64,000 bases of DNA from Acidobacteriota bacterium. Its GTDB lineage: Bacteria; Acidobacteriota; Thermoanaerobaculia; Multivoradales; Multivoraceae. The notes beneath the pieces were generated by a model that did no database searches, had not been told where the DNA came from, and saw nothing but the letters and a program-made list of their open reading frames with translations. Within the stretch, counting starts at the first letter, position 1. Every line of letters begins with the position of its first letter. The stretch spans positions 563,786 to 627,785 of the forward strand of contig JAPPCR010000006.1 in assembly GCA_028875725.1 (NCBI GenBank), in the 5' to 3' direction. Shown piece by piece: positions 1 through 64,000 of this stretch. A program made the position numbers and the translations under genes.

Positions 1-14
1 CGGCGGAAGCCCCC

Positions 15-2825
15 GTGATCAATCGCTTCGAGTCGACGTCAGCGGGCACCGTGACGTCCGACGTCGCGACGAACGTCATGTCCGTCAACACGAACTACTA
101 CAGCTCTTTGGCCCTGTTGCCTGGCGTGACATCGGACGGCGACTTGGCCGATGAGTATCCCGGGTCAAACGGTGCGCGCTGGATGGAAGGGGCCGTCTTC
201 GTGGACGGAGTTGACACTACTTACACCCGTCGCGGTGGCTCGCGGATGTACCTGCCACACATCGCAGTCTCTTCGACCACGCTGCAATCGACGACCGGCG
301 GCGCGGAGTACGGCCGTGCGGTCGGCGGCATCACCAACGTCGTGACCAAGTCGGGAACCAACCGGTTCCACGGCGACTACTTCGTTCATCGCCAGCAGGG
401 CGACTGGGTTTCCGAGTACAAGTCCCATCCGGAGTTGGCAGAACGATGGAATTGCAGGCGTCGCGCTGTCGTGCAACCCCAGAACGACTGGCTCCGGCCG
501 TCGTGTCAGCCGGACTTCTTCCATCGGAACGAACGGGAGAAGGACTACTCGGACCTCACATTGCAGGGCTCGATCGGTGGCCCGATTGCCCGTAACAAGG
601 CCTGGTTCTTCGCAGCCGCGGCCGATACCAACACGTTCAGCAGCCAGGAGACCTTCAGCGGCGATATCGTGGACAACAGCGCCTACGTGGGCAGCCGGAT
701 CGCGAAGCTGAACTTCCAGCCGAGTCCGTCGCACGCGCTAGCTGCGTACTACACGACCTCGCCGCTCGATGTCACCTTTGTTCTCGGCGACGTTCCTTCC
801 GACCGCTACACGGCTACGCCGCACGAGTTTGGCGGCGAACTGGTGACGGGAAGCTGGAACTGGAGTGCGCGCTCCGACCTGTTCCTCGAGTTCAAGCTCG
901 CTCTCCACGACTCCAGCGAGCACAAGGCTCTCAACGCCGGCGAAGGCTATGACCTGGAGTCCGCGCTCGCGGAGAAACAGCAGGATCCGCGCTACCCCGC
1001 CAACAACCAGGGACCCCACAGCCCCGGCAACAACTTCCACGGCTACGTCGGATATCGGGGAGGCGAACAGCATTGGTGGAACGGTTGGATTCTGGACAAC
1101 GGTTTCGGCCGCAACGACTATCCACGTGATCAGGCGAACGCTCGTGTGACCTGGTTTGCGAGTGATGCGCACGAAGCCCTCTTCGGCTTCGACTGGCAGG
1201 ATGTCGCCTGGGAACAGAACCTGCAGCGAAACAACCTCTACGTGGGGAACGTGTTCGACGCCTCGAGCCCGTCCGGTTTCGATAGCTGCAGCATTATCCG
1301 CATCGGCTACCGCCTCTGCTATCTGGAGGACTACAGCCCGGCCGACCTCGAGGGAGAGCCGATACTCCACGGCACGAAGTCGTCCAACACGGCCTTCTTC
1401 GCTCAGGACCGGTTCTCAGCCGGGGATCATTGGACGTTCAACCTCGGACTCCGGTACGAAGACCAGGTCCACCTGAACGACGTCAGGCGCACCGTCATCG
1501 ATTCCCAGGACCTCTCGCCGAGGATCTTCGCCGCGTACGACTTCCGAGCCGACGGTCGGACTCTGCTAAGCCTGAGTCTCGGCCGGGCGTACCAGCACCT
1601 GCCGCAGGATCTCTCCAACAACCATCTCCTGGAAGGTTGGAACGGTACGAATGCCTTCGACCGATTCATCTACTGCGACGATCTTGCGGCTTTCTTTCTC
1701 AGGCATGTGTGCAGGGGAGTTGGTTACACCGGGCTGATCGGCAAGCTGCGCCCCGGCACGATGTGGCGCCAGATTGACGCGGGTGTCATTCCTCAAGTGG
1801 ATATCGACCCCTACTTCAAGGATGAGATCGATCTGAGTCTGCGGTGGGCGTTGAACCCCAGGTGGTACTTCCAGGCCAGCGCAATCTACTGGACTTTCGA
1901 GAACTCCATCGGCACAACCGAGCAGAGACTTCCCGACGGGAACTACTTCCGGTTCACGGAAAACTACAAGGACTACGAGAAGGTCCTCGGTCCACTCGGC
2001 GTCGTAGATCCGGAGGTGCTGGCTAACTTCGATGAAGGAAGGCGGACCTACAGGTCGCTGCAGCTTCAACTGAACCGGAATTTCAGGAACAACTGGGCGC
2101 TTTTCAACAACCTGACGTACGCCGACGCCAAGGGCCACTTCTGGGGCGGTCTGTTCAACAACACGAACTCGGACTACGGGCGGAACCTCGATGTAGTCCT
2201 GACCCAAGGGCACATCGATGGTTGCGCGGCGGACCAGCTCGTGCTGGAGGGCGGCCAGCCGGTCATTGACGCGAACGGCAACCAGATCGTGAAGCCGTAC
2301 CCGGTAGATTGCCAGGCGATCCTGGAGCCGTTCCTCGGTCAGGCAGTGTCCACGATCTACCGCTACGGTACGGCACGGGAGAACAACGAGTACGTGTGGA
2401 ACAGCTTCGGCTGGAAGACCTGGAACCTCGGCAACACAGGCCACTCGTTCACTTTGGGCGGTTCCTTCTCCTGGCGTTCCGGCAAACCCTGGCAGCGCCA
2501 GGGCGGGGCATTTCTAGGAGGCTGCGACAACGCGTTTGAAGGCTGCGACCCGGAGCAGGCGATCGTGGGTCGAGGCACAGCACTCTTCCTGGAGCCGCGT
2601 GGGACCCGAGACCCGTTCAATCCGATCTGGAATCTCAACCTCACCGGAATATGGAGCTTCCGTATCCGGGGGGACTTCACCGGGAATCTCCGTGTCGATG
2701 CCACCAATGTGACGAACAACCAGGACGGCCAGCGAGTCAACGCTCAGGGTGAGTTCGGTTCGTCGCGTTACATTGACTGGCAGCGTCCCCGACGGTTCTC
2801 GCTGTCTGCGACGTTTAACTTCTAG
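15..2825 (+). CDS. TonB-dependent outer-membrane receptor, Oar-like (5'-truncated by window edge)
   Basis: The ORF is open from the window start. Plug-like segment FVDGVDTTYTRRGGSRMY. Long beta-rich body ending in a C-terminal aromatic residue (..SATFNF), typical of OM beta-barrels. Resembles Acidobacterial Oar-type TBDRs. Confidence 0.65.
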   Translation: MINRFESTSAGTVTSDVATNVMSVNTNYYSSLALLPGVTSDGDLADEYPGSNGARWMEGAVFVDGVDTTYTRRGGSRMYLPHIAVSSTTLQSTTGGAEYGRAVGGITNVVTKSGTNRFHGDYFVHRQQGDWVSEYKSHPELAERWNCRRRAVVQPQNDWLRPSCQPDFFHRNEREKDYSDLTLQGSIGGPIARNKAWFFAAAADTNTFSSQETFSGDIVDNSAYVGSRIAKLNFQPSPSHALAAYYTTSPLDVTFVLGDVPSDRYTATPHEFGGELVTGSWNWSARSDLFLEFKLALHDSSEHKALNAGEGYDLESALAEKQQDPRYPANNQGPHSPGNNFHGYVGYRGGEQHWWNGWILDNGFGRNDYPRDQANARVTWFASDAHEALFGFDWQDVAWEQNLQRNNLYVGNVFDASSPSGFDSCSIIRIGYRLCYLEDYSPADLEGEPILHGTKSSNTAFFAQDRFSAGDHWTFNLGLRYEDQVHLNDVRRTVIDSQDLSPRIFAAYDFRADGRTLLSLSLGRAYQHLPQDLSNNHLLEGWNGTNAFDRFIYCDDLAAFFLRHVCRGVGYTGLIGKLRPGTMWRQIDAGVIPQVDIDPYFKDEIDLSLRWALNPRWYFQASAIYWTFENSIGTTEQRLPDGNYFRFTENYKDYEKVLGPLGVVDPEVLANFDEGRRTYRSLQLQLNRNFRNNWALFNNLTYADAKGHFWGGLFNNTNSDYGRNLDVVLTQGHIDGCAADQLVLEGGQPVIDANGNQIVKPYPVDCQAILEPFLGQAVSTIYRYGTARENNEYVWNSFGWKTWNLGNTGHSFTLGGSFSWRSGKPWQRQGGAFLGGCDNAFEGCDPEQAIVGRGTALFLEPRGTRDPFNPIWNLNLTGIWSFRIRGDFTGNLRVDATNVTNNQDGQRVNAQGEFGSSRYIDWQRPRRFSLSATFNF

Positions 2826-2914
2826 ACGGCTGAATGTGGTTACGAAGTGGTCGAAAAGTCGTAGCTTGGGTTAGGTGTGCAGGAACACGAGATAGGGAGA
2901 AAGGAGAATGAAGA

Positions 2915-3394
2915 ATGAGTCTTCTGGACACTAGAATGGTTGTGTTGGTAAGCTGCGCCGTACTCTCGGCTGGGTTTGCGGTTCCCCAGGGGAGTGGGGA
3001 AACCGAAGTAGGCACTGAAGCAACTGAGCCACGTAGAGTTAGTGACAAGACGAATGTTGAAGCTCGAGGTGGCGGCAGGGGTGAGCCAACAGCAGTCTTG
3101 GAGTTCTTGAGCTTTCCAACGCCTGGTGGCCCAGCTCCAGCTGACAACTGCACAGTCGGTATTGACCAGGAGGGACTTCCCGGAAACTGCTTCACACACA
3201 TGTCGCTGATTTGGGTAGCGGAGCATCAACTCAATCTCTGCCTGAGCGCTTTGCAGAATGTTGACGTGGCGGCGGGTTCTTGCGATCAGTATCTTGGTGC
3301 GATGGAGTCGGCACGTGAGGCCTACAATCAGTGTCGAAGCGTGAGTAGTGGCCCGACGTACGAGTGGGTGTGTCCGGTCACAGATTCGGGTTAG
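2915..3394 (+). CDS. hypothetical small secreted Cys-containing protein (lower-GC gene)
   Basis: N-terminal hydrophobic signal-like segment (MVVLVSCAVLSAGFAVPQG). Six Cys. Local GC is clearly lower than the flanks. Good RBS-like gggagaaaggagaatg upstream. No recognisable family. Confidence 0.4.
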   Translation: MSLLDTRMVVLVSCAVLSAGFAVPQGSGETEVGTEATEPRRVSDKTNVEARGGGRGEPTAVLEFLSFPTPGGPAPADNCTVGIDQEGLPGNCFTHMSLIWVAEHQLNLCLSALQNVDVAAGSCDQYLGAMESAREAYNQCRSVSSGPTYEWVCPVTDSG

Positions 3395-3800
3395 CGGTTG
3401 GGGTAGCCCGGGTTTCTTGGACGTTCGTGTTTAGGAGTGATGCAGCTTCGCGGTAGCTGTTCTCGAAGTTGACGGGTGAGCGGTAGCCGATCGCGGAGTG
3501 ACGTCGATGCGTGTGTACCAGCCTTCGACGTACCGGGCGAGCTCGGCCCTGGTTTCGGCGTAGTTTCCGGAAGCTGGCCTGGTCGAGCAGCTCGCATTCG
3601 AGGCTGGCGAAGAAGCTTTCGACCATCGCGTTGTCGTAGCAGTCGCCGACGGAGTCCGTCGAGAGGGCGACGCCGGCGGCGCGGCAGCGCTTTCCGAAGG
3701 CTAGCCCGCATGTTTCACCGATGCGGCCTGCGGGCTGGTTTCGGGGCAGCGGAGACGCTTGGGCGTTCGGCGGTGGGCTGGCGGTGGTCGGCTGAGCTTG
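3378..3800 (-). mobile_element. IS3-family transposase (OrfB/rve integrase core) C-terminal remnant, degraded
   Basis: The translation contains GDCYDNAMVESFFASLECELL...RRHSAIGYRSPVNFE, the conserved C-terminal end of IS3 OrfB transposases. The upstream part is out of frame or missing. No intact orfA/orfB and no inverted repeats identified. Confidence 0.6.
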
Positions 3801-3849
3801 CCCCGGTTTCGTGGACACTTCATCCTTGGAGTAGGAGGTATCCGCGATG

Positions 3850-4115
3850 CCGAGAGCGCCCCTGCTAGGCTCTCTCCGTTGCGCGGGTCGTGGAGTGCTG
3901 GCAGGAGCGGTGAGTGCCGTCGCGGATAGGCAGCTACGTTTCGTAGGCGAAGGTCTCCCCCGGTGGCTGCGCTTCCGAGACGAATCGGGATCCCGGTGCC
4001 GAGATTCTTCGAGCGCTCACCGTAGTTGTCGGCCGCCCAAGTGCGAGAATCCAGGTGGTTCGTCCACCGGCCGTCGCGGGGCAGTAGCGTCAGGTCGCCG
4101 ACGGGAATCGTGGGC
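3850..4115 (-). pseudogene. C-terminal fragment of a VWFA-related Acidobacterial-domain paralog (frameshifted, with an in-frame stop)
   Basis: Reverse-strand translation gives PVGDLTLLPRDGRWTNHLDSR...IPIRLGSAA in one frame and GETFAYET* in another. These match the conserved C-terminus of the downstream paralogs (LLPMDGRWMNELEFR...IPI...GDTFVYETEL). The N-terminal roughly 450 aa are absent. Confidence 0.5.
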
Positions 4116-4259
4116 TAGAGGTCGGCACGAGGAGCTTCCGGAGCCTGGCTTTCCCCGGCGTGCCGCAGTGCACTTCCAGAACGTCCTTGCCGGGCAGGCC
4201 CGAACATCAAGTGAGCCGTGGGCCAGCATCCGGTGCCCCCTGTTTGGGCCGGTTCGGCG

Positions 4260-5876
4260 CTACCTCGGCCCGACGGTGCCTCTCGTCGACAGCAGCTCGC
4301 CGGTCAGCGGGTCGTAGACCGCCGCGACGAAACGATGTTCGCGCTTGCGGATCTTGAGGTCCATCTCGAAGATGAAGAAGTCGCCGCGCGCGGGTTCCTT
4401 CGGGATGACCACCGGGATCTTCACCGCGGGCGGCGCCGCCTGGTCGCCCCACTTGTTCATCAGGCGGATCCTGAACTCCAGTTCGTTCATCCACTGGCCG
4501 TTCACGGGCAGCAGTTCCACGTCTTCAAGGGGAAACGCAATCGTCATCGGTACGTCGAGCTGCCGGAATCCCGCCTTCTTCGGCTCGCCGAAGCTGACTT
4601 CGAGCGATTCGGCGCCGGGGGAACCGCCGAGCAGCAGGGCGCCCTCGACCAGCATCCCCACCTCGGTCGCCCTGGACATGTCCAGATAGTGCTCCCGTGT
4701 TCTCACCCGGAGGTCGGGGTGGCCGGGTAGCCGCACGGCGATGTCGTGAAGCCGGTCGTCTTCGTTGCGGGGAGGTTCGAAGCCGAGCCAGTAGTAGGAG
4801 CGGGTGTCCGCCGCCGTCTCCGCGAGGGCCTTCTTGCTGAAGGAGTTGATCATCGGCAGGCCACCCGTCTCTTCGGCCAGAAACTGGAGGACGTTGTGGA
4901 ATCGCCGCTCGGGTACCGCCCACCAGCTTGCGTACCCTCCGATGGCGCCGGTGAAGACTGGCGCCACGCCTGCCGCACCGAAGCCGGCGATCGGAGGACC
5001 TGGCGAGCCCTGGAAGCCGGGAGTATCGATCGGGTAGAGGCTGTAGCCGACCAGGTTCGCGGCGTTCACGAGAGGCCCGTAGAGCCGGTCGAGTGTTACC
5101 CCGCCGGACGCCGCCGCGTAGGCCGACCTGAAGTTCCAGGTGTCGGACACGGTGGTCCACCCCTCGATCAGCAACAGCATGACCTTGCGGCCCGGCGCGT
5201 TGGCAAAGCTGCGCACGGCGCCGGCGGCGGCCATCACCGATCGCCGGGTTTTGTCGCCTCGCTCCGAGCCCATGCCGTGCCGGTACAGCAGACCGTACGG
5301 CCTTCGTTTCCTTGCCTCCAGCAGCGCGGTCTCGATGTCGGCGCGGTCGCCGGTCCAGTCCGTGATCAACACGAGTTCCCGGCCGTCGTGGGCCACGACG
5401 GCGACGCGGTCGGCGGGGTCGAGCTGGACGAGGTCCTGTTCGAGGCGGTTCAGCACGCGGTTCCTGCGCTGCTTGATGGCGAACAGGTCGTCGATGAAGA
5501 CGAGGTAGCTCGTGCCGACCGGCTCGTCCGGAGTCAGGGCGGGAACGTTGCCGACGCCTTCGTCGGACGCTTCCAGCGCCCGGCCCTCGTCGACCTCCGT
5601 GAAGTAGTCGACCGCCACGGGCCGGCGGTCTACGCGGAGTTCGAAGTCTCCCGGCTGGAGTCCCCGGATGCGGTTTCCGCTCCTGTCCGTCACGACGACT
5701 TCGACGTTGACCACGCGGACGTCAATCACGTCGGAGAACAGGTCCGGCAGCGGACTGTCCTGCGCGGCCGCCGGTAGCGCGGTCAGCAGGCATGTGACAG
5801 TCGCCGCGGCGCGGAGTCCTGGCAGGTTCGGCTTCATGCTCATCAGGTTACTCTCGTCTTTCGGCCGGGAGATCAT
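4260..5876 (-). CDS. secreted VWFA-related Acidobacterial-domain protein (TIGR03436-like), paralog 1
   Basis: Signal peptide. N-terminal motif LFSDVIDVRVVNVEVVVTDRSGNRIRGL..DFEL.VD..PV.V.YF, characteristic of the acidobacterial VWFA-related family. VWA-like middle (YLVFIDDL...RVAVVAHDG). C-terminus conserved with the neighbouring paralogs. Confidence 0.7.
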   Translation of the reverse strand: MISRPKDESNLMSMKPNLPGLRAAATVTCLLTALPAAAQDSPLPDLFSDVIDVRVVNVEVVVTDRSGNRIRGLQPGDFELRVDRRPVAVDYFTEVDEGRALEASDEGVGNVPALTPDEPVGTSYLVFIDDLFAIKQRRNRVLNRLEQDLVQLDPADRVAVVAHDGRELVLITDWTGDRADIETALLEARKRRPYGLLYRHGMGSERGDKTRRSVMAAAGAVRSFANAPGRKVMLLLIEGWTTVSDTWNFRSAYAAASGGVTLDRLYGPLVNAANLVGYSLYPIDTPGFQGSPGPPIAGFGAAGVAPVFTGAIGGYASWWAVPERRFHNVLQFLAEETGGLPMINSFSKKALAETAADTRSYYWLGFEPPRNEDDRLHDIAVRLPGHPDLRVRTREHYLDMSRATEVGMLVEGALLLGGSPGAESLEVSFGEPKKAGFRQLDVPMTIAFPLEDVELLPVNGQWMNELEFRIRLMNKWGDQAAPPAVKIPVVIPKEPARGDFFIFEMDLKIRKREHRFVAAVYDPLTGELLSTRGTVGPR

Positions 5877-7477
5877 GGTCGGCCCGGTCTGGGGTTGACA
5901 ACCCCGCGGGCCGACACCAGCGTCCTGTCCGTGAGCGGATCGTAGACGGCCGCGACGTATCGGTACTCGCGCTTTCGCAGGCGGAGGTCCGTCTCATACA
6001 CAAAGGTCTCGCCCGGCGCCGGCGCCTCGGACCTGACCACAGGGACCTTCTGAACCAGCTTCCTGGAATGGATGTCCCATTTATCCACCGCCGAGATCCG
6101 GAACTCGAACTCGTTCATCCACTTCCCATCCATGGGCAGCAGGGTCAGCTCATCGAGCGGGACGACTACTTCCACCGGGACGGAGACCCTGAGGAATCCG
6201 GCCTTTCGGGGCGTCCCCAGGCGCACCGCCAGGGGGTCGGCGCCGGGAGCGTTGCCGAAGAGCATCGACGCCTCGAGGCGCATGTCGATCTCTGTGCTCT
6301 TCGACATGTCCAGGTAGTGCTCGCGGGACCGCACGCGGAGTTTCCTTTGTCCGACCAGCCGCACCCTGATGTCGTGCAGCTCGTCGTCCCGGCTCTGCGG
6401 AGCGTCGAAGCCGAGCCAGTAGTACGAGCGTGTGTCCGCCACGGTCTCGCTGAGCGCCTTGCTGCGGAAGGCGTTGAGCATTGGCCGCCCTCCCGTTTCG
6501 TCGGCGAGGAAGCGAAGAACGTCGTGTTGCCGCTCCTCGTACGAGCCGATCATGAGCGCCTGCATCGACGGCCATGGCGGCGGGTACATTGTGCTGCCGC
6601 GCGTGTCGCCCCCTGAGTAGGCGTAGTAACCGCCCGGGGGAATCGGTGGGAGTCGCCCGTAGGAACGTTGCCTGTACTGCAGACCCGCAACGTCGACGGG
6701 GTAGAGGCTGTAGCCGACCCGGTTGGCGGCATGGACCAGCGGGCTGTACAGGCTGTCGATGTTCGGTCTGGCGAGTCCCGAACCCAGGACATCCCAAACC
6801 GCGCTCGGGGCGCTCCAGCTATCCGCCAGCAGGAGCATCACCTTGCGGCCCGGTCCACGGGTGACGCTTCGTATGGTTGCCGTGGCCGCCATGACGGCGC
6901 GCCTGGTGGCTTCGGCGCTCTGGCGGCCGAACGTCGGCCGCATCTGCGCTTCCAGGAGCGCGGTGCGGAGCTGGTAGTGGGAGTTCGTCCAGTCCGTCAG
7001 CCGGGAGACGCCCGTTCCGTCGAACGCGACGATCGCCGCGCGGTCCGCCGGGTTCAGCAGGCGGAGATCCTGGTCCAGGCGGCTCAGCACCCGGTTGCGG
7101 CGTCCGCGGATGGCCGACAGGTCGTCCACGAAGATCAGGTAGTTCGTACCGACCGGCGCGTTGTGCGCCAGAGACGGTACGTCCGCGACGCCGTCGCCGC
7201 CGGCGGTCCTCGCGTAACCCTCGTCGACCTCGGTGAAGTACGCGATGCGCACCGGCTGGCGGTCCACGAGGAGCTCAAAGTCGTCTGGCTCGAGTCCGCG
7301 AATCCGGTTCCCCTTCCTGTCCGTGACAACGACCTCGACGTTGACGACGCGAACGTCGACCGAGTCGGAGAACAGATCCGGCAGCGACGATTCCTGGGCA
7401 GTTGCGGGGAGCGCGGCCAGGACCAGTGCGGTCGTGAAAGCCGTGCCGAATCTGAATGGGGACAATGGCCTGATCAT
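5873..7477 (-). CDS. secreted VWFA-related Acidobacterial-domain protein, paralog 2 (start set at internal Met MIRPLS, 4 bp overlap with upstream gene)
   Basis: Same N- and C-terminal conserved blocks as paralog 1. The six-frame ORF extends to 7714, but the signal peptide begins at MIRPLSPFRFGTAFTTALVLAALPATAQ. Contains a Pro/Tyr/Gly-rich insert. Confidence 0.65.
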   Translation of the reverse strand: MIRPLSPFRFGTAFTTALVLAALPATAQESSLPDLFSDSVDVRVVNVEVVVTDRKGNRIRGLEPDDFELLVDRQPVRIAYFTEVDEGYARTAGGDGVADVPSLAHNAPVGTNYLIFVDDLSAIRGRRNRVLSRLDQDLRLLNPADRAAIVAFDGTGVSRLTDWTNSHYQLRTALLEAQMRPTFGRQSAEATRRAVMAATATIRSVTRGPGRKVMLLLADSWSAPSAVWDVLGSGLARPNIDSLYSPLVHAANRVGYSLYPVDVAGLQYRQRSYGRLPPIPPGGYYAYSGGDTRGSTMYPPPWPSMQALMIGSYEERQHDVLRFLADETGGRPMLNAFRSKALSETVADTRSYYWLGFDAPQSRDDELHDIRVRLVGQRKLRVRSREHYLDMSKSTEIDMRLEASMLFGNAPGADPLAVRLGTPRKAGFLRVSVPVEVVVPLDELTLLPMDGKWMNEFEFRISAVDKWDIHSRKLVQKVPVVRSEAPAPGETFVYETDLRLRKREYRYVAAVYDPLTDRTLVSARGVVNPRPGRP

Positions 7478-7479
7478 GC

Positions 7480-9153
7480 CTACCTCGGCCTGATCGTTTC
7501 GCTGGCAGACAGGATCGTGCCGCTCACCGGGTCGTGGACGGCCACCACGATGCGGTGTTCCCGCTTTCGGAGCACCAGTTCCGTCGTGTACCACCAGTGC
7601 TGGCCAGGCTCCGGTTCCGCCGGGCCTGAGATGCGGACCGTCTCGACCGGCGTCTCGGAGCGGTCGCCGGACTCGTTGATCACGCTGACGCGCAACTCGA
7701 CCTCGTTCATCCACAGGTCGCCCATCGGGAGGAGGGTGATGTCGTCGAGCGGAATGAACACCTTCATCGGCACCAGGATCTTCCGGCCCCGGGCGGGTTG
7801 CGAGGCGCCGAACTCGACCGTCAGTGTTTCCTTCCCCGCTACGCCGCCGAAAAGCAGGGATCCCTCGACCATCATGGTCACTTCAGTGCTCTTCGACAGA
7901 TCGAGATAGCTTCGCCGCGACCTGACCCGAAGATCGGGACGGCCAACCAGTTGCACTTCGATGTCGTGGAGCGTGTCGTCCTCATTGCGAGGCGGCTCGA
8001 ATCCGAGCCAGTAGTAGGAGCGGGTGTCGGTCGCGGTCGCGGCCAGGGCGACGTCGCGAGAGGCGTTGATCATCGCAAGCCCGCCGGTCTCGCGGGCGAG
8101 ATAGCCGAGGGCAGCTTCCTGGGACCACTCGCTGTAGAGATCGGTCGGGAGGGCGGAGAGGTTCGGTTCCAGCGCCAGGCTCGGACTTGGAGTGTAGGTC
8201 GCGGTCGGGTCGCTGGTTCCGGCGGGGGCGTTCGTGAAGGCCGGATCGAGCCCTGGAAGGTCGACGGGGTAGAGCGTGTAGCCGACCAGGTTGGCGGCGT
8301 GGACGAGGGGGCCGTAGATGCTCTCGATGCTCGGAGGCCGCCAGTCGACCTGATCGAAGTTGTCCCTGTTCCACTCGGGTACGCCCCAGCCGTCCGTCAG
8401 CACGAGCATCACCTTGCGCCCCGGCGGATCGGCGTAGCTCCGGAGGGTGGCCGTGGCGGCGAGGACGGACTGTTGGATCTCACGCTCCCGCTTGTTCAGA
8501 TGCAGCGTCGACATTGCTCGCCGGATACCTTCGCGGGAGCGGACGAGAGCCTGCGATGTCCGGTCCGCCAGTGCCGGTTCGACAACGGCCGGTTCGATGT
8601 CCACGATTCGCATGATGCCCAGCGCGTCGCGCTCGCGCGCCTCGCTGAGAGCGTCGCGGAGTACGTCCCGCGAGTCGGTCCAGTCCGTCAGTTCGGTGAC
8701 GTTCTGGCCGTCGAACGCGACCAGGGCGACGCGATCGTGGGCGCGGAGCTTCCCCAGGTCCTGCTCCAGTCGGTCAAGTACCCGGTCGCGGTCCCGCCTG
8801 ACCGCGAAGTACTCGTCGATGAAGACGAGGTAGTTCGTGCGCACCGGTTCGCCGGGGACGAGGGAAGACACCGTCCCCGCCGCATCCCCCGGGGCACTCG
8901 TCCGGGCGATTCCCCCGTCGACCTCCGTGAAGTACTCGATAGGCACGCTCTCGCCGTCCACGCGAAGCTCGAAGTCCGCCGCGTCCAGGCCTTGTACCCG
9001 ATTGCCCCTCCTGTCCGTGACGACCACCTCGACGTTGACCACGCGGACATCGATCGTGTCGGAGAACAGCTCCGGCAGCGGCGACTCCTGCGCGGCGGCC
9101 GGCAGTGCGGCCAGGACCAGGGCGATCAGGGATGGGGCTTGGAGTCTCACCAC
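7480..9153 (-). CDS. secreted VWFA-related Acidobacterial-domain protein, paralog 3
   Basis: Signal peptide MVRLQAPSLIALVLAALPAAAQE. Conserved DVRVVNVEVVVTDRRGNRVQGL..DFEL block. Conserved C-terminus ...REHRIVVAVHDPVSGTILS. Confidence 0.7.
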   Translation of the reverse strand: MVRLQAPSLIALVLAALPAAAQESPLPELFSDTIDVRVVNVEVVVTDRRGNRVQGLDAADFELRVDGESVPIEYFTEVDGGIARTSAPGDAAGTVSSLVPGEPVRTNYLVFIDEYFAVRRDRDRVLDRLEQDLGKLRAHDRVALVAFDGQNVTELTDWTDSRDVLRDALSEARERDALGIMRIVDIEPAVVEPALADRTSQALVRSREGIRRAMSTLHLNKREREIQQSVLAATATLRSYADPPGRKVMLVLTDGWGVPEWNRDNFDQVDWRPPSIESIYGPLVHAANLVGYTLYPVDLPGLDPAFTNAPAGTSDPTATYTPSPSLALEPNLSALPTDLYSEWSQEAALGYLARETGGLAMINASRDVALAATATDTRSYYWLGFEPPRNEDDTLHDIEVQLVGRPDLRVRSRRSYLDLSKSTEVTMMVEGSLLFGGVAGKETLTVEFGASQPARGRKILVPMKVFIPLDDITLLPMGDLWMNEVELRVSVINESGDRSETPVETVRISGPAEPEPGQHWWYTTELVLRKREHRIVVAVHDPVSGTILSASETIRPR

Positions 9154-9158
9154 GTCGC

Positions 9159-10874
9159 CTACTTGCGTTCGCTCACTGTATCCGCGGGATCTATCGCCCC
9201 CTGCGCCGAGAGGATCGCACCAGAGAGCGGGTCGTAGACGGCAGCGACGTACCGGTGCTCACGCCGGCGCATCACGAGTTCCGTCTCGTAGACGAAGGTG
9301 TCCCCGGGCGATGGCGCCCGCGCCCCGTGGATCGGGATCTTGTCAATCGGCGTCTCGGAGCGGTCGCCGTGTTCGTCGATCAGCGTGACCCGGAACTCCA
9401 GTTCGTTCATCCAGCGACCGTCCATCGGCAGGAGCTGAACGTCGTCGAGAGGAATCGACACCTCTATCGGTACCGAGATCTTCCTGAACCCGGCCTTGCG
9501 AGGCCTGCCGAAGCGCGCTTCAAGGACGTCCTTGCCCGGCGAATCGTCGAACACCAGAGCGCCTTCGACGAGCATCGTGACTTCGGTGCTTCGGGAAACG
9601 TCCAGGTAGTGCTTCCGGGTGCGAACGCGCAGGTCCCGGCGCCCGGGCAACCGCACCTTGATGTCGTGCAGCTCGTCGTCCTGGTCGCGGGGCGCTTCGA
9701 AGCCGAGCCAGTAGTAGCTGCGGGTGTCCTCGGCGGTCTCTCCGAGCGCTCGGTCGCGGGACGCGTCGAGCATCGGCAGTCCGCCCGTCTGTCTGGCCAG
9801 GAACCGGAGGACCTCGTGTCCGTTCTCTCTCCGGCACCACCCCTGGAGCGACGGGCTCGGGATTGGGCGTGGCCGGGTGGACGTGCCCAGGGTCCAGCCG
9901 CGGTCGTCGTTGTAACGGGTGTCAACGCCGGCTTGGCGCTGCACGTAGACCGAGTCGCGAGTTGAGGAGATGGTCCGGGGCGAGCCCCACCAGAGTGGGG
10001 CCGACGAACAGGCGACCATGTCCCTGAATCCGGGGAGATCGATCGGATACAGGCTGAAGCCGACCTGATTCGCGGCGTGAACCAGGGGGTTGTACAGGCT
10101 TTCCGTGTCGCCCCAGGGTGGAGCGGCCTCCATGATCGTCAGCCCGCGGGCAGGCTGGCTCCAGCCGTCCGCCAGGAGCAGCGCCACCTTGCGGCCGGGA
10201 GCGACGGCAAGAGCCCGTACCGTTGCGGTAGCGGCCATCACGGCTTTCCGCACCCGATTCTCCTGGGCTCCCCAGTCGCGCAGCCTCGCGCGGCCACCTG
10301 CTCGGCGCTGCCGCGCCAGCACCAGGGCCTCGCTGATCTCCTGGCGGGAGTTGGTCCAGTCGGTCAGCCGGGAGACGTTCCTGCCATCGAAGGCGACGAC
10401 GGCAACGCGATCCGCGGGGTTCAGCAGAACGAGATCCTGCTCCAGCCGGCTCAGCACTCGATCGCGGTGCTGCCGGACCGCGTGCAGGTCGTCGATGAAG
10501 ATGAGGTAACTCGTGCCCACCGGTTCGTCCGTTACCACCGACGGCACTCTCGCGACATCGTCGTCCAGCGAGCCTCGCGCCACGCCCTCGTCGACTTCCG
10601 TGAAGTAGCTGATCGGTATCGGCTCCCGATCGACCAGGAGTTCGAAGTCCGAGGCCGCGAGACCGCGGATGCGGTTGCCTCTCCTGTCGGTGACGACGAC
10701 TTCGACGTTCACGACCCGAACGTCAAGTACTTCGGAGAACAGATCAGGCCAGTGTTCTTGCTGTCCCCAAACGGGGACGGCTGCGATACAGAAGGTGACA
10801 GCGGCAGCGAAGCCGCGGCGCATCGAGAACGTCCCTTGTCTCTCGCCGGTCAGAACAGAGTCCTGTCGCAGCAA
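9159..10874 (-). CDS. secreted VWFA-related Acidobacterial-domain protein, paralog 4 (start may be the internal Met at about 10823)
   Basis: Signal peptide (MRRGFAAAVTFCIAAVPVWGQQ). Conserved N- and C-terminal blocks. Large Trp/Pro/Ser-rich variable insert in the middle. Confidence 0.7.
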   Translation of the reverse strand: MLRQDSVLTGERQGTFSMRRGFAAAVTFCIAAVPVWGQQEHWPDLFSEVLDVRVVNVEVVVTDRRGNRIRGLAASDFELLVDREPIPISYFTEVDEGVARGSLDDDVARVPSVVTDEPVGTSYLIFIDDLHAVRQHRDRVLSRLEQDLVLLNPADRVAVVAFDGRNVSRLTDWTNSRQEISEALVLARQRRAGGRARLRDWGAQENRVRKAVMAATATVRALAVAPGRKVALLLADGWSQPARGLTIMEAAPPWGDTESLYNPLVHAANQVGFSLYPIDLPGFRDMVACSSAPLWWGSPRTISSTRDSVYVQRQAGVDTRYNDDRGWTLGTSTRPRPIPSPSLQGWCRRENGHEVLRFLARQTGGLPMLDASRDRALGETAEDTRSYYWLGFEAPRDQDDELHDIKVRLPGRRDLRVRTRKHYLDVSRSTEVTMLVEGALVFDDSPGKDVLEARFGRPRKAGFRKISVPIEVSIPLDDVQLLPMDGRWMNELEFRVTLIDEHGDRSETPIDKIPIHGARAPSPGDTFVYETELVMRRREHRYVAAVYDPLSGAILSAQGAIDPADTVSERK

Positions 10875-10895
10875 CAGGCGTGCCAGAACTTTCGT

Positions 10896-11327
10896 CTAGC
10901 CGGGCGCCTCAATGCGGATCTGGGATCCGAACGGGGCGAAGTCGCGGACATTCCACGTGAGGATCGTCTCCGCTCTTGCCTTGAGCGCCGTTCGAGCGAT
11001 GAGCGTGTCGTAGGTCCGGCCGCCGACGGTTTCGAGCCTTACGGCTTCGGTCAGGGCAGCCCAGGTCTCGGTTCCGGTCAGTTGGACGACCGGCGCGGAA
11101 CTCCAGTTGGCCTCGATCGCCGCGAGGGCGTCGCTTGCTCGCAACCTGTGGGGAGCTGGCAGTCGCGTCAGCACGGAGTAGGTCTCCACGAGTGAGTGGC
11201 CTGCCAACACGAGCGTGTCGCCCCGGTTCGATCGCCGATCGAGTTCCGCGCGGGTGCGTTCGTGGTGCTCGTGCCAGGAACTGATCGCTGCGACCAGGCA
11301 GGACGTGTCGCAGAGGTACCGGGTCAA
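10896..11327 (-). CDS. vapC: type II toxin VapC (PIN-domain ribonuclease)
   Basis: 143 aa. PIN-like acidic residues (DTSCLVA... D..). 4 bp overlap with the upstream small antitoxin gene. Confidence 0.6.
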   Translation of the reverse strand: MTRYLCDTSCLVAAISSWHEHHERTRAELDRRSNRGDTLVLAGHSLVETYSVLTRLPAPHRLRASDALAAIEANWSSAPVVQLTGTETWAALTEAVRLETVGGRTYDTLIARTALKARAETILTWNVRDFAPFGSQIRIEAPG

Positions 11328-11596
11328 TCGCCAGGACGCTCGCGGTCCTGCCGCGTGCGGATTTCATCGATCACAGTGGCAACTTCCGATGCGGTCAGCG
11401 GAGCCGGTGTCTCCCCGGTTGGAACGGCGACGACCACCGAGCCGCGGCGTTCGAGTTTCACCTCGAGGGGCTCCGGCTCGATCTGAACGCAACCGCCGGT
11501 CAGGCGAAAGCGAACCTGGGTGCCTGGATGAAGATGCGCGGCGTCCCGGATGGCCTTGGGTACGACCAGGCGGCCTGCTTTGTCGATCATCGTCAT
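11324..11596 (-). CDS. vapB: antitoxin VapB (AbrB/MazE/SpoVT-type swapped-hairpin DNA-binding domain)
   Basis: 90 aa. MTMIDKAGRLVVPKAIRD is the typical AbrB/MazE N-terminus. Overlaps vapC by 4 bp. Confidence 0.6.
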   Translation of the reverse strand: MTMIDKAGRLVVPKAIRDAAHLHPGTQVRFRLTGGCVQIEPEPLEVKLERRGSVVVAVPTGETPAPLTASEVATVIDEIRTRQDRERPGD

Positions 11597-11646
11597 GGCA
11601 GAGAAGCTACCATTCTCTCTGCCAGGAAGCGACCCATAGGACGAGC

Positions 11647-13005
11647 TTAGCGGCGAACCTGCGCGAGCCTCCTGCGAAGTCCGGCCGCCTCGGGACTTCC
11701 CGCTTCCTCGGCCAGGTCGAGCGCCTTCCGGAACTGCCCGGCGGCGGCGTCCGGCAGCCCGCTGCTCACCATTGCTTCTCCGACGTTCGTTAGCAACTGG
11801 ATGAGGCCGTCGCGGGTGGGCGGATCCTGGGGCCGCTCCCGGTAGGCGCGATCCAATACGTCGACGGTGCGGACGACGTCGCCACGCTCGGCGCTGACCA
11901 GGGCGACGAGCAGCATCATGCTGACGTCGCTCGCGTCGAGTCGCAGAGCCTCTTCGGCCTTGGCGAGCGCCCCGCTCAGGTCGCCGGTCTGAAAGAGCGC
12001 CCGCGCCAGAAAAGGCGCCACGCCTTCGAGTTCCGGGTGCAGTTCGGACGCGCGGTGCGCGGCGGCGAGCGAGCCCGCCGGATCGCCAGCGGCGGCGAGC
12101 ACTTCGGCAAGTGCGAAGTGGAGTTCGGGCCTCGAGGCGTCGACATCGATGCCGGCACGGAGCTCACGCCGCGCGAGGTCGAGTTCGCCGTGGACGCGGT
12201 GAGCGTTGGCGCGCCGCAGATAGCTGCGGGCGTCCAGCGCCAGGTCGTGGACGCTCGAGCGGATCGGGTCGTCGCGGTAGTTGATGCGTCCCAGCGAGCG
12301 TGCGGCGGTGGCGATCTGCTGCCCGCGCTCGCGGTCTCCTGCCCGCGCGTACGCCTGGGCCAGGGTGACCGCGAAGGAGCGATTCTCGGCCGCGAGGTCG
12401 CGGGCTCGGGACAGATGCCGAATGGCGGCGTCCGAATCGCCGGCGGCGAGGGCGAGGCGGCCCAGCCCGGCGTGGGCGTGGGCGTTGGCCGGGTCGAGTC
12501 GGGCCGCTTGCGCGTACTCGCGGTTGGCGGCGTCGAACTGCCCGGTCCGCTCGAGCGCCTCGGCGAAGCGGACCCGGGCGGGTGCGTAGTCCGCGTCGAG
12601 GGCGAGGGCCGCGCGGTAGAACTGCAGGCTGTCCGCGGCGGAGCGTTCGTCGATCAGGGCGGCGAGCAGGTAGGGCCAGCGGAACGTCCCCGGCGAGAGC
12701 TCGTGGCCTCGGCCGTAGGCGGCGATGGCCTCGTCGGTGAAGGTGTGAGCCTCGAGGACCATGCCGTATCGGCCCCAGGCGTCGCCGTTTCCCGGGTCGG
12801 CGCGGAGGTCCGCCTGAAGCGAGGCGAGGCGCTGGCGAACGGCGGGCTCGGCGCCGTCGAGCCGGGGTGCGGGGATCTGCTGGGCGGTGAGGGGGGCAGT
12901 GGTGAGGAGTACGAGGAGGATCGCCGCGACGATGTCGCTTAGGGCGAGTGCCGGCCAGAAGGCAGGCGCACCGGCAGTCAGCCTGGCCGACATTGCGCGA
13001 GTCAT
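11647..13005 (-). CDS. tetratricopeptide-repeat protein with N-terminal membrane/signal anchor
   Basis: Multiple TPR-like repeats (AxxxYxxAL..P....A...LG pattern). Hydrophobic N-terminus. Stop codon 3 bp upstream of the CRTAC1 gene start. Confidence 0.6.
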   Translation of the reverse strand: MTRAMSARLTAGAPAFWPALALSDIVAAILLVLLTTAPLTAQQIPAPRLDGAEPAVRQRLASLQADLRADPGNGDAWGRYGMVLEAHTFTDEAIAAYGRGHELSPGTFRWPYLLAALIDERSAADSLQFYRAALALDADYAPARVRFAEALERTGQFDAANREYAQAARLDPANAHAHAGLGRLALAAGDSDAAIRHLSRARDLAAENRSFAVTLAQAYARAGDRERGQQIATAARSLGRINYRDDPIRSSVHDLALDARSYLRRANAHRVHGELDLARRELRAGIDVDASRPELHFALAEVLAAAGDPAGSLAAAHRASELHPELEGVAPFLARALFQTGDLSGALAKAEEALRLDASDVSMMLLVALVSAERGDVVRTVDVLDRAYRERPQDPPTRDGLIQLLTNVGEAMVSSGLPDAAAGQFRKALDLAEEAGSPEAAGLRRRLAQVRR

Positions 13006-13007
13006 CG

Positions 13008-14726
13008 TCAGTGGCCCTCGCCGCGGACTAGCGTTACGACCTGGTCGGCGGCAGCGCCGTCGAAGCTCTCCACCAGACCGTCGGGCCAGACGACATCGAA
13101 GCTCTCCACCGATTCGGCCGCGCCCAGGCCGAGGTGGGCCGTGGCGGGTCCGGCGGAGAGGTAGCTGCCGGGCGGCAGCGCGTGCAGGAGCCGCGGACCG
13201 TCCGGCGTACGGACCGTGATCCGGGCGCCGATCGCCTCGCGGTCGAGGCGGGGGTCGAACGCGCGGACCCGCAGCCAGTTCGCAACGGTCGGTTCGTCGC
13301 TGGCGGCGCCCGCGTCAATCGTCAGGTTGCGGAGAATCCGTGGCGCTCCGTCGAGGTTGGCGATCACGAGGTCGAGGTCGCCGTCCCGGTCCAGGTCGGC
13401 GGGTACGAGCGCCCGGCTGAGCCCGAGTTCGGTCCACGGCCGCTGGGCCGAAGCGTCGGCGAAGCGGCCTTCGTCGTTGACCAGGAGAAGGTTCGGTTCG
13501 GCGTACTCGGACCAGAACGCGGGAGGAGCGTCGACGCCACCGGGCGTAGCTAGCGCCGACGGCCGCCGCTTGACCGCTCCGTTCGCCACCGCGAGGTCGA
13601 GGTCGCCGTCGTTGTCGGCGTCGAAGAAGGCGGTGCCGAAGCCGGTCAGATCGAGGCTCGCCGCGCCGAGTTCGGTGTCGATCGTCGCGTCCTCGAAGCC
13701 GGGCAGCATGAGGTTGCGGTAGTAGGTGTTCGTCTCGGTGATCAGGTGGGTCACGAACAGGTCGAGGTCCAGGTCGAGGTCGGCGTCGCCGGTGGCGATG
13801 CCCATTCCCGCCTCGCTGTTGCCCCAGCGGTTGAACGCGGAGCCTTGCAGGACGCCGTCGTCCAGGAAACGCCCACCGCCCTGGTGGGTCCAGAGGTTGT
13901 TCGGGTCGGCGTCGTTCGCGACGTAGATGTCCACTTCGCCGTCGTGATCGAAGTCCGCGGCGACGACACCGAGGCCGGCGTCTGCCACCGCGGTGATGCC
14001 GGCGGCGGCGCTGACGTCTTCGAACCCGTTACCGCCCAGGTTGTGGAGCAGGACGTCGCTCAGGCCCTCGAACTCGGTGGGGCCACAGAAGTCCCGCCTT
14101 CCGCCGTGCTGCGAGCAGACGCGCGCCGGGTCGAACGCAACGTAGCGGGCGACGTAGAGGTCGAGGTAGCCGTCGCGGTCGTAGTCGAGCAGGGCGGCGG
14201 ACGAGGACCAGCCGGGAACAGCCGCGTTCCAGGCCGCGGAGCGGTCAGCGAACACGCCCTTGCCGTCGTTGAGGAAGAGGCGGTCCGGCCCGACCCGGGT
14301 CACGTAGAGGTCGAGGTCGCCGTCGTTGTCCAGATCGCCGACGGCGCAGCCCATGCCGTCGCCCTCCAGTCCGGCGGCCGTCGTGGCGTCTGTGAAGTGG
14401 CCGGCGTCGTGCTGGACGTAGAAGCGGTTGCCGCCGGCCGCCGGGGCGACGACGTACAGGTCGAGGTCGCCATCGCCGTCGGCGTCGAACACCGCCAGGC
14501 CGCCACCCATCACCGCCGGCATGGGGTAGGTCGAGTCCGTGCCGCTCGGCAGGACGTGGTCGATGCCGCTCTCGGCTGTCACGTCGACGAAGCGGACGGC
14601 GGGCGTGGCCTCCGGGCCGGCTCCCGGCGCTTCCGCCGGCGCCACACCGGAGTCGGGCGGCGCCGAACAGGCAGACGCGCTAGCCAGAACCAGGCCCGCA
14701 ACCCGGGCCGCGCGGTTCCGCGCCAC
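13008..14726 (-). CDS. CRTAC1-family lipoprotein (FG-GAP/VCBS repeats plus C-terminal ASPIC/UnbV domain); start set at GTG preceding lipobox
   Basis: Repeated FDADGDGDLDLYV / DLDNDGDLDLYV / FDHDGEVDIYV FG-GAP motifs. C-terminal ASPIC/UnbV-like block (RITVRTPDGPRLLHALPPGSYLSAG...FDVVWPDG). The six-frame ORF runs to 15119, but a lipoprotein signal (ARNRAARVAGLVLASASAC) begins at GTG 14726. Confidence 0.65.
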   Translation of the reverse strand: MARNRAARVAGLVLASASACSAPPDSGVAPAEAPGAGPEATPAVRFVDVTAESGIDHVLPSGTDSTYPMPAVMGGGLAVFDADGDGDLDLYVVAPAAGGNRFYVQHDAGHFTDATTAAGLEGDGMGCAVGDLDNDGDLDLYVTRVGPDRLFLNDGKGVFADRSAAWNAAVPGWSSSAALLDYDRDGYLDLYVARYVAFDPARVCSQHGGRRDFCGPTEFEGLSDVLLHNLGGNGFEDVSAAAGITAVADAGLGVVAADFDHDGEVDIYVANDADPNNLWTHQGGGRFLDDGVLQGSAFNRWGNSEAGMGIATGDADLDLDLDLFVTHLITETNTYYRNLMLPGFEDATIDTELGAASLDLTGFGTAFFDADNDGDLDLAVANGAVKRRPSALATPGGVDAPPAFWSEYAEPNLLLVNDEGRFADASAQRPWTELGLSRALVPADLDRDGDLDLVIANLDGAPRILRNLTIDAGAASDEPTVANWLRVRAFDPRLDREAIGARITVRTPDGPRLLHALPPGSYLSAGPATAHLGLGAAESVESFDVVWPDGLVESFDGAAADQVVTLVRGEGH

Positions 14727-14812
14727 TCGCGAACCGGGCCGAGCCCCCGCGGTTGGACGCCTGGATGACACGGTGCCGGGATGCGAGCGAGACGCCCGCT
14801 CTCCCACAGGTG

Positions 14813-15217
14813 TTACTGCCAGGCCCCCTGGATCGCACCGACCATCGCAAGGCCGATCGTCATGTGTCCGGCATTGATCAGCCACAGCTTGAGGGACCGC
14901 TGCTCGAACAGGTACTGGACCCCCATCAGCATCGACGCGATGCCGAGGCCGAGCAGGAGACCGACGTGGATTCCGACCATGTAGCCCCCGCCCATGTCCA
15001 TCATCACCATGCCGACGACGATGGCCGCGATCAACTCCAGAACGAACGAGCCGCCCATCGTCTTGACCATGTTCGATTCCGGCGGGTTCTCCATGTCGAT
15101 GCCCATCTCGGCGGCCCACGCCTTGCCGAACAGGAAGGAGTACCAGACGGCGCCGAAGGCGAAGAAGGCAACGGCGGAGACGACGACGGCAAGCCAGTTC
15201 AGGTCGGCAAAGTGCAT
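14813..15217 (-). CDS. DUF1761-family integral membrane protein
   Basis: 134 aa with 4 predicted TM segments. N-terminus LNWLAVVVSAVAFFAFGAVWYSFLFGKAW is typical of DUF1761. Confidence 0.5.
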   Translation of the reverse strand: MHFADLNWLAVVVSAVAFFAFGAVWYSFLFGKAWAAEMGIDMENPPESNMVKTMGGSFVLELIAAIVVGMVMMDMGGGYMVGIHVGLLLGLGIASMLMGVQYLFEQRSLKLWLINAGHMTIGLAMVGAIQGAWQ

Positions 15218-15289
15218 GCGGAGGCTCCTTCTCGTTGGTAAGGGGGCGAGGTCAGTGTAGCGCCCAGGTGGGTAGCGACATGGCCTGGG

Positions 15290-15763
15290 TTACTCCTCAG
15301 GCGCGCCGAAATGCTCGATCATGTAGTCGTCGTAGGGCCCGGCCAGGAAGTTCAGGAAGATCTCGTTGACCAGCTTGACCGCCTTGCCGGCGGCGTACTC
15401 GACGTCTCCGTCCAGGCTGCGGACCTCGATCGACACCTTCCCGCCCCGGTTCCGGCAGCGGCAGCTCACTTTCGACGCGTCGATCCGGCGGTGGGCAGGC
15501 AGGTCGTCGCTCGCGCGCTCGGCAACGAACCTGCGGAGTTCCCGATCCATCTCCGACGGATAGGGCACTCCGGGCAAGAGATCGACGAACACCACCGCCC
15601 TGCGTCGCGGTTCGAACCGGAGCCGATGAGGTTCGGGAGCGTGCCAGAGGAAACGGCATTCGAGGTTCCCTTTGCGGTCCTCGCTTGTTCCGAACCCCCG
15701 GAAGATCCCCTTGTCGGCGTAGTTCCGCAGGCGCTTCAACACAGTTTCTCGCAACGGGGTCAT
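15290..15763 (-). CDS. hypothetical protein
   Basis: 157 aa ORF with coding-like composition. No recognisable family. Confidence 0.35.
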   Translation of the reverse strand: MTPLRETVLKRLRNYADKGIFRGFGTSEDRKGNLECRFLWHAPEPHRLRFEPRRRAVVFVDLLPGVPYPSEMDRELRRFVAERASDDLPAHRRIDASKVSCRCRNRGGKVSIEVRSLDGDVEYAAGKAVKLVNEIFLNFLAGPYDDYMIEHFGAPEE

Positions 15764-15908
15764 GTCAATTCACTAGTCCCCACGACGACCGGTCGTACGC
15801 AGTGCGGTCGCCGCTTCGCGGCGCGATTTCCCGGCGGCCTCCGGCCGCAGCGGGTCGGAAGACCCGCGCACGCAGAGCACCGCTTCCGGCTCTCGGCGAC
15901 GTCCAGCT

Positions 15909-16080
15909 GGCTCGGGGACGGGTGTGGAGGGTCCCAGCGGGCTAGAGCCAAGCGACTGCCCGAGACCTTGCATGAACCACGGACAAGCCGGAGCGCAGGC
16001 GACCGAAGCGAACGCCCAACCTCACATCCACCAAGCGGGCGTGAGCGTCCGCTGGGACCCTCCACACCCGTCCACGAGCC
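15909..16080. repeat. intergenic long-stem hairpin element, copy 1 (about 30 bp stem, about 110 nt interior)
   Basis: The arm ggctcggggacgggtgtggagggtcccagcgg (15909-15940) pairs with ccgctgggaccctccacacccgtccacgagcc (16049-16080); one mismatch over about 32 bp. The interior shares a conserved core with copy 2 at about 47.98 kb. Confidence 0.7.
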
Positions 16081-16098
16081 AGCGGGTGCCCGCCACCG

Positions 16099-18090
16099 TC
16101 AGTGGTAGTAGGCCATGCAGCCGGGTTCGACCTTGCGGGGCAGGCCGGGCGGATACTCGTTGGTCCAGAACTCCTTGATGGCTTGGCAGTTGATGAGAGT
16201 GGAGACGCCGTCGTTGGCGGCCATCTCGTAGCTGCGGGGCAGCGCTTCGCGGAGCTGTTCGGGGGAGGTGACGTACTCGCCGCGAGCGCCGAGGCCTTCG
16301 GCGATCTTGTCGTAGCGCAGGTTCTCCTGGAAGAGGTACATGTGCATCGACCGCGTGGCGCGGCGAGCCGATCCGTAGACGCCCCAGGCGTTGTTGTTGT
16401 AGACGATCATGACCGCCGGGATCCGGTACTTCGCCAGGGTCTCGAACTCCATGCCGGAGTAGGCGATGCCGCCGTCGCCGGTGATCCCGAACACGGGCGC
16501 CCCGCGGTACGGCTCCTGGGGACCGACGCCGTTCATCACCGCGGCGCCGGCGCCGACCGTGTAGCCGACGTCGGGTCCGATCGCGCCGTACTGGTAGGCG
16601 CCGTTCAGGATCTGGCCCGGCCGGTGGGCGCGCAGCCAGCGCCGGGTGTAGCGGGCGATGCCGTAGCCGCCCGAGACCACCGTCGTCTGTTCCTTCGGCA
16701 GGTCGCCGGAGTACAGGAAGTTCGAGAGTTCCTGCGCGATGACGGCCGGGTGAATCGTGTCGGTGGCCGCGCTGTGCTTCAGCCCGAGCTCGTACCACTC
16801 CGCGTTCTGCTTTTCGAACGCGTCGCGGGCGGTGGCGAGCTCGTCGCGCCAGGCCGGACGCGACGCCGCCGGCAGTGCCTCTGCGAGAGCCTCCAGGCCG
16901 CCACGGGCGCTGGCAACGAGTCCCAGATCGACCGGCAGGTTGCGGCCGATGTCCGCCGCGTCGGGGTCGATCCGGATCACCTTGGCGTCCGGGTCGAAGG
17001 CGACTTCACCGACGCCGGGCATCGAGTACTGACCGACGAAGATGACGAGGTCGGCCGAGAGCAGGGCATCCGGTCCGGTGCTCACCGACAGCGGATGGCT
17101 GTCCGGGAAGTGGCCGCGCATCGGCCCGGATTCGACGACTGCGATGTCCGCCCGCTCCGCCACCGTGCGCAGGACATCCCAGGCCCGGTCGTAGAACACG
17201 CCGGTCGAGGCGACGATGATCGGCCGCTCGGCCTTCCCGATCATCTCGACGACCTTCCCGGTGTCCGCCCTGGACGGGTGGGGCAGGGCCTCGGTGCGGT
17301 AGGCGTTCTTGTCGTGGTAGTAGAGCAGGTCGTCCGGCGACTCGAACTGGGCCCGCGCGACCTCACCGGTGAAGTCGAGGTGGACCGGCCGCGGCACGCC
17401 GGTGCGCAGGTGCCGGAAGGCGTAGGCGGCGTACTCGTAGACCCGGTTCGGGGTGATCAGCCGCTTGCCGTACTTTTTCAACCCCACGGTGGTCGGTTGC
17501 TGGTAGCCGCGCTGGATGCCGCGTTCCGTGTCGTCACCGCCGACCGTCATGTTGCTCGCCAGCACGAGCAGCGGCGTGCGTGCGGCGTTCGCGGCGCCGA
17601 TGTTCATGATCATGTTCGTGAACCCCGGGCCCTCGGTGCCCGAGCAGGCGGCGGCCTCGCCGGTGACCCGGATGAAGCCGTCGGCGGCGGCGCACATGCT
17701 GCCCTCGGTGCGGCCGCCGTAGGTGGGGATGCCCTCGGCGGCGATCGCGTTGATCACCTGGTAGTTGCCCGGCGCGCAGAAGAGCGCCTTGAGGCCCTCG
17801 TTGGCGCAGGCGCGGGCGAACACCTGGGCGCCGTTCATCGGGAACTCGGCCGGGTCGGGGGCCTCGTTTCTGGTGCGGGGAATCTCCTCCGGAACGCTGA
17901 TTGGCCGATCCTCGCGGTCGGCGGCGGCAGCCCGGGCCTGCTGTGCGAACAGGGCGGCGGCGCCGACGCCGGCAGCGCTCGTGGCGACGAAGCTGCGGCG
18001 GGAGACGCCGGAATCTGCCTTGGCGGCGGCAGGGTCTGCGGCGTCTTGCGCCGGAGAGAGCGTACGGGGCGGGCGTTGCGGTTCGTTCAT
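16099..18090 (-). CDS. Tat-exported thiamine-pyrophosphate-dependent enzyme (ALS/POX/BFD superfamily)
   Basis: 663 aa. Twin-arginine signal SRRSFVATSAAGVGAAALFAQQARA. TPP-enzyme N-terminal, middle and C-terminal domains (GDGG..N TPP-binding region GITGDGGIAYSGMEFETL...NN). 4 bp overlap with the downstream cytochrome c gene. Confidence 0.65.
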   Translation of the reverse strand: MNEPQRPPRTLSPAQDAADPAAAKADSGVSRRSFVATSAAGVGAAALFAQQARAAAADREDRPISVPEEIPRTRNEAPDPAEFPMNGAQVFARACANEGLKALFCAPGNYQVINAIAAEGIPTYGGRTEGSMCAAADGFIRVTGEAAACSGTEGPGFTNMIMNIGAANAARTPLLVLASNMTVGGDDTERGIQRGYQQPTTVGLKKYGKRLITPNRVYEYAAYAFRHLRTGVPRPVHLDFTGEVARAQFESPDDLLYYHDKNAYRTEALPHPSRADTGKVVEMIGKAERPIIVASTGVFYDRAWDVLRTVAERADIAVVESGPMRGHFPDSHPLSVSTGPDALLSADLVIFVGQYSMPGVGEVAFDPDAKVIRIDPDAADIGRNLPVDLGLVASARGGLEALAEALPAASRPAWRDELATARDAFEKQNAEWYELGLKHSAATDTIHPAVIAQELSNFLYSGDLPKEQTTVVSGGYGIARYTRRWLRAHRPGQILNGAYQYGAIGPDVGYTVGAGAAVMNGVGPQEPYRGAPVFGITGDGGIAYSGMEFETLAKYRIPAVMIVYNNNAWGVYGSARRATRSMHMYLFQENLRYDKIAEGLGARGEYVTSPEQLREALPRSYEMAANDGVSTLINCQAIKEFWTNEYPPGLPRKVEPGCMAYYH

Positions 18091-18536
18091 GGTGGATTCT
18101 CCGGTTCAGCCGCCGCGCGGTACTCCTCGGGGCCGAGGCTGCGCAGGTAGTGGACGAGTTCCCAGATCTCCGTGTCGTCGAGTTCGGCCTCGAAGGGCGG
18201 CATGTCGAGGCCGGCGCCGAACTTCGTGGAGCGGAAGAGATCGCCGTCCGTGGTCCCGAACCGCCAGCGTTCGGGGTCGGTGAGGTCGGTGGCCTCGAAG
18301 TCGATGTTCTCGAGCGCGCGGCCGTCGAAGCCGTGGCAGATCTGGCAGTGGCGCAGGTAGTGGGTGCGACCTCTCTTCTCGGCGGCCTCGGTGTACGGCG
18401 TCGGGTTGACGGCCGGTACCGCCGGATCGTCCGCCGCGCCGGCGCCCTGGGACGCCTCGGACTGGCCGGCCGCGGCCGCGGCCAGGCCGAGCGACAGGAA
18501 CGTCGCCAGGCGGAGCGCTCTTGTGGCAACTGTCAT
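18087..18536 (-). CDS. mono-heme c-type cytochrome (periplasmic)
   Basis: Start reassigned to the internal ATG at 18536 (MTVATRALRLATFLSLGLAAAAAGQ signal peptide); the upstream 370 codons of the six-frame ORF are Arg/Pro-rich non-coding-like. Single CQICH heme-binding motif. Confidence 0.6.
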   Translation of the reverse strand: MTVATRALRLATFLSLGLAAAAAGQSEASQGAGAADDPAVPAVNPTPYTEAAEKRGRTHYLRHCQICHGFDGRALENIDFEATDLTDPERWRFGTTDGDLFRSTKFGAGLDMPPFEAELDDTEIWELVHYLRSLGPEEYRAAAEPENPP

Positions 18537-18685
18537 CGGGATGGCCCGGGCAGTGTACCCGTGCCGCATGCCGGCGGGAACCCGTGTGGCGCGATCCCGC
18601 GCCACACGCGTCACAGTCCGTGCGCCCGTCATCGGGCGCACGGATGACACGCCGGCGTACCCAGTTTCCGGCGTGCCGGCTTCGG

Positions 18686-21055
18686 CTATTGCGCGGGAGC
18701 GGGAAGCAATTCGATTCTGGCTTCCGCCGCCTCGAGGATGGCGGGGCGGGTGTAGAGCAGGGGAAACGCCTGGTCGTTGGCCCAGGGCTGGAACAGGTCC
18801 CGGTAGTGCGGGCTCCTGGGGTCCCCGGACTGGCCTGGATTGTTCATCACCACCGAGGCGTCCCAGTTGCCGACGTCGATGACCATGCGGAAGGAGGCGC
18901 CGGAGCGCTGGTTGAAGCCGTCGCCGTAGCTGGTGTTGCCGACCGTGTCGCCGGAGCCGCCGCGCTCGGCGGGGCCGACGTCGGCGAGCCGGCGGATGTC
19001 GTCCGGAAGGTGCGCCGACAGTGGATGCCGCAGTTCGATCTGGTGCAGGTCGCCCCAGCGCCAGGCGACGGGGTCGGGGCCCAGGCGCTCGCTGACGTCG
19101 ACGTACGCGGCCCGCAGGCTGTCGAGGAGCGCTTCGTCGCGCGCCCGCCGCGGCCGGTCGCCGAGCCTCGGATCCATCTCTTCGAGCATCCGGAGCAGGT
19201 GCTCGTCCTGGACCGGGAGCGGGTCCTCGCCCGCCCCGAGGGCCGCCGCCATCCGCCGGCCGACCTCGGCTTCGAGGTGCCGTCGCCACCAGACTTCGAA
19301 GAGGGCGGCCGCGGCGCTGTCCGCGGCGAGCTCCGCGTTCCAGCCGCCCAGGAGCTCGAGCGCCGGCCCGGCCTCCGGTGTCGGACTCGCTCGTCCCAGC
19401 AGCGCGTGAAGACGGCGCGCGGGTATCGAGACGTAGTCGGTCTGGAGCCGGACGGCGCCCTCGACCGTCATTGCGTCCTCGGCGTCCAGCACTTCGCCGA
19501 TCCGCTGCCGCCGGTACGGCCCGGCCCACTCCCAGCCCAGCGGCACGTCGTAGCCGGCGGGCAGGTTCATCTCGTTGGCGGTCGCCACCCAGCCGCGCTC
19601 CGGATTGAACTCGACCGGCAGTTCGTCCATGTCCCGGTAACCGCTCCACTCGTAGCGGCCGTCGCCCGGCACCGGCAGCAGACCGTCCCAGTTCGGCCGG
19701 ACCGGCGCCAGGCCGCCCGGTTTCCAGCCGATGTTGCCGCTCGTGTCGGCGTAGACCTGGTTCTCGGACGGCGTTCCCCAGCGGTTCATCGCCGCCAGGA
19801 ACTGATCCCAGTTGCGCGCCCGGATGTACTCGATCGACCCGAGGTAGGGCGCCATGCCGGGCTCCAGCCAGGCCGCGCGCAGACCGATCGCCAGGTCGCG
19901 GTCGGGGTCCCGGTAGAGCACGGGGCCATGGTGGGTGAAGCGAAGGTCCACGGTGCGGGCGTCTTCGCCGCGAACCGGAATCGTCTCCTCGATCGTCTCC
20001 ATCGGCAGCCAGTTGCCCCGGTGCTCGTAGAAGTCTGGTTCGCCGGGTTTCGTCCGGTAAATGTAGAGGTCTTCCTGGTCGATGCTGAAAATTGTCAGCC
20101 CGAAGGCGATCGTGCCGTTGTGTCCGATCGAAATGCCGGGCAGCGCGGGCTCGCCGGCACCGATCAGGTCGAGGTCCGGTGAACTGAGGTGGACGATGTA
20201 GCGGAGCGAGGGCACGGCCTGTGTGCGGTGCGGGTCGTTGGCGAGCAGTGGCCGGCCTGTGGCGGTACGTCGCGGCGAGATCGCCCAGTTGTTGCTGCCC
20301 TGGGATGCCGGGCCGACCTCGTCCTGAAAGCCTGGTTCGAGGTCACCGAAGCGAACGCCGCGGGTGCCCAGCCGGTACAGGTCGAGTGCCTTGGGGGCCG
20401 CCCGGAAGGCGTCGAGATCGAGGCCTGCGGGTACGGCGAGCCGATGGTCTGGCTGGTACCGGTCACGGAGGGCCAGCGCCGCGGCTCCGTGCTCCGCCAG
20501 AAACCTCGCGCGGGAGAACTCGCTGGCGGCGTTTCGCAGCAGGCCATGGCTGCGGATCCGCGTCACCGCCTCAGGGGTCCAGTGCGACGGCTCGTAGCCC
20601 AGCGCCTCGAACTCCGGCGGCAGCAGCTCGCGACGCTCCAGCACCAGGTCGACGTAGGCGTTGACGCCTCGCGTCCAGGCGCTGACGATGCGCTTCGTGT
20701 CCGAGGCGTAGGCGAGCCACTCGGCGTGCATGTCGCCGCGGTAGAGCAGCAGCCGGGCGGCCCGGTCCTGCTCGACGAAGTGGGGCCCGAAGACCTCGGA
20801 GAGCGTCCCCTCGCCGCGCCGGCGCCAGAGGTCGATCTGCCACAGCCGGTCGCGGGCCGCGTTCCAGCCCTGGGCGAAGAACAGGTCGTCCTGGCCGCCG
20901 GCGAAGACGTGGGCGACGCCCCAGCGGTCGACCAGGATCTCGACCGACGCGTCGAGCCCCGGGACCTCGAAGCGGGTTGTCTCGATCTCCTGGGCAACCG
21001 TCGTCGAGGCGAGGAACAGGGCGAGCGCGGGGGCCGTCTGGCGGAGCTTGCGCAT
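18686..21055 (-). CDS. penicillin acylase family (Ntn-hydrolase S45) protein, possible N-acyl-homoserine-lactone acylase
   Basis: Signal peptide. Conserved N-terminus (WGVAHVFAGGQDDLFFAQGWNAARDRLWQIDLWRR). Beta-subunit N-terminal nucleophile motif SNNWAISPRRTATGRPLLANDPH. Confidence 0.7.
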   Translation of the reverse strand: MRKLRQTAPALALFLASTTVAQEIETTRFEVPGLDASVEILVDRWGVAHVFAGGQDDLFFAQGWNAARDRLWQIDLWRRRGEGTLSEVFGPHFVEQDRAARLLLYRGDMHAEWLAYASDTKRIVSAWTRGVNAYVDLVLERRELLPPEFEALGYEPSHWTPEAVTRIRSHGLLRNAASEFSRARFLAEHGAAALALRDRYQPDHRLAVPAGLDLDAFRAAPKALDLYRLGTRGVRFGDLEPGFQDEVGPASQGSNNWAISPRRTATGRPLLANDPHRTQAVPSLRYIVHLSSPDLDLIGAGEPALPGISIGHNGTIAFGLTIFSIDQEDLYIYRTKPGEPDFYEHRGNWLPMETIEETIPVRGEDARTVDLRFTHHGPVLYRDPDRDLAIGLRAAWLEPGMAPYLGSIEYIRARNWDQFLAAMNRWGTPSENQVYADTSGNIGWKPGGLAPVRPNWDGLLPVPGDGRYEWSGYRDMDELPVEFNPERGWVATANEMNLPAGYDVPLGWEWAGPYRRQRIGEVLDAEDAMTVEGAVRLQTDYVSIPARRLHALLGRASPTPEAGPALELLGGWNAELAADSAAAALFEVWWRRHLEAEVGRRMAAALGAGEDPLPVQDEHLLRMLEEMDPRLGDRPRRARDEALLDSLRAAYVDVSERLGPDPVAWRWGDLHQIELRHPLSAHLPDDIRRLADVGPAERGGSGDTVGNTSYGDGFNQRSGASFRMVIDVGNWDASVVMNNPGQSGDPRSPHYRDLFQPWANDQAFPLLYTRPAILEAAEARIELLPAPAQ

Positions 21056-21107
21056 CTGCGAAAGCGCACGATACCAATGGGCCGCTCGGCTAAGCTCTTC
21101 GCCCGTG

Positions 21108-23069
21108 ATGACTCAGACCTCTTGGTCGAAGGCGTGTGGTGCGATTGCTGTCGCGGCGCTCATGATGCCGGCCGCGCCAGCTCTCGTCGCGCAGGACGAG
21201 GCGGCGGACGCGGCGGGTGCCGGAGATCAGGACGGTTCGGCTCCGGAGACCGTGTTCTACGAAACGGCCACGGTGCGGGCCCGCGCTCTGGAAGGCGCGA
21301 CCGCCTCGGTCCAGGTCGTCGACGCGGACGAGTTGCGGCACCTTGCGGTGCGCGACGCGGCCGAGGCGCTGCGGCTGGTGCCCGGCGCCTGGGTGCTCGG
21401 CAACGACTCCAGCGCCTCTCTCGCGGGCGTATCGCTGCGAGGCGGCGACGCGAACTTCTCCCTCGTTTTGATCGACGGCGTGCCGATGGCCGACAGCACG
21501 GACCAGTACGGCGGCGCCTTCCCGCTCGGCAGCGTGGGAGGGGCCGAGATCGAGCGCCTGGAGGTCGTGCGCGGGCCGCTGTCGTCGTTCTACGGGTCGA
21601 GTTCCCTGGCCGGGGCGGTGCAGTTGATCACCGCGGCGCCGCGCGACGAGGCGCCCTTTCTGGGCTGGAGCGCGCAAGCGGGAGATCACGACCACCTGAG
21701 CAGCCGGCTTTCCTGGGGACGCGCGGGCGAGTCGTCGCACGGTTCGATCAACGCGGCGGTTCGCGAGGAACAGGGCCGGGTCGGCGAGGATGCGCTGGAG
21801 CAGCAGACGCTCAGCGCGCGCTGGGGCCGGAACCTGGGCGAGGCGTCCGCGCTTCGCCTCTCGGGGCGCTTCTCCGACTGGCAGGCGGACGACTACTCGG
21901 ACGGCTCCGGCGGCCCTGTCTTCGGCAGCGGAGACCTGCGGGAGTCAGATCACAGCGATCTCGGCCTCGCGGCGACGGTCGACTTCGGTGCCGGGGAGGC
22001 CTGGAGCCACACGCTGCGGTCGACCTTCTACAAACACACCCTCGACCGGACCAGTCCTCCGATCGTTCCCGTCGTGCCGCCGATCACCGAGTCCACGGAG
22101 TTCGACGACCTGCGGGTTGCCTGGACCGGCGCCTTCTCTCCGGCGGGCGGAGCGCCGTATGACCTCAGCCTGGGCGTCGAAGGCCTCGCCGAGGAGGGCC
22201 GCAACCAGAGTCTTCTTCTTCTGCCGCCTTACTTCGGCGGCCCTCTGGCCGGCGACTATCTGATCGAGCGGGAGCGAGTGGGCGCGTTCGCGGAGTGGCG
22301 GTGGAGCCGCGGCGGCTTCGTGGCCGAACTCGGTGCGCGAGCCGACTTCTTCGAAGGTGAAGGCGAGGAAGTGAGTCCACGGGTCGGCTTTCGCTACACG
22401 CCCGAGGGTGACGCCTGGTCGGTGCGGGCGTCGGCGGGCGAGGCGTTCAAGCTGCCGAGCCTCTACGCGCTGGCGACTCCACGCGCGATCGGAGGCAATC
22501 CGAACTTGCTGGCGGAGACGAGCGCCGGGGCGGATTTGGGAGTCGAGTTCCGGGCCTCTGACGCTTCGGTGAGGGGCGGCATCACCCTGTTCTCGAACCG
22601 ATTCGAGAACCTGATCGACTTCGACTTCGACACCTTTCAGATCGTGAACCGGAGCAAGGTGGACGCCGAAGGCGTGGAGGCGTTTCTCGTCTGGAACCCG
22701 TCGGCGCGCGTCGGAGTCGATGTCCGCCTCACCTCGCAGGACACCGAGGACCTGGCCACCGGGCGGACACTGCGCCGCAGGCCGGATCTCTACGGCGGCG
22801 TCGGCCTGCGGGTTGACCTGAGCGAGTCGGTCCGGCTCGGCCTCGAGGCCCGGCACACCGGCTCCTATCTCGACGAGCAGGTTCCGGCGCCGTTCCGGAC
22901 CTCGGTCGCCGGCCGGGACCTGGTTGGCTTGTCGCTCTCCTGGCAGGCCGCGGACCGGTGGCGGATGAGCCTGCGCGCCGACAATGCCTTCGATGAGTCG
23001 TACGAGACGCAGGTTGGTTTCCCGGGCCCTGAACGGTCCGTGAGGATCGGAGTTCGTTATGGGCACTAG
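21108..23069 (+). CDS. TonB-dependent receptor (plug plus beta-barrel)
   Basis: Signal peptide (MTQTSWSKACGAIAVAALMMPAAPALVAQ) at an internal Met; the ORF extends to 21048. Plug motifs (VQVVDADEL...AEALRLVPGAWV...LRGGDANFSLVLIDGVPM). About 650 aa. Confidence 0.65.
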   Translation: MTQTSWSKACGAIAVAALMMPAAPALVAQDEAADAAGAGDQDGSAPETVFYETATVRARALEGATASVQVVDADELRHLAVRDAAEALRLVPGAWVLGNDSSASLAGVSLRGGDANFSLVLIDGVPMADSTDQYGGAFPLGSVGGAEIERLEVVRGPLSSFYGSSSLAGAVQLITAAPRDEAPFLGWSAQAGDHDHLSSRLSWGRAGESSHGSINAAVREEQGRVGEDALEQQTLSARWGRNLGEASALRLSGRFSDWQADDYSDGSGGPVFGSGDLRESDHSDLGLAATVDFGAGEAWSHTLRSTFYKHTLDRTSPPIVPVVPPITESTEFDDLRVAWTGAFSPAGGAPYDLSLGVEGLAEEGRNQSLLLLPPYFGGPLAGDYLIERERVGAFAEWRWSRGGFVAELGARADFFEGEGEEVSPRVGFRYTPEGDAWSVRASAGEAFKLPSLYALATPRAIGGNPNLLAETSAGADLGVEFRASDASVRGGITLFSNRFENLIDFDFDTFQIVNRSKVDAEGVEAFLVWNPSARVGVDVRLTSQDTEDLATGRTLRRRPDLYGGVGLRVDLSESVRLGLEARHTGSYLDEQVPAPFRTSVAGRDLVGLSLSWQAADRWRMSLRADNAFDESYETQVGFPGPERSVRIGVRYGH

Positions 23070-23081
23070 GAGGATGAACGG

Positions 23082-23861
23082 ATGAAGACGATGTTGACGG
23101 TTGTCGCCGCAATGCTGTTGGTGATGGGAACGGTCGCCTGCGTCGAGATCCGGGTAGGCGCCCCGGATGACGCCGAGACCGAAGAGGCCGCGGTCGAACC
23201 GGCCGCGACCCTGAACGAGCTCAGTGCCGAGGAAGTCGAGGCAGGCTTCCAGTCGCTCTTCGACGGCGAGTCGCTGGAGCACTGGCGCGGCTTCAAGCTG
23301 GACCAGGTGCCGGCGGGCTGGTCGGCAGCCGACGGCGTGGTCCACTTCCTGCCGCCTACCGGCGACGACGCCGGACCGCGAGCCGACCTGCTGACCCGGG
23401 AGCAGTACCGGTCATTCGAGTTCCGCTTCGACTGGGCCGTAACGGCGGGAGGCAACAGCGGCGTCATGTTCCACGTCTCCGAGGACGCCCCGGCCTCCTA
23501 CTCGACCGGCCCGGAGTTTCAGATTCTGGATGATGACGGCCACCGGGACGGTCAGCGCATGGAGACTTCCGCGGCCTCTAACTACGCCCTTCACGCTCGG
23601 CAGGGCGGTGAGCTGGTACCGGTGGGCGAGTTCAACACTTCCGCCCTGCGGGTGGAAGGAAACCGGGTCACGCACTGGTTGAACGGCGAGAAGGTGGTCG
23701 AGTACATGCTCTGGGACGACGACTGGAAGGCGCTGGTTGAGGCCAGCAAGTTCGCTTCGATGCCCGGCTACGGGATGATGGAGACGGGCCACATCGCGCT
23801 CCAGGACCACGGCAACGAGATCTGGTTCCGCAACCTCCGCATCCTCGTGCTGCCTGATTGA
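23082..23861 (+). CDS. DUF1080 (3-keto-disaccharide hydrolase-like, LamG-fold) lipoprotein
   Basis: Lipobox MLLVMGTVAC. Motifs FDGESLEHWRG...GNSGVMFHV...GHIALQDHGNEIWFRNLRI are typical of DUF1080. Confidence 0.55.
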   Translation: MKTMLTVVAAMLLVMGTVACVEIRVGAPDDAETEEAAVEPAATLNELSAEEVEAGFQSLFDGESLEHWRGFKLDQVPAGWSAADGVVHFLPPTGDDAGPRADLLTREQYRSFEFRFDWAVTAGGNSGVMFHVSEDAPASYSTGPEFQILDDDGHRDGQRMETSAASNYALHARQGGELVPVGEFNTSALRVEGNRVTHWLNGEKVVEYMLWDDDWKALVEASKFASMPGYGMMETGHIALQDHGNEIWFRNLRILVLPD

Positions 23862-25831
23862 TGGACGACCCCGCCTCCGGCCTGGCCTGGTTCAAGGTCG
23901 CCGACCTCGACGAGCTGGCCGAGAACCGGGTCAAGACGGTGGTGGCGGGCCGCCGCTCCATTTGCCTGACGCACCACGACGGGCAGTACGGCGCGCTGGA
24001 CAACCGCTGTCCGCACCAGGGTGGCCCGTTGGGGGAGGGATCGATCGAGAACGGCTGGTTGCGTTGCCCGTGGCATGGCTGGGACTACTGCCCGCTCACG
24101 GGCAAGTCGCCGGCGGGCTACGACGAGCGGGTGCCGACCTACGCAGTCGAGGTCCGCGGCGACGGCATCTATGTCGGTCTGGAGAAAGAGGTCGAGCGAC
24201 CGCGCACGGTGAGCGACGCGATGGTCGAGACCTTTGTCAACTGGGGGATGACCCACGTCTTCGGAATGGTCGGCCATTCGAACCTCGGACTGGCCGACGC
24301 GATCCGGGCGCAGTGCGAGGCCGGCGCCCTCCAGTACGTCGGTGTCCGCCATGAGGGCGCGGCGGCGTTTGCCGCCTCGGCCTATGGCAAGTTGACCGGC
24401 CGGCCCGCTGCCTGTTTGACGATCGCCGGACCGGGCGCCACGAACCTGCTCACCGGGATGTGGGACGCGCGGATGGACCGTGCTCCGATCCTGGCGCTGA
24501 CCGGCCAGGTGGACACCCAGGTCCTGGGCCCCGGGGCGTTCCAGGAGGTCGACCTCTCGGCTGCCTTTGCCGGCGTCGCCGCGATGAGTCACGCCGTCTA
24601 CCGGGACAGCCGGCACGTGGAACTGGCGAATCTGGCCTGCAAGAACGCGATCCTCAAGCGCGACGTGGCGCACCTCATCTTCCCGGACGAGGTTCAGACG
24701 CTGCCTTCGGAAGCTTCTGCCGGGTCGCCCGAGGGTCGGCTGACGCCACCCGGGATCACCCCACCGCCCGAGGCCACGGAACGCGCCCTGGAGTTGATTC
24801 GCGGCGCTCGCCGACCGGTCATCATCGTCGGCCACGGCGCCCGCTTCGAGATGGGCGGCGTCACGGCTCTCGCGGAGCGGTTGAACGCGCCGGTGGTCAC
24901 GACGTTCAAGGCGAAGGGGCTGATCTCCGACGACCACCCGCTCGGCTGCGGCGTCCTCGGCCGCAGTGGCACGCCGGTCGCGAGCTGGTTCATGAACGAG
25001 AGCGACCTGCTCATCGTGTTCGGCGCCTCGTTCTCGAACCACACCGGGATCACGACCTTCAAGCCGGTCATCCAGGTCGACTTCGAGGCGATGGCCCTCG
25101 GCAAGTTCCACGCCGTCGACGTGCCCGTCTGGGGCGAGATCGGGGTCACCGCGCGGCTGTTCGCGGAGGCGCTCGGCGACGGCGCCACCGACACCATGGA
25201 CCAGCGGCCGGAGGTCGCTGAGCGCTGGCGGATCTGGCGGCTGGAGAAGGAACGCCGTCTCGCGGATGTCGGCGAGGCCGGCGTGAGTTCCGCGGCCGTG
25301 TTCGCGTCGCTGAACCGCTGCCTGCCCGAGGACGCGATCATCGCCGTCGACGTCGGCAACAACACGTACTCCTTCGGCCGCTACTTCGAGTGCCGGCGGC
25401 AGGCCGTGCTGATGTCGGGATATCTCGGTTCGATCGGGTTCGGCTACCCGGCGGCGATGGGCGCCTGGGCGGCGACGCAGACGGCCGACGAGCGGTTCGC
25501 CGGCCGGCCGGTGGTGGCGATCACCGGCGACGGCGGCTTCGGCCAGTACCTTGGAGAGGTGATGACCGCCGTCCACCACCGGATGAACATCACCCACGTT
25601 CTGCTGAACAACAGCGAGCTCGGCAAGATCTCGAAGGAGCAGCGGGCGATCGAACTGCCCGTCTGGATGACCGACCTGACGAACCCGAACTTCGCCGAGT
25701 TCGTGACGAACTGCGGTGGCCTCGGCATCCGGGTCGAGGACGCGGGCGAACTCGACAGTGCGCTCGAGCGTGCGCTGGACCACGATGGGCCGGCCACGGT
25801 CGAGGTCGTCGCGGACCCGCTCCTGGTGTAG
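23858..25831 (+). CDS. Rieske [2Fe-2S] domain fused to a TPP-dependent enzyme (ALS/POX family)
   Basis: N-terminal Rieske motifs CPHQGGPL...CPWHGWDY. The remainder is TPP-enzyme domains (PAACLTIAGPGATNL; GDGGFGQY...NN TPP-binding). 4 bp overlap with the upstream DUF1080 gene. Confidence 0.65.
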   Translation: MMDDPASGLAWFKVADLDELAENRVKTVVAGRRSICLTHHDGQYGALDNRCPHQGGPLGEGSIENGWLRCPWHGWDYCPLTGKSPAGYDERVPTYAVEVRGDGIYVGLEKEVERPRTVSDAMVETFVNWGMTHVFGMVGHSNLGLADAIRAQCEAGALQYVGVRHEGAAAFAASAYGKLTGRPAACLTIAGPGATNLLTGMWDARMDRAPILALTGQVDTQVLGPGAFQEVDLSAAFAGVAAMSHAVYRDSRHVELANLACKNAILKRDVAHLIFPDEVQTLPSEASAGSPEGRLTPPGITPPPEATERALELIRGARRPVIIVGHGARFEMGGVTALAERLNAPVVTTFKAKGLISDDHPLGCGVLGRSGTPVASWFMNESDLLIVFGASFSNHTGITTFKPVIQVDFEAMALGKFHAVDVPVWGEIGVTARLFAEALGDGATDTMDQRPEVAERWRIWRLEKERRLADVGEAGVSSAAVFASLNRCLPEDAIIAVDVGNNTYSFGRYFECRRQAVLMSGYLGSIGFGYPAAMGAWAATQTADERFAGRPVVAITGDGGFGQYLGEVMTAVHHRMNITHVLLNNSELGKISKEQRAIELPVWMTDLTNPNFAEFVTNCGGLGIRVEDAGELDSALERALDHDGPATVEVVADPLLV

Positions 25832-25869
25832 AGTCCGCGACGTTTCTGCGCCCGCAGTCCGGCAGGGTG

Positions 25870-26583
25870 ATGCCGAGTGCTCGCAAAGGCCAGGTGAGCC
25901 AAAGCAGCCGGATGGCGATTCCCACACATGGCCCATCGTGCCGGACTTGGACTTATCCGACGGCTTGCTGGGAATGCGGAAAAGCCATCCAAATCCTGCA
26001 GTGCACCTGTGGCAGCGTCGTGCTGTTGGAGGCCATGGGCTGGCCATGGCCACGGCACGACTGCCGTTCCCATAGTTCCGCATCCGGGGGTGTCGGCGGT
26101 AGCGGTCTGAGCGGCTGGACGGCAGTTAACAAACTGCGGCGCCTGGGGATCCCCATCACCGATGCTGCCATGGAGAAGATCTTCCCGGAAGAGAGATCAG
26201 GACCGCAAGTTACTCGTCCAGTTGAGGACACGAAGAAGGTCGACCCCTCGGGCCATGGGACGAAGGACCTTCTGGCCGTCTTGCGGGAGTTGCAAGAGAG
26301 GACACGTCGCACGGCGCTCATAGAGAGCCTCCCGGTGATGGGGAAGAAGCTGCTTGGCCTTGAAGCTCACGTCCGCTACTGGCAGGTGACGCTGGTTCGA
26401 AACGACGTGCAGCCGAATGAGAGCTACACAGCTTTCATTCCAGCGCCACTCGTGCGGACTCTACGGAGGGGCGTGATGGTCGCAGCGAAGATCGTGGCCC
26501 GTGGGCACGGCGAACAGGCGTGCTGGCTCGTCTCGGCCATCCGGGGTTGTGTGATCCCGGTGAAGTCTAGGAGCGATCCGTGA
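25870..26583 (+). CDS. hypothetical Cys-rich (zinc-ribbon-like) protein at the edge of the defence island
   Basis: Begins 40 bp after the Rieske-TPP stop, where GC drops. CxxC...CxC cluster (CRTWTYPTACWECGKAIQILQCTCG). Converges on and overlaps the brxA 3' end by 17 bp. Confidence 0.35.
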   Translation: MPSARKGQVSQSSRMAIPTHGPSCRTWTYPTACWECGKAIQILQCTCGSVVLLEAMGWPWPRHDCRSHSSASGGVGGSGLSGWTAVNKLRRLGIPITDAAMEKIFPEERSGPQVTRPVEDTKKVDPSGHGTKDLLAVLRELQERTRRTALIESLPVMGKKLLGLEAHVRYWQVTLVRNDVQPNESYTAFIPAPLVRTLRRGVMVAAKIVARGHGEQACWLVSAIRGCVIPVKSRSDP

Positions 26584-27322
26584 GAGCGACCAAGGCTTCT
26601 TGATCCAGTCCGTGATGCGTGACTTCAAGCGTGGTGCAGGCTTCAAGCTCTCTCGTGGACGGAAGGGACACATCGAACGGGAACATGTGGGGACCGTGTA
26701 GCAGTGCCCTGGCTTGCTGCGGTCGATCTCCCGTGGCTGCAAGCACCGCCTGGATGGCCCAGGCGGCGAGTTGATCCCGGTTCCCTACGACGCGCTTCGA
26801 TGTCGCGCTGTAGACGCCCTTTGAACCGCTTTCCTGAAGGACATCCCAGTCGATGAATGTCCGCAGAATCCGCCTCGTGGCGCGGGCCACCGTTTCGCGT
26901 TCACCGAACTGCTCACGGACGCGGCGCTGCACTTGGGCGGCACCAGCCGTTCCCTGTAGGCGCAAGAGCCGACCGGTCTGGTGTGCGACTTGCCAGAAGA
27001 ACGGGTAGGCCGCCATGCACATGCACCAGTGGACGAAAGTGCGTTCCGCTGCCGACGGACGTTGAAGCAAGTGGATCCCCTGGTCTCTCAGCCCCACGCG
27101 GTTTCTTGGGACGTTGGCCCACACCTTTGTCAGGATCGTGATCGCCTTGTGCCGGTTACCGCGCTTCGGTTCGTTGCCGACGGACAGCTTCTCCCGCAGG
27201 CGTTCGTTGAGTTCCGAAGCGATCTCGGCCGTCGTGTTGTCCGCGAGAACGAGGTTTGCCGTGTACTCCAGCCAGTCGAGCTGAATGCGCTGGCTGAAAC
27301 CGATCTGACCGGCTCGGTTCAT
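26567..27322 (-). CDS. brxA: BREX protein BrxA (DUF1819-like)
   Basis: 251 aa. Last gene of the minus-strand operon. 4 bp overlap with pglZ. Size and position fit BrxA of BREX type 3. Family assignment rests on context plus weak sequence recollection. Confidence 0.45.
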   Translation of the reverse strand: MNRAGQIGFSQRIQLDWLEYTANLVLADNTTAEIASELNERLREKLSVGNEPKRGNRHKAITILTKVWANVPRNRVGLRDQGIHLLQRPSAAERTFVHWCMCMAAYPFFWQVAHQTGRLLRLQGTAGAAQVQRRVREQFGERETVARATRRILRTFIDWDVLQESGSKGVYSATSKRVVGNRDQLAAWAIQAVLAATGDRPQQARALLHGPHMFPFDVSLPSTRELEACTTLEVTHHGLDQEALVALTDRS

Positions 27323-29367
27323 TCTGCTTTTCGCCTGATCTCGATCAAGGGGACGACGAGCTCTTCAAGAGAGACGCCGCCGTGCCCGACGATCCGGTCG
27401 CCTTTGTGCGCAAAGGCGGATCTGCCAGGCGCCAAGAGAGCGTGACAGTCGGTTGGAAGACCGGGCCCCGGCCACGCGACGGCGTCTGGGAACTGCTCAA
27501 GCACGCGGTTTCGCAGAGTCGTATCTGAGTAGACGCGCGCACGCTTCCCCCGCGTGCTGACAAGCGCTCCCTCAGAGGGCCGGCCGTAGCCTCGCGCCTC
27601 GACGTTGCCATGGTCCGACGTCAGAAACACGGCGAAACCAGCCTCGAGGAGCGACTCCACGATGGCCACGGGCTGGCCTTCCTCGGCCCACTGCCGGACC
27701 TGGTTGTGCATGCCGGCGACGCCCAGTTCCATGCCGTGCATGATGTCGTCTACCTTGTTGAGGACGACGCCGAGTACTCGCAGTCCACGCACGGAAGCGC
27801 GATCCCGCAACTCGTCGACGCTGTCGCAGGTGCCGCCCTTCAGATACTCGACTTCGTGCTCGCTCAGGCCATGTTCGGCCCAGAACCCATGCCACAGCGA
27901 AGGTTCCTTCTCGGTCGTGTGGATGCTCGACTCGAAGTAGAACGGCGGTGTGCCGGCAAAGATGGACTGGCGTGACACCGACGTGATGGTAGGCGCCCAG
28001 GCGAAGAGTGCATCTGACCGGAAACCGAGTGTTGGGCGTTGGTCACCAAGAACGTCGCGGAGCACGAGCCATTGGTCCAACGCCAGGCCGTCGACCACGA
28101 CCAGGGCGATCCTCCGTTCGGTCGCGTCTTCGAGCCGCCGGGCGAGATAGCGTGGCAGGTGATGGACCATCACCGGAGGGTCGGGCGGTAGGTTGTGCAG
28201 CCCAGCGTAGCGGCTCTCGACCCAGCCGCGAAATGCCTCATCCACCCGGCGACGGAGGCTGGTCAGGCGACCGCTCAACTGCTGGCGAGCCGGGGCTAGG
28301 GTGGACCACCACAGGACGCCCAGTTCCGCCCACAGCCAAGCGAACGACAGCCATTCCGGGTGTCTTACACCGGACTGAGGCACGACGCGATCGACGTGCC
28401 CCAGCAGCTTCTCAAGCCGGCGCAAGCGATCTACTTCGAGGTCGCTGCGGATTCCAACGGAGACCCAATCGCCGTGCCGGCCCAGTTCCGGCGCGTGGGG
28501 AACAGGGACGAGTTTCCCTTCAAGGAACAGGTTGTCGATGTACACCCGGACATCGGCGTGATCGAACGGCAGGTGGAGTGGTCCGTTCAGGATCAGCGGA
28601 CGCTCCGCCTTGATCTGCCCATCTTCACCCGCGCTGCCGTCTAGGAAGACAGGCCAGCGCTCTTGCAAGAAGGCGAAGAAGGCCTCTCGCTCCGGGACGA
28701 TGGTCTCAAGTGGCCACGACGCGAACGCTTCGTTCCGTCGGAGCACCGCGACTAGTCGTTCATCCAGTGGCCGCGGCAGCCGGATCTCGCGGTAGTGCCG
28801 CCGCAACAGAATCTGCAGGAGGTCGGCCGGGCTCTTGATCTCAGTAGCCCGAACGCCGAAGACGTGCTGGAGTACAAAGTCCTTCGTAGCCTTCTCGCCA
28901 AGTGCCTTAGGCCTGCGTTCCCTTTGTGCGTCATCAACCGCGTTCAGGTCGGCTGTGTCCAGTGTTGCGAGTACCGCACAACTGAGTTCGGGGAACAGCT
29001 CGGAGAGGCCGAAGCGCAAGGGTCTTCCAACCTGCAAGAGATCGTAGGGGATGGAGGCGAGATCGTCGTGGTCGAAACGTAGGAGTAGTTCCGCGTTCGC
29101 GCCTTCGGCATTGCCCGAGACGCGGGGGTGGCGGGATCGCATCTCGTGGGCAAGGCGGAACGCCACCGGATCCTCGAAAGTGAAGAACTGAAAGCCCCTG
29201 CGCCGGACCTCTTCGAGCACCTCTTCGTCGAGCAACAAGTCGTCCGGGTCGGCGGCCAGCGTTACCGACGCGACTCCCGGCGCTAGGTCCTCCAGGATCC
29301 TCTCACGCCAACTAGCCATCGGGACCACCGTTTCCTCGTGCAGCCGCGAGGTCACGGAACGTGCCAA
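27319..29367 (-). CDS. pglZ: BREX alkaline-phosphatase-superfamily protein PglZ
   Basis: 682 aa. C-terminal PglZ-type motifs (FLTSDHGNVEARG...GHGGVSLEELVVP). Confidence 0.7.
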   Translation of the reverse strand: MARSVTSRLHEETVVPMASWRERILEDLAPGVASVTLAADPDDLLLDEEVLEEVRRRGFQFFTFEDPVAFRLAHEMRSRHPRVSGNAEGANAELLLRFDHDDLASIPYDLLQVGRPLRFGLSELFPELSCAVLATLDTADLNAVDDAQRERRPKALGEKATKDFVLQHVFGVRATEIKSPADLLQILLRRHYREIRLPRPLDERLVAVLRRNEAFASWPLETIVPEREAFFAFLQERWPVFLDGSAGEDGQIKAERPLILNGPLHLPFDHADVRVYIDNLFLEGKLVPVPHAPELGRHGDWVSVGIRSDLEVDRLRRLEKLLGHVDRVVPQSGVRHPEWLSFAWLWAELGVLWWSTLAPARQQLSGRLTSLRRRVDEAFRGWVESRYAGLHNLPPDPPVMVHHLPRYLARRLEDATERRIALVVVDGLALDQWLVLRDVLGDQRPTLGFRSDALFAWAPTITSVSRQSIFAGTPPFYFESSIHTTEKEPSLWHGFWAEHGLSEHEVEYLKGGTCDSVDELRDRASVRGLRVLGVVLNKVDDIMHGMELGVAGMHNQVRQWAEEGQPVAIVESLLEAGFAVFLTSDHGNVEARGYGRPSEGALVSTRGKRARVYSDTTLRNRVLEQFPDAVAWPGPGLPTDCHALLAPGRSAFAHKGDRIVGHGGVSLEELVVPLIEIRRKAE

Positions 29368-29381
29368 GCGTCCTTGAAGCC

Positions 29382-31565
29382 TCAGAACGGGATGTCGTCA
29401 TCGGCTGGCTGCGTAGCTGCCGGCTGTTTCTCCGGCGCCTTCCGAGCGGTGCTACTCCCTTCCGTCATCCGTCTTGTGCCGGCCCACTCTTCGGCGATTG
29501 GCTTCCAATCGACGTCTCTTTGATCGCGTCCTGTCCACACTCCCCAGAACGCTGGGTCGGCCGAATCTGGGCGCTGGGTCTCGTGCAGTTCGTCAACCTC
29601 GACCAGTACTGGCGCCGATGCCGCCCAGCCAAGCAGAATCGCACGACGCGTCGGAAGGCTAGGGAGTTCCCGAAGCAATGTGCTCATTCCGTCGGGGACC
29701 ATTCGGCGCACCAAGTCTTGGTCCTGCCTGTTCACGATCCGGTGCAGCAGGAAAGTGCTGCACTGGGACAAAACTGTGGGAGACAGTTCGGATGGGCGCT
29801 GCGAACAAAGCACAAGCCCAAGACCGAGTTTCCTGCCTTCTCTGGCGATTCGGTCGAACACGCGCCCACAGGCGCGCTCGGCGCCGGTGGCCTCTTGGCC
29901 AGCCATAGCCCGATGCACGAATCTGTGAGCCTCCTCGAGGACGAGGACTGTTGGCAGGTCCCGTCGGTGATGGTGTCTGTATCTCTGATGGGCCTCAAAC
30001 GTGAGGCGAGCGAGAACTGCTACGACTATCTGGACGACATCGGATGGCACTAGAGAAAGGTCGATGATCGAGAGCTGGCCGTTGGCCCCGTCGTCTCCTA
30101 CTACATCGGCCAACCAATCGGAGAGTGCAATCTCCTCTCCGTCTGGTGGAAGTGCGATTGACGCCAGACGTCGTCGCCTTGTGAGGTCTCGAATACGGAG
30201 GTTCAGTGTGTCCACGAACTGGGCTATGTCTCGGCCTTGTGACTGCGCCGCCAATCCGTCGACGTAGTCAGGTAGCCTCTCAACTGGAAAGGGGCGCGGT
30301 TGGTCGTGGTCCCAAGCGGCTTTGTCGGTCGGTGGCTCAACCAAGTCGAGCACGTCGGCCAAGCGTTCCTCCACGTCTGCGATTCTGTTTGGCGCTAGGC
30401 TGCGGTGCCATTGCTTCCCCTTGGAGGGCAGCCCTTCACGCGCCTCCTGTTCGAGACGTGTCGCGGCTACTTGTACGGACTTCAGCGGTTCCCCCAGAGG
30501 CGAATGGCAACTCGTGGCTTCTCGGGAGAGTGCGCCGAATTCGTCTGCTGTGCTGGAGAGAAGATCTGCGACGTCCTCTTTTCCGCCTCCCTTTTCGTTC
30601 GGGCCTACCGCGACTGCGAGACGGAAGTCGCGCTCGTAGCGCCGTGCCACCCTGGCGACTCTTCTCGCCAAGGAGTTGGGAGGCTCAGCACCGGCTCGCA
30701 AGTGTCGGAGGGCTTTGAACAGCGTCGGGCGCTGGACACCAGGTGCCGCGGTCGTGAACGCGGCCCACTCTTCACCGTTCCAGAGCCAGGCAGGGACCTT
30801 GAGCTGTTGCGCTGCGTTGGTTGCTTTCTCAACCTGGAAGAGCCTCACGTCCAGGTCTGAGAAGGCGTGAGCGTACTCTCCGTGTGGGTCGAGGAGGATG
30901 AAGCGGGCGTTGGGAGGGCCTGCCCTTTCGTGTTGCTCCCGCGCGTTCGTCGCTTCGTTGATCGACTGTCGCAGCAGGCCGGCCACGGTACAGGACTTGC
31001 CGGAGCCCGTGTTTCCAAGCACTGCTAGGTGGCGTCCGAACAAACGGTCGGGGTCTACGTGCACGGGCGCATTGCCGGCGAGAGGTGCTTGGCCCAGAAG
31101 GACACGGCCCCGTGTCGCCGAGCGGTCGCCTTCAACGATTGCCTGAAGCTGTTCCCGGGTGGGCAAGAGGACTTGATCGCCGAGAACCGGGGCCGCGTCG
31201 ACACCACGGCGAAAGACGAGCGCGCAGCGGCCGTCCTGAAGTGTGCTTACGAGCGTTCCCAAGGGTACGAGTGATGCGATGCGTCGGGGAAAGGGAAGAT
31301 CCACGAATCCATGCGCTCGCGACTCGCCGGCCGGTGGGAATGGCGCAGGGCGGGCACGCACCGACGTGATCCAACCGACCGTTGAACCCACCTCGCTCGG
31401 AATCGTCAGGTAGGTGCTAATGCGAGGAAACGCAGTCGGCCGGCCGTTCGTGATCGCGGTCGCCAGCGGCGCCTCGGAGCTGATTGCTACCTCGATCTGG
31501 TTCGCCGACACCTCGTCGACGGTGCCAATTGCTCGGTCGCTTGGGTGTGAGCCGGAAGTCGTCAC
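29382..31565 (-). CDS. herA: HerA-like (FtsK/HerA superfamily, DUF87) ATPase of a SIR2-HerA defence module
   Basis: Walker A LAVLGNTGSGKSCTVAGLL. Walker B/LEEAH box VLVLEEAHRF. HerA signature GLGLVLCSQRPSEL. 4 bp overlap with the upstream SIR2 gene. Confidence 0.75.
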   Translation of the reverse strand: MTTSGSHPSDRAIGTVDEVSANQIEVAISSEAPLATAITNGRPTAFPRISTYLTIPSEVGSTVGWITSVRARPAPFPPAGESRAHGFVDLPFPRRIASLVPLGTLVSTLQDGRCALVFRRGVDAAPVLGDQVLLPTREQLQAIVEGDRSATRGRVLLGQAPLAGNAPVHVDPDRLFGRHLAVLGNTGSGKSCTVAGLLRQSINEATNAREQHERAGPPNARFILLDPHGEYAHAFSDLDVRLFQVEKATNAAQQLKVPAWLWNGEEWAAFTTAAPGVQRPTLFKALRHLRAGAEPPNSLARRVARVARRYERDFRLAVAVGPNEKGGGKEDVADLLSSTADEFGALSREATSCHSPLGEPLKSVQVAATRLEQEAREGLPSKGKQWHRSLAPNRIADVEERLADVLDLVEPPTDKAAWDHDQPRPFPVERLPDYVDGLAAQSQGRDIAQFVDTLNLRIRDLTRRRRLASIALPPDGEEIALSDWLADVVGDDGANGQLSIIDLSLVPSDVVQIVVAVLARLTFEAHQRYRHHHRRDLPTVLVLEEAHRFVHRAMAGQEATGAERACGRVFDRIAREGRKLGLGLVLCSQRPSELSPTVLSQCSTFLLHRIVNRQDQDLVRRMVPDGMSTLLRELPSLPTRRAILLGWAASAPVLVEVDELHETQRPDSADPAFWGVWTGRDQRDVDWKPIAEEWAGTRRMTEGSSTARKAPEKQPAATQPADDDIPF

Positions 31566-32908
31566 ACGTTTGCTACCTTGCCGTCGGGCTCCTCGTTCTG
31601 CCCGCCTCCTCCGACATGCGGGTCTGGTCGTGTACGCTTCAGGATTTCGGTCATGGTTCCGAGGTTGAAGTCGATGTAGGGCTTCGGCAAGTAGTGCTCG
31701 ACCAGCTCGAACAGGCTGCCAAAGTGCTCGCCGACCAGGATTGTGATCTGCTGCTCGCGCATGCTGGCCTTCACGAATCGCTCGGCCCGCCTGCCGGTGT
31801 CCTCGTAGGACAGGATCACGAGATGTGTCGACGGGATCGTGAGCATATCCCGGATCACCCGGTTCACGTGATCGTCACCGAAGCCGTAGCCGTAGGTGAC
31901 CAACACGGTGTCGGGTCGGCAGACCGCGGCTGCGAAGTCACGAAACAGGTCTGCGTAGGGATACTCCAACGTCTCCGTGTCCTTAGCGGCATTCGGGTAG
32001 ATCATCAAGCTGTTGGTTGCCCGTGAAGATACTTCGGAGTCAGTAGGTTCCGCGCCGAACGGAAGAGTGTGTTGGACGATCTCGGGGCCTCCTAGGTGAG
32101 TCTTGCGACTGTGCCAGTCGAGCGAGCCATGCAGCTTCGTGAGCCTCACGACGCCGTCGAGGTAGCGGGGCTCGCCGCGCAGCCCAGGGGGGTTGTAGTG
32201 CAGGTCGACAGCAGGGCGGGACGAGCGGAAGACTGGAGACAACCGTCCAACGAATCGATCGAGAACTCGGAGTCCCAGGAACTCGCAGCCGTACTCGATC
32301 AGTCTGTCGTAGTTCGTTGTAAAGATGTGCAGCCTTTCGCGAGAACCAGGGCGGTTACTGAAGGTCTGGAAGAAAGAGGATAGTAACCGTAGACCTTCTA
32401 CGTGGCCGTCCGCGAAGGCGTCCCGGATCTGACGCTCCGAGAGGAGTAGTGCATGCCAAAAGTCCTGCAGTGCGGTTTCGTACTCCCGCTCCCATGTGCG
32501 GAGCTGGGCCGAGGCGTCCTTGTCCCCGTGGAGTCCAAGAATGCGGAGCCCACTGACGAGCTCTGCAACGGCACGCATCTGGTCTTCAAAATTCGGTTTA
32601 CCGCGTGCCGAACGCTCGGCGGCATCTTCAGCGGCTTGCTGAATCGCACCCGCCATCTCGTGTCGAAACTCAACCATCCCCATATCCAGTGCTGCGACGT
32701 CCACTGCTGCGCCGACGGCCGTGGTCAGGCCACTACCTACGAGGAGGTTGACATGCTCGCCTTGGATCAGAGCAGAGAGCCAAGGCCGGATGTGGAGCTT
32801 CTGTTCTTCCGGATCAGGTGCCTCGTTCTTTGACCAGACATGGGTCCCGGCTCGAGCGTAGTGGGTGGGCCAGGCTGGAAGGCATGTGGCGTCGGCACTG
32901 CCGGTCAT
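31562..32908 (-). CDS. SIR2-family (SIR2_2) NAD+-binding/NADase effector of a SIR2-HerA defence module
   Basis: Motifs VNLLVGSGLT, IFTTNYDRLIE and KLHGSLDW are the hallmark SIR2_2 motifs shared with ThsA/DSR/SIR2-HerA defence proteins. 4 bp overlaps on both sides (pglXI upstream, herA downstream). Confidence 0.75.
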   Translation of the reverse strand: MTGSADATCLPAWPTHYARAGTHVWSKNEAPDPEEQKLHIRPWLSALIQGEHVNLLVGSGLTTAVGAAVDVAALDMGMVEFRHEMAGAIQQAAEDAAERSARGKPNFEDQMRAVAELVSGLRILGLHGDKDASAQLRTWEREYETALQDFWHALLLSERQIRDAFADGHVEGLRLLSSFFQTFSNRPGSRERLHIFTTNYDRLIEYGCEFLGLRVLDRFVGRLSPVFRSSRPAVDLHYNPPGLRGEPRYLDGVVRLTKLHGSLDWHSRKTHLGGPEIVQHTLPFGAEPTDSEVSSRATNSLMIYPNAAKDTETLEYPYADLFRDFAAAVCRPDTVLVTYGYGFGDDHVNRVIRDMLTIPSTHLVILSYEDTGRRAERFVKASMREQQITILVGEHFGSLFELVEHYLPKPYIDFNLGTMTEILKRTRPDPHVGGGGQNEEPDGKVANV

Positions 32909-35892
32909 GAGGCGGTCCGGGTCACGGCCTGGTCATACCAGAGTAGGAGCTTTTGGTCCTCCTGCAGGACTGTCGGAGGAAGTCTGTCAGCGACTCGGAT
33001 GATGGTGTCGTAGTCACCGTCTTGGTACGCGCGGAAGAAGCCAGCGCGGACGGCCTCAAGGCGGAAGAGCTTCAGGCGGCGCTGGGGTGCAGCGACGTAC
33101 TCCTTGAACTCGCGGAGGAGGAGACCGTTGCGGCGCTTCTCTACGTCAGCAGCTTTCTTCGGGTCGGGTACGTACCAGCGACCGGCGCCCTTCGCTTTCA
33201 GAGCAGGGTGGTCTTTAGGGAGTTTGCGAAGGTCCTTGTAGTTCGTCGAGAGATAGGAGTGGATCTGGCTGGGGACATCACCCGAGCCGCCGTAGAGGAG
33301 GAAGTTCTGGTCTAGCATGTCAGATAGTTCGGGTAGCTTCTCGTGCTTCAGTTGACTCCGCAGTTCGCGCAGGAAGGCTGGGTGGAGATCCTGAAAACTC
33401 TGAGGTTTGTGGAGCAGTTGCTGTCTCAGCCATTGGATCGTCGTCGCCTCGTCGCGGACGAAGATCTCCAACTGGGCCACCTCGCTGGCTGCCATTCTCT
33501 TCCGGTCGTACTCCGTGACCTGGTCGGGAAGGAAGACCATGCCGTCGCGTTCGGGGTAGCGCTGGCTGACGCCGACCAGGAACTCGCCCACGGACAGGGG
33601 CACGGCGACCTCGCGAAGGACATGGAAGGCGACCATGCGGTCGAAGAGGATATGAGGCTGCCGCTCGTGGACAATCTCGGTCCGGCCGTCCTTGGCCACG
33701 AAAACTGGAAGTTGCTTCAAGTGTGTGCGTAGGAAGTCCCAGGCGGCGTCCTCAGTGCCTTTGGTCAGCTCGAAGCGCCCTTCCAGGCCGTCGTTTGGCT
33801 TGTAGGCTGAGATGATGAGGTCCTGTTTGACGGCTGTGCTCGTTACCTGTTTGAACGATCCCTGGCTCTTGTCCATAGTCCGCACGTCGGCGACGACAAA
33901 ACCTGCCGCGAGCAGCCCTTCCTGAATCGCCGTCCAGACCGCGTTGCTGGAGTTATGGAAGACTACAGTAATCCAGCGACCTGGCTTGAGGACACGTCTG
34001 TACTCCTCGAACGCTCGTTGCATCAGGCGCTGGTACGTGGGTAGGCCCTTAGCTCTGACGCGATCGACAATTGCCTCTGGCGCCGCATTTGTCAGCACAC
34101 CGTGCCAGGATTCGATTAGGAAGTTCAGGTCAGCGTAGTAGATGTTCTCGCCGAAAGGGGGGTCGGTGAAGATGTAGTCTACGGAACCGTCGGGGACGCT
34201 AAGGGCCGCCGCCGTTCCCGCCGTCACGATACATGGGGCTCGTCCTTTGTCGTTGGCAGAAAACGCCTTGGCAAGCCGGGACAGCTTGTTGCCGAGGTTG
34301 TATCTGGGTGACACTTCTGCGATCTGGGAGCCTACGTAGTACACGCCGGACAACTGCCGATTGACTTGCGAACCGCCGAGCCGGCCGTGTTGGACCGGCT
34401 GGTAGCGATTGAGAAGGGACATCCCCCAGACGGCCTGCTCGACGAAGTAGAGCAGCATGTGTCGGACTCGTGGGTCCGAGTAGGAGCTGGCACGTCGCCA
34501 AAGAGCGGTCAAAGCGTGTGCGGCCCTTGGGAGGTAGAGGTGGTGTATGGCGGTTGTCTTCGTTGTTGCCATCCGCCCGACCCGAGTCATCTGGCATTCG
34601 GGAAGCGAATTGACTGGGAAGGCAGCCGGCAGCGGCATGGATGCGATCCGCTCGAGCAGGGCGGTGTCCGCTGATGTCGGGGTCTTTTCGTACCGTTCTC
34701 CGCCCACTCGATAGTGAATCAGGGCAGGTACACGTTTCGGACGTTGTCGCACCTCCCCGGTCGCAGGATCGACGTAGTTGTCCAGGCGGAGTTCCATGTT
34801 CTCCTTGCGGGCGACGGCACTGCACTGGGGACAGGCGATGGTCGGGTCGGTACGGCCTGTGGTCCTGTCTAGAGCTTCCAGCACGAAGACGAGTTCGGCG
34901 CCGCAGTTCAAGCAGCCGAAGACCTCGCTCCAGACCGTGTAGCTGATTCGCCCCTTCGTCCGCTCGTCCGTGTGCAGTGTCTCGTACATCCAGCCCAGTT
35001 CCGCATCGACCTCGTCGAGCAGTTTGCGACCAGCCTCGGCGAATTCGTCCACCTCGATGGGCAGCGTGTAGTTCGCCGCGATGAAGCCTGCGAGCGGGGA
35101 TAGGTCGTTCAGGATGGCCCGGCGAGCGCCCCATTTTGGCTTCCCCAGGCCCTGCTCCGCCCACGTCGCTTCGAGACGCTGGCGGTAGCTCTTCGGTGCC
35201 GACTCGCACCATTGAGCCGCGACGCCGGTCATCCCGGAGCCGGAGAAGCCGTCGAGAACGAGATCGCCTGGTTCGGTGTAGTGGAGCAGGGAAGGGAGGA
35301 TCGCTAGATGGGGCACCTTCGTGTGGTAGCCATGCGCTCGGTAGACGGCGTGTGTCTTCCCTTCCTTGACGTCGACGGCGAAGGGTGTGCGGCGGTATGG
35401 CTCGTCAGGGTCGTAGGGCTTACCGTACGTTGCTACGAACTCGTCCAGAAAGGGATTCGGGCAGGCGGTGTGCAAGGGCGGGTCGGACAGATTCAGGATG
35501 TCCTCGATTTCGCCTTCGGGGAAGCCGACCTCGTCCTTCCAGCGCTGGAGCAGGCCCTTGGTGCGATCCGCCGAGCGCATCCGTTCGACGAGCGTGCGGA
35601 GTTGCGCTTGGCTGCCCATGGGCCAATGCCGAATGGCCGAGAGCCGAGCCACGGCGTGCTCGGCACCGTCCCAGGGAACACCGTCGAGCCGAGTGTGGAG
35701 TTCCTCCAGCCCCTTTCTCAGCCTGCCCAGAAAGTGCTCCCGGCGTTCGTCGTCGCTCTCGAAGGTCAGCCCCAGGCATTCGACCGGGCCGTCGTTGGAG
35801 CCGTTCGTTGAGGAGGCCTTGTACAGCTTGTCTTGTGTGGGCGGCTCGGCGCGGCCACCGCGCACAGCGCCCGTCCACATGTCATTGGGCAT
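32905..35892 (-). CDS. pglXI: BREX type 3 adenine-specific DNA methyltransferase PglXI (DUF1156 N-terminus plus N6_N4 beta-class MTase)
   Basis: 995 aa. SAM-binding motif LVLDGFSGSGMTGVAA. Catalytic DPPF motif DYIFTDPPFGENIYYADLN. Confidence 0.65.
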   Translation of the reverse strand: MPNDMWTGAVRGGRAEPPTQDKLYKASSTNGSNDGPVECLGLTFESDDERREHFLGRLRKGLEELHTRLDGVPWDGAEHAVARLSAIRHWPMGSQAQLRTLVERMRSADRTKGLLQRWKDEVGFPEGEIEDILNLSDPPLHTACPNPFLDEFVATYGKPYDPDEPYRRTPFAVDVKEGKTHAVYRAHGYHTKVPHLAILPSLLHYTEPGDLVLDGFSGSGMTGVAAQWCESAPKSYRQRLEATWAEQGLGKPKWGARRAILNDLSPLAGFIAANYTLPIEVDEFAEAGRKLLDEVDAELGWMYETLHTDERTKGRISYTVWSEVFGCLNCGAELVFVLEALDRTTGRTDPTIACPQCSAVARKENMELRLDNYVDPATGEVRQRPKRVPALIHYRVGGERYEKTPTSADTALLERIASMPLPAAFPVNSLPECQMTRVGRMATTKTTAIHHLYLPRAAHALTALWRRASSYSDPRVRHMLLYFVEQAVWGMSLLNRYQPVQHGRLGGSQVNRQLSGVYYVGSQIAEVSPRYNLGNKLSRLAKAFSANDKGRAPCIVTAGTAAALSVPDGSVDYIFTDPPFGENIYYADLNFLIESWHGVLTNAAPEAIVDRVRAKGLPTYQRLMQRAFEEYRRVLKPGRWITVVFHNSSNAVWTAIQEGLLAAGFVVADVRTMDKSQGSFKQVTSTAVKQDLIISAYKPNDGLEGRFELTKGTEDAAWDFLRTHLKQLPVFVAKDGRTEIVHERQPHILFDRMVAFHVLREVAVPLSVGEFLVGVSQRYPERDGMVFLPDQVTEYDRKRMAASEVAQLEIFVRDEATTIQWLRQQLLHKPQSFQDLHPAFLRELRSQLKHEKLPELSDMLDQNFLLYGGSGDVPSQIHSYLSTNYKDLRKLPKDHPALKAKGAGRWYVPDPKKAADVEKRRNGLLLREFKEYVAAPQRRLKLFRLEAVRAGFFRAYQDGDYDTIIRVADRLPPTVLQEDQKLLLWYDQAVTRTAS

Positions 35893-37771
35893 CGGGGCGC
35901 TCTCCTTGGGTCGTTGCTGCGCTCTTGGCAGAGGCGCTCAGACGACGGGCCTTGATCGCGATGCCAGCCGGAGTGAGCACATAGGCTTGACGCGGATGGT
36001 GAGGCTGATCCGGATGAGTCATCTGGAGAACCCCCGTGTGCAGCAGGGGGTCCAGATGCTGCGCCTTGAAGTAGCCCCGGTTCTTCATTCTCACTGCCGA
36101 CATCAGCTCGGCCAGACGGCGGGGCGTATCGCAGAGCCGGATGATCCGATCCTGAACGGCCGTTAGCTCCGCCAAACCTGGACCTTGTGCAGTGGACAAG
36201 TTCGCCGTTGGCTGGCCGGGTTGTGCAGTGGACAAGTCTCCGGGCGGTGGTGCGGAGGGAGCGTCCGAGGACCGGAAAGCTCCGGCACGACCTAGTTCGC
36301 CAAGCTGCTCCTCAAGGTGAGCGGCCGGGACGAACAAGGGAGCCTCGGAGCCTTCAAGCGGCGAGATCAGCGCCTGAGCCGTCAGCCTGTTGAGGACGGC
36401 CATGACGTCGCCACCGGAGAGACCCGTCACGGCCCGAACATCGCCAAGTCGCAGACGTCCTTCGCGGCAGGCGAACGCGAACGCCCTGGATTCCGGGTCG
36501 CTCAAGCGAACCCCCAAGCTCGCTTGAAGGAGGAGTTGCCGTTCAGAGACGAGCTCCTCCTTGAGGAGAGTGATCTCGAAGGTCTTCTCGACCCTGTCGC
36601 TGGCGATGACAGGCGGCACGTGACCGAGCTGCCGCTGGTGGCCGAAGATGGCGCGAAGCCCTGAACCTGCCTGCTCACTCAGACCGATGCGACGGAAGGC
36701 CGTGACTATCCTCGGGTTGCGGACTGCCGTCCCTTGCGGTTCCAGGAGGGCCTCCGCCGAGACGAAAGCGTCTCCGGGGTTCCACAGCGACGTGCGGTCG
36801 TCATACGAGTGGATCTCCGCCTTGCGCGAGTGGTCGGCATAGTCCTGATGTATCAGCAGGTTGATCGCCGCCTCGCGGAACGCCGCGTAGTCCGGGGGAC
36901 GATCGGCTCGTTGCAGCGTCTCCGGGTGGAGAGCGAAGGGGACCTCTGCGCGTTGCAGATAGCGATTGTGAAGTACCTTCCACGCTTCTATGAGGTTCGA
37001 CTCGATGACGAGTCGGTCCGTCCATCGCTGGTCGTCGAAGCCGTCGGGCCAGTCACCGCGGTGCCACTGCCAGTCGACAACCGGTCGCGGCAGGAGTTGG
37101 TGGAAGGCCGACGGGCTACCGAACAACAGGACCGCCGCACGGGTTGGTAGGAGGCGGTCGCCCTTCTCGACTATGAGGCCCCATTCAAGAAGGAAGTCCG
37201 TGTCTGACCATTCCGGGTCATGGCTCAGGTTCCGATCTTCAAGGAGACGTCGGTACCAGCGGACGGACGAGGCGTCGAAGCACCGTTCGGGGTCGAGGTC
37301 CACCGCGACGCTGTCATAGGTGACGTCTGCGGCGTCGCGGAGCAACCGTTCGATCTCGGCTGGTGTACACCTTTCGTCGGCCGCCCCGCGGCGGAGAAAC
37401 GAGAGCTTGATGTCTCCATTCAGATAGACAGGTTTGTCCTGTCTCTGGGCTTCTGGAATGTAGAAGACGATCAGCGCCTTGCCTTCATCCTCTAGGAGCT
37501 GACCTTCGGCTTCGATGGCTCGGTTGAACTTCTGACCGGAGCGCAGAACTGTGAGGAAGTCGTTCTGCACTCTGTCGACTTCGATGACACCGACGACCTC
37601 AAGGTCGCCGTCTTTGTCGCGGACGCCGAACACGAGCCGGCCGCCTTGCGTGTTCGCAAACGCGGAGACGGTTGTGTAGGCCTCTCCTGGAACGCCACGT
37701 TGGGCGGCCTTGAACTCCAGATCTTCCCACTCGTAGCCCTTGATACGCCGGATGAGTTCTTCCCTGTTCAT
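35882..37771 (-). CDS. AlbA_2 (Schlafen-like) plus HATPase_c_4 divergent-AAA protein with C-terminal wHTH, inserted in the BREX operon
   Basis: N-terminus EDLEFKAAQRGVPGEAYTTVSAFANTQGGRLVFGV is the AlbA_2 signature. Family often mis-annotated as RecG-like. Sits between brxC and pglXI with a 6 bp gap and 11 bp overlap. Confidence 0.55.
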   Translation of the reverse strand: MNREELIRRIKGYEWEDLEFKAAQRGVPGEAYTTVSAFANTQGGRLVFGVRDKDGDLEVVGVIEVDRVQNDFLTVLRSGQKFNRAIEAEGQLLEDEGKALIVFYIPEAQRQDKPVYLNGDIKLSFLRRGAADERCTPAEIERLLRDAADVTYDSVAVDLDPERCFDASSVRWYRRLLEDRNLSHDPEWSDTDFLLEWGLIVEKGDRLLPTRAAVLLFGSPSAFHQLLPRPVVDWQWHRGDWPDGFDDQRWTDRLVIESNLIEAWKVLHNRYLQRAEVPFALHPETLQRADRPPDYAAFREAAINLLIHQDYADHSRKAEIHSYDDRTSLWNPGDAFVSAEALLEPQGTAVRNPRIVTAFRRIGLSEQAGSGLRAIFGHQRQLGHVPPVIASDRVEKTFEITLLKEELVSERQLLLQASLGVRLSDPESRAFAFACREGRLRLGDVRAVTGLSGGDVMAVLNRLTAQALISPLEGSEAPLFVPAAHLEEQLGELGRAGAFRSSDAPSAPPPGDLSTAQPGQPTANLSTAQGPGLAELTAVQDRIIRLCDTPRRLAELMSAVRMKNRGYFKAQHLDPLLHTGVLQMTHPDQPHHPRQAYVLTPAGIAIKARRLSASAKSAATTQGERPDAQ

Positions 37772-37777
37772 GAGAAG

Positions 37778-40700
37778 CTACTCGAGCACGATCCGGACCC
37801 TCGCCGGATCCTCTCCCTTGGTGAGACTGTCCACGTACTTCGCGAACCGCTGCTTCATCTCAGTGGGAGCTGCGGGCGACCCGCCGTCGAGCAGGGCAGT
37901 GCGGACCTCCCCGATGTTTGCCTCTACTTTGACAAGCCCCGATAGGACGGCGCGGACTCCGTCGATGAGCTCAGATGTCAGCGACTCGGGTAGCTCTCCG
38001 GACCGTAGGAAAGCCTCGACGGGCGTGCGGCGCTCAGGATCGAGCAGGGCGATGTTCTCGCTAGTCGAGGGATCGTCCAGGTTCGCGAGCAGTGTCTCGG
38101 ACCACGCCTTCAGTATCCCGTCGAGGCGGTCGTCAATGCTCGCCAAAGCCGTGGCTACGCCTGGAGAGGAGTCCTCCATTGAAGGCCTGAACTCGCAGTG
38201 GGAGCAGGTCGGCCTTGCATCGAGGTCTTCCTTGGTCAGCGCGAAACAGGTCGTTAGCCGCTCAAGTCCCTTTCGCAGGTCCTCCAATTGCCGAGTCGGT
38301 AGCAAGTCGATGGCCGAGAGGGTGTCGAGTCGCGCGAATCGTACGTCCCGAAGCAGGGCCGTCTTCCGGCGATCGTCGTTGACACCGAGCCGAGCCTTGG
38401 TGTGGAGGGTGAGGTACCGTTCAATGTAGTCCCGCTTGAGATCGTCGAGTGCGCTTAGCACTCGCCGGCGGACCGTAGCGGTGTCCTGGGGCGAGCGGTT
38501 CGCCAGTTCCGCGAGGACCGCTTTCCTTGTCGTCTGCAGCTGACGCGTCCATTCTTCGGAGGATGGGCCCGAGTTGGAGAGTGCGGCCTCGGCCGCGGCG
38601 AAGTAGGTCTCCGCGGGCGCAAGTTCCACTGCCAGACGTTGGGCGCTCTCGGCCTCGTCAAGAGCACGGATCGCCGCCTTGTGGCTCCTGACGTCACGGG
38701 CGTCCGGCCTGAAGTTCTTGAGCTTTCCGGGTGTGTTGAAGGCCTGGACCGTCTCCAGGAAGTTCTTGGTCCGTGCCAGGTTGAACACCGGATGCGCGGT
38801 CTCTTCCTCGCGGACGAGCGTTTGCCCCCAGAACTGAAGGCCGCCCCGAACCGCGTCTTCGGCGCGGACCAGACGGTCGATCATCTGCTGGACGCCGACT
38901 TGAAGTTCGCGAACCGGCGCCTCCTTGCCTTGGGTGACGAGCGCGGCGACGCCCGGGCTCTGGCCTAGCAGCTCGAACAGGGCGCGGAGGCCCGGGACGT
39001 TCCATTCCTTAGGTGGCTCGACATGCTTGAAGCGGGCCAGTTCATCGACCGAGATGGCGGCGATGGTCGAGAGGTCCGAGGCATCGAACTTCCTGCCTGA
39101 CACTAGGAGGACGAGGGCCCCAGCGTGCACCAGCGCCGCAAGCAGCACGACCACCCACTCGGGCTCCAAGCGGAGGGTTTGCGGGGCCATGTACTCGACG
39201 CCGAGTAACTCCTGGATCAACTCTGATCGGTTGACGACCTGGCCCTGGCCCTTTCGGCCCAAGGCATCCAGAATGTGTCGTGCGTACCGCGAGTTGTCGG
39301 GGTCCAGGCGTTCACCGTCGAGAAGCTCGAGCGCATCCAGCACGGCGGCAGCCTGCCTGGTCCTGGATGCTCCGGCTATGCGCCGTAACGCGTCCTGTGC
39401 TGCCTGCGGACGGCTCTCCGCGGTGATCAGCACCGAGAAGCTGGGATACTCCGGTGCCCGGTCTGCGAAGTGGGCCTCCAGACAGATGCCGGCAACTGCG
39501 TTCATCAGGTCGCGCAGGTTGATCCGTGAGGGAGTCGTCGCCGCGGAGAGCCCCGGAACAGCTTGACCTTCTGTCCATGCGAGCAGCGGCTTGCGCCGAC
39601 CCCGATGGACCACTTCAAAGGCCGAGTCCATGTGCTCTTGAAGCCAGACGACCAGGCTGCGAAGAAAGCCGGAGGCCTTCGACTCGTAGGTAGCTTTCGC
39701 GTGGCCGGAGGAGGTCGAGGCAAGTTCGGCCGCAGCCGCGTAGCTGCGCAGGATGTTCCGAAACTCGTCGTCCGCGCCCGTCAGATGGACCAAGACCTCG
39801 TCCTGTGCCCTCTCGTCCTTGAAAGAGGGGGGCTCGTTGGGCTGAAGGAAGTAGATGTAGAAGTCTCGCGGCGGTACGGCCGTGGATCGTTCGTTCGGAG
39901 CGCCGAAGAACAGGTAACCCTGACGTGCCGCCTTGCGGCTGCGCCATTCGAGATCGTGCTCCCAGATGCGGTAGCCCGTGACATAGGTTTCGTCCGTGCA
40001 CTCCATCGCCTGGCGAAGCGCCTGGTAGTAGTACCGGTCGAGCCGTGCCGGGTCGAGGCTCTCCGCCCGCCGCTCGATCAGGGCGTCGAAATCGTCCGTC
40101 TTCTTCAGGTCGAGGTAGTACTGGCCGTTCTCCGGGTTGGACGAGATGAACTGGCCGCTGACCGTCCGGTGGATCTCCCGGAGGACGGTCGCTACTTGAG
40201 AAACCAGGTCGTCGGTGGGGTCGCCCCCGAGGTCTTCGATGCCCTCCTGGTAGAGGCAGAGGCTGTCCCGCAGTTCAGCCGGTGTGGCGCCGAGAGGAGT
40301 GTCCAGACCTCCGGTGGTCAGTCGGTGGACCGAGAGCGCATGGATGATGCGAAGCGCCATCGGCTTGTAGTTCGGTCTGCCAAACGCCTGCTCCACTCGG
40401 GACTCGAGTACCTGACTGCAGTCGATGACAGCCTTGATGTCGGGAATGGTGCGGAAGGACGGGTTGCCTCGCAGCGTGGACCAGTAGTCGTCGTAGGCGA
40501 TCAGGCCCGGGTGTTCCGAGGGCAGTTCGCACGCCAGAAGTCCCTTGATCGACAGTGAGAGGGTCTTCAGCACCTCCCGCTTCTCGGCTGCGGTTACGCG
40601 CTCGAACGTATCCACATAGTCGGGGTGAACAGGAAACAGGTCGACAAACTCGTCCAGCCGTTCGTTCATCCGTTCGTAGAAGCGGGTGAAGGGCGAGAGG

Positions 40701-41518
40701 TACTCGCGGATGCGGGCGTGTTGCTCGCCTGACTTCCGCAGCAGGCGCTGCGCGACGACGTACTTCACGTCCTGTCGGGCGATGTGGACCTGTTCGAAAC
40801 GGTCGCGAACGCGCCGGACGCTTTCGCCGATGAAGGCGAAGCGGTGGTGGTCGAAGACAGCCTCTTGAACGCCGGCCACAAACCGGAATCGGAGGTCCTT
40901 GCAGACTTCGCCAACCTCGCGCAGGAAGTTCAGGTCGAGGATGATCTGCTGATCGTCGCGGCTGCGGAGATAGTCCAGCAGTTCGTCGACCACCAACAAC
41001 AGACCGTGATCGGGATGCTCTGCAAGGAAGGCCGTGAGCATCTCCTCGAAGGCCCGTTTGCTGCTCGAGACCTCGGCGACGCTCGGGAAGGAGTACGCGA
41101 CCCCGAGGGCGCGGAGACCTTCCTCGAGGGTGTCGACCACGATGTCGCGCAGAGGCATCGTCGTGGCCCCGATCTCCGTTCGAACGACCTTGAACTTGCC
41201 GGCTATTGCGACGGCCTGCTCGGAGACACCGGAGTGGGTGAGGACCTTCGCCAGGTCCTCATGCTCGGCAACACCGGAGATGACGGACATAAGGTGTGAC
41301 TTGCCGGTGCCGTAGTTGCCGACGATGAGGATGCCCTTGTTGTCGGCCGGCGTGTCGTACTGAAGCTGCGGAAAGACCACGGACGTGAGCTTCTCGGCCA
41401 TCTCGTCGGAGATCACATAGGTGCTCACGAGGCGGCGGGCCGCTTCGGTTTCGTCCGCGTCGCGAAGCTGAACGACGGTCTCGATCGGGTCGAACTGGAC
41501 GAGGTCTTCGTACTTCAT
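37778..41518 (-). CDS. brxC: BREX ATPase BrxC/PglY (DUF499 P-loop NTPase)
   Basis: About 1247 aa from the internal ATG (MKYEDL...), which overlaps the brxF stop as ATGA. P-loop [18 protein letters not shown] near the N-terminus. Size typical of BrxC. Confidence 0.7.
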
Positions 41519-41997
41519 CCTGCGGCGGGTTCGACGTTGACGATCTGAACGTCGTCGATCGGGTAGTGGCGATACTCGGGATGGCCGGGTTCGGCGTAAC
41601 GGAGGTGGTTGCCGTGAGTAGCTCCGCTCCAGGCAGCGACCACGGTCCACTGGCGCGAGAGGTCCTTCAGGAGGCGGAACGGGTTCTGACGGAGTGCGGT
41701 GTCGAACAGCAACTCCAGCCTGTCGAGCAGAACGACTTTGCTGTCCAGTTCGGCGAGTACTGCTTCAAGGAGCCGCCGGACTTGGCGGGGACGCTGAGAC
41801 GAGGTCAAGTGGAGGAGACGGCGAGAGAGTTCCAAGTTCACGTTGACGAGAGGAGCGCCCGCCGCTTCTGCGACTTCCTCCAACACTGCGGCCTTGCCTC
41901 GGCCGTTGGAACCGACGAGAAGGACGAGGCGCTCGCTTCGTTGCTCGGCGTGGTGGATCGCCACTGTCACTTTCCGGGCGAGATCGGTGGTCATCAA
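41515..41997 (-). CDS. brxF: BREX type 3 small P-loop ATPase BrxF
   Basis: 160 aa. Walker [15 protein letters not shown]. First gene of the operon, immediately upstream of brxC with ATGA overlap. Confidence 0.55.
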
Positions 41998-42092
41998 GCG
42001 CTGCCGGTTATCGGGTCTTGGGGGCGACGACGATCATCGCGGGACTCTACACGCCGATACGCTTGGTTGGCTGCGGTAGCCTGACGTCGATG

Positions 42093-42836
42093 ACGATCGG
42101 CGGCCGTGAAGAGCTGGAGGCCCTGCGCCGGGCGGGTCGGGTAGCGGCCCGATGTCTGGCGCGTATGGGCGAGGCGCTCGAGCCGGGCATGACGACCGCC
42201 GAACTCGATCTGATCGGTCGGGAGTACATGGAAGCGCGCGGCGCGCGTTCGGCGCCCGAGTTCTGCTACGACTTCCCGGCCGCGACCTGCATCAGCGTCA
42301 ATGAGGAAGTCGCGCACGGCATCGCGGGCGACCGGCGGATCGAGGCGGGCGATCTGGTCCACGTTGACGTGTCGCTCGAACTCGACGGCTACTTCAGCGA
42401 TACGGGCGCGGCGTACCCGGTGCCGCCGGTGAACGAGGTGCGGCGGCGGATGATCTCGGCCACCCGGCGGGCGCTGCGGGAGGCAATGCGGCAGGCGCGC
42501 CACGGTCGCCGCCTGCGCCACATCGGCCGCGCGATCGAGGAGACGGCGACCAGGGCTGGTTTCGGCCTGATCCGCAACCTGGGCTCGCACGGCATCGGCC
42601 GCTCGCTCCACGAGGAGCCGAAGTTCGTGCCTGGCTTCGACGACCCGAACGACGACCGCTTCCTGCATGACGGCATGGTGCTGACGATCGAGCCATTTCT
42701 TACCAACGGCCGCGAGCAGGCGAAGACCGCGAAGGACGGCTGGACGCTGCTCAACAGGCCCGGAACGACGACGGTCCAGTTCGAGCACACGATCATCGTC
42801 ACCCGCAAGAAACCGCTAGTGATGACCTTGCCGTAG
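42093..42836 (+). CDS. map: methionine aminopeptidase, type I
   Basis: Conserved MetAP-I blocks (CISVNEEVAHGI, HVDVS, GHGIGRSLHEEP, EPF). Start set at internal Met MTIGGREELEAL; the ORF extends to 42018. Confidence 0.7.
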   Translation, partial: TIGGREELEALRRAGRVAARCLARMGEALEPGMTTAELDLIGREYMEARGARSAPEFCYDFPAATCISVNEEVAHGIAGDRRIEAGDLVHVDVSLELDGYFSDTGAAYPVPPVNEVRRRMISATRRALREAMRQARHGRRLRHIGRAIEETATRAGFGLIRNLGSHGIGRSLHEEPKFVPGFDDPNDDRFLHDGMVLTIEPFLTNGREQAKTAKDGWTLLNRPGTTTVQFEHTIIVTRKKPLVMTLP

Positions 42837-42847
42837 GTGGTTCGTAC

Positions 42848-44722
42848 GTGAGTACTCCTCGTCACTGGCAAGAAGCCTCTGGTGATGACGCTGCCGTAGC
42901 GGGTGGAGCGGGGAGGAGCGAACGGCGACGGGGCGTGATCGGCACGGTTCTCGGCCTGAGCCTTGTCCTGGGGGCCGCCGCTTCCCATGCCCAGGAAACG
43001 GACGGACCCGCCGGCCGGACGGCGGACGAAGTGGCTCCCGTCGTGCTGAAGGCGGTCGCCTACCGGACCGTCTCGGCCGAAGTGACGCTCGTGGCCAGGA
43101 ACGCGGACGGCGCCGAGCAGGAGCTGCCGGTGGTCAGTGGTCAGCCGTTCCAGGTGTTTCTGTTCGAGCCCGGACCCTGGAACGTCCGGCCGGCGTCCGG
43201 CAGCGGGTTCTGGGGTCGTGAGGTCTACATCGACCCCGACCTGGAGCCGGACGATCCAGGCGAGCCGGGGCCGGAGGCCGACGGCAGCGATGAGCCGGCC
43301 CCCTCGGTCGTGCCGGTCTTCGAGGTGCCGGTTTTCCCGGCGGTTTCCGGTTCGGGACGGGTGGTCGGTCCGCGGCGCCCGGTTTCGGAAATCCTGATCC
43401 TTCTCGGCGACGTCGACTCCGAGCGGATGGACCCGCGCTTCAGCCTGAAGGGAGCGAGGATCCGGTGCCCGGTGGCGGACGACGGCCGCTGGTCCTGCGA
43501 CTTGCCGGGCACCCTGGTTCACATCGTGTTCTGGCTGCCCGGACACTCGCCGGAGTACCGCTGGGAGACGCCGTTGTTCGGCCGGCGGCAGCTTCGCATG
43601 GGCGACCAGAGGCTCGTCCCCGGCGCCAGTCTGGCCGGTTTCGTCGCCGCGGGGCCGGGCTTCAGGGAGTTGATCGAACGTTGCGTCGTCCACGTGGCGA
43701 AGGCGGATCCCGCGTTCTGGACGACCGGTCTCGAGGACGTCGTGACGACGGTGGAAGTGGCCAGGGACGGTTTCTTCCAGGCGCCGGGACTGGGTCCCGG
43801 CCACCATTGGATCCAGGTGGACTGCGACAGCCGGGTGGCCGCGCGCGCGGGTCCCTACACTCTCCAGAGGAACGCCGAGATGTTCCCCCGGAAGCGGATT
43901 CCGCTCATGCGAAGTCACCTCCTGGAACTCTCGGTGCTCCCGGCCGATTCGCCTTACGACAGCCACTGGGTGGCACGCTTGAAGCAGGTCGAGCCGGAGA
44001 ACCCGGTCGAGTTCTGGCGCCAGTATCGGCCCGGGGACTATCCGCAGCAGAGGGCGGTGGTCGAGAACGGCCGCGTCCAGTTCTACGTGCCGGGCAACGG
44101 CGCGTTCAGTGTGGAGATCACGGACGAGGCGGGCGGGCGGTTCGGCGGACTGGACTACCTCGAGGTCGTGAACGATCTGACCGCGGCGGTCGAACTCGAC
44201 CTCGTGCCGGTCGTGGGACGCCTCATGCTGGACGAGGTTCCGGTGCCCGGGCTCGTGTTCTTCGGCGGTCGCCAGACTTCGCCCGAACTGACCTTCCGGA
44301 GCGACAACGAAGGCTGGTTCCGGGGGGCTCTGCCGGGACGGGAGGGCTGGCGGGTCGACGCGGTGGCGCCGGAGTACGAGTTGATGCAGTTCTTCCACGA
44401 TGTCGACATCCCAGTGGACGAGCCGCTGGTTCTGGAACTCGCCGACATCGTTGTCCAGGGCCGGGTGCGCAGCGCGTCCACGGGTCAGCCGGCGGAGCGC
44501 GCCATCATCCGCTTCGAGTCCGCGGAGGGGCAGCTCGTTCACCAGGCGACCGCTGGCGAAGACGGCTCCTACTCCGCTCGCGGCGTCCCGCCGGGCTGGG
44601 TCCGAATCTCGGTTCGGCGCTTGACTCCGGACAGTTGGGAGGTAAGTGATCCCTTCGAGACGATTCTGAATCCGCGCCAGTCCCTGACCGTGGATTTCGT
44701 GTTGCGGGAGCGCGTGCAGTAG
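42848..44722 (+). CDS. hypothetical secreted protein (possible GTG start at 42935)
   Basis: Signal-peptide-like VIGTVLGLSLVLGAAASHAQE. Large beta-rich protein with no recognised family. Coding-like composition. Confidence 0.4.
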   Translation: MSTPRHWQEASGDDAAVAGGAGRSERRRGVIGTVLGLSLVLGAAASHAQETDGPAGRTADEVAPVVLKAVAYRTVSAEVTLVARNADGAEQELPVVSGQPFQVFLFEPGPWNVRPASGSGFWGREVYIDPDLEPDDPGEPGPEADGSDEPAPSVVPVFEVPVFPAVSGSGRVVGPRRPVSEILILLGDVDSERMDPRFSLKGARIRCPVADDGRWSCDLPGTLVHIVFWLPGHSPEYRWETPLFGRRQLRMGDQRLVPGASLAGFVAAGPGFRELIERCVVHVAKADPAFWTTGLEDVVTTVEVARDGFFQAPGLGPGHHWIQVDCDSRVAARAGPYTLQRNAEMFPRKRIPLMRSHLLELSVLPADSPYDSHWVARLKQVEPENPVEFWRQYRPGDYPQQRAVVENGRVQFYVPGNGAFSVEITDEAGGRFGGLDYLEVVNDLTAAVELDLVPVVGRLMLDEVPVPGLVFFGGRQTSPELTFRSDNEGWFRGALPGREGWRVDAVAPEYELMQFFHDVDIPVDEPLVLELADIVVQGRVRSASTGQPAERAIIRFESAEGQLVHQATAGEDGSYSARGVPPGWVRISVRRLTPDSWEVSDPFETILNPRQSLTVDFVLRERVQ

Positions 44723-44740
44723 CTGGTACCCTGCGCCGCC

Positions 44741-45922
44741 ATGGGTCCGCTCGACGGCTTGCGGGTGATTGAACTGGCGACGATGGTCTCTGGGCCGATC
44801 GCCACCATGCTGCTGGCGGATCAGGGCGCCGAAGTGATCAAGGTCGAGGCGCCCCCGGGCGGCGACATCATGCGCCGGCTGGGACCCCAGCGGGGCGGCG
44901 TCACGGCCGGGTTCGCGACGATCAACCGGGGCAAGCGGTCCCTGGTCCTCGACCTGAAGCACGAGCGCGGCATCGGGATCCTGCTCGACCTGATCGGCAC
45001 CGCCGACGTCTTCGTCCAGAACTTCCGGCCCGGCGTGGTCGACAAGCTGGGACTGGGCGCCGAGCGCCTGCGCGAGCTGAACCCTCGTCTCGTCTACGTT
45101 TCGATCAGCGGCTTCGGGCAGGAAGGACCGTACGCTCAGAAGCGCGTGTACGACCCGATCATCCAGGCCCTGTCGGGATTCGCCGACATCCAGGCCGATC
45201 GCGTCACGGGTGAGCCGAAGATGGTGCGGACGATCATCCCGGACAAGGTGACCGGCCTGACCGCGGCCCAGGCGATCACGGCGGCGCTGCTGGCCCGCGA
45301 ACGGACGGGCGAGGGCCAGCACCTGGAACTCGCGATGCTCGACGCGACGATCTCCTTCACCTGGCCCGAGGGCTTCGTGCGCCAGATTCTGGTCGGCGGC
45401 GAGGTCGCGCACGGCCGTCCCGGCTCGACCAGCGACCTGATCTACCAGACCGCCGACGGCTACATCACGGCGTCCACGATCTCGGACGCGGAGTGGGAGG
45501 GCATGGCGCGGGCCACCGGGCACCTCGAGTGGCTGGAGGACGAGCGCTACAACACAGCGGCGGGGCGGATCTCGAACGCGGACTCGCGCCTGGGCATGGT
45601 CGGCGACGTCATGCGGCAGCGCACCTCCGCGGCGTGGATCGCCGCGCTCGAAGCGGAGGACGTGCCCTGTGCGCCGATCCTGACCCGCAACGAGGTGCTG
45701 ACCGACCCGCAGGTGACCGAGAACGAGCTGCTGCGGGAAGTCGATCATCCGCAGGTCGGCCGCATGAGGGTGCCTCGTCCGGCGGCGAAGTTCTCGGGCA
45801 CGCCGCCGGCGCCGGTCGCGCCGTCGCCGGCCCTGGGCGAGGGCGCCGACGACCTGCTGGGGGCGTTGGGCATGACCGCCGCGGAAATCGACGAATTGCG
45901 CCGGCAGAAGGTCGTCGGCTGA
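44741..45922 (+). CDS. CoA-transferase family III (CaiB/BaiF)
   Basis: N-terminus LDGLRVIELATMVSGPIATMLLADQGAEVIKVE is the family III CoA-transferase signature. Confidence 0.7.
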   Translation: MGPLDGLRVIELATMVSGPIATMLLADQGAEVIKVEAPPGGDIMRRLGPQRGGVTAGFATINRGKRSLVLDLKHERGIGILLDLIGTADVFVQNFRPGVVDKLGLGAERLRELNPRLVYVSISGFGQEGPYAQKRVYDPIIQALSGFADIQADRVTGEPKMVRTIIPDKVTGLTAAQAITAALLARERTGEGQHLELAMLDATISFTWPEGFVRQILVGGEVAHGRPGSTSDLIYQTADGYITASTISDAEWEGMARATGHLEWLEDERYNTAAGRISNADSRLGMVGDVMRQRTSAAWIAALEAEDVPCAPILTRNEVLTDPQVTENELLREVDHPQVGRMRVPRPAAKFSGTPPAPVAPSPALGEGADDLLGALGMTAAEIDELRRQKVVG

Positions 45923-45999
45923 GTCGGCTCGGGCGGCGTATTGTGGCCGGTCGGAAGGGTCTGGAAGGGGCCGGCCGGCGGGGATAGAGTGCCTCGGTC

Positions 46000-46977
46000 G
46001 TGCGCTGGCTGCACTACTACCTCCGGCTGCTGGCCGCGGCGTCCCTGCTGCTGATCGCGGCCGGCGGCCTGGTCACGAGCACCGACTCGGGGCTTGCCGT
46101 TCCGGACTGGCCCAACACCTACGGCTACTTCATGTTCGCCTTCCCGTTCTCGAAGATGGTGGGCGGCATCCTCTACGAGCACGGTCACCGCCTGATCGCG
46201 AGCGTGGTGGGTCTGATGACGATCGGTCTGGCGGTGTGGGCCTCCCGCGTCGAGACCCGTGCCTGGGTGCGTCGACTGGCCTGGACGGCGCTCGCCGCGG
46301 TCATCGCTCAGGGACTGCTCGGCGGCATCACGGTGATCTACCTGCTGCCGAAACCGATCTCGATCAGCCATGCCGGTCTGGCCCAGCTCTTCTTTGCTCT
46401 GGTCGTGAGCCTGGGCATCTTCACGTCGCCGGGCTGGCGAAGGGGCTTCGGGCGGTCGGAACCGCTGGGCGACCCGCTGCTGGCCCGGCTCGCACTGGCC
46501 GTTCCGGTGCTCGTGTACGTCCAGATCCTCCTTGGCGCGACGATGCGTCACAACGACGCCGGGCTCGCCATCCCGGACTTCCCGCTGGCCTTCGGCCGGT
46601 TGCTGCCGCCCGAGTGGAGCCTGGGCATCTCACTTCACTTCGTGCACCGGCTGGGCGCTGTCGCCGTGACCGTCGCGGCGGTGGCCCTGATCGTGCGCGT
46701 TCTCAGGGTTCATCGGCACCGGCCGGAGCTAGCCCGCGCGGCGCTGCTGCTGGGGACGGTGCTGCTGGCTCAGGTCGGCCTCGGCGCATGGACCGTCTGG
46801 AGCGGCCTGCAACCGCACATCAACACGGCGCACGTGGCGACCGGCGGCCTGCTCTGGGTCGTCTCGGTGGCGCTGGCGTTGCGGGTGCACCGCGCCTGGT
46901 TCGGCGACGCTTCGTCCATCCGGGCTACCCGCTTTGCGACGAGCACCGGTGACGCCCCCGGGCGGGTCCCGGCGTGA
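46000..46977 (+). CDS. ctaA: heme A synthase (COX15/CtaA)
   Basis: Polytopic membrane protein. LVTSTDSGLAVPDWPNTYGYFMFAFP and paired His-containing helices. Confidence 0.7.
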   Translation: MRWLHYYLRLLAAASLLLIAAGGLVTSTDSGLAVPDWPNTYGYFMFAFPFSKMVGGILYEHGHRLIASVVGLMTIGLAVWASRVETRAWVRRLAWTALAAVIAQGLLGGITVIYLLPKPISISHAGLAQLFFALVVSLGIFTSPGWRRGFGRSEPLGDPLLARLALAVPVLVYVQILLGATMRHNDAGLAIPDFPLAFGRLLPPEWSLGISLHFVHRLGAVAVTVAAVALIVRVLRVHRHRPELARAALLLGTVLLAQVGLGAWTVWSGLQPHINTAHVATGGLLWVVSVALALRVHRAWFGDASSIRATRFATSTGDAPGRVPA

Positions 46978-47861
46978 CGCTCCTCGCCGCGGAAGCGACA
47001 CGGCCGAACCGTGCCGCCCTGTGGCTGGCATTGGCCAAGCCGCGACTCAACGCCCTGGCCGTCGCCACGGTCGGCATCGGCTACTACCTCGGGGCCGGCG
47101 CGCTCGACCTGGGAGTTCTTCTCTCCGTCCTGGCTGGCTCCGGTCTAGTCGCCGCCGGCGGAGCCGCCTTCAACCAGGTCGCCGAGCGAGACCTCGACGC
47201 CCTGATGATCCGGACCCGCTCCCGGCCCCTGCCCCTGGGCGGCATCTCGCCGCCGGCCGGCCAGCTCTTCGCCACCGTTCTGAGCATCGCGGGTCTCATC
47301 GTCCTTGCCCTCGGCGCCAACCCGCTCTCCGCCGTTGTGGCGTTGGCGACCCTCGTCAGCTACGCCTGGATCTACACGCCGCTCAAGCGCAGGACGTCGC
47401 TTGCCGTCCTCGTCGGAGCCGTTCCCGGCGCCTTGCCGCCGGTCATCGGCTGGACCGCCGCGACCGGCACTCTGACCGTCGAAGCCTGGCTCCTCTTCGG
47501 CATCGTCTTCGCCTGGCAACTCCCGCACTTCCACTCGCTGGCCTGGCTCCACCGCGACGACTACGCCCGAGCGGGCTTCAAGGTGCTGGCAGTCGCCGAC
47601 TCGAGCGGTCGCCGCACGGCCCTGGAGTCCCTGTCCTGGGCTTTGCTGCTGGTCGTCCTGAGCACACTTGCCGCCGCGGTCGGCCTGACCCCTCTGAGTT
47701 TCGCCATTGCGGCTGCCGCTTTCGGCGGTGTCTTCGTTCTGTTCGCCATGCGGTTTGCATCCGACCGCAGCCGCGCACGCGCCCGGACCCTTTTTCTGGG
47801 TTCGCTGGTCGTTCTGCCTCTGATCTGGATCACCTTGGTCGCGGGCCACGCCACCCTATAA
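46974..47861 (+). CDS. ctaB: protoheme IX farnesyltransferase (heme O synthase, UbiA family)
   Basis: UbiA-type TM protein. 4 bp overlap with ctaA. Conserved ...YTPLKRRT... region. Confidence 0.7.
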   Translation: MTLLAAEATRPNRAALWLALAKPRLNALAVATVGIGYYLGAGALDLGVLLSVLAGSGLVAAGGAAFNQVAERDLDALMIRTRSRPLPLGGISPPAGQLFATVLSIAGLIVLALGANPLSAVVALATLVSYAWIYTPLKRRTSLAVLVGAVPGALPPVIGWTAATGTLTVEAWLLFGIVFAWQLPHFHSLAWLHRDDYARAGFKVLAVADSSGRRTALESLSWALLLVVLSTLAAAVGLTPLSFAIAAAAFGGVFVLFAMRFASDRSRARARTLFLGSLVVLPLIWITLVAGHATL

Positions 47862-47969
47862 GGAGCGAGGCTTCGCCTCGCCGTTTCTCCCGGCCGGCGA
47901 GGACGCCGGCGCACCCAGTGTGAACCGGCGTCGAGTAGCGGCGGCCACGTTCACGGCAGGGCGTCGAGC

Positions 47970-48140
47970 CTGCGGCGGTCCGGGGGGAAGGGTGCCAGCG
48001 GGCTGGAGGCAAGCGACGCCCGACGCCCGCACGCTTACCTCCGACCTGACGGAGCGCAGCCGACCGAAGCGAGCGCTCACCTCCCATCCACCAAGAAAGC
48101 GTGAGCGTCCGCTGGCACCCTTCCCCCCGGACCGCCGCAG
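47970..48140. repeat. intergenic long-stem hairpin element, copy 2
   Basis: Arm ctgcggcggtccggggggaagggtgccagcgg (47970-48001) pairs perfectly with ccgctggcacccttccccccggaccgccgcag (48109-48140). The interior core gcgcagccgaccgaagcgagcgc..catccaccaag..gcgtgagcgtccgctgg is about 80% identical to copy 1. Confidence 0.7.
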
Positions 48141-48158
48141 GCGGCATGCACCACCGCG

Positions 48159-49298
48159 CTATGCGGTTCCGGGAGCGGTCCCGAACTCGGCGCGGATCGC
48201 GGCGCCGTGCTCGTCGAGTTCGGGAACCGGCGGCAGGCGTTTTCCCGGTTCGTTGGGGGCGGTAGCGGGTGCGACCATGTCGATCTCGGTACCGTCGGGG
48301 AGAGGCTGTCTGGCCCGGCGGAGTTGTGGATGCCGTGACAGGGCGGCGACGTCGTTCAGGAAGCCGTAGGCGATACGCGCCTGGTTCAGGGCGGTCTGGA
48401 TCGAGGCCCGGTCGTGTCGCAGGAAGACCGCGCCGATCACGGCTTCGACCTTGTCGCGGGCATTGGCGCGGTCCACGTTCCGCGGGTAGGCGTCGGCCAG
48501 TTCCGGCTGGTCGAGAACCTCGTTGCACAGCCGCACGAACTCGCGGTCGTTCTGGACACCGATCAGGACGGAGTCGCCGTCCCCGAGCCGGAACAGTCCG
48601 TAGGGCACGATCGTCGGATGGCCGAGCCCGACGCGCGGCCAGTCGAGCCCCTGCTGCTCGAAGCTCAGCAGGGGCACGGCCATCCAGTCCGCCATCGTGT
48701 GGAAGAGGGTGGCCTCGACGTTGCGGCCGGCGCCCGTGCTCTCGCGCTCGATCAGGGCTTCGAGGATGGCGGAGTAGGCGTAGATGCCGGTTGCGAAGTC
48801 GCAGATCGACACGCCGACCCGGCCGGGCTCTGCCGGCGAACCGGTGATCGATGCGACGCCGCTCTCGGCCTGGACCAGGAGGTCGTAGGCGCGCATCGAC
48901 CGGTACGGACCCTCCTCGCCGTACCCCGAGATGTCGCAGGTGATCAGCCGCGGGTGACGCTTGCCGAGGTCCTTCGACCCGAAGCCCGCGCGCGCGGCGG
49001 CGCCCGGAGCGAGGTTCTGGATGAACACATCCGCGCGCTCGACCATCCGTTCGAGCAGGGTCCGGTCCCGCGCGTCCTTGATGTCGAGAACGATGGACTC
49101 CTTGCCGCGGTTCAGCCAGGCGAAGTAGGCCGAGACGCCGCCGCTGCCGTCGTAGCCGCGGGCAAAGTCGCCGCCTTCGCGCTCGATCTTGATCACCCGG
49201 GCCCCGGCGTCGGCGAGCCGGCAGGTAGCCAGCGGCGCCGCAACCGCTTGCTCGATGGCCACCACGAGGACGCCGTCGAGAGGCCGGCGCGGGGTCAT
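48159..49298 (-). CDS. CoA-transferase family III (CaiB/BaiF)
   Basis: LDGVLVVAIEQAVAAPLATCRLADAGARVIKIER. Start at the internal Met (MTPRRPLDG). Confidence 0.65.
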   Translation of the reverse strand: MTPRRPLDGVLVVAIEQAVAAPLATCRLADAGARVIKIEREGGDFARGYDGSGGVSAYFAWLNRGKESIVLDIKDARDRTLLERMVERADVFIQNLAPGAAARAGFGSKDLGKRHPRLITCDISGYGEEGPYRSMRAYDLLVQAESGVASITGSPAEPGRVGVSICDFATGIYAYSAILEALIERESTGAGRNVEATLFHTMADWMAVPLLSFEQQGLDWPRVGLGHPTIVPYGLFRLGDGDSVLIGVQNDREFVRLCNEVLDQPELADAYPRNVDRANARDKVEAVIGAVFLRHDRASIQTALNQARIAYGFLNDVAALSRHPQLRRARQPLPDGTEIDMVAPATAPNEPGKRLPPVPELDEHGAAIRAEFGTAPGTA

Positions 49299-49302
49299 CG
49301 AG

Positions 49303-49983
49303 TCAACGCCAGGCGAAGACCGGCTGCTCGTAGTGGGCCACGCGGACATCGTTGCCGCGAAGCACGACCTCGAGCATCTGGTAGACGATCGCCGCCGTCG
49401 GCGAATGGACGAGGCCGCCGCGGATCGGCATGGAGAGCACGGGGTTCTCGCTCTCCGGTATCTCGCGAAGCACGGGCACGTCCGGGCGGTCCAGGTCGAT
49501 CAGCGGAATGCGGTAGGCCCTGTAGACCTCGGCCGGATTCGGCTCCAGCTTGCGGTAGCCGTCGCACCAGAAGACGACCGGCGTGATGACGAAGCCGGAG
49601 CGCGTGCCGAAGTCGTCGAGTCGCCCGAGGACGGCGGACGAGTCGAGGTCGAGGCCCACCTCTTCGTGGAGCTCGCGGAGCGCCGCCTGCTCGGGTGTCT
49701 CCGCCTCGTCGATCCGGCCGCCCGGGAGAGCCCACTGGCCGCGGTGGCGGCGCAGCCGGAGCGACCGCCGCGTGAGCAGGAAGCAGCCGCGGCCGCCCTT
49801 GTCGGGTAGCAGCGTCACGGCGACCGCGGCGTGCGCGTTCGCCGGCGTCGCGCCGGTGTGGCCGGAAGCCTCCGCTGCCCGCGCCGCGGCGGCTTCCGGG
49901 TCGAGCGCGCGCTGCTCGAAGCGTCCCAGGTTCCGCTCGGCGTGCGCGAGAAGTTCCGTGCCGTGCCGTGCCGGAAAGCTCAT
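49303..49983 (-). CDS. NUDIX hydrolase, CoA pyrophosphatase-like
   Basis: LLTRRSLRLRRHRGQWALPGGRIDEAETPEQAALRELHEEVGL, the NUDIX box with CoA-pyrophosphatase-type upstream motif. 4 bp overlap with the LLM gene. Confidence 0.6.
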   Translation of the reverse strand: MSFPARHGTELLAHAERNLGRFEQRALDPEAAAARAAEASGHTGATPANAHAAVAVTLLPDKGGRGCFLLTRRSLRLRRHRGQWALPGGRIDEAETPEQAALRELHEEVGLDLDSSAVLGRLDDFGTRSGFVITPVVFWCDGYRKLEPNPAEVYRAYRIPLIDLDRPDVPVLREIPESENPVLSMPIRGGLVHSPTAAIVYQMLEVVLRGNDVRVAHYEQPVFAWR

Positions 49984-51035
49984 TCTCCGGCGGGAGCCTC
50001 CTCGCGGACCAGCTCCAGGAACCGGCCCAGGGTGTCGAGCCGCTCGCGGACCGTGGCTCCGGCCGGGTTGAGGCGCAGGGTCGTCACGCCGGCGTCGCGG
50101 TAGGCGCGAATGCGCTCCCGCACGCGGGCTTCGTCGCCGATCAGGGTGTTGCCGAGCACCATCTCGTCCGGCACCCGCGCCGCGGCCTCTTCCCGCTTGC
50201 CGGAGATCCAGAGAGCCTGCACCTCACGGGCGGTTTCGATGAAGCCGGCACGGCGGTAGGCGTCGTTGTAGAAGTTGGTCTGCGCCGAGCCCATCGCGCC
50301 AAGGGTGAAGGCCATCGCCGGCTTGCGGCGGGCGGCCATCCGCTCCAGGTCGTCGCCGAACTCGACGTCGCCGCCGACCTGGATGTCGATGTCGCCGAAC
50401 GACCTGCCGGTGCGCTCGGCGCCGGCGCGCATCGCAGGAAAGAAGGCGTCGGTGTGCTCCGGGATGAAGGACGTGCCGAGCCAGCCATCGGCAACCTCGC
50501 CGGTGTACTCCAGGGATTTCGGACCGAGGGTCGCAAGATAGATCGGCATCTCGGGTCGCGCGGGCTGCGACATGCGGATCGCCTTGCCCTCGCCGCCCGG
50601 TCGGGGCAGGGTGTAGTGCCTGCCGTCGTAGGCGATCTTTTCGCCCGACAGGGCGATCTTCAGGATGTCGACGTACTCGCGGAGGCGGCCCAGCGGCATG
50701 GCGAAGGGCACGCCGTGAAGACCCTCGACCACCTGAGGGCCACTGACGCCGAGACCGAGCACGAAGCGGTCCTTCGAGATCGACGCCAGCGACATCGCTG
50801 TCATGGCGGTCATCGATGGCGCTCGCGCCGAGATCTGCATGATGCCGGTGCCGAGGCGGACCCGCTCGGTCCGCCCGGCGAGAAAGGCGAGCGGCGTCAC
50901 CGCGTCGGTGCCCCAGGCCTCGGCCGACCAGACGTCGTCGATTCCCATGCGGTCCGCCTCGACGACGTACTCCGCCAGGGCATCCCAGTTCGTTCCGGAG
51001 GCGTACGCGCTCCCTATCCCGATCGCTGTGCGCAT
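49980..51035 (-). CDS. LLM-class (luciferase-like) F420/flavin-dependent oxidoreductase
   Basis: TIM-barrel LLM motifs (GIDDVWSAEAWGTDAVTPLAFLAG...LGTGIMQISARAP...LGLGVSGPQVVEGLHG). Confidence 0.6.
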   Translation of the reverse strand: MRTAIGIGSAYASGTNWDALAEYVVEADRMGIDDVWSAEAWGTDAVTPLAFLAGRTERVRLGTGIMQISARAPSMTAMTAMSLASISKDRFVLGLGVSGPQVVEGLHGVPFAMPLGRLREYVDILKIALSGEKIAYDGRHYTLPRPGGEGKAIRMSQPARPEMPIYLATLGPKSLEYTGEVADGWLGTSFIPEHTDAFFPAMRAGAERTGRSFGDIDIQVGGDVEFGDDLERMAARRKPAMAFTLGAMGSAQTNFYNDAYRRAGFIETAREVQALWISGKREEAAARVPDEMVLGNTLIGDEARVRERIRAYRDAGVTTLRLNPAGATVRERLDTLGRFLELVREEAPAGE

Positions 51036-51122
51036 TTCTGGTTACTCCTACCTCGCGGCCCGCGCCGCGAGCTCGACACCGGACCGCTTCGTTACTCGTT
51101 GGTTGGCGTGGGCGAGATCCGG

Positions 51123-51674
51123 CTACTGGACGGCGGAGGCGCGGACGAAGTAGTTCTTGCGGATGTCGGGACGGCCCTCGGCGCCTCGTCCGGCGATGGT
51201 CTGCAACAGGTCGCCCTGCTTGGTTATCTCCCAGATCTGCTGTACGTCCGCCTCGAAGCCCGGCAGGCTGACCGTGAACGAGACGGTGAGTTTCTTCTTC
51301 CGCCATCGGGCCCGCACTTCCTGCATCCTGCCGCTGCCCAGGTCGGGCGCTGCGTGGCGCTTGTTGTCCGTGACGTAGGTCACGTTGACGTGCTGCGGGG
51401 TGGGCCAGTCCCGCCGTCGGCTGGTCTGAGTCAACTCGACGTCGTCGCCGACCAGGCGGAACTCGATCTCGATGTCGGCCGCGTTCGGTTGCGGTCGATC
51501 GTGACGCCCGGGCCAGGGCGCGTCGCTGCGTGAGATGTCCTTCTGCCAGATGCCGACGAAGCGTTCGTCCTGGGCGGCTGCCGGCGCGCCGGCGAACCAG
51601 ACGACGGCGAGCGCGGCGCCGAGGATAGTGGTGAATAGGCCTCTGCGGCTTGGAGCAATCGGGTTCATGGACAT
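51123..51674 (-). CDS. hypothetical secreted protein
   Basis: Signal peptide MSMNPIAPSRRGLFTTILGAALAVVWFAGAPAAAQ. No recognised family. Confidence 0.4.
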   Translation of the reverse strand: MSMNPIAPSRRGLFTTILGAALAVVWFAGAPAAAQDERFVGIWQKDISRSDAPWPGRHDRPQPNAADIEIEFRLVGDDVELTQTSRRRDWPTPQHVNVTYVTDNKRHAAPDLGSGRMQEVRARWRKKKLTVSFTVSLPGFEADVQQIWEITKQGDLLQTIAGRGAEGRPDIRKNYFVRASAVQ

Positions 51675-51739
51675 TTCCTCATGGCTGGTTCTGTCCATTG
51701 GGACGGCTGTGCGGATCGACTGATCCTACAGGTCCGGTC

Positions 51740-52687
51740 TCACTGGTCGCCCAACAGGTCCGCGAAGTACCGGATCGTCTTCTCGAGGCCGGCCTCCAGG
51801 TCGATCCGGGGCTCCCAGCCGAGCAGGTCGGTGGCCCGGCCGATGTCGGGCTGGCGCGTCTTCGGGTCGTCGACCGGCAGGGACTGGAACTCGATCTCGC
51901 TGCGGCTCCCGGTCAGGCTCCGAATCACCCGGGCGAACTCGAGCACGGTCATCTCGCGGGGGTTGCCGAGGTTGACCGGGTCGGTCTCCGAGGAGTTGAG
52001 GAGCCGCCAGACCCCTTGGACCAGGTCGTCGATGTAGCAGAACGAACGCGTCTGGCTGCCGTCGCCGTAGACGGTCATGGGTCTGCCGGAGAGAGCCTGG
52101 CGGATGAAGTTCGGCACGACGCGGCCGTCGCGGAGCCGCATCCGCGGTCCGTACGTGTTGAAGATGCGGACGATCCGGGTGTCCAGTCCGTGGATCCGGT
52201 GGTAGGCCATGACCATCGCTTCCGCGAAGCGCTTCGCCTCGTCGTAGACGCCTCGCGGACCGACCGGGTTCACGTTGCCCCAGTAGGACTCCGGCTGGGG
52301 GTGGACCAGGGGGTCGCCATAGACCTCCGAGGTCGAGGCGAGCAGGTAGCGGGCGCCGTGGTGCTTGGCCAGACCGAGCGAGTTGTGGGTTCCGAGCGAT
52401 CCCACCTTGAGTGTCTGGATCGGAAGCTCCAGGTAGTCGACCGGGCTGGCGGGCGAGGCGAAGTGGAGGACGTTGTCGACGTCGGGTCCGACATAGACCG
52501 GCTTGCTGACGTCGTGCTCGATCAGGGTGAAGCGCTCGTTCTCGCGGAGGTGTTCGATGTTCGCCGGGCTACCGGTGATGAAGTTGTCCACGCAGTAGAC
52601 CCGGTGGCCCTCGGCGAGCAGCCGTTCGCAGAGGTGGGAGCCGATGAACCCGGCGCCGCCGGTGACGACGGAAAGCGGTTGGCTCAC
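51740..52687 (-). CDS. UDP-glucuronate decarboxylase (UDP-xylose synthase), extended SDR
   Basis: [33 protein letters not shown]...NIEHL...FTLIEHDV. Start set at GTG (GTGA overlap with the upstream ugd stop); the six-frame ORF extension is Arg-rich. Confidence 0.65.
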
Positions 52688-54015
52688 GAGGCCTTCACTC
52701 CCGGAACTGCAGCGGCCGGGACGGCGTCGGCGCGCCCGAGCGAGGAGTATCTGAGGCCGGCGTCCGCCACGCGTCCAGGCTCGTAGAGATTGCGCAGATC
52801 GAGTATCTGAGGCTCGCGCAGCAACTGCCTCAGCCGCTCGAACTCGAGCGCCCGGAACTGGTTCCACTCGGTCAGGATGACCAGCAGGTCGGCGTCCTCG
52901 GCCGCTTCGTACGGGTCACTGCAGTAGACGGCTTCCGGGCGAATGCGGCGGGCGTTCTCCATCGCCGCTGGATCGTAGACCCGGACCGTCGCGCCCCGCG
53001 ACAGGAGGTTCTCGAGCACGAACATCGCGGGAGATTCACGGATGTCGTCCGTGTTGGGCTTGAAGGACAGTCCCAGCAGCGCCACGTTCCGGCCTTCGGG
53101 ACTACCGAGCACGGACTCGATCCTGGCGAGCATCCGTTCCTGGATTCGATGGTTGACGTGAAGGGTTGCTTCGACGATCTCGGCTCGGGCGCCGGCGTCG
53201 CGCGCCATGGAAACCATGGCCCGCGTGTCCTTGGGAAAGCATGACCCGCCGAAGCCCGGCCCCGGGCGCAGGAACAGCGGTCCGATCCGGCGATCCAGGC
53301 CCATGCCATGGGCAACGACCTGGACATCGGCCCCGGTTCGCTCGCACAACTCCGCCACTTCGTTGATGAAGGAGATGCGGGTGGCCAGGAAGCTGTTGGA
53401 GGCGTACTTGATCATCTCCGCGGTCTCGACGTCCGTGACCACGATCGGGACGCCGCGCGCGCGGAGCGGCGAGTAGATCTCGAGCATGATGTCGGTGGCG
53501 CGCTGGTCGCGGCTGCCGATGACCAGGCGGTCCGGCCGCATGAAGTCCTCGATGGCCGAGCCCTCGCGCAGGAACTCGGGGTTGCTGACAACGGAGAAGG
53601 TGCGGCCGCGACCGATGATGTCTTCGATCATTCGGCCGGTGCCGACCGGCACGGTGCTCTTGGTGACGATTGCCTTGTAGCTGTTGAGCCTTCCACGGAT
53701 TGCCTGGGCCACCTCGCGGACGTAGCGGAGATCCGAAGAGCCGTCCTCGCGGGGCGGCGTGCCGACGGCGATGAAGACAGCCGTTGCGGCTTCAAGAGCC
53801 GGCCCCGGCTCGGTCGTGAAACCCAGGCGTCCGGCTTCCTCGTTCTTGGCAACCAGGGTCGCCAGGCCTGGCTCGTAGATCGGAATCCGGCCCGCCTGCA
53901 ACTGGGCGATCTTCGTCCGATCCTGGTCGACGCAGACGACGTCCATACCGAAGTCGGCAAGGCATGCGCCCGTGACCAGGCCGACGTAGCCGGAGCCGAC
54001 GACGCAGATTCTCAT
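52684..54015 (-). CDS. ugd: UDP-glucose 6-dehydrogenase
   Basis: [26 protein letters not shown]-binding N-terminus. Catalytic region GGSCFPKD. Start at internal ATG 54015. Confidence 0.7.
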
Positions 54016-54220
54016 GTCAGCCTCGGCTTGCGTGTGGCGGTCATATCGTCCGGGCTGGGGATCGTCCGGGGCGGGTTGCCGGCCGGCCATTGCCGGCCTC
54101 GCCCGGGGACGGTACGGCTGCTATGTTACAGGGCTCGAAGCGCTTCGTTTGCCCGGCTGCGGCCGGCGGGCGAAACGAGAACATGCGAAGGACCGGCAGA
54201 CGAAGGACCACGGTGAGTCG

Positions 54221-54457
54221 ATGAAGGGCGGACGAAGGCTGAGCAACGCGATCTCGACCCGCAAATCGGTGGTTACCGCGCCGCGGCGCTTCAGCAAGGT
54301 GCAGCGCAACGAACCCTGCCCCTGCGGCAGCGGCAGGAAGTACAAGGACTGCTGCTTCAACAAGGGCGAGGCGTTCCTGCGGAAGCTGGAACGCCAGCGC
54401 TTCAAGGAGCAGCAGAAGGCCGACGGAACGCCCTGGTACGTCCGCTGGCTGACCTGA
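54221..54457 (+). CDS. SEC-C motif (YchJ-like) small protein
   Basis: NEPCPCGSGRKYKDCC metal-binding SEC-C motif. Start at internal Met MKGGRR. Confidence 0.5.
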   Translation: MKGGRRLSNAISTRKSVVTAPRRFSKVQRNEPCPCGSGRKYKDCCFNKGEAFLRKLERQRFKEQQKADGTPWYVRWLT

Positions 54458-54476
54458 TCCGGCGCCAGGAAGCGCG

Positions 54477-55385
54477 CTAGACCGGCGTCGGCTCCGCCTT
54501 CTCGTCGACCGCCGCGTCGTGGTCCTGCTTCGCCTTGAGAAGCTGCGGCATGATCAGGTCGATGTCGCGGTTGTCCCACATGCCGTCCTTGCTGAACTTC
54601 CGGATCACCTTGGGCTGCTGCATGATGCCGACCCAGCCGCGCATCACGTCGATGATCTGGGCGGTCATGTCCGCGCCCGCGTCGGATGCCAGCCAGGCGC
54701 AGACCGGCGCGATCTGATTCGGGCTCTGCTCCGGCGCGTCCTCGTCGATCTTCATGCCGCGGCCGGCTCGCAGTTCGGCCGTCATGCGCGTCGTCGCGCC
54801 CGGCGAGATCGTGTTCACGGTGCAGCGGTACTTGGCCAGCTCCAGCGCCAGCACCCGGGAAAGACCGGCGATGCCGGCCTTGGCGGCGGCGTAGTTGGAC
54901 TGGCCGAAGTTGCCGTAGAGGCCGGACACGGAGGAGAAGTTGATGATCCGGCAGTCCGGGCGGTTCGTCTCGCGGATGTAGCGGGCGAACGGCCGGCTGC
55001 AGCAGTAGTGGCCCTTCAGGTGGACGTCAAGCACGGCGTCCCAGTCGGTCTCTTCCAGGTTGAAGATCGTCCGGTCACGCAGAATGCCGGCGTTGTTGAC
55101 GAGGACGTCCAGACCACCGAACGAGTCGATCGCCGTCTGAAAGATGTTCTGACCGCCCTCGACCGTGGCGACCGAGTCGTAGTTCGGTACGGCCGAACCG
55201 CCGGCGCTCCGGATCTCCTCGACGACCTCGTCGGCGATCCGTGAACCGCCGGTGCCGTCGGTCGCGCCGCCCAGGTCGTTGATCACGACGTTGGCGCCCT
55301 CTTCCGCGAACTTGATCGCGATTCCCTTGCCGATGCCGCGGCCGGCGCCGGTGACGATTGCCGTCCTGCCTTCGAGGATTCCCAT
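54477..55385 (-). CDS. SDR oxidoreductase, MFE-2-type (3R)-hydroxyacyl-CoA dehydrogenase
   Basis: TGAGRGIGKGIAIKFAEEGANVVINDLGG...DGTGG...AD.VV.EI...GG.A..NYDSV is the classic MFE-2/FOX2 dehydrogenase pattern. YxxxK present. Confidence 0.6.
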   Translation of the reverse strand: MGILEGRTAIVTGAGRGIGKGIAIKFAEEGANVVINDLGGATDGTGGSRIADEVVEEIRSAGGSAVPNYDSVATVEGGQNIFQTAIDSFGGLDVLVNNAGILRDRTIFNLEETDWDAVLDVHLKGHYCCSRPFARYIRETNRPDCRIINFSSVSGLYGNFGQSNYAAAKAGIAGLSRVLALELAKYRCTVNTISPGATTRMTAELRAGRGMKIDEDAPEQSPNQIAPVCAWLASDAGADMTAQIIDVMRGWVGIMQQPKVIRKFSKDGMWDNRDIDLIMPQLLKAKQDHDAAVDEKAEPTPV

Positions 55386-55434
55386 CTCTTCGTGTCTCCG
55401 TCGGTTGGTCCTGCTGTCGATCGCGGCCGGTACT

Positions 55435-56310
55435 CTACGCGACGACCGCGACGCCCTGGCTTACCGCCTCCTTGCCCCCCGCGTTGAGGACCCGGAAGGC
55501 GACCTGGAGCGCGCCGTCTTCGGCCTCGCCGGCGGGAGCGTGCTCGACCGCGACCGAGGTGCCCGGAATGACCATCGCGCTGAATCGGCCATGGAGACGC
55601 CTGAGCCGCCGGGGGTCGCCGCCGCCGTAGGCGCGCAGCACCTCGCGGCCGGCAAGAGCCCAAGTGGCCGTGCCGTGGAGGATGATGTCGGGCAGGCCCG
55701 CGGCCAGCGCCACCTCGCGCTCCGTGTGGATCGGATTCCAGATCCGGGCGCATTCCGTGTAGACGTGGGGCATCTCCCGCGGCACGAAGATCTCGCTCCG
55801 GCTCCGGCCGTTTCCAGCCAGGCTCAACCTGGGCGGCTCGGGGGAAGGTTCCGTTTCGGTGTTCGGGCCGGTGGTGTCGACGCCGCGGAAGATCGAACGC
55901 GACCAGGAGGTGGTGACCGGCCGGCCGGCCCCGTCGACGGTGTCGAGGCGGGTAGTCAGCAGCACCCCGGCGCGCGTGCTCCGGATGCCGACGTAGCGGC
56001 CGCGGGTGGTCAGCGAGTCGCCGGGGCGGATCGGACGGTGGAAGTGGGAGTCCTGGCTGGCGTGGACGCCGCGCCGCAACTCCTGCGGCTCGCCGCCCAG
56101 TAGCTCCGACCCTCGGCCGCGGCTGACGACGGGCCATTCGAGGGACACGCAGTACGGCGGCGGCGCCGCGACGCCGCCGTTTCGGGCGTCGTCGAACACG
56201 GCGTCGCAGGTGTCGCCGATGCCGGCCGCGTAAGCGAGCACGTCGCGGACGGTAATCTCGATCGTCGAGGGCGTGAGTTCGCTGCCGGCGGCGGCGGTCG
56301 ACAGGGGCAT
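55435..56310 (-). CDS. MaoC-like double hot-dog dehydratase ((R)-specific enoyl-CoA hydratase, PhaJ-like)
   Basis: Two hot-dog halves. Paired with the MFE-2-type SDR and adjacent to phaR. Confidence 0.5.
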   Translation of the reverse strand: MPLSTAAAGSELTPSTIEITVRDVLAYAAGIGDTCDAVFDDARNGGVAAPPPYCVSLEWPVVSRGRGSELLGGEPQELRRGVHASQDSHFHRPIRPGDSLTTRGRYVGIRSTRAGVLLTTRLDTVDGAGRPVTTSWSRSIFRGVDTTGPNTETEPSPEPPRLSLAGNGRSRSEIFVPREMPHVYTECARIWNPIHTEREVALAAGLPDIILHGTATWALAGREVLRAYGGGDPRRLRRLHGRFSAMVIPGTSVAVEHAPAGEAEDGALQVAFRVLNAGGKEAVSQGVAVVA

Positions 56311-56332
56311 CGCGTCGCGCGTCCGGGGCCGG

Positions 56333-56953
56333 TCAGTCGGAGGTGTCCGCGAGGCGGCGTTCGAGATCCTGGAGCCGACTCTTCAGGTCATCGAGTTCGG
56401 CGCGGGTGGCGCTGCCGCCGTCCTCGCGCGTGGATACGGCCGTTGGTGGAGGAGCCGGCGGCTCCTGAGCCTTGCCGCTTCGGTCGGCGCCGCCGCCTCT
56501 GCCGAACACTCCTTCCATCTGCCGCGTCATCTGCGTGTGCATCTCCTCGGCCATGGCGCGAGGGTCCCAGAGGCGCATCCAGGACGGGTCCGGCGCGAAC
56601 GGGCTTCGCTGCATCGTTTCGCGGACCCGTTCGTAGACCTCGCCGGCGCTCTTCAGGTACCACTGGAAGAAGTCCCGGCCCGCCTGGTCCCGCGCCCGCA
56701 CCAGGTCGCGGAGGAACTCGAGCGGCGGTCCGTGCTCGGGATCCTTCGCGCCGTCGACGATGATCTGGGTCAGGACGTGGCGGGTGACGTCCTCTCCCGT
56801 CTTCGAGTCGACGACCTGGATGTCCCGGCCGCCGCGGACGAGTTCGGCGACGCCGTCGAGGTTCACGTAGCGGCTGCTGTGCGTGTCGTACAGCCGACGG
56901 TTCTCGTACTTCTTGATGACGATCGGCGCGAGCGACTTGCGGGAAGTGTTCAT
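56333..56953 (-). CDS. phaR: polyhydroxyalkanoate synthesis repressor PhaR
   Basis: IKKYENRRLYDTHSSRYVNLDGVAELVRGG is the PhaR N-terminal DNA-binding signature. Confidence 0.7.
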   Translation of the reverse strand: MNTSRKSLAPIVIKKYENRRLYDTHSSRYVNLDGVAELVRGGRDIQVVDSKTGEDVTRHVLTQIIVDGAKDPEHGPPLEFLRDLVRARDQAGRDFFQWYLKSAGEVYERVRETMQRSPFAPDPSWMRLWDPRAMAEEMHTQMTRQMEGVFGRGGGADRSGKAQEPPAPPPTAVSTREDGGSATRAELDDLKSRLQDLERRLADTSD

Positions 56954-57001
56954 GTCACGGGTGTGGGTCGAGCCGCTAGGAGTCGGTCATGCGGAGGGGG
57001 G

Positions 57002-57050
57002 TTGACACGGTGCAGCATATTGTGCAGCATTCTTGCTGCATTGCACAAGA
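57002..57050 (+). promoter_or_regulatory. candidate promoter and PhaR operator in the phaR-phasin divergent intergenic region
   Basis: TTGACA at 57002-57007, followed by TGCAGCAT direct repeat and a perfect 7 bp inverted repeat TGCAGCA-ttct-TGCTGCA (about 57024-57041), about 110 bp upstream of the phasin start. Confidence 0.35.
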
Positions 57051-57162
57051 CGGGCGCTGTCGAATGAAGCGACCGTCACCGTTGCAACCGTCGAAACAGG
57101 CTTGTAAGCCAAGACCATGTGGGCCATCCGGGCAACGGATCGTACCACTCAGGAGACCCTAG

Positions 57163-57498
57163 ATGACGACCAGCACAACCACCGCGACGAAGAGCCCGAG
57201 CCAGGCCTGGCGCGGCTCGTTGATCGATGCCAACCGGCAGGCGCTCGACTTCCAGAAGCGCGTGTTCGACACCAGCTTCGACATGGTGGCTTCCATGCAG
57301 GAGCGCCGCGAAGAGACGATCACCAAGTGGACCGAGAACTCCGAGCGGCTTCCGGCCGAGGCCAAGAGCCTGGTCCAGGAGTGGGTCCGGTTGTTCCAGG
57401 ACGGTCGCAGTTCCTACCGCTCCGCGGTCGACGCGAGTTTCGGCCTGGCGAACAGCTACCTCGACTCGCTCACCGCGCAGGCGGAGGAGTCGGCGTAG
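57163..57498 (+). CDS. phasin-like PHA granule-associated protein
   Basis: 111 aa, helical and Ala/Glu-rich. Sits between phaR and the PHA synthase genes. Confidence 0.4.
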   Translation: MTTSTTTATKSPSQAWRGSLIDANRQALDFQKRVFDTSFDMVASMQERREETITKWTENSERLPAEAKSLVQEWVRLFQDGRSSYRSAVDASFGLANSYLDSLTAQAEESA

Positions 57499-57507
57499 GC
57501 TAGTCCG

Positions 57508-57897
57508 ATGGCCGACGATCGCCCACCCCCGCAGCCGCCTCCCGACCCCTTCGCCGCCTGGCGTGAGTGGGTCACCCAGTCCGAACACCAGATGAACAAG
57601 GTGTTCAACGACATGATGGGCACGGAGCAGTTTGCCCGCGCTTCGGGCGGCTGGATCGAGGCGATGACCATGTTCCAGCAGACGATGAACGAGGGCGCGC
57701 AGCGCTACTTCCAGGCGGTCAACCTGCCCACGCGCAACGATCTCAGCGAACTCGCGGAGCGCCTGACCGCTGTCGAGGAGAGGCTGTTGCGCATCGAGGG
57801 GCTGCTCGCCCAGGCCATCGGCCGGAAAGGCGACGCGAGCCCGGCGCCCCGGCCGGCCCGCACCCGCCGCCCGCCGTCGGAGCAGAAGACCGAATGA
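57508..57897 (+). CDS. small PhaE/PhaR-subunit-like second subunit of class III/IV PHA synthase
   Basis: 129 aa. NLPTRNDLSELAERLTAVEERLLRIEGLL matches the conserved C-terminal motif of PhaE and Bacillus PhaR subunits. 4 bp overlap with phaC. Confidence 0.45.
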   Translation: MADDRPPPQPPPDPFAAWREWVTQSEHQMNKVFNDMMGTEQFARASGGWIEAMTMFQQTMNEGAQRYFQAVNLPTRNDLSELAERLTAVEERLLRIEGLLAQAIGRKGDASPAPRPARTRRPPSEQKTE

Positions 57898-59021
57898 CGA
57901 CGACGTCCGCCGGCCCTGCGGCCCGCAGCGCAACGCCCGTACTGGACGCGACCGCCGGGGTCGCGGAGAGTGTGCGGCGCGAAATGGAGCGCACATTCCG
58001 GCGGAGCGTCAAGGGCCTCGAGTACATCTCGACCGGCGACCCGGGGGTAGGCCTGACGCCGAAGGACACGGTCCACAGCCGGGGCACGCTCCGCCTGTAC
58101 CACTACCGGGCGCGGGTGGACGAGGTGTACCGGACGCCGCTCCTGCTGGTCATGTCCCTGATCAGCAAGCCCTACATCCTCGACCTGGCGCCGGGCCACA
58201 GCCTGATCGAGTTTCTGCTCGACCGCGGCTTCGACGTCTACATGATCGACTGGGGCACGCCCCGGCCGGAGGACAGCCGCCTGCGGCTCGAGGACTACGT
58301 GCTCGACTTCATTCCCGAGTGCGTGGAGGTCGTCCACGAGCGGAGCGGCGAACCCGACGTGTCGATCGTCGCCTACTGCATGGGCGGGCTCCTGGGCGCG
58401 CTCTACGCGGCGCTTCATTCCGACGTGGCGTCCGGCGGGCGGCTGCGCAATCTGGCCTGCTTCACGACGCCGGTCAACTACGACGGAATGGGACTGTTCA
58501 GGACCTGGACGGACCCGGCCCACTTCGATGTCGACCGGATCGTCGACCGGCTGGGCAACGTCCCGCCGCAGATGCTCTACGCTTCCTTCAACGCCCTGCG
58601 GCCGGCGTCACAGGTCGCGGGCCGGGTGCGTCTCTGGGACAACATGTGGAACGACGAGTTCGTGACCTCGTACCGCCGACTCCAGCGCTGGGCCGCCGAC
58701 CAGATCCCGTTCCCGGGTGAGTGCTTCCGTCAGACGACGAAAGAGCTCCAGCAGCAGAACCTGCTGATGAAGGGCGAGTTCCGGCTCGGCGGCAGGCTCG
58801 TTGACCTGTCGAACATCAAGGTCCCCTTCATCCACGTCGTCGCGGAGCACGACCACATCGTGCCGTACGAGGCGGCCCGAGACCTGGTCGGAATGGTCGG
58901 CTCCGAGGACAAGCAGGAGCTCATGCTGAAGGGCGGCCACGTCAGCCTCGTCGCCGGGGGGAACGCGGTGCGCCGCCTGTGGCCGCGCCTCGAGGAGTGG
59001 CTGGCCGAGCGTTCGGTCTGA
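57894..59021 (+). CDS. phaC: poly(R)-hydroxyalkanoate synthase PhaC, class III/IV type
   Basis: About 375 aa from internal ATG 57894. Lipase-box-like VAYCMGG (G-x-C-x-G) with catalytic Cys. Alpha/beta-hydrolase fold. Confidence 0.65.
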   Translation: MTTTSAGPAARSATPVLDATAGVAESVRREMERTFRRSVKGLEYISTGDPGVGLTPKDTVHSRGTLRLYHYRARVDEVYRTPLLLVMSLISKPYILDLAPGHSLIEFLLDRGFDVYMIDWGTPRPEDSRLRLEDYVLDFIPECVEVVHERSGEPDVSIVAYCMGGLLGALYAALHSDVASGGRLRNLACFTTPVNYDGMGLFRTWTDPAHFDVDRIVDRLGNVPPQMLYASFNALRPASQVAGRVRLWDNMWNDEFVTSYRRLQRWAADQIPFPGECFRQTTKELQQQNLLMKGEFRLGGRLVDLSNIKVPFIHVVAEHDHIVPYEAARDLVGMVGSEDKQELMLKGGHVSLVAGGNAVRRLWPRLEEWLAERSV

Positions 59022-59037
59022 GGGGGAAGAACGGGAT

Positions 59038-59679
59038 ATGGCAGACGAGAAGAACCGCGTCGAAGAGAACCGCCCGCTGTCGATGGCGCCCGTCGACCGT
59101 GTCGCCCGGCGGCTGAACGCCCGTGAGCTGACGGTACGGCCGATGGACGCGGACGATCGCACAGCCGTCCTCGCCTTCGCCGACGGTCTTCCGGACCACG
59201 ATCTCCTGTTCCTGCGCCGCGACATCCGCGAGGCCGACGTGGTCGACCAGTGGATCGGCGAGATCGAGTCGGGCCAGATGACAACGTTGCTCGCCCTGGC
59301 GGACGCCGAGCTGATCGGCTACGCCTCGATCGACCGCAGCCAGTTGCAGTGGTCCTCCCACGTCGCCGAGATTCGGGTCGTGATCTCCGAGTCGGCGCGC
59401 GCCATGGGCCTCGGCCGGCTGCTCGTCGAGCAGGCGTTCCAGGCGGCTGTCGCGGCCGGCATCGAGAAGGTCGTGGCGCGGATGACGGCGGACCAGAAGG
59501 GCGCCGTCGCTGCCTTCGAGGGACTCGGCTTTCGCCCCGAGGGGCTGATGCGGAATCACGTCCGCGACCTGTCCGGCGAGAAGCACGACCTGCTCGTCAT
59601 GGGGCTCGACATCGTCGCTCTGCACGGGACGCTGGAAGGCTACGGTCTCGACGAGGCAGTGGCCGCCACCGTCGATTAG
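59038..59679 (+). CDS. GNAT-family N-acetyltransferase
   Basis: Acetyl-CoA binding-like RAMGLGRLLVEQA. Confidence 0.5.
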   Translation: MADEKNRVEENRPLSMAPVDRVARRLNARELTVRPMDADDRTAVLAFADGLPDHDLLFLRRDIREADVVDQWIGEIESGQMTTLLALADAELIGYASIDRSQLQWSSHVAEIRVVISESARAMGLGRLLVEQAFQAAVAAGIEKVVARMTADQKGAVAAFEGLGFRPEGLMRNHVRDLSGEKHDLLVMGLDIVALHGTLEGYGLDEAVAATVD

Positions 59680-59733
59680 ACCGGTCGCGCTACGATCCGG
59701 CCGGATCGCTGAACGCCCGAGGAGAAGGAGCCC

Positions 59734-61272
59734 ATGCGAGACAACGTCGGACTCATCCTGACCAAGCGCGCCTCCCTGTCGCCGGATATGGAGGGTTTCG
59801 TCGACGTCGAAACGGAGCGCCGTTTCACGTTCGCCGAGTGGAACCTGCGCTCGAACCGGACCGCCAACGCGCTCCGCGAACTCGGTGTCGGCAAAGGCGA
59901 CCGCGTGGCGCTGTTGCTGATGAACAGCGTGGAGTACATGGAGACGTTCTTCGCGATCGCCAAGATCGGCGCCGTTTGCGTGCCGCTGAACTGGCGGCTG
60001 ACGCCCGAGGAACTGTCCTTCATCATCCGCGACGCCGGCGCCGAGACGCTCATCTTCGGCGACGAGTTCCAGGCCCAGGTGCTGGACCTGATCGCGCGCG
60101 GCGGCGGCGAGAACGGCACGGACGTCACGAAGTGGGTCCACGTCGGTCCGGACGAGCAGCGGCCCGACGGCTGTGTCTCGTACCTGGACGCCACGTCGGC
60201 GGCGAGCGATGCCGAGCCCGAGATCGGGGCCCTGGACGACGACCTGCTCTACATCATGTACACCTCGGGAACGACCGGCCTGCCCAAAGGCGCCGTTCAC
60301 ACCCACGCGTCGGCGCTGTGGGCGGGCCTGACGATCATGGCCAGCGCCGACACCCGCTACGGCGACCGCTACCTCGTCTCGTTGCCCCTGTTCCACGTTG
60401 GCGCCCTGACCCCGGCCACCGGCAACGTCCACCGCGGCAGCACCAGCGTCGTGCTGCGCGCCTTCGACCCGGTGCGCACCTGGCAGTTGATCGACGAAGA
60501 GAAGATCGACGTGATGCTGAAGGTGCCTGCGATGCTCAACTTCATGCTCCAGGTCTACGATCCCGAGCGCTGCAGGCACGAGCGGCTCCGCTGGTGCATG
60601 AGCGGCGCGGCGCCGGTGCCGGTCAACCTGATCGAGGCCTACGACAAGCTGGGCATCGAGATCCACCAGGTCTACGGCCTGACCGAGACCTGCGGTCCGG
60701 CCTGCCTCATCTCGCCCGAGGACGCCATCCGCAAGGCCGGCTCGACCGGCAAGGCCTTCTTCCACACCTCCGTGCGCGTCGTCGATGGCGACGGCAACGA
60801 CTGCGCTCCCGGCGATGCGGGAGAGGTCCTGGTCGCCGGCCGCCACCTGATGAAGGAGTACTGGAACCGCCCGGACGCCACCGCCGAGAGTCTCGTGGAC
60901 GGCTGGTTCTACACCGGCGACGGCGCGGTGATGGACGAGGACGGTTTCGTCTACATCCAGGACCGGCTGAAGGACATGATCATCTCCGGCGGCGAGAACG
61001 TCTATCCCGCTGAGCTCGAAGAGGTCATCGGCCGCCACCCCAAGGTGCTCGAAGTCGGCGTCATCGGCCGCGAGAGCGAGAAGTGGGGCGAGTCCCCGGT
61101 CGCCATCGTCGTCCGCTCCGACGAGAACCTCGAAGGCGAAGAGATCCTCGAGTTCTGCCAGGACAAGCTGGCCCGCTTCAAGCAACCGGTCGCCGTCCAC
61201 TTCATCGACCAGTTGCCGCGCAACCCGTCGGGGAAGATCCTGAAGCGCCTGCTGCGCGAACAGTTCAACTGA
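59734..61272 (+). CDS. acyl-CoA synthetase (AMP-binding, fatty-acid-CoA ligase)
   Basis: AMP-binding motif YTSGTTGLPKGAVHTH. C-terminal ...GKILKRLLRE. Confidence 0.7.
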   Translation: MRDNVGLILTKRASLSPDMEGFVDVETERRFTFAEWNLRSNRTANALRELGVGKGDRVALLLMNSVEYMETFFAIAKIGAVCVPLNWRLTPEELSFIIRDAGAETLIFGDEFQAQVLDLIARGGGENGTDVTKWVHVGPDEQRPDGCVSYLDATSAASDAEPEIGALDDDLLYIMYTSGTTGLPKGAVHTHASALWAGLTIMASADTRYGDRYLVSLPLFHVGALTPATGNVHRGSTSVVLRAFDPVRTWQLIDEEKIDVMLKVPAMLNFMLQVYDPERCRHERLRWCMSGAAPVPVNLIEAYDKLGIEIHQVYGLTETCGPACLISPEDAIRKAGSTGKAFFHTSVRVVDGDGNDCAPGDAGEVLVAGRHLMKEYWNRPDATAESLVDGWFYTGDGAVMDEDGFVYIQDRLKDMIISGGENVYPAELEEVIGRHPKVLEVGVIGRESEKWGESPVAIVVRSDENLEGEEILEFCQDKLARFKQPVAVHFIDQLPRNPSGKILKRLLREQFN

Positions 61273-61340
61273 GTCGGCGCCGCCAGCTCCGCGTCGGGCA
61301 GGACAACATCACCCCGTTCGGGCTCGACATTCACCACCCG

Positions 61341-62867
61341 GTGTTCGTCGTCTCGGGTGCCGTGATCGTCCTGTTCGTTCTCGGCACGCTGGTCTTCCAG
61401 AACCAGGCCGCGCGGTTCTTCAGGTGGCTGCTCCCGGCGATCATCGGCGCCTTCGACTGGTTCTTCCTGTCGGCCGGCAACGTCTTCGTGTTCTTCGCCC
61501 TGCTGCTCGTGTTCCTGCCGGTCGGCAGGGTGCGGCTGGGTGGCCCGGACGCCAGGCCAGAGTTCTCGTACCCGGGCTGGTTCGGGATGCTGTTCGCCGC
61601 CGGCATGGGGATCGGCCTGATGTACTTCGGCGTTTCGGAACCGCTGTCCCACTTCGGCGCCGCCCTGGACGGGCCGGTGATGGACGGCGACGGCCTGCGC
61701 AGCGACGCCGCGCCGCTGGGAGGCGCCGCCGGTGACGCGCTGGCCGCGCGCGACCTCGCGATGGCGGCGACGATCTACCACTGGGGCCTGCATCCGTGGG
61801 CGATCTACGCCGTGGTCGCCCTGGCGCTGGCGTTCTTCGCCTACAACCACGGCCTGCCCCTGACCCTGCGCTCGGCGTTCTATCCGATTCTGGGCGACCG
61901 CGTGCGCGGCTGGTGGGGACATCTGATCGACGTCCTGGCTGTGTTTGCCACCCTGTTCGGCCTGGCGACGTCGCTTGGGCTGGGGACCACCCAGGCCCTG
62001 GCGGGGTTCAACCTGCTCTACGGCTGGGGTACGGGCGGTCTGGCCGCCGTGGTGCTGATCGGCGTCATCACGTTGCTCGCCGTCGTTTCGGTGGTACGCG
62101 GCCTGGACCGCGGCATCAAGGTGCTGTCGGGATTCAACATGACCCTTGCCCTTGCCCTGTTGCTCGCGGTCATCGTGATCGGCCCGACGGGTGAGATTCT
62201 GGTCACCGCCGCCAGGGGCGCGTTGGCCTATGGCGCGAACCTGGTGCCGCTGGCGGTGCCGTTCGGTCGTGAGGACACGGGCTTCTCGCATGACTGGACC
62301 ACGTTCTACTGGGCCTGGTGGGTGTCCTGGTCGCCGTTCGTCGGCATGTTCATCGCCCGAGTGTCCCGCGGCCGGACCGTGCGCGAGTTCGTCGTGTGCG
62401 TGATTCTCATCCCGACCCTGCTGTCGATCGTCTGGATGGCGGCCTTCGGCGGCACGGCGATCTCCCAGACGATCGCGGACGGCACGGCGCCGGTGGCGTC
62501 GGCGGCCCAGGAGGTCATGCTCTTCCGGATGGTCGAGCAGTTCCCGCTCAGCGCGGTGCTGTCGCTCGCCGGCATCGTCCTCGTGCTCGTGTTCTTCGTC
62601 ACTTCGTCCGACTCCGGCTCGCTCGTCGTCGACACGATCACCGCGGGCGGGAAGGAAGACGTGCCGACCAGCCAGCGTGTCTTCTGGGCCACGCTCGAAG
62701 GTGTCGTCGCCGCGGTCCTGCTCCTGGTCGGCGGCACCGGCGCGCTGGACGCCCTGCGGGCGATGACCGTCTCGACGGGCCTGCCGTTCACCCTGGTGCT
62801 GCTGGCCATGTGCTACAGCATCTGGGTCGGCCTGTGGGCCGCGGTGCGGGAGAGGAGCGGCGTCTGA
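61341..62867 (+). CDS. BCCT-family (betaine/carnitine/choline) transporter; start uncertain (GTG at 61341 proposed)
   Basis: 12-TM protein with BCCT signature region (GWFGMLFAAGMGIGLMYFGVSEPLSHF, WTTFYWAWWVSWSPFVGMFIARVSRGRT). The six-frame ORF start at 61083 would overlap the ligase gene by 190 bp. Confidence 0.6.
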   Translation: MFVVSGAVIVLFVLGTLVFQNQAARFFRWLLPAIIGAFDWFFLSAGNVFVFFALLLVFLPVGRVRLGGPDARPEFSYPGWFGMLFAAGMGIGLMYFGVSEPLSHFGAALDGPVMDGDGLRSDAAPLGGAAGDALAARDLAMAATIYHWGLHPWAIYAVVALALAFFAYNHGLPLTLRSAFYPILGDRVRGWWGHLIDVLAVFATLFGLATSLGLGTTQALAGFNLLYGWGTGGLAAVVLIGVITLLAVVSVVRGLDRGIKVLSGFNMTLALALLLAVIVIGPTGEILVTAARGALAYGANLVPLAVPFGREDTGFSHDWTTFYWAWWVSWSPFVGMFIARVSRGRTVREFVVCVILIPTLLSIVWMAAFGGTAISQTIADGTAPVASAAQEVMLFRMVEQFPLSAVLSLAGIVLVLVFFVTSSDSGSLVVDTITAGGKEDVPTSQRVFWATLEGVVAAVLLLVGGTGALDALRAMTVSTGLPFTLVLLAMCYSIWVGLWAAVRERSGV

Positions 62868-62886
62868 CGGCCGGCCCCAGCCCGTC

Positions 62887-63168
62887 TCAACGAACCCCTG
62901 AGACCGGGAACTCCTCCAGGAACCAGAACTCGCCTTCAAGTGCCCCGGCCTCTTCGCCGACCGCGGCGGCTTCAGGCGTTGCCATGTACGCCTCCGCCCT
63001 CGCCCGGTCCTCGACATCGAGGATGAAGAACACCTCGTCCGCCTTGTCGGCCGAACGCCACACTCGCTCGACGGACAGTCCGGCCGCCAGTCCGGCGGCC
63101 TCCTGCTCGTCGAAGACGCGCTTCCAGTGGTCGAAGTCCTTGACGCGGTTGCGCACCAGCAAGACCAT
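62887..63168 (-). CDS. small hypothetical protein (alpha+beta barrel, Dabb/ABM-like?)
   Basis: 93 aa ORF with coding composition. Stop codon 3 bp upstream of the SBP gene start. Confidence 0.3.
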   Translation of the reverse strand: MVLLVRNRVKDFDHWKRVFDEQEAAGLAAGLSVERVWRSADKADEVFFILDVEDRARAEAYMATPEAAAVGEEAGALEGEFWFLEEFPVSGVR

Positions 63169-63171
63169 CTC

Positions 63172-64000
63172 CTACTCCTCCCGCTCGACCCACCACGCCC
63201 GCGTACCGGGGACGAACGCGGTGACGCCCGCCGGCCCCAGTTCGACGCCGCGCATCCTCTTGCTGAAGCCCCAGGTGGTGCTGTAGTTCCACAGGAACAG
63301 GGCGGGCTGGTCGGCCTGGACGTGGGCCTGCAGTTCGCGCAGCAGTTCGGCGCGGCGGTCGCGGTCGAGTTCCATGCGGGAGCGGTCGAAGAGTTCGTCG
63401 ACCTTGGGGTTGCTGTAGCTGTCGTAGTTGCGGCCGTTTTCGATCGCTTCGGTGTGGAAGAAGTTCCGCCAGATGTCCGGGTCGGCGAAGACCTGGTAGG
63501 TGTCGACGTGGGCGATCATCTCGTGCTGGATCAGCAGCGGCGAGCGGCTCGCGTTCTCCTGGATCTCGGTGTCGAAAGAGACGCCGATGCGGCGCAGGTC
63601 GTCGCGGTAGATGTCGACCATGCGGCGCGCGTCGACGAAGGACTGCGCCAGGTTCATCATGAAGTGGAAGCGGACCTGCTCGCCGTCGATCTCCTTGTAG
63701 CGCCAGCCATCGTCCGGGTTCGTCTTCCAGCCGGCCTCGTCCAACAGCGCGGCTGCCTTGTCGAGGTCGTACTCGAGCGGCTGGACGTCGGGGTTGTGGC
63801 TCCAGTGGGTGGGCGGGAACATGCCGTTGGAGCGGGTGTAGACGTTCCAGCTCACCTGCCGCAGCACGCGCTCGGCGTCGTAGGCGTGAGCCATCGCCCG
63901 CCGCACCCGGACATCGCCGAAGAAGTGGTTGTTGCCGCCCTGCTGCCAGCCGATGTACGCCTGCATCCAGCGCGGTCCCCAGGCCTTGACGCCGGCGGCG
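63172..64000 (-). CDS. ABC transporter substrate-binding protein, family 5 (peptide/nickel type), C-terminal part; gene continues past window end
   Basis: The reading frame stays open to the window edge. The sequence is typical of the SBP_bac_5 C-terminal lobe. Confidence 0.5.
   Translation of the reverse strand, partial: AAGVKAWGPRWMQAYIGWQQGGNNHFFGDVRVRRAMAHAYDAERVLRQVSWNVYTRSNGMFPPTHWSHNPDVQPLEYDLDKAAALLDEAGWKTNPDDGWRYKEIDGEQVRFHFMMNLAQSFVDARRMVDIYRDDLRRIGVSFDTEIQENASRSPLLIQHEMIAHVDTYQVFADPDIWRNFFHTEAIENGRNYDSYSNPKVDELFDRSRMELDRDRRAELLRELQAHVQADQPALFLWNYSTTWGFSKRMRGVELGPAGVTAFVPGTRAWWVEREE

Follow-up and report, generated by a model that had tools for sequence, protein, structure and literature searches.

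A Schlafen-ATPase-winged-helix gene embedded in a BREX type 3 operon: a putative backup effector of phage defence

To our knowledge, no settled mechanism explains how BREX blocks the replication of phages, and of its types, type 3 has received the least study. The BREX-3 set comprises six genes: brxF, brxC, pglXI, brxHII, pglZ and brxA. [quoted passage not shown] The association of Schlafen-ATPase-wHTH proteins with BREX is thus already reported computationally (PMC12839542, PMC13462974). The Ex4(E/D)xK motif of pSlfns is catalytic, and the HisKinase-HTH class makes up 19.2% of 5,930 pSlfns (Taboada et al., bioRxiv 10.1101/2025.07.24.666596). Described systems that cleave tRNA include Cash (Nat Commun 2026, PMC13462974) and RzAgo, in which E314 and N318 bind ATP-Mg, and ATP leads to tetramerisation and then to tRNA cleavage (bioRxiv 10.64898/2026.05.29.728809).

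Here, we describe gene X, a Schlafen gene from an Acidobacteriota bacterium, located in a 64,000-nucleotide stretch of contig JAPPCR010000006.1 (the window). With a rough probability of 0.55, we consider gene X to be an optional accessory defence gene embedded in a BREX-3 operon, which would encode a backup tRNA-nuclease effector rather than a BREX regulator or core subunit.

The BREX-3 operon around gene X

Gene X (35882..37771, minus strand) encodes a Schlafen-GHKL-wHTH-wHTH protein ('Schlatpase-HTH'), as established from its ORF, translation, Pfam matches, AF2 model and Foldseek search. The reading frame of 629 residues starts with ATG and ends with TGA. The first-pass annotation had reported this frame, the strings EDLEFK and SAFANTQGG within it, and its position between brxC and pglXI with an 11-bp overlap with the pglXI start; the ORF list, translation and junction sequences bear out all of these. 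Gene X has more than 2000 homologues; the top 120 homologue clusters share its domains and are 53-93% identical to it from end to end. Gene X is far from a chance ORF.

The neighbours of gene X are genes for the BREX-3 proteins BrxF, BrxC (DUF6079), PglXI, PglZ and BrxA (PADLOC, NCBIfam), all on the minus strand. Upstream of gene X are brxF (41515..41997), encoding a BREX-3 P-loop protein (NCBIfam NF033453, PADLOC BrxF), and brxC of the BREX-3 DUF6079 type (37778..41650; Pfam, PADLOC). The HMM match of brxC begins at residue 45, and translation probably starts near 41518. A gap of 6 nt separates the brxC stop from the ATG of gene X. The pglXI methyltransferase gene (32905..35892; PADLOC PglXI) has its ATG at 35892, behind an AAGGAG sequence, and shares its first 11 nt with the end of gene X. 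Further downstream are the genes for SIR2 (31562-32908) and HerA (29382-31565), both identified by PADLOC, NCBIfam and Pfam, followed by pglZ of the BREX-3 type (27319-29367; NCBIfam NF033449, PADLOC PglZ) and brxA (26567-27322; PADLOC BrxA, NCBIfam). A search for mobility markers gave neither a tRNA beside the island nor, in the scanned ORFs around it, an integrase. An ORF at 41994-42788, considered as a regulator candidate, has an Arg-rich, antisense-like translation without a family match and is probably spurious.

SIR2-HerA (29382..32908) is a second embedded cargo system, which occupies the pglXI-pglZ slot with 4-nt overlaps with its neighbours. The overlap of gene X with pglXI had been taken as evidence against a passenger gene. 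However, such a tight overlap is no bar to a passenger, because SIR2-HerA, an autonomous defence system, overlaps its neighbours in the same operon. The argument is further undermined by the near-identical operons with and without gene X and by the cargo hotspot described below.

Gene X is not a canonical BREX component, as had been proposed: no BREX model of PADLOC or NCBIfam matches it, and it lacks the constant presence of the type 3 core genes. It is encoded within BREX core genes, between brxC and pglXI, which places it among the BREX-associated Schlafen accessories. The alternative that it is a helicase equivalent to BrxHII was checked with Pfam, which assigns no helicase domain to the protein and in particular no SNF2/Helicase_C core of the BrxHII (Swi2/Snf2) kind; genuine BrxHII in relatives matches PF00176/PF00271 and the PADLOC BrxHII model. 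'RecG helicase', the common database name of the gene X family, is a legacy misnomer. A RecG helicase has a wedge domain and an SF2 motor, whereas gene X has only a GHKL-type HATPase_c_4 domain (Pfam).

Domain structure and conserved motifs of gene X

The N-terminal Schlafen/AlbA_2 nuclease domain (residues 1-147; 37331..37771) carries the residues E14-x4-E19-x-K21 and D52. Residues 14-135 match SLFN_AlbA_2 (Pfam PF04326; E 2.6e-14; score 54.2 bits, cutoff 25.3), and residues 32-219 match the PADLOC SLFN-pAgo model. The domain also matches PDB 2KYY by sequence (3.8e-13) and, in PDB and sequence comparisons, the active-site region of rat SLFN13 and SLFN5/11/14. A helical/beta middle region (residues 148-290; 36902..37330), delimited from the AF2 model and conserved alignment columns, joins the Schlafen domain to the ATPase. 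It has no Pfam assignment, and its predicted secondary structure has high pLDDT except at residues 243-248. The GHKL (Bergerat-fold) ATPase (residues 291-405; 36557..36901) matches HATPase_c_4 (Pfam PF13749) at residues 318-401 (E 4.3e-12; score 46.3 bits, cutoff 26) and aligns by sequence with PDB 3LMM at residues 296-390.

The ATPase is followed by two winged helices connected by a disordered linker. The first, MarR-like winged helix (residues 406-494; 36290..36556) has a sub-threshold Pfam match to MarR_2 at residues 423-469, predicted helices and strands at 410-494, and MarR/ScpB-type Foldseek matches. The linker (residues 495-535; 36167..36289), delimited from pLDDT, alignment and a repeat census, has pLDDT below 50 at residues 496-531 and contains two 12-residue 'LSTAQ' repeats. 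Orthologues have 0-20 copies of the repeat, and of the 522 intervals counted, 454 have a spacing of 12. TRF finds no DNA-level tandem repeat in the linker of gene X, because the window gene has only two diverged peptide repeats. The C-terminal winged helix of the Fic-like_C type (residues 536-621; 35909..36166) matches Pfam PF21247 at residues 548-600 (E 6.8e-11) and PDB 4RGL both by sequence (5.7e-5) and by fold (Foldseek). Pfam thus agrees with the earlier assignment of an AlbA_2 N-terminus, an HATPase_c_4-like middle and a C-terminal wHTH, the last of which is now resolved into two winged helices. The domain order Schlafen, GHKL, C-terminal HTH is that of the 'Schlatpase-HTH' (pSlfn HisKinase-HTH) architecture.

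The AF2 model of gene X, calculated from a multiple sequence alignment with three subfamilies, has a pLDDT of 86.5; it replaced a first run with 28 close homologues, which reached a pLDDT of 52 and was discarded. In a Foldseek search, the best PDB fold match of the model is 3LMM, which aligns over the full length (E 1.7e-23).

Gene X has intact nuclease and ATP-binding motifs. In the Schlafen motif Ex4(E/D)xK, E14 and E19 are present in all 211 orthologues and K21 in 210, and the downstream acidic residue D52 is D or E in 186/211. The GHKL N box is similarly conserved (E300 in 210/211, N304 in 211/211), as are D334 of the G1 box (209/211) and the G2 box G363-G371 (G369 and G371 in 210/211, G363 in at least 209/211). 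The Ex4ExK motif and the GHKL E/N, G1 and G2 boxes are also invariant across the three subfamilies, whose mutual identity is only 23-26%.

The invariance of both enzymatic centres argues for an enzyme rather than the BrxR-like regulator suggested by the first-pass annotation. A role for gene X in binding DNA and regulating transcription of the BREX/SIR2-HerA operon would be consistent with its two winged helices, one of them MarR-like, with the name 'transcriptional regulator' given to homologues in some sources and the older label 'predicted HTH transcriptional regulator' (COG2865), and with the lack of a WYL/BrxR gene among the window ORFs scanned. BrxR, however, has a wHTH-WYL-WCX organisation and stands at the operon head, whereas gene X has no WYL domain (Pfam) and lies mid-operon, neither divergent nor at the head. 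Furthermore, related plasmid operons with gene X have a WYL gene of the BrxR type in addition, placed ahead of brxF, and all experimentally studied prokaryotic Schlafens are nuclease effectors. We therefore regard a regulatory role as quite unlikely. It is possible that the C-terminal winged helices make gene X a DNA-sensing accessory.

Occurrence of gene X in other genomes

Among the 80 best genomic relatives of gene X, 68 belong to BREX-3 operons, where most of them occupy the slot seen in the window, and 57 are located no more than about 60 nt from the brxC stop. The gap between the brxC stop and the gene X orthologue is usually 6-16 nt, across more than 10 phyla. The insertion noted in the window is thus recurrent in BREX type 3 loci, but some near-identical operons lack it. 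The plasmid BREX-3 operons of Leisingera, without gene X, and Roseicitreum, with gene X, encode BrxC proteins that are 95% and BrxHII proteins that are 92% identical, and gene X is absent from five of seven plasmid BREX-3 loci. Because plasmids with 95%-identical BrxC occur with and without it, gene X is optional in BREX-3. Some orthologues stand alone amid housekeeping genes.

The brxC-pglXI junction is a cargo hotspot with many alternative defence genes. In a metagenomic sample of 75 loci with BrxC 78-99% identical to that of Leisingera, the junction is empty in 21 and holds gene X in 11-13; in the remaining loci, it is filled by unknown genes or by defence genes of other kinds. The alternative cargo includes PD-T7-3, HEC-01, OLD, SIR2-HerA and unknowns. 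The Leisingera/Roseicitreum cassette swap prompted us to consider gene X and PglXI as a co-inherited module, but the correlation of their pairwise distances is just 0.43 (44 loci). The correlations of gene X with BrxC and PglZ are moderate (r 0.65-0.69), against 0.96 between BrxC and PglZ. The clade is more faithful to one slot than random cargo would be, and this fidelity (68/80, 57/80), together with the moderate correlation with BrxC and PglZ, hints at functional coupling.

Such coupling could mean that gene X is integrated with BREX-3, docks on BrxC and/or PglXI, and guards the complex or supplies its effector arm. In the guard form, gene X would resemble PARIS in being set off by phage inhibitors, for example DNA mimics, that disable BREX; PARIS inside Salmonella BREX provides the precedent. 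In the BrxHII-less subclade, which includes the window, gene X would take the role of the sixth gene. The near confinement of the orthologue clade to BREX-3, its narrow gap to brxC and its distance correlations are consistent with integration. BrxHII is present in just 14 of the 59 gene X loci in which both pglXI and pglZ are visible, compared with 77% reported for BREX-3 overall, and 22 of these 59 loci contain the six-gene operon brxF-brxC-X-pglXI-pglZ-brxA. However, phylogeny is a confounder here, since the scarcity of BrxHII reflects one subclade. Gene X and BrxHII coexist in alphaproteobacterial operons, which also rules out replacement of BrxHII by gene X as a general rule. The operons with 95%-identical BrxC but no gene X, the solitary orthologues, and a correlation with the core far below that of BrxC with PglZ also speak against integration, and we consider it rather unlikely.

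In a more specific and likewise doubtful version, the BREX-3 Schlatpase clade would act as a partner dedicated to BrxC/PglXI. Its tethered winged helices would sense either the state of the BREX complex or DNA that is unmethylated, and the protein would respond to BREX failure with ATP-dependent tRNA cleavage; in the BrxHII-less subclade, it would be a sixth functional subunit. If this were true, that subclade, with the window, would define a distinct 'BREX-3 with Schlafen' subtype.

Proposed function and comparison with known systems

For gene X as an optional backup effector, the most likely function would be that of an ATP-dependent oligomerising tRNA nuclease serving in abortive infection. 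The substrate, trigger and abortive phenotype that we infer for the BREX-embedded clade form the following putative sequence of events. The clade, almost exclusively at the brxC-pglXI junction, would be co-transcribed with the operon. ATP-dependent oligomerisation may pair the single-lobed Schlafen domains into an active nuclease, which would cleave tRNA and stop translation. The C-terminal winged helices on their variable repeat tether may be a sensor or an auto-inhibitory module. On this reading, gene X would serve as a second-line effector that the BREX operon carries along.

It is also conceivable, if improbable, that the nuclease acts in a restriction-like manner on DNA or phage nucleic acid instead of host tRNA, guided by winged helices that could bind DNA. 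BREX is without a well-defined nuclease effector, and many DNases are embedded in BREX loci (NAR 2026, PMC12839542). Nevertheless, tRNA is the substrate of each of the three prokaryotic Schlafen systems characterised so far, and the active-site motif of gene X is the same Ex4ExK.

As a frequent, motif-intact Schlafen-ATPase packed translationally against brxC, gene X offers a tractable way to ask whether BREX operons pair a first line, in which methylation guides the block, with a backup that aborts infection by cleaving tRNA. If the tRNA-nuclease reading is true, an antiviral mechanism that Schlafens have kept from bacteria to humans would reach its commonest bacterial architecture, GHKL-HTH. 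The misleading family names 'RecG helicase' and 'transcriptional regulator' are now corrected. Both BREX-3 junctions, brxC-pglXI and pglXI-pglZ, are cargo hotspots that can help in the discovery of new defence genes.

The proteins of the NAR 2026 and Cluster 2 studies have the same architecture as gene X and the same place in or beside BREX core genes. These studies are catalogues, however, and do not include the fixed brxC-pglXI slot of BREX-3, the presence/absence polymorphism, the alternative cargo or the repeat linker. The pSlfn HisKinase-HTH class likewise combines a Schlafen nuclease with a histidine-kinase-like ATPase and an HTH, whereas the mechanistically studied pSlfn RorSlfn5 has an Ig-like sensor in contrast to the GHKL-HTH of gene X. 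RzAgo (SLFN-pAgo) shares the Schlatpase supradomain, PF04326 followed by PF13749, with the GHKL E/N pair at nearly the same positions (E314/N318 in RzAgo, E300/N304 in gene X). Gene X lacks the Argonaute core and has two winged helices after the ATPase in its place, which rules out a sensor based on guide RNA. In RzAgo, ATP drives oligomerisation and tRNA is cleaved; for gene X, both activities are predicted by analogy.

PARIS in the type I BREX of Salmonella and BrxU in the BREX of pEFER are, respectively, abortive and restriction modules that are autonomous, embedded in BREX and co-transcribed with it. They belong to another BREX type and to families unrelated to gene X (OLD-ABC/TOPRIM and GmrSD). 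The best whole-length structural match, 3LMM, is Corynebacterium diphtheriae DIP2311, and 2KYY resembles the N-terminal domain; both are 18-31% identical to gene X, with different domain orientations (TM 0.35-0.45). Both are structural-genomics entries. Mammalian SLFN11/13/14 share the Ex4ExK motif with gene X, and its 'SAFANTQGG.L.FGV.D' segment is nearly identical to that of rat SLFN13. The mammalian proteins have a bilobed nuclease and an SF1 helicase/ATPase, whereas gene X combines a single-lobed nuclease with a GHKL ATPase.

Gene X in the BREX-3 operon

Gene X is an ATG-TGA open reading frame (35882–37771, minus strand) encoding a 629-residue protein. It is the third gene of a minus-strand BREX type 3 operon with the order brxF (41515–41997), brxC/DUF6079 (37778–41650, longest ORF), X, pglXI (32905–35892), SIR2 (31562–32908), HerA (29382–31565), pglZ (27319–29367), and brxA (26567–27322). 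The start codon of X is located 6 nt past the brxC stop, and its last 11 nt are overlapped by the start of pglXI, with the ATG at 35892 and AAGGAG ahead of it. ORF calling, Pfam, PADLOC, and NCBIfam confirmed the first-pass annotation of this gene in every detail: ORF, coordinates, domains, position between brxC and pglXI, and the 11-nt overlap. The longest brxC ORF shares 136 nt with brxF (41515–41650). The DUF6079 and BrxC models begin at residue 45, and brxC probably starts near 41518 instead, which would leave an overlap of a few nucleotides with the brxF stop.

Intergenic spacings range from -11 to +14 nt across the operon, SIR2-HerA included. The SIR2-HerA pair (29382–32908, minus strand) separates pglXI from pglZ and shows 4-nt overlaps; in canonical BREX-3, brxHII occupies this position. 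No BrxHII helicase is encoded anywhere in the 64-kb window. The earlier argument that the overlap speaks against X being a passenger does not hold, since the clearly autonomous SIR2-HerA is packed equally tightly; gene overlap is thus uninformative about core status. The Arg-rich 264-aa ORF upstream of brxF (41994–42788, minus strand) matches no family and is probably spurious. The scanned ORFs beside the operon include no WYL/BrxR-type regulator, in contrast to the plasmid BREX-3 loci. The 15.4-kb island (26567–41997) has a G+C content of 62.7%, compared to 69% in the flanks, which is consistent with horizontal acquisition. The flanks contain housekeeping genes (TPP enzyme, CoA-transferase, TonB receptor); no tRNA was found at the island, and no integrase among the scanned flanking ORFs.

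Domain structure of protein X

Protein X matches SLFN_AlbA_2 (residues 14–135, E 2.6e-14), HATPase_c_4 (318–401, E 4.3e-12), the Fic-like_C winged helix (548–600, E 6.8e-11), and, weakly, MarR_2 (423–469) in Pfam. The AlbA_2 and HATPase_c_4 domains anticipated by the first-pass annotation are therefore present, and no helicase, WYL, or BREX-model match was found in Pfam, PADLOC, or NCBIfam. An AlphaFold2 model calculated from a 119-sequence alignment covering three subfamilies is confident (pLDDT 86.5, pTM 0.70). It is composed of an α/β Schlafen domain (residues 1–147), a structured middle region (148–290), a Bergerat-fold ATPase (291–405), a MarR-like winged helix (406–494), a disordered linker (496–531), and a second winged helix (536–621). 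Foldseek matched X over its whole length to the C. diphtheriae protein 3LMM (E 1.7e-23), its N-terminal domain to 2KYY, and further parts to the Fic protein 4RGL (its C-terminal domain) and to MarR-type repressors. Profile searches of PDB sequences were concordant and aligned the active-site region with rat SLFN13 and with SLFN5, SLFN11, and SLFN14; the segment SAFANTQGGYLLFGVDD of rat SLFN13 corresponds to SAFANTQGGRLVFGVRD of X.

Among 211 orthologues, the Schlafen catalytic residues E14 (211), E19 (211), and K21 (210) are nearly invariant, as are the GHKL residues E300 (210), N304 (211), D334 (209), and G369/G371 (210). At position 52, 186 orthologues have D or E and 19 have K. The catalytic and GHKL residues are also kept across subfamilies only 23–26% identical. 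Based on its domains, fold matches, and these motifs, X is a Schlatpase, a protein combining a Schlafen domain (PF04326) with a GHKL ATPase (HATPase_c_4, PF13749), with C-terminal HTH domains, the commonest prokaryotic Schlafen architecture. The database names of the family ("ATP-dependent DNA helicase RecG", "transcriptional regulator", "RNA-binding domain-containing protein") are uninformative. The linker ahead of the C-terminal winged helix (36167–36289, minus strand) is built of strictly 12-residue "L(S/V)T.Q" repeats, two in X and 0–20 in orthologues (for example, homologues P0032, L021, and L023), the last of which continues into helix 1 of the winged helix.

The nuclease and ATP-binding centers of X are intact and under strong purifying selection, and are accompanied by two winged helices of nucleic-acid-binding type and a flexible linker that varies in length. 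With such helices, X could be a transcriptional regulator, as the first-pass annotation proposed, or its nuclease could target DNA; we regard both readings as improbable.

X as optional cargo and junction hotspots

A search of one genome per GTDB species yielded 366 relatives of X. The best 80 of these are 44–96% identical to X, the closest being L018 (96%), and come from Acidobacteriota, Proteobacteria, Binatia, Planctomycetota, Chloroflexota, Spirochaetia, Latescibacterota, Gracilibacteria, and other groups. A BREX-3 operon surrounds X in 68 of these 80 loci, and in 57 of the 68 at most ~60 nt, usually 6–16 nt, separate the gene from the brxC stop. Within the same 80, X is located beside only a short 3′ brxC remnant (2–13% of brxC length) in L003, L004, L010, and L048, accompanies a pglXI-like gene without brxC in three loci, and is solitary amid housekeeping genes or beside other genes in five. 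The remnant loci and L053, where X lacks residues 1–222, look like decayed BREX-3, with X outliving the core or the reverse. The brxC|pglXI slot is preferred, not obligatory, as the orthologue is downstream of pglXI in L026, L134, L144, and L147. In some operons, X after brxC is joined by a second Schlafen-GHKL gene, a paralogue that follows pglXI (427–586 aa, ~30% identical; L001:15121–16404, L063:17364–18677, L070, L079:15552–17312). The 427-aa L001 paralogue matches SLFN_AlbA_2 and HATPase_c_4 only and is a member of a tightly conserved, very large family of ~412 aa. In 44 complete loci, pairwise distances correlate at 0.96 for BrxC-PglZ, 0.65–0.69 for X with BrxC or PglZ, ~0.5 for PglXI with the core, and 0.43 for X-PglXI, so X moves largely, not strictly, with the operon.

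X is optional cargo of the BREX-3 operon. DUF6079 BrxC occurs on seven plasmid records, only two of which also carry X. Leisingera thetidis pBMJM1_5 (L082) and Roseicitreum antarcticum pRA04 (L083) share the operon WYL-brxF-brxC-(X)-pglXI-brxHII-pglZ-brxA, including a separate WYL regulator; BrxC is 95% and BrxHII 92% identical, but PglXI only 56%. X is present in pRA04 and absent from pBMJM1_5. The swapped cassette extends from the brxC stop to approximately residue 570–595 of PglXI, its N-terminal two-thirds, which points to recombination exchanging the methyltransferase/TRD region plus cargo.

A metagenome scan seeded with Leisingera BrxC gave 80 loci (BrxC 78–99% identical), 75 of them informative for the brxC|pglXI junction. 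It holds nothing in 21, X in 11–13, unknown proteins of ~645 aa in 11 (L117:13731–15668), ~219 aa in 10 (L122:4944–5600), and ~450 aa in three (L127:9764–11116), PD-T7-3 in eight, an SfsA-like nuclease in four, HEC-01 in 3–4, OLD-family ATPase-nucleases in two, SIR2-HerA in two, and PDC-M61 in one. A 246-aa protein (one locus, L093:13751–14491) and a 142-aa protein (two loci, L102:10637–11065) also replace X. These five proteins of ~645, ~219, ~450, 246, and 142 aa have no match in Pfam, PADLOC, or NCBIfam and are candidate new defence genes.

The pglXI|pglZ junction is likewise a cargo hotspot. Among the best 80 of 366 relatives, 59 loci show both pglXI and pglZ: the slot is empty in 22, contains BrxHII in 14, and in the other 23 holds Ppl, HEC-02, PDC-S28, Mrr-STAND, IetAS, RT, a second shorter Schlatpase, or other cargo. 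Compared with these 59 loci, SIR2-HerA occupies it in the window only; L018 has Ppl (PHP-ABC ATPase) there. The fidelity of X to one slot and the paucity of BrxHII in this subclade, versus 77% reported for BREX-3 overall, would suit a BREX-coupled guard or sixth subunit, which we consider unlikely. The first-pass view that X is not a canonical BREX component agrees with the lack of a BREX-model match and with its absence from the near-identical operon of pBMJM1_5.

Proposed function and known systems

X is co-oriented and closely packed with BREX-3 genes. Three experimentally studied prokaryotic Schlafen systems favor the reading that it is an ATP-gated tRNase, to which we assign a probability of about 0.55. 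In RzAgo, whose GHKL domain is the same as that of X, ATP bound by this domain (E314/N318) induces tetramerisation; single-lobed Schlafen domains are thereby paired, and the bilobed, mammalian-like nuclease so formed cleaves tRNA (bioRxiv 10.64898/2026.05.29.728809). RorSlfn5 is triggered by a T5-like phage tail assembly chaperone to cleave tRNA, resulting in abortive infection (bioRxiv 10.1101/2025.07.24.666596), and Cash cleaves tRNA when triggered by cA4. In this favored reading, drawn by analogy, ATP would gate X and oligomerisation would activate its tRNase; the enzyme would be an abortive effector of the second line, and the winged helices would act as its sensor or auto-inhibitor.

The finding is real and already described as a class: BREX-associated Schlafen proteins are reported as backup suicidal effectors (NAR 2026, PMC12839542), a Schlafen-ATPase-DNA-binding cluster is in tight association with BREX (Nat Commun 2026, PMC13462974), and abortive modules embedded in BREX are known (Salmonella PARIS, pEFER BrxU). 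To these, the present analysis adds the preferred brxC|pglXI slot of X, its clean presence/absence polymorphisms, two BREX-3 cargo hotspots with recurrent unknown genes, a six-gene BREX-3 variant without BrxHII, and a 12-residue repeat linker of 0–20 copies.
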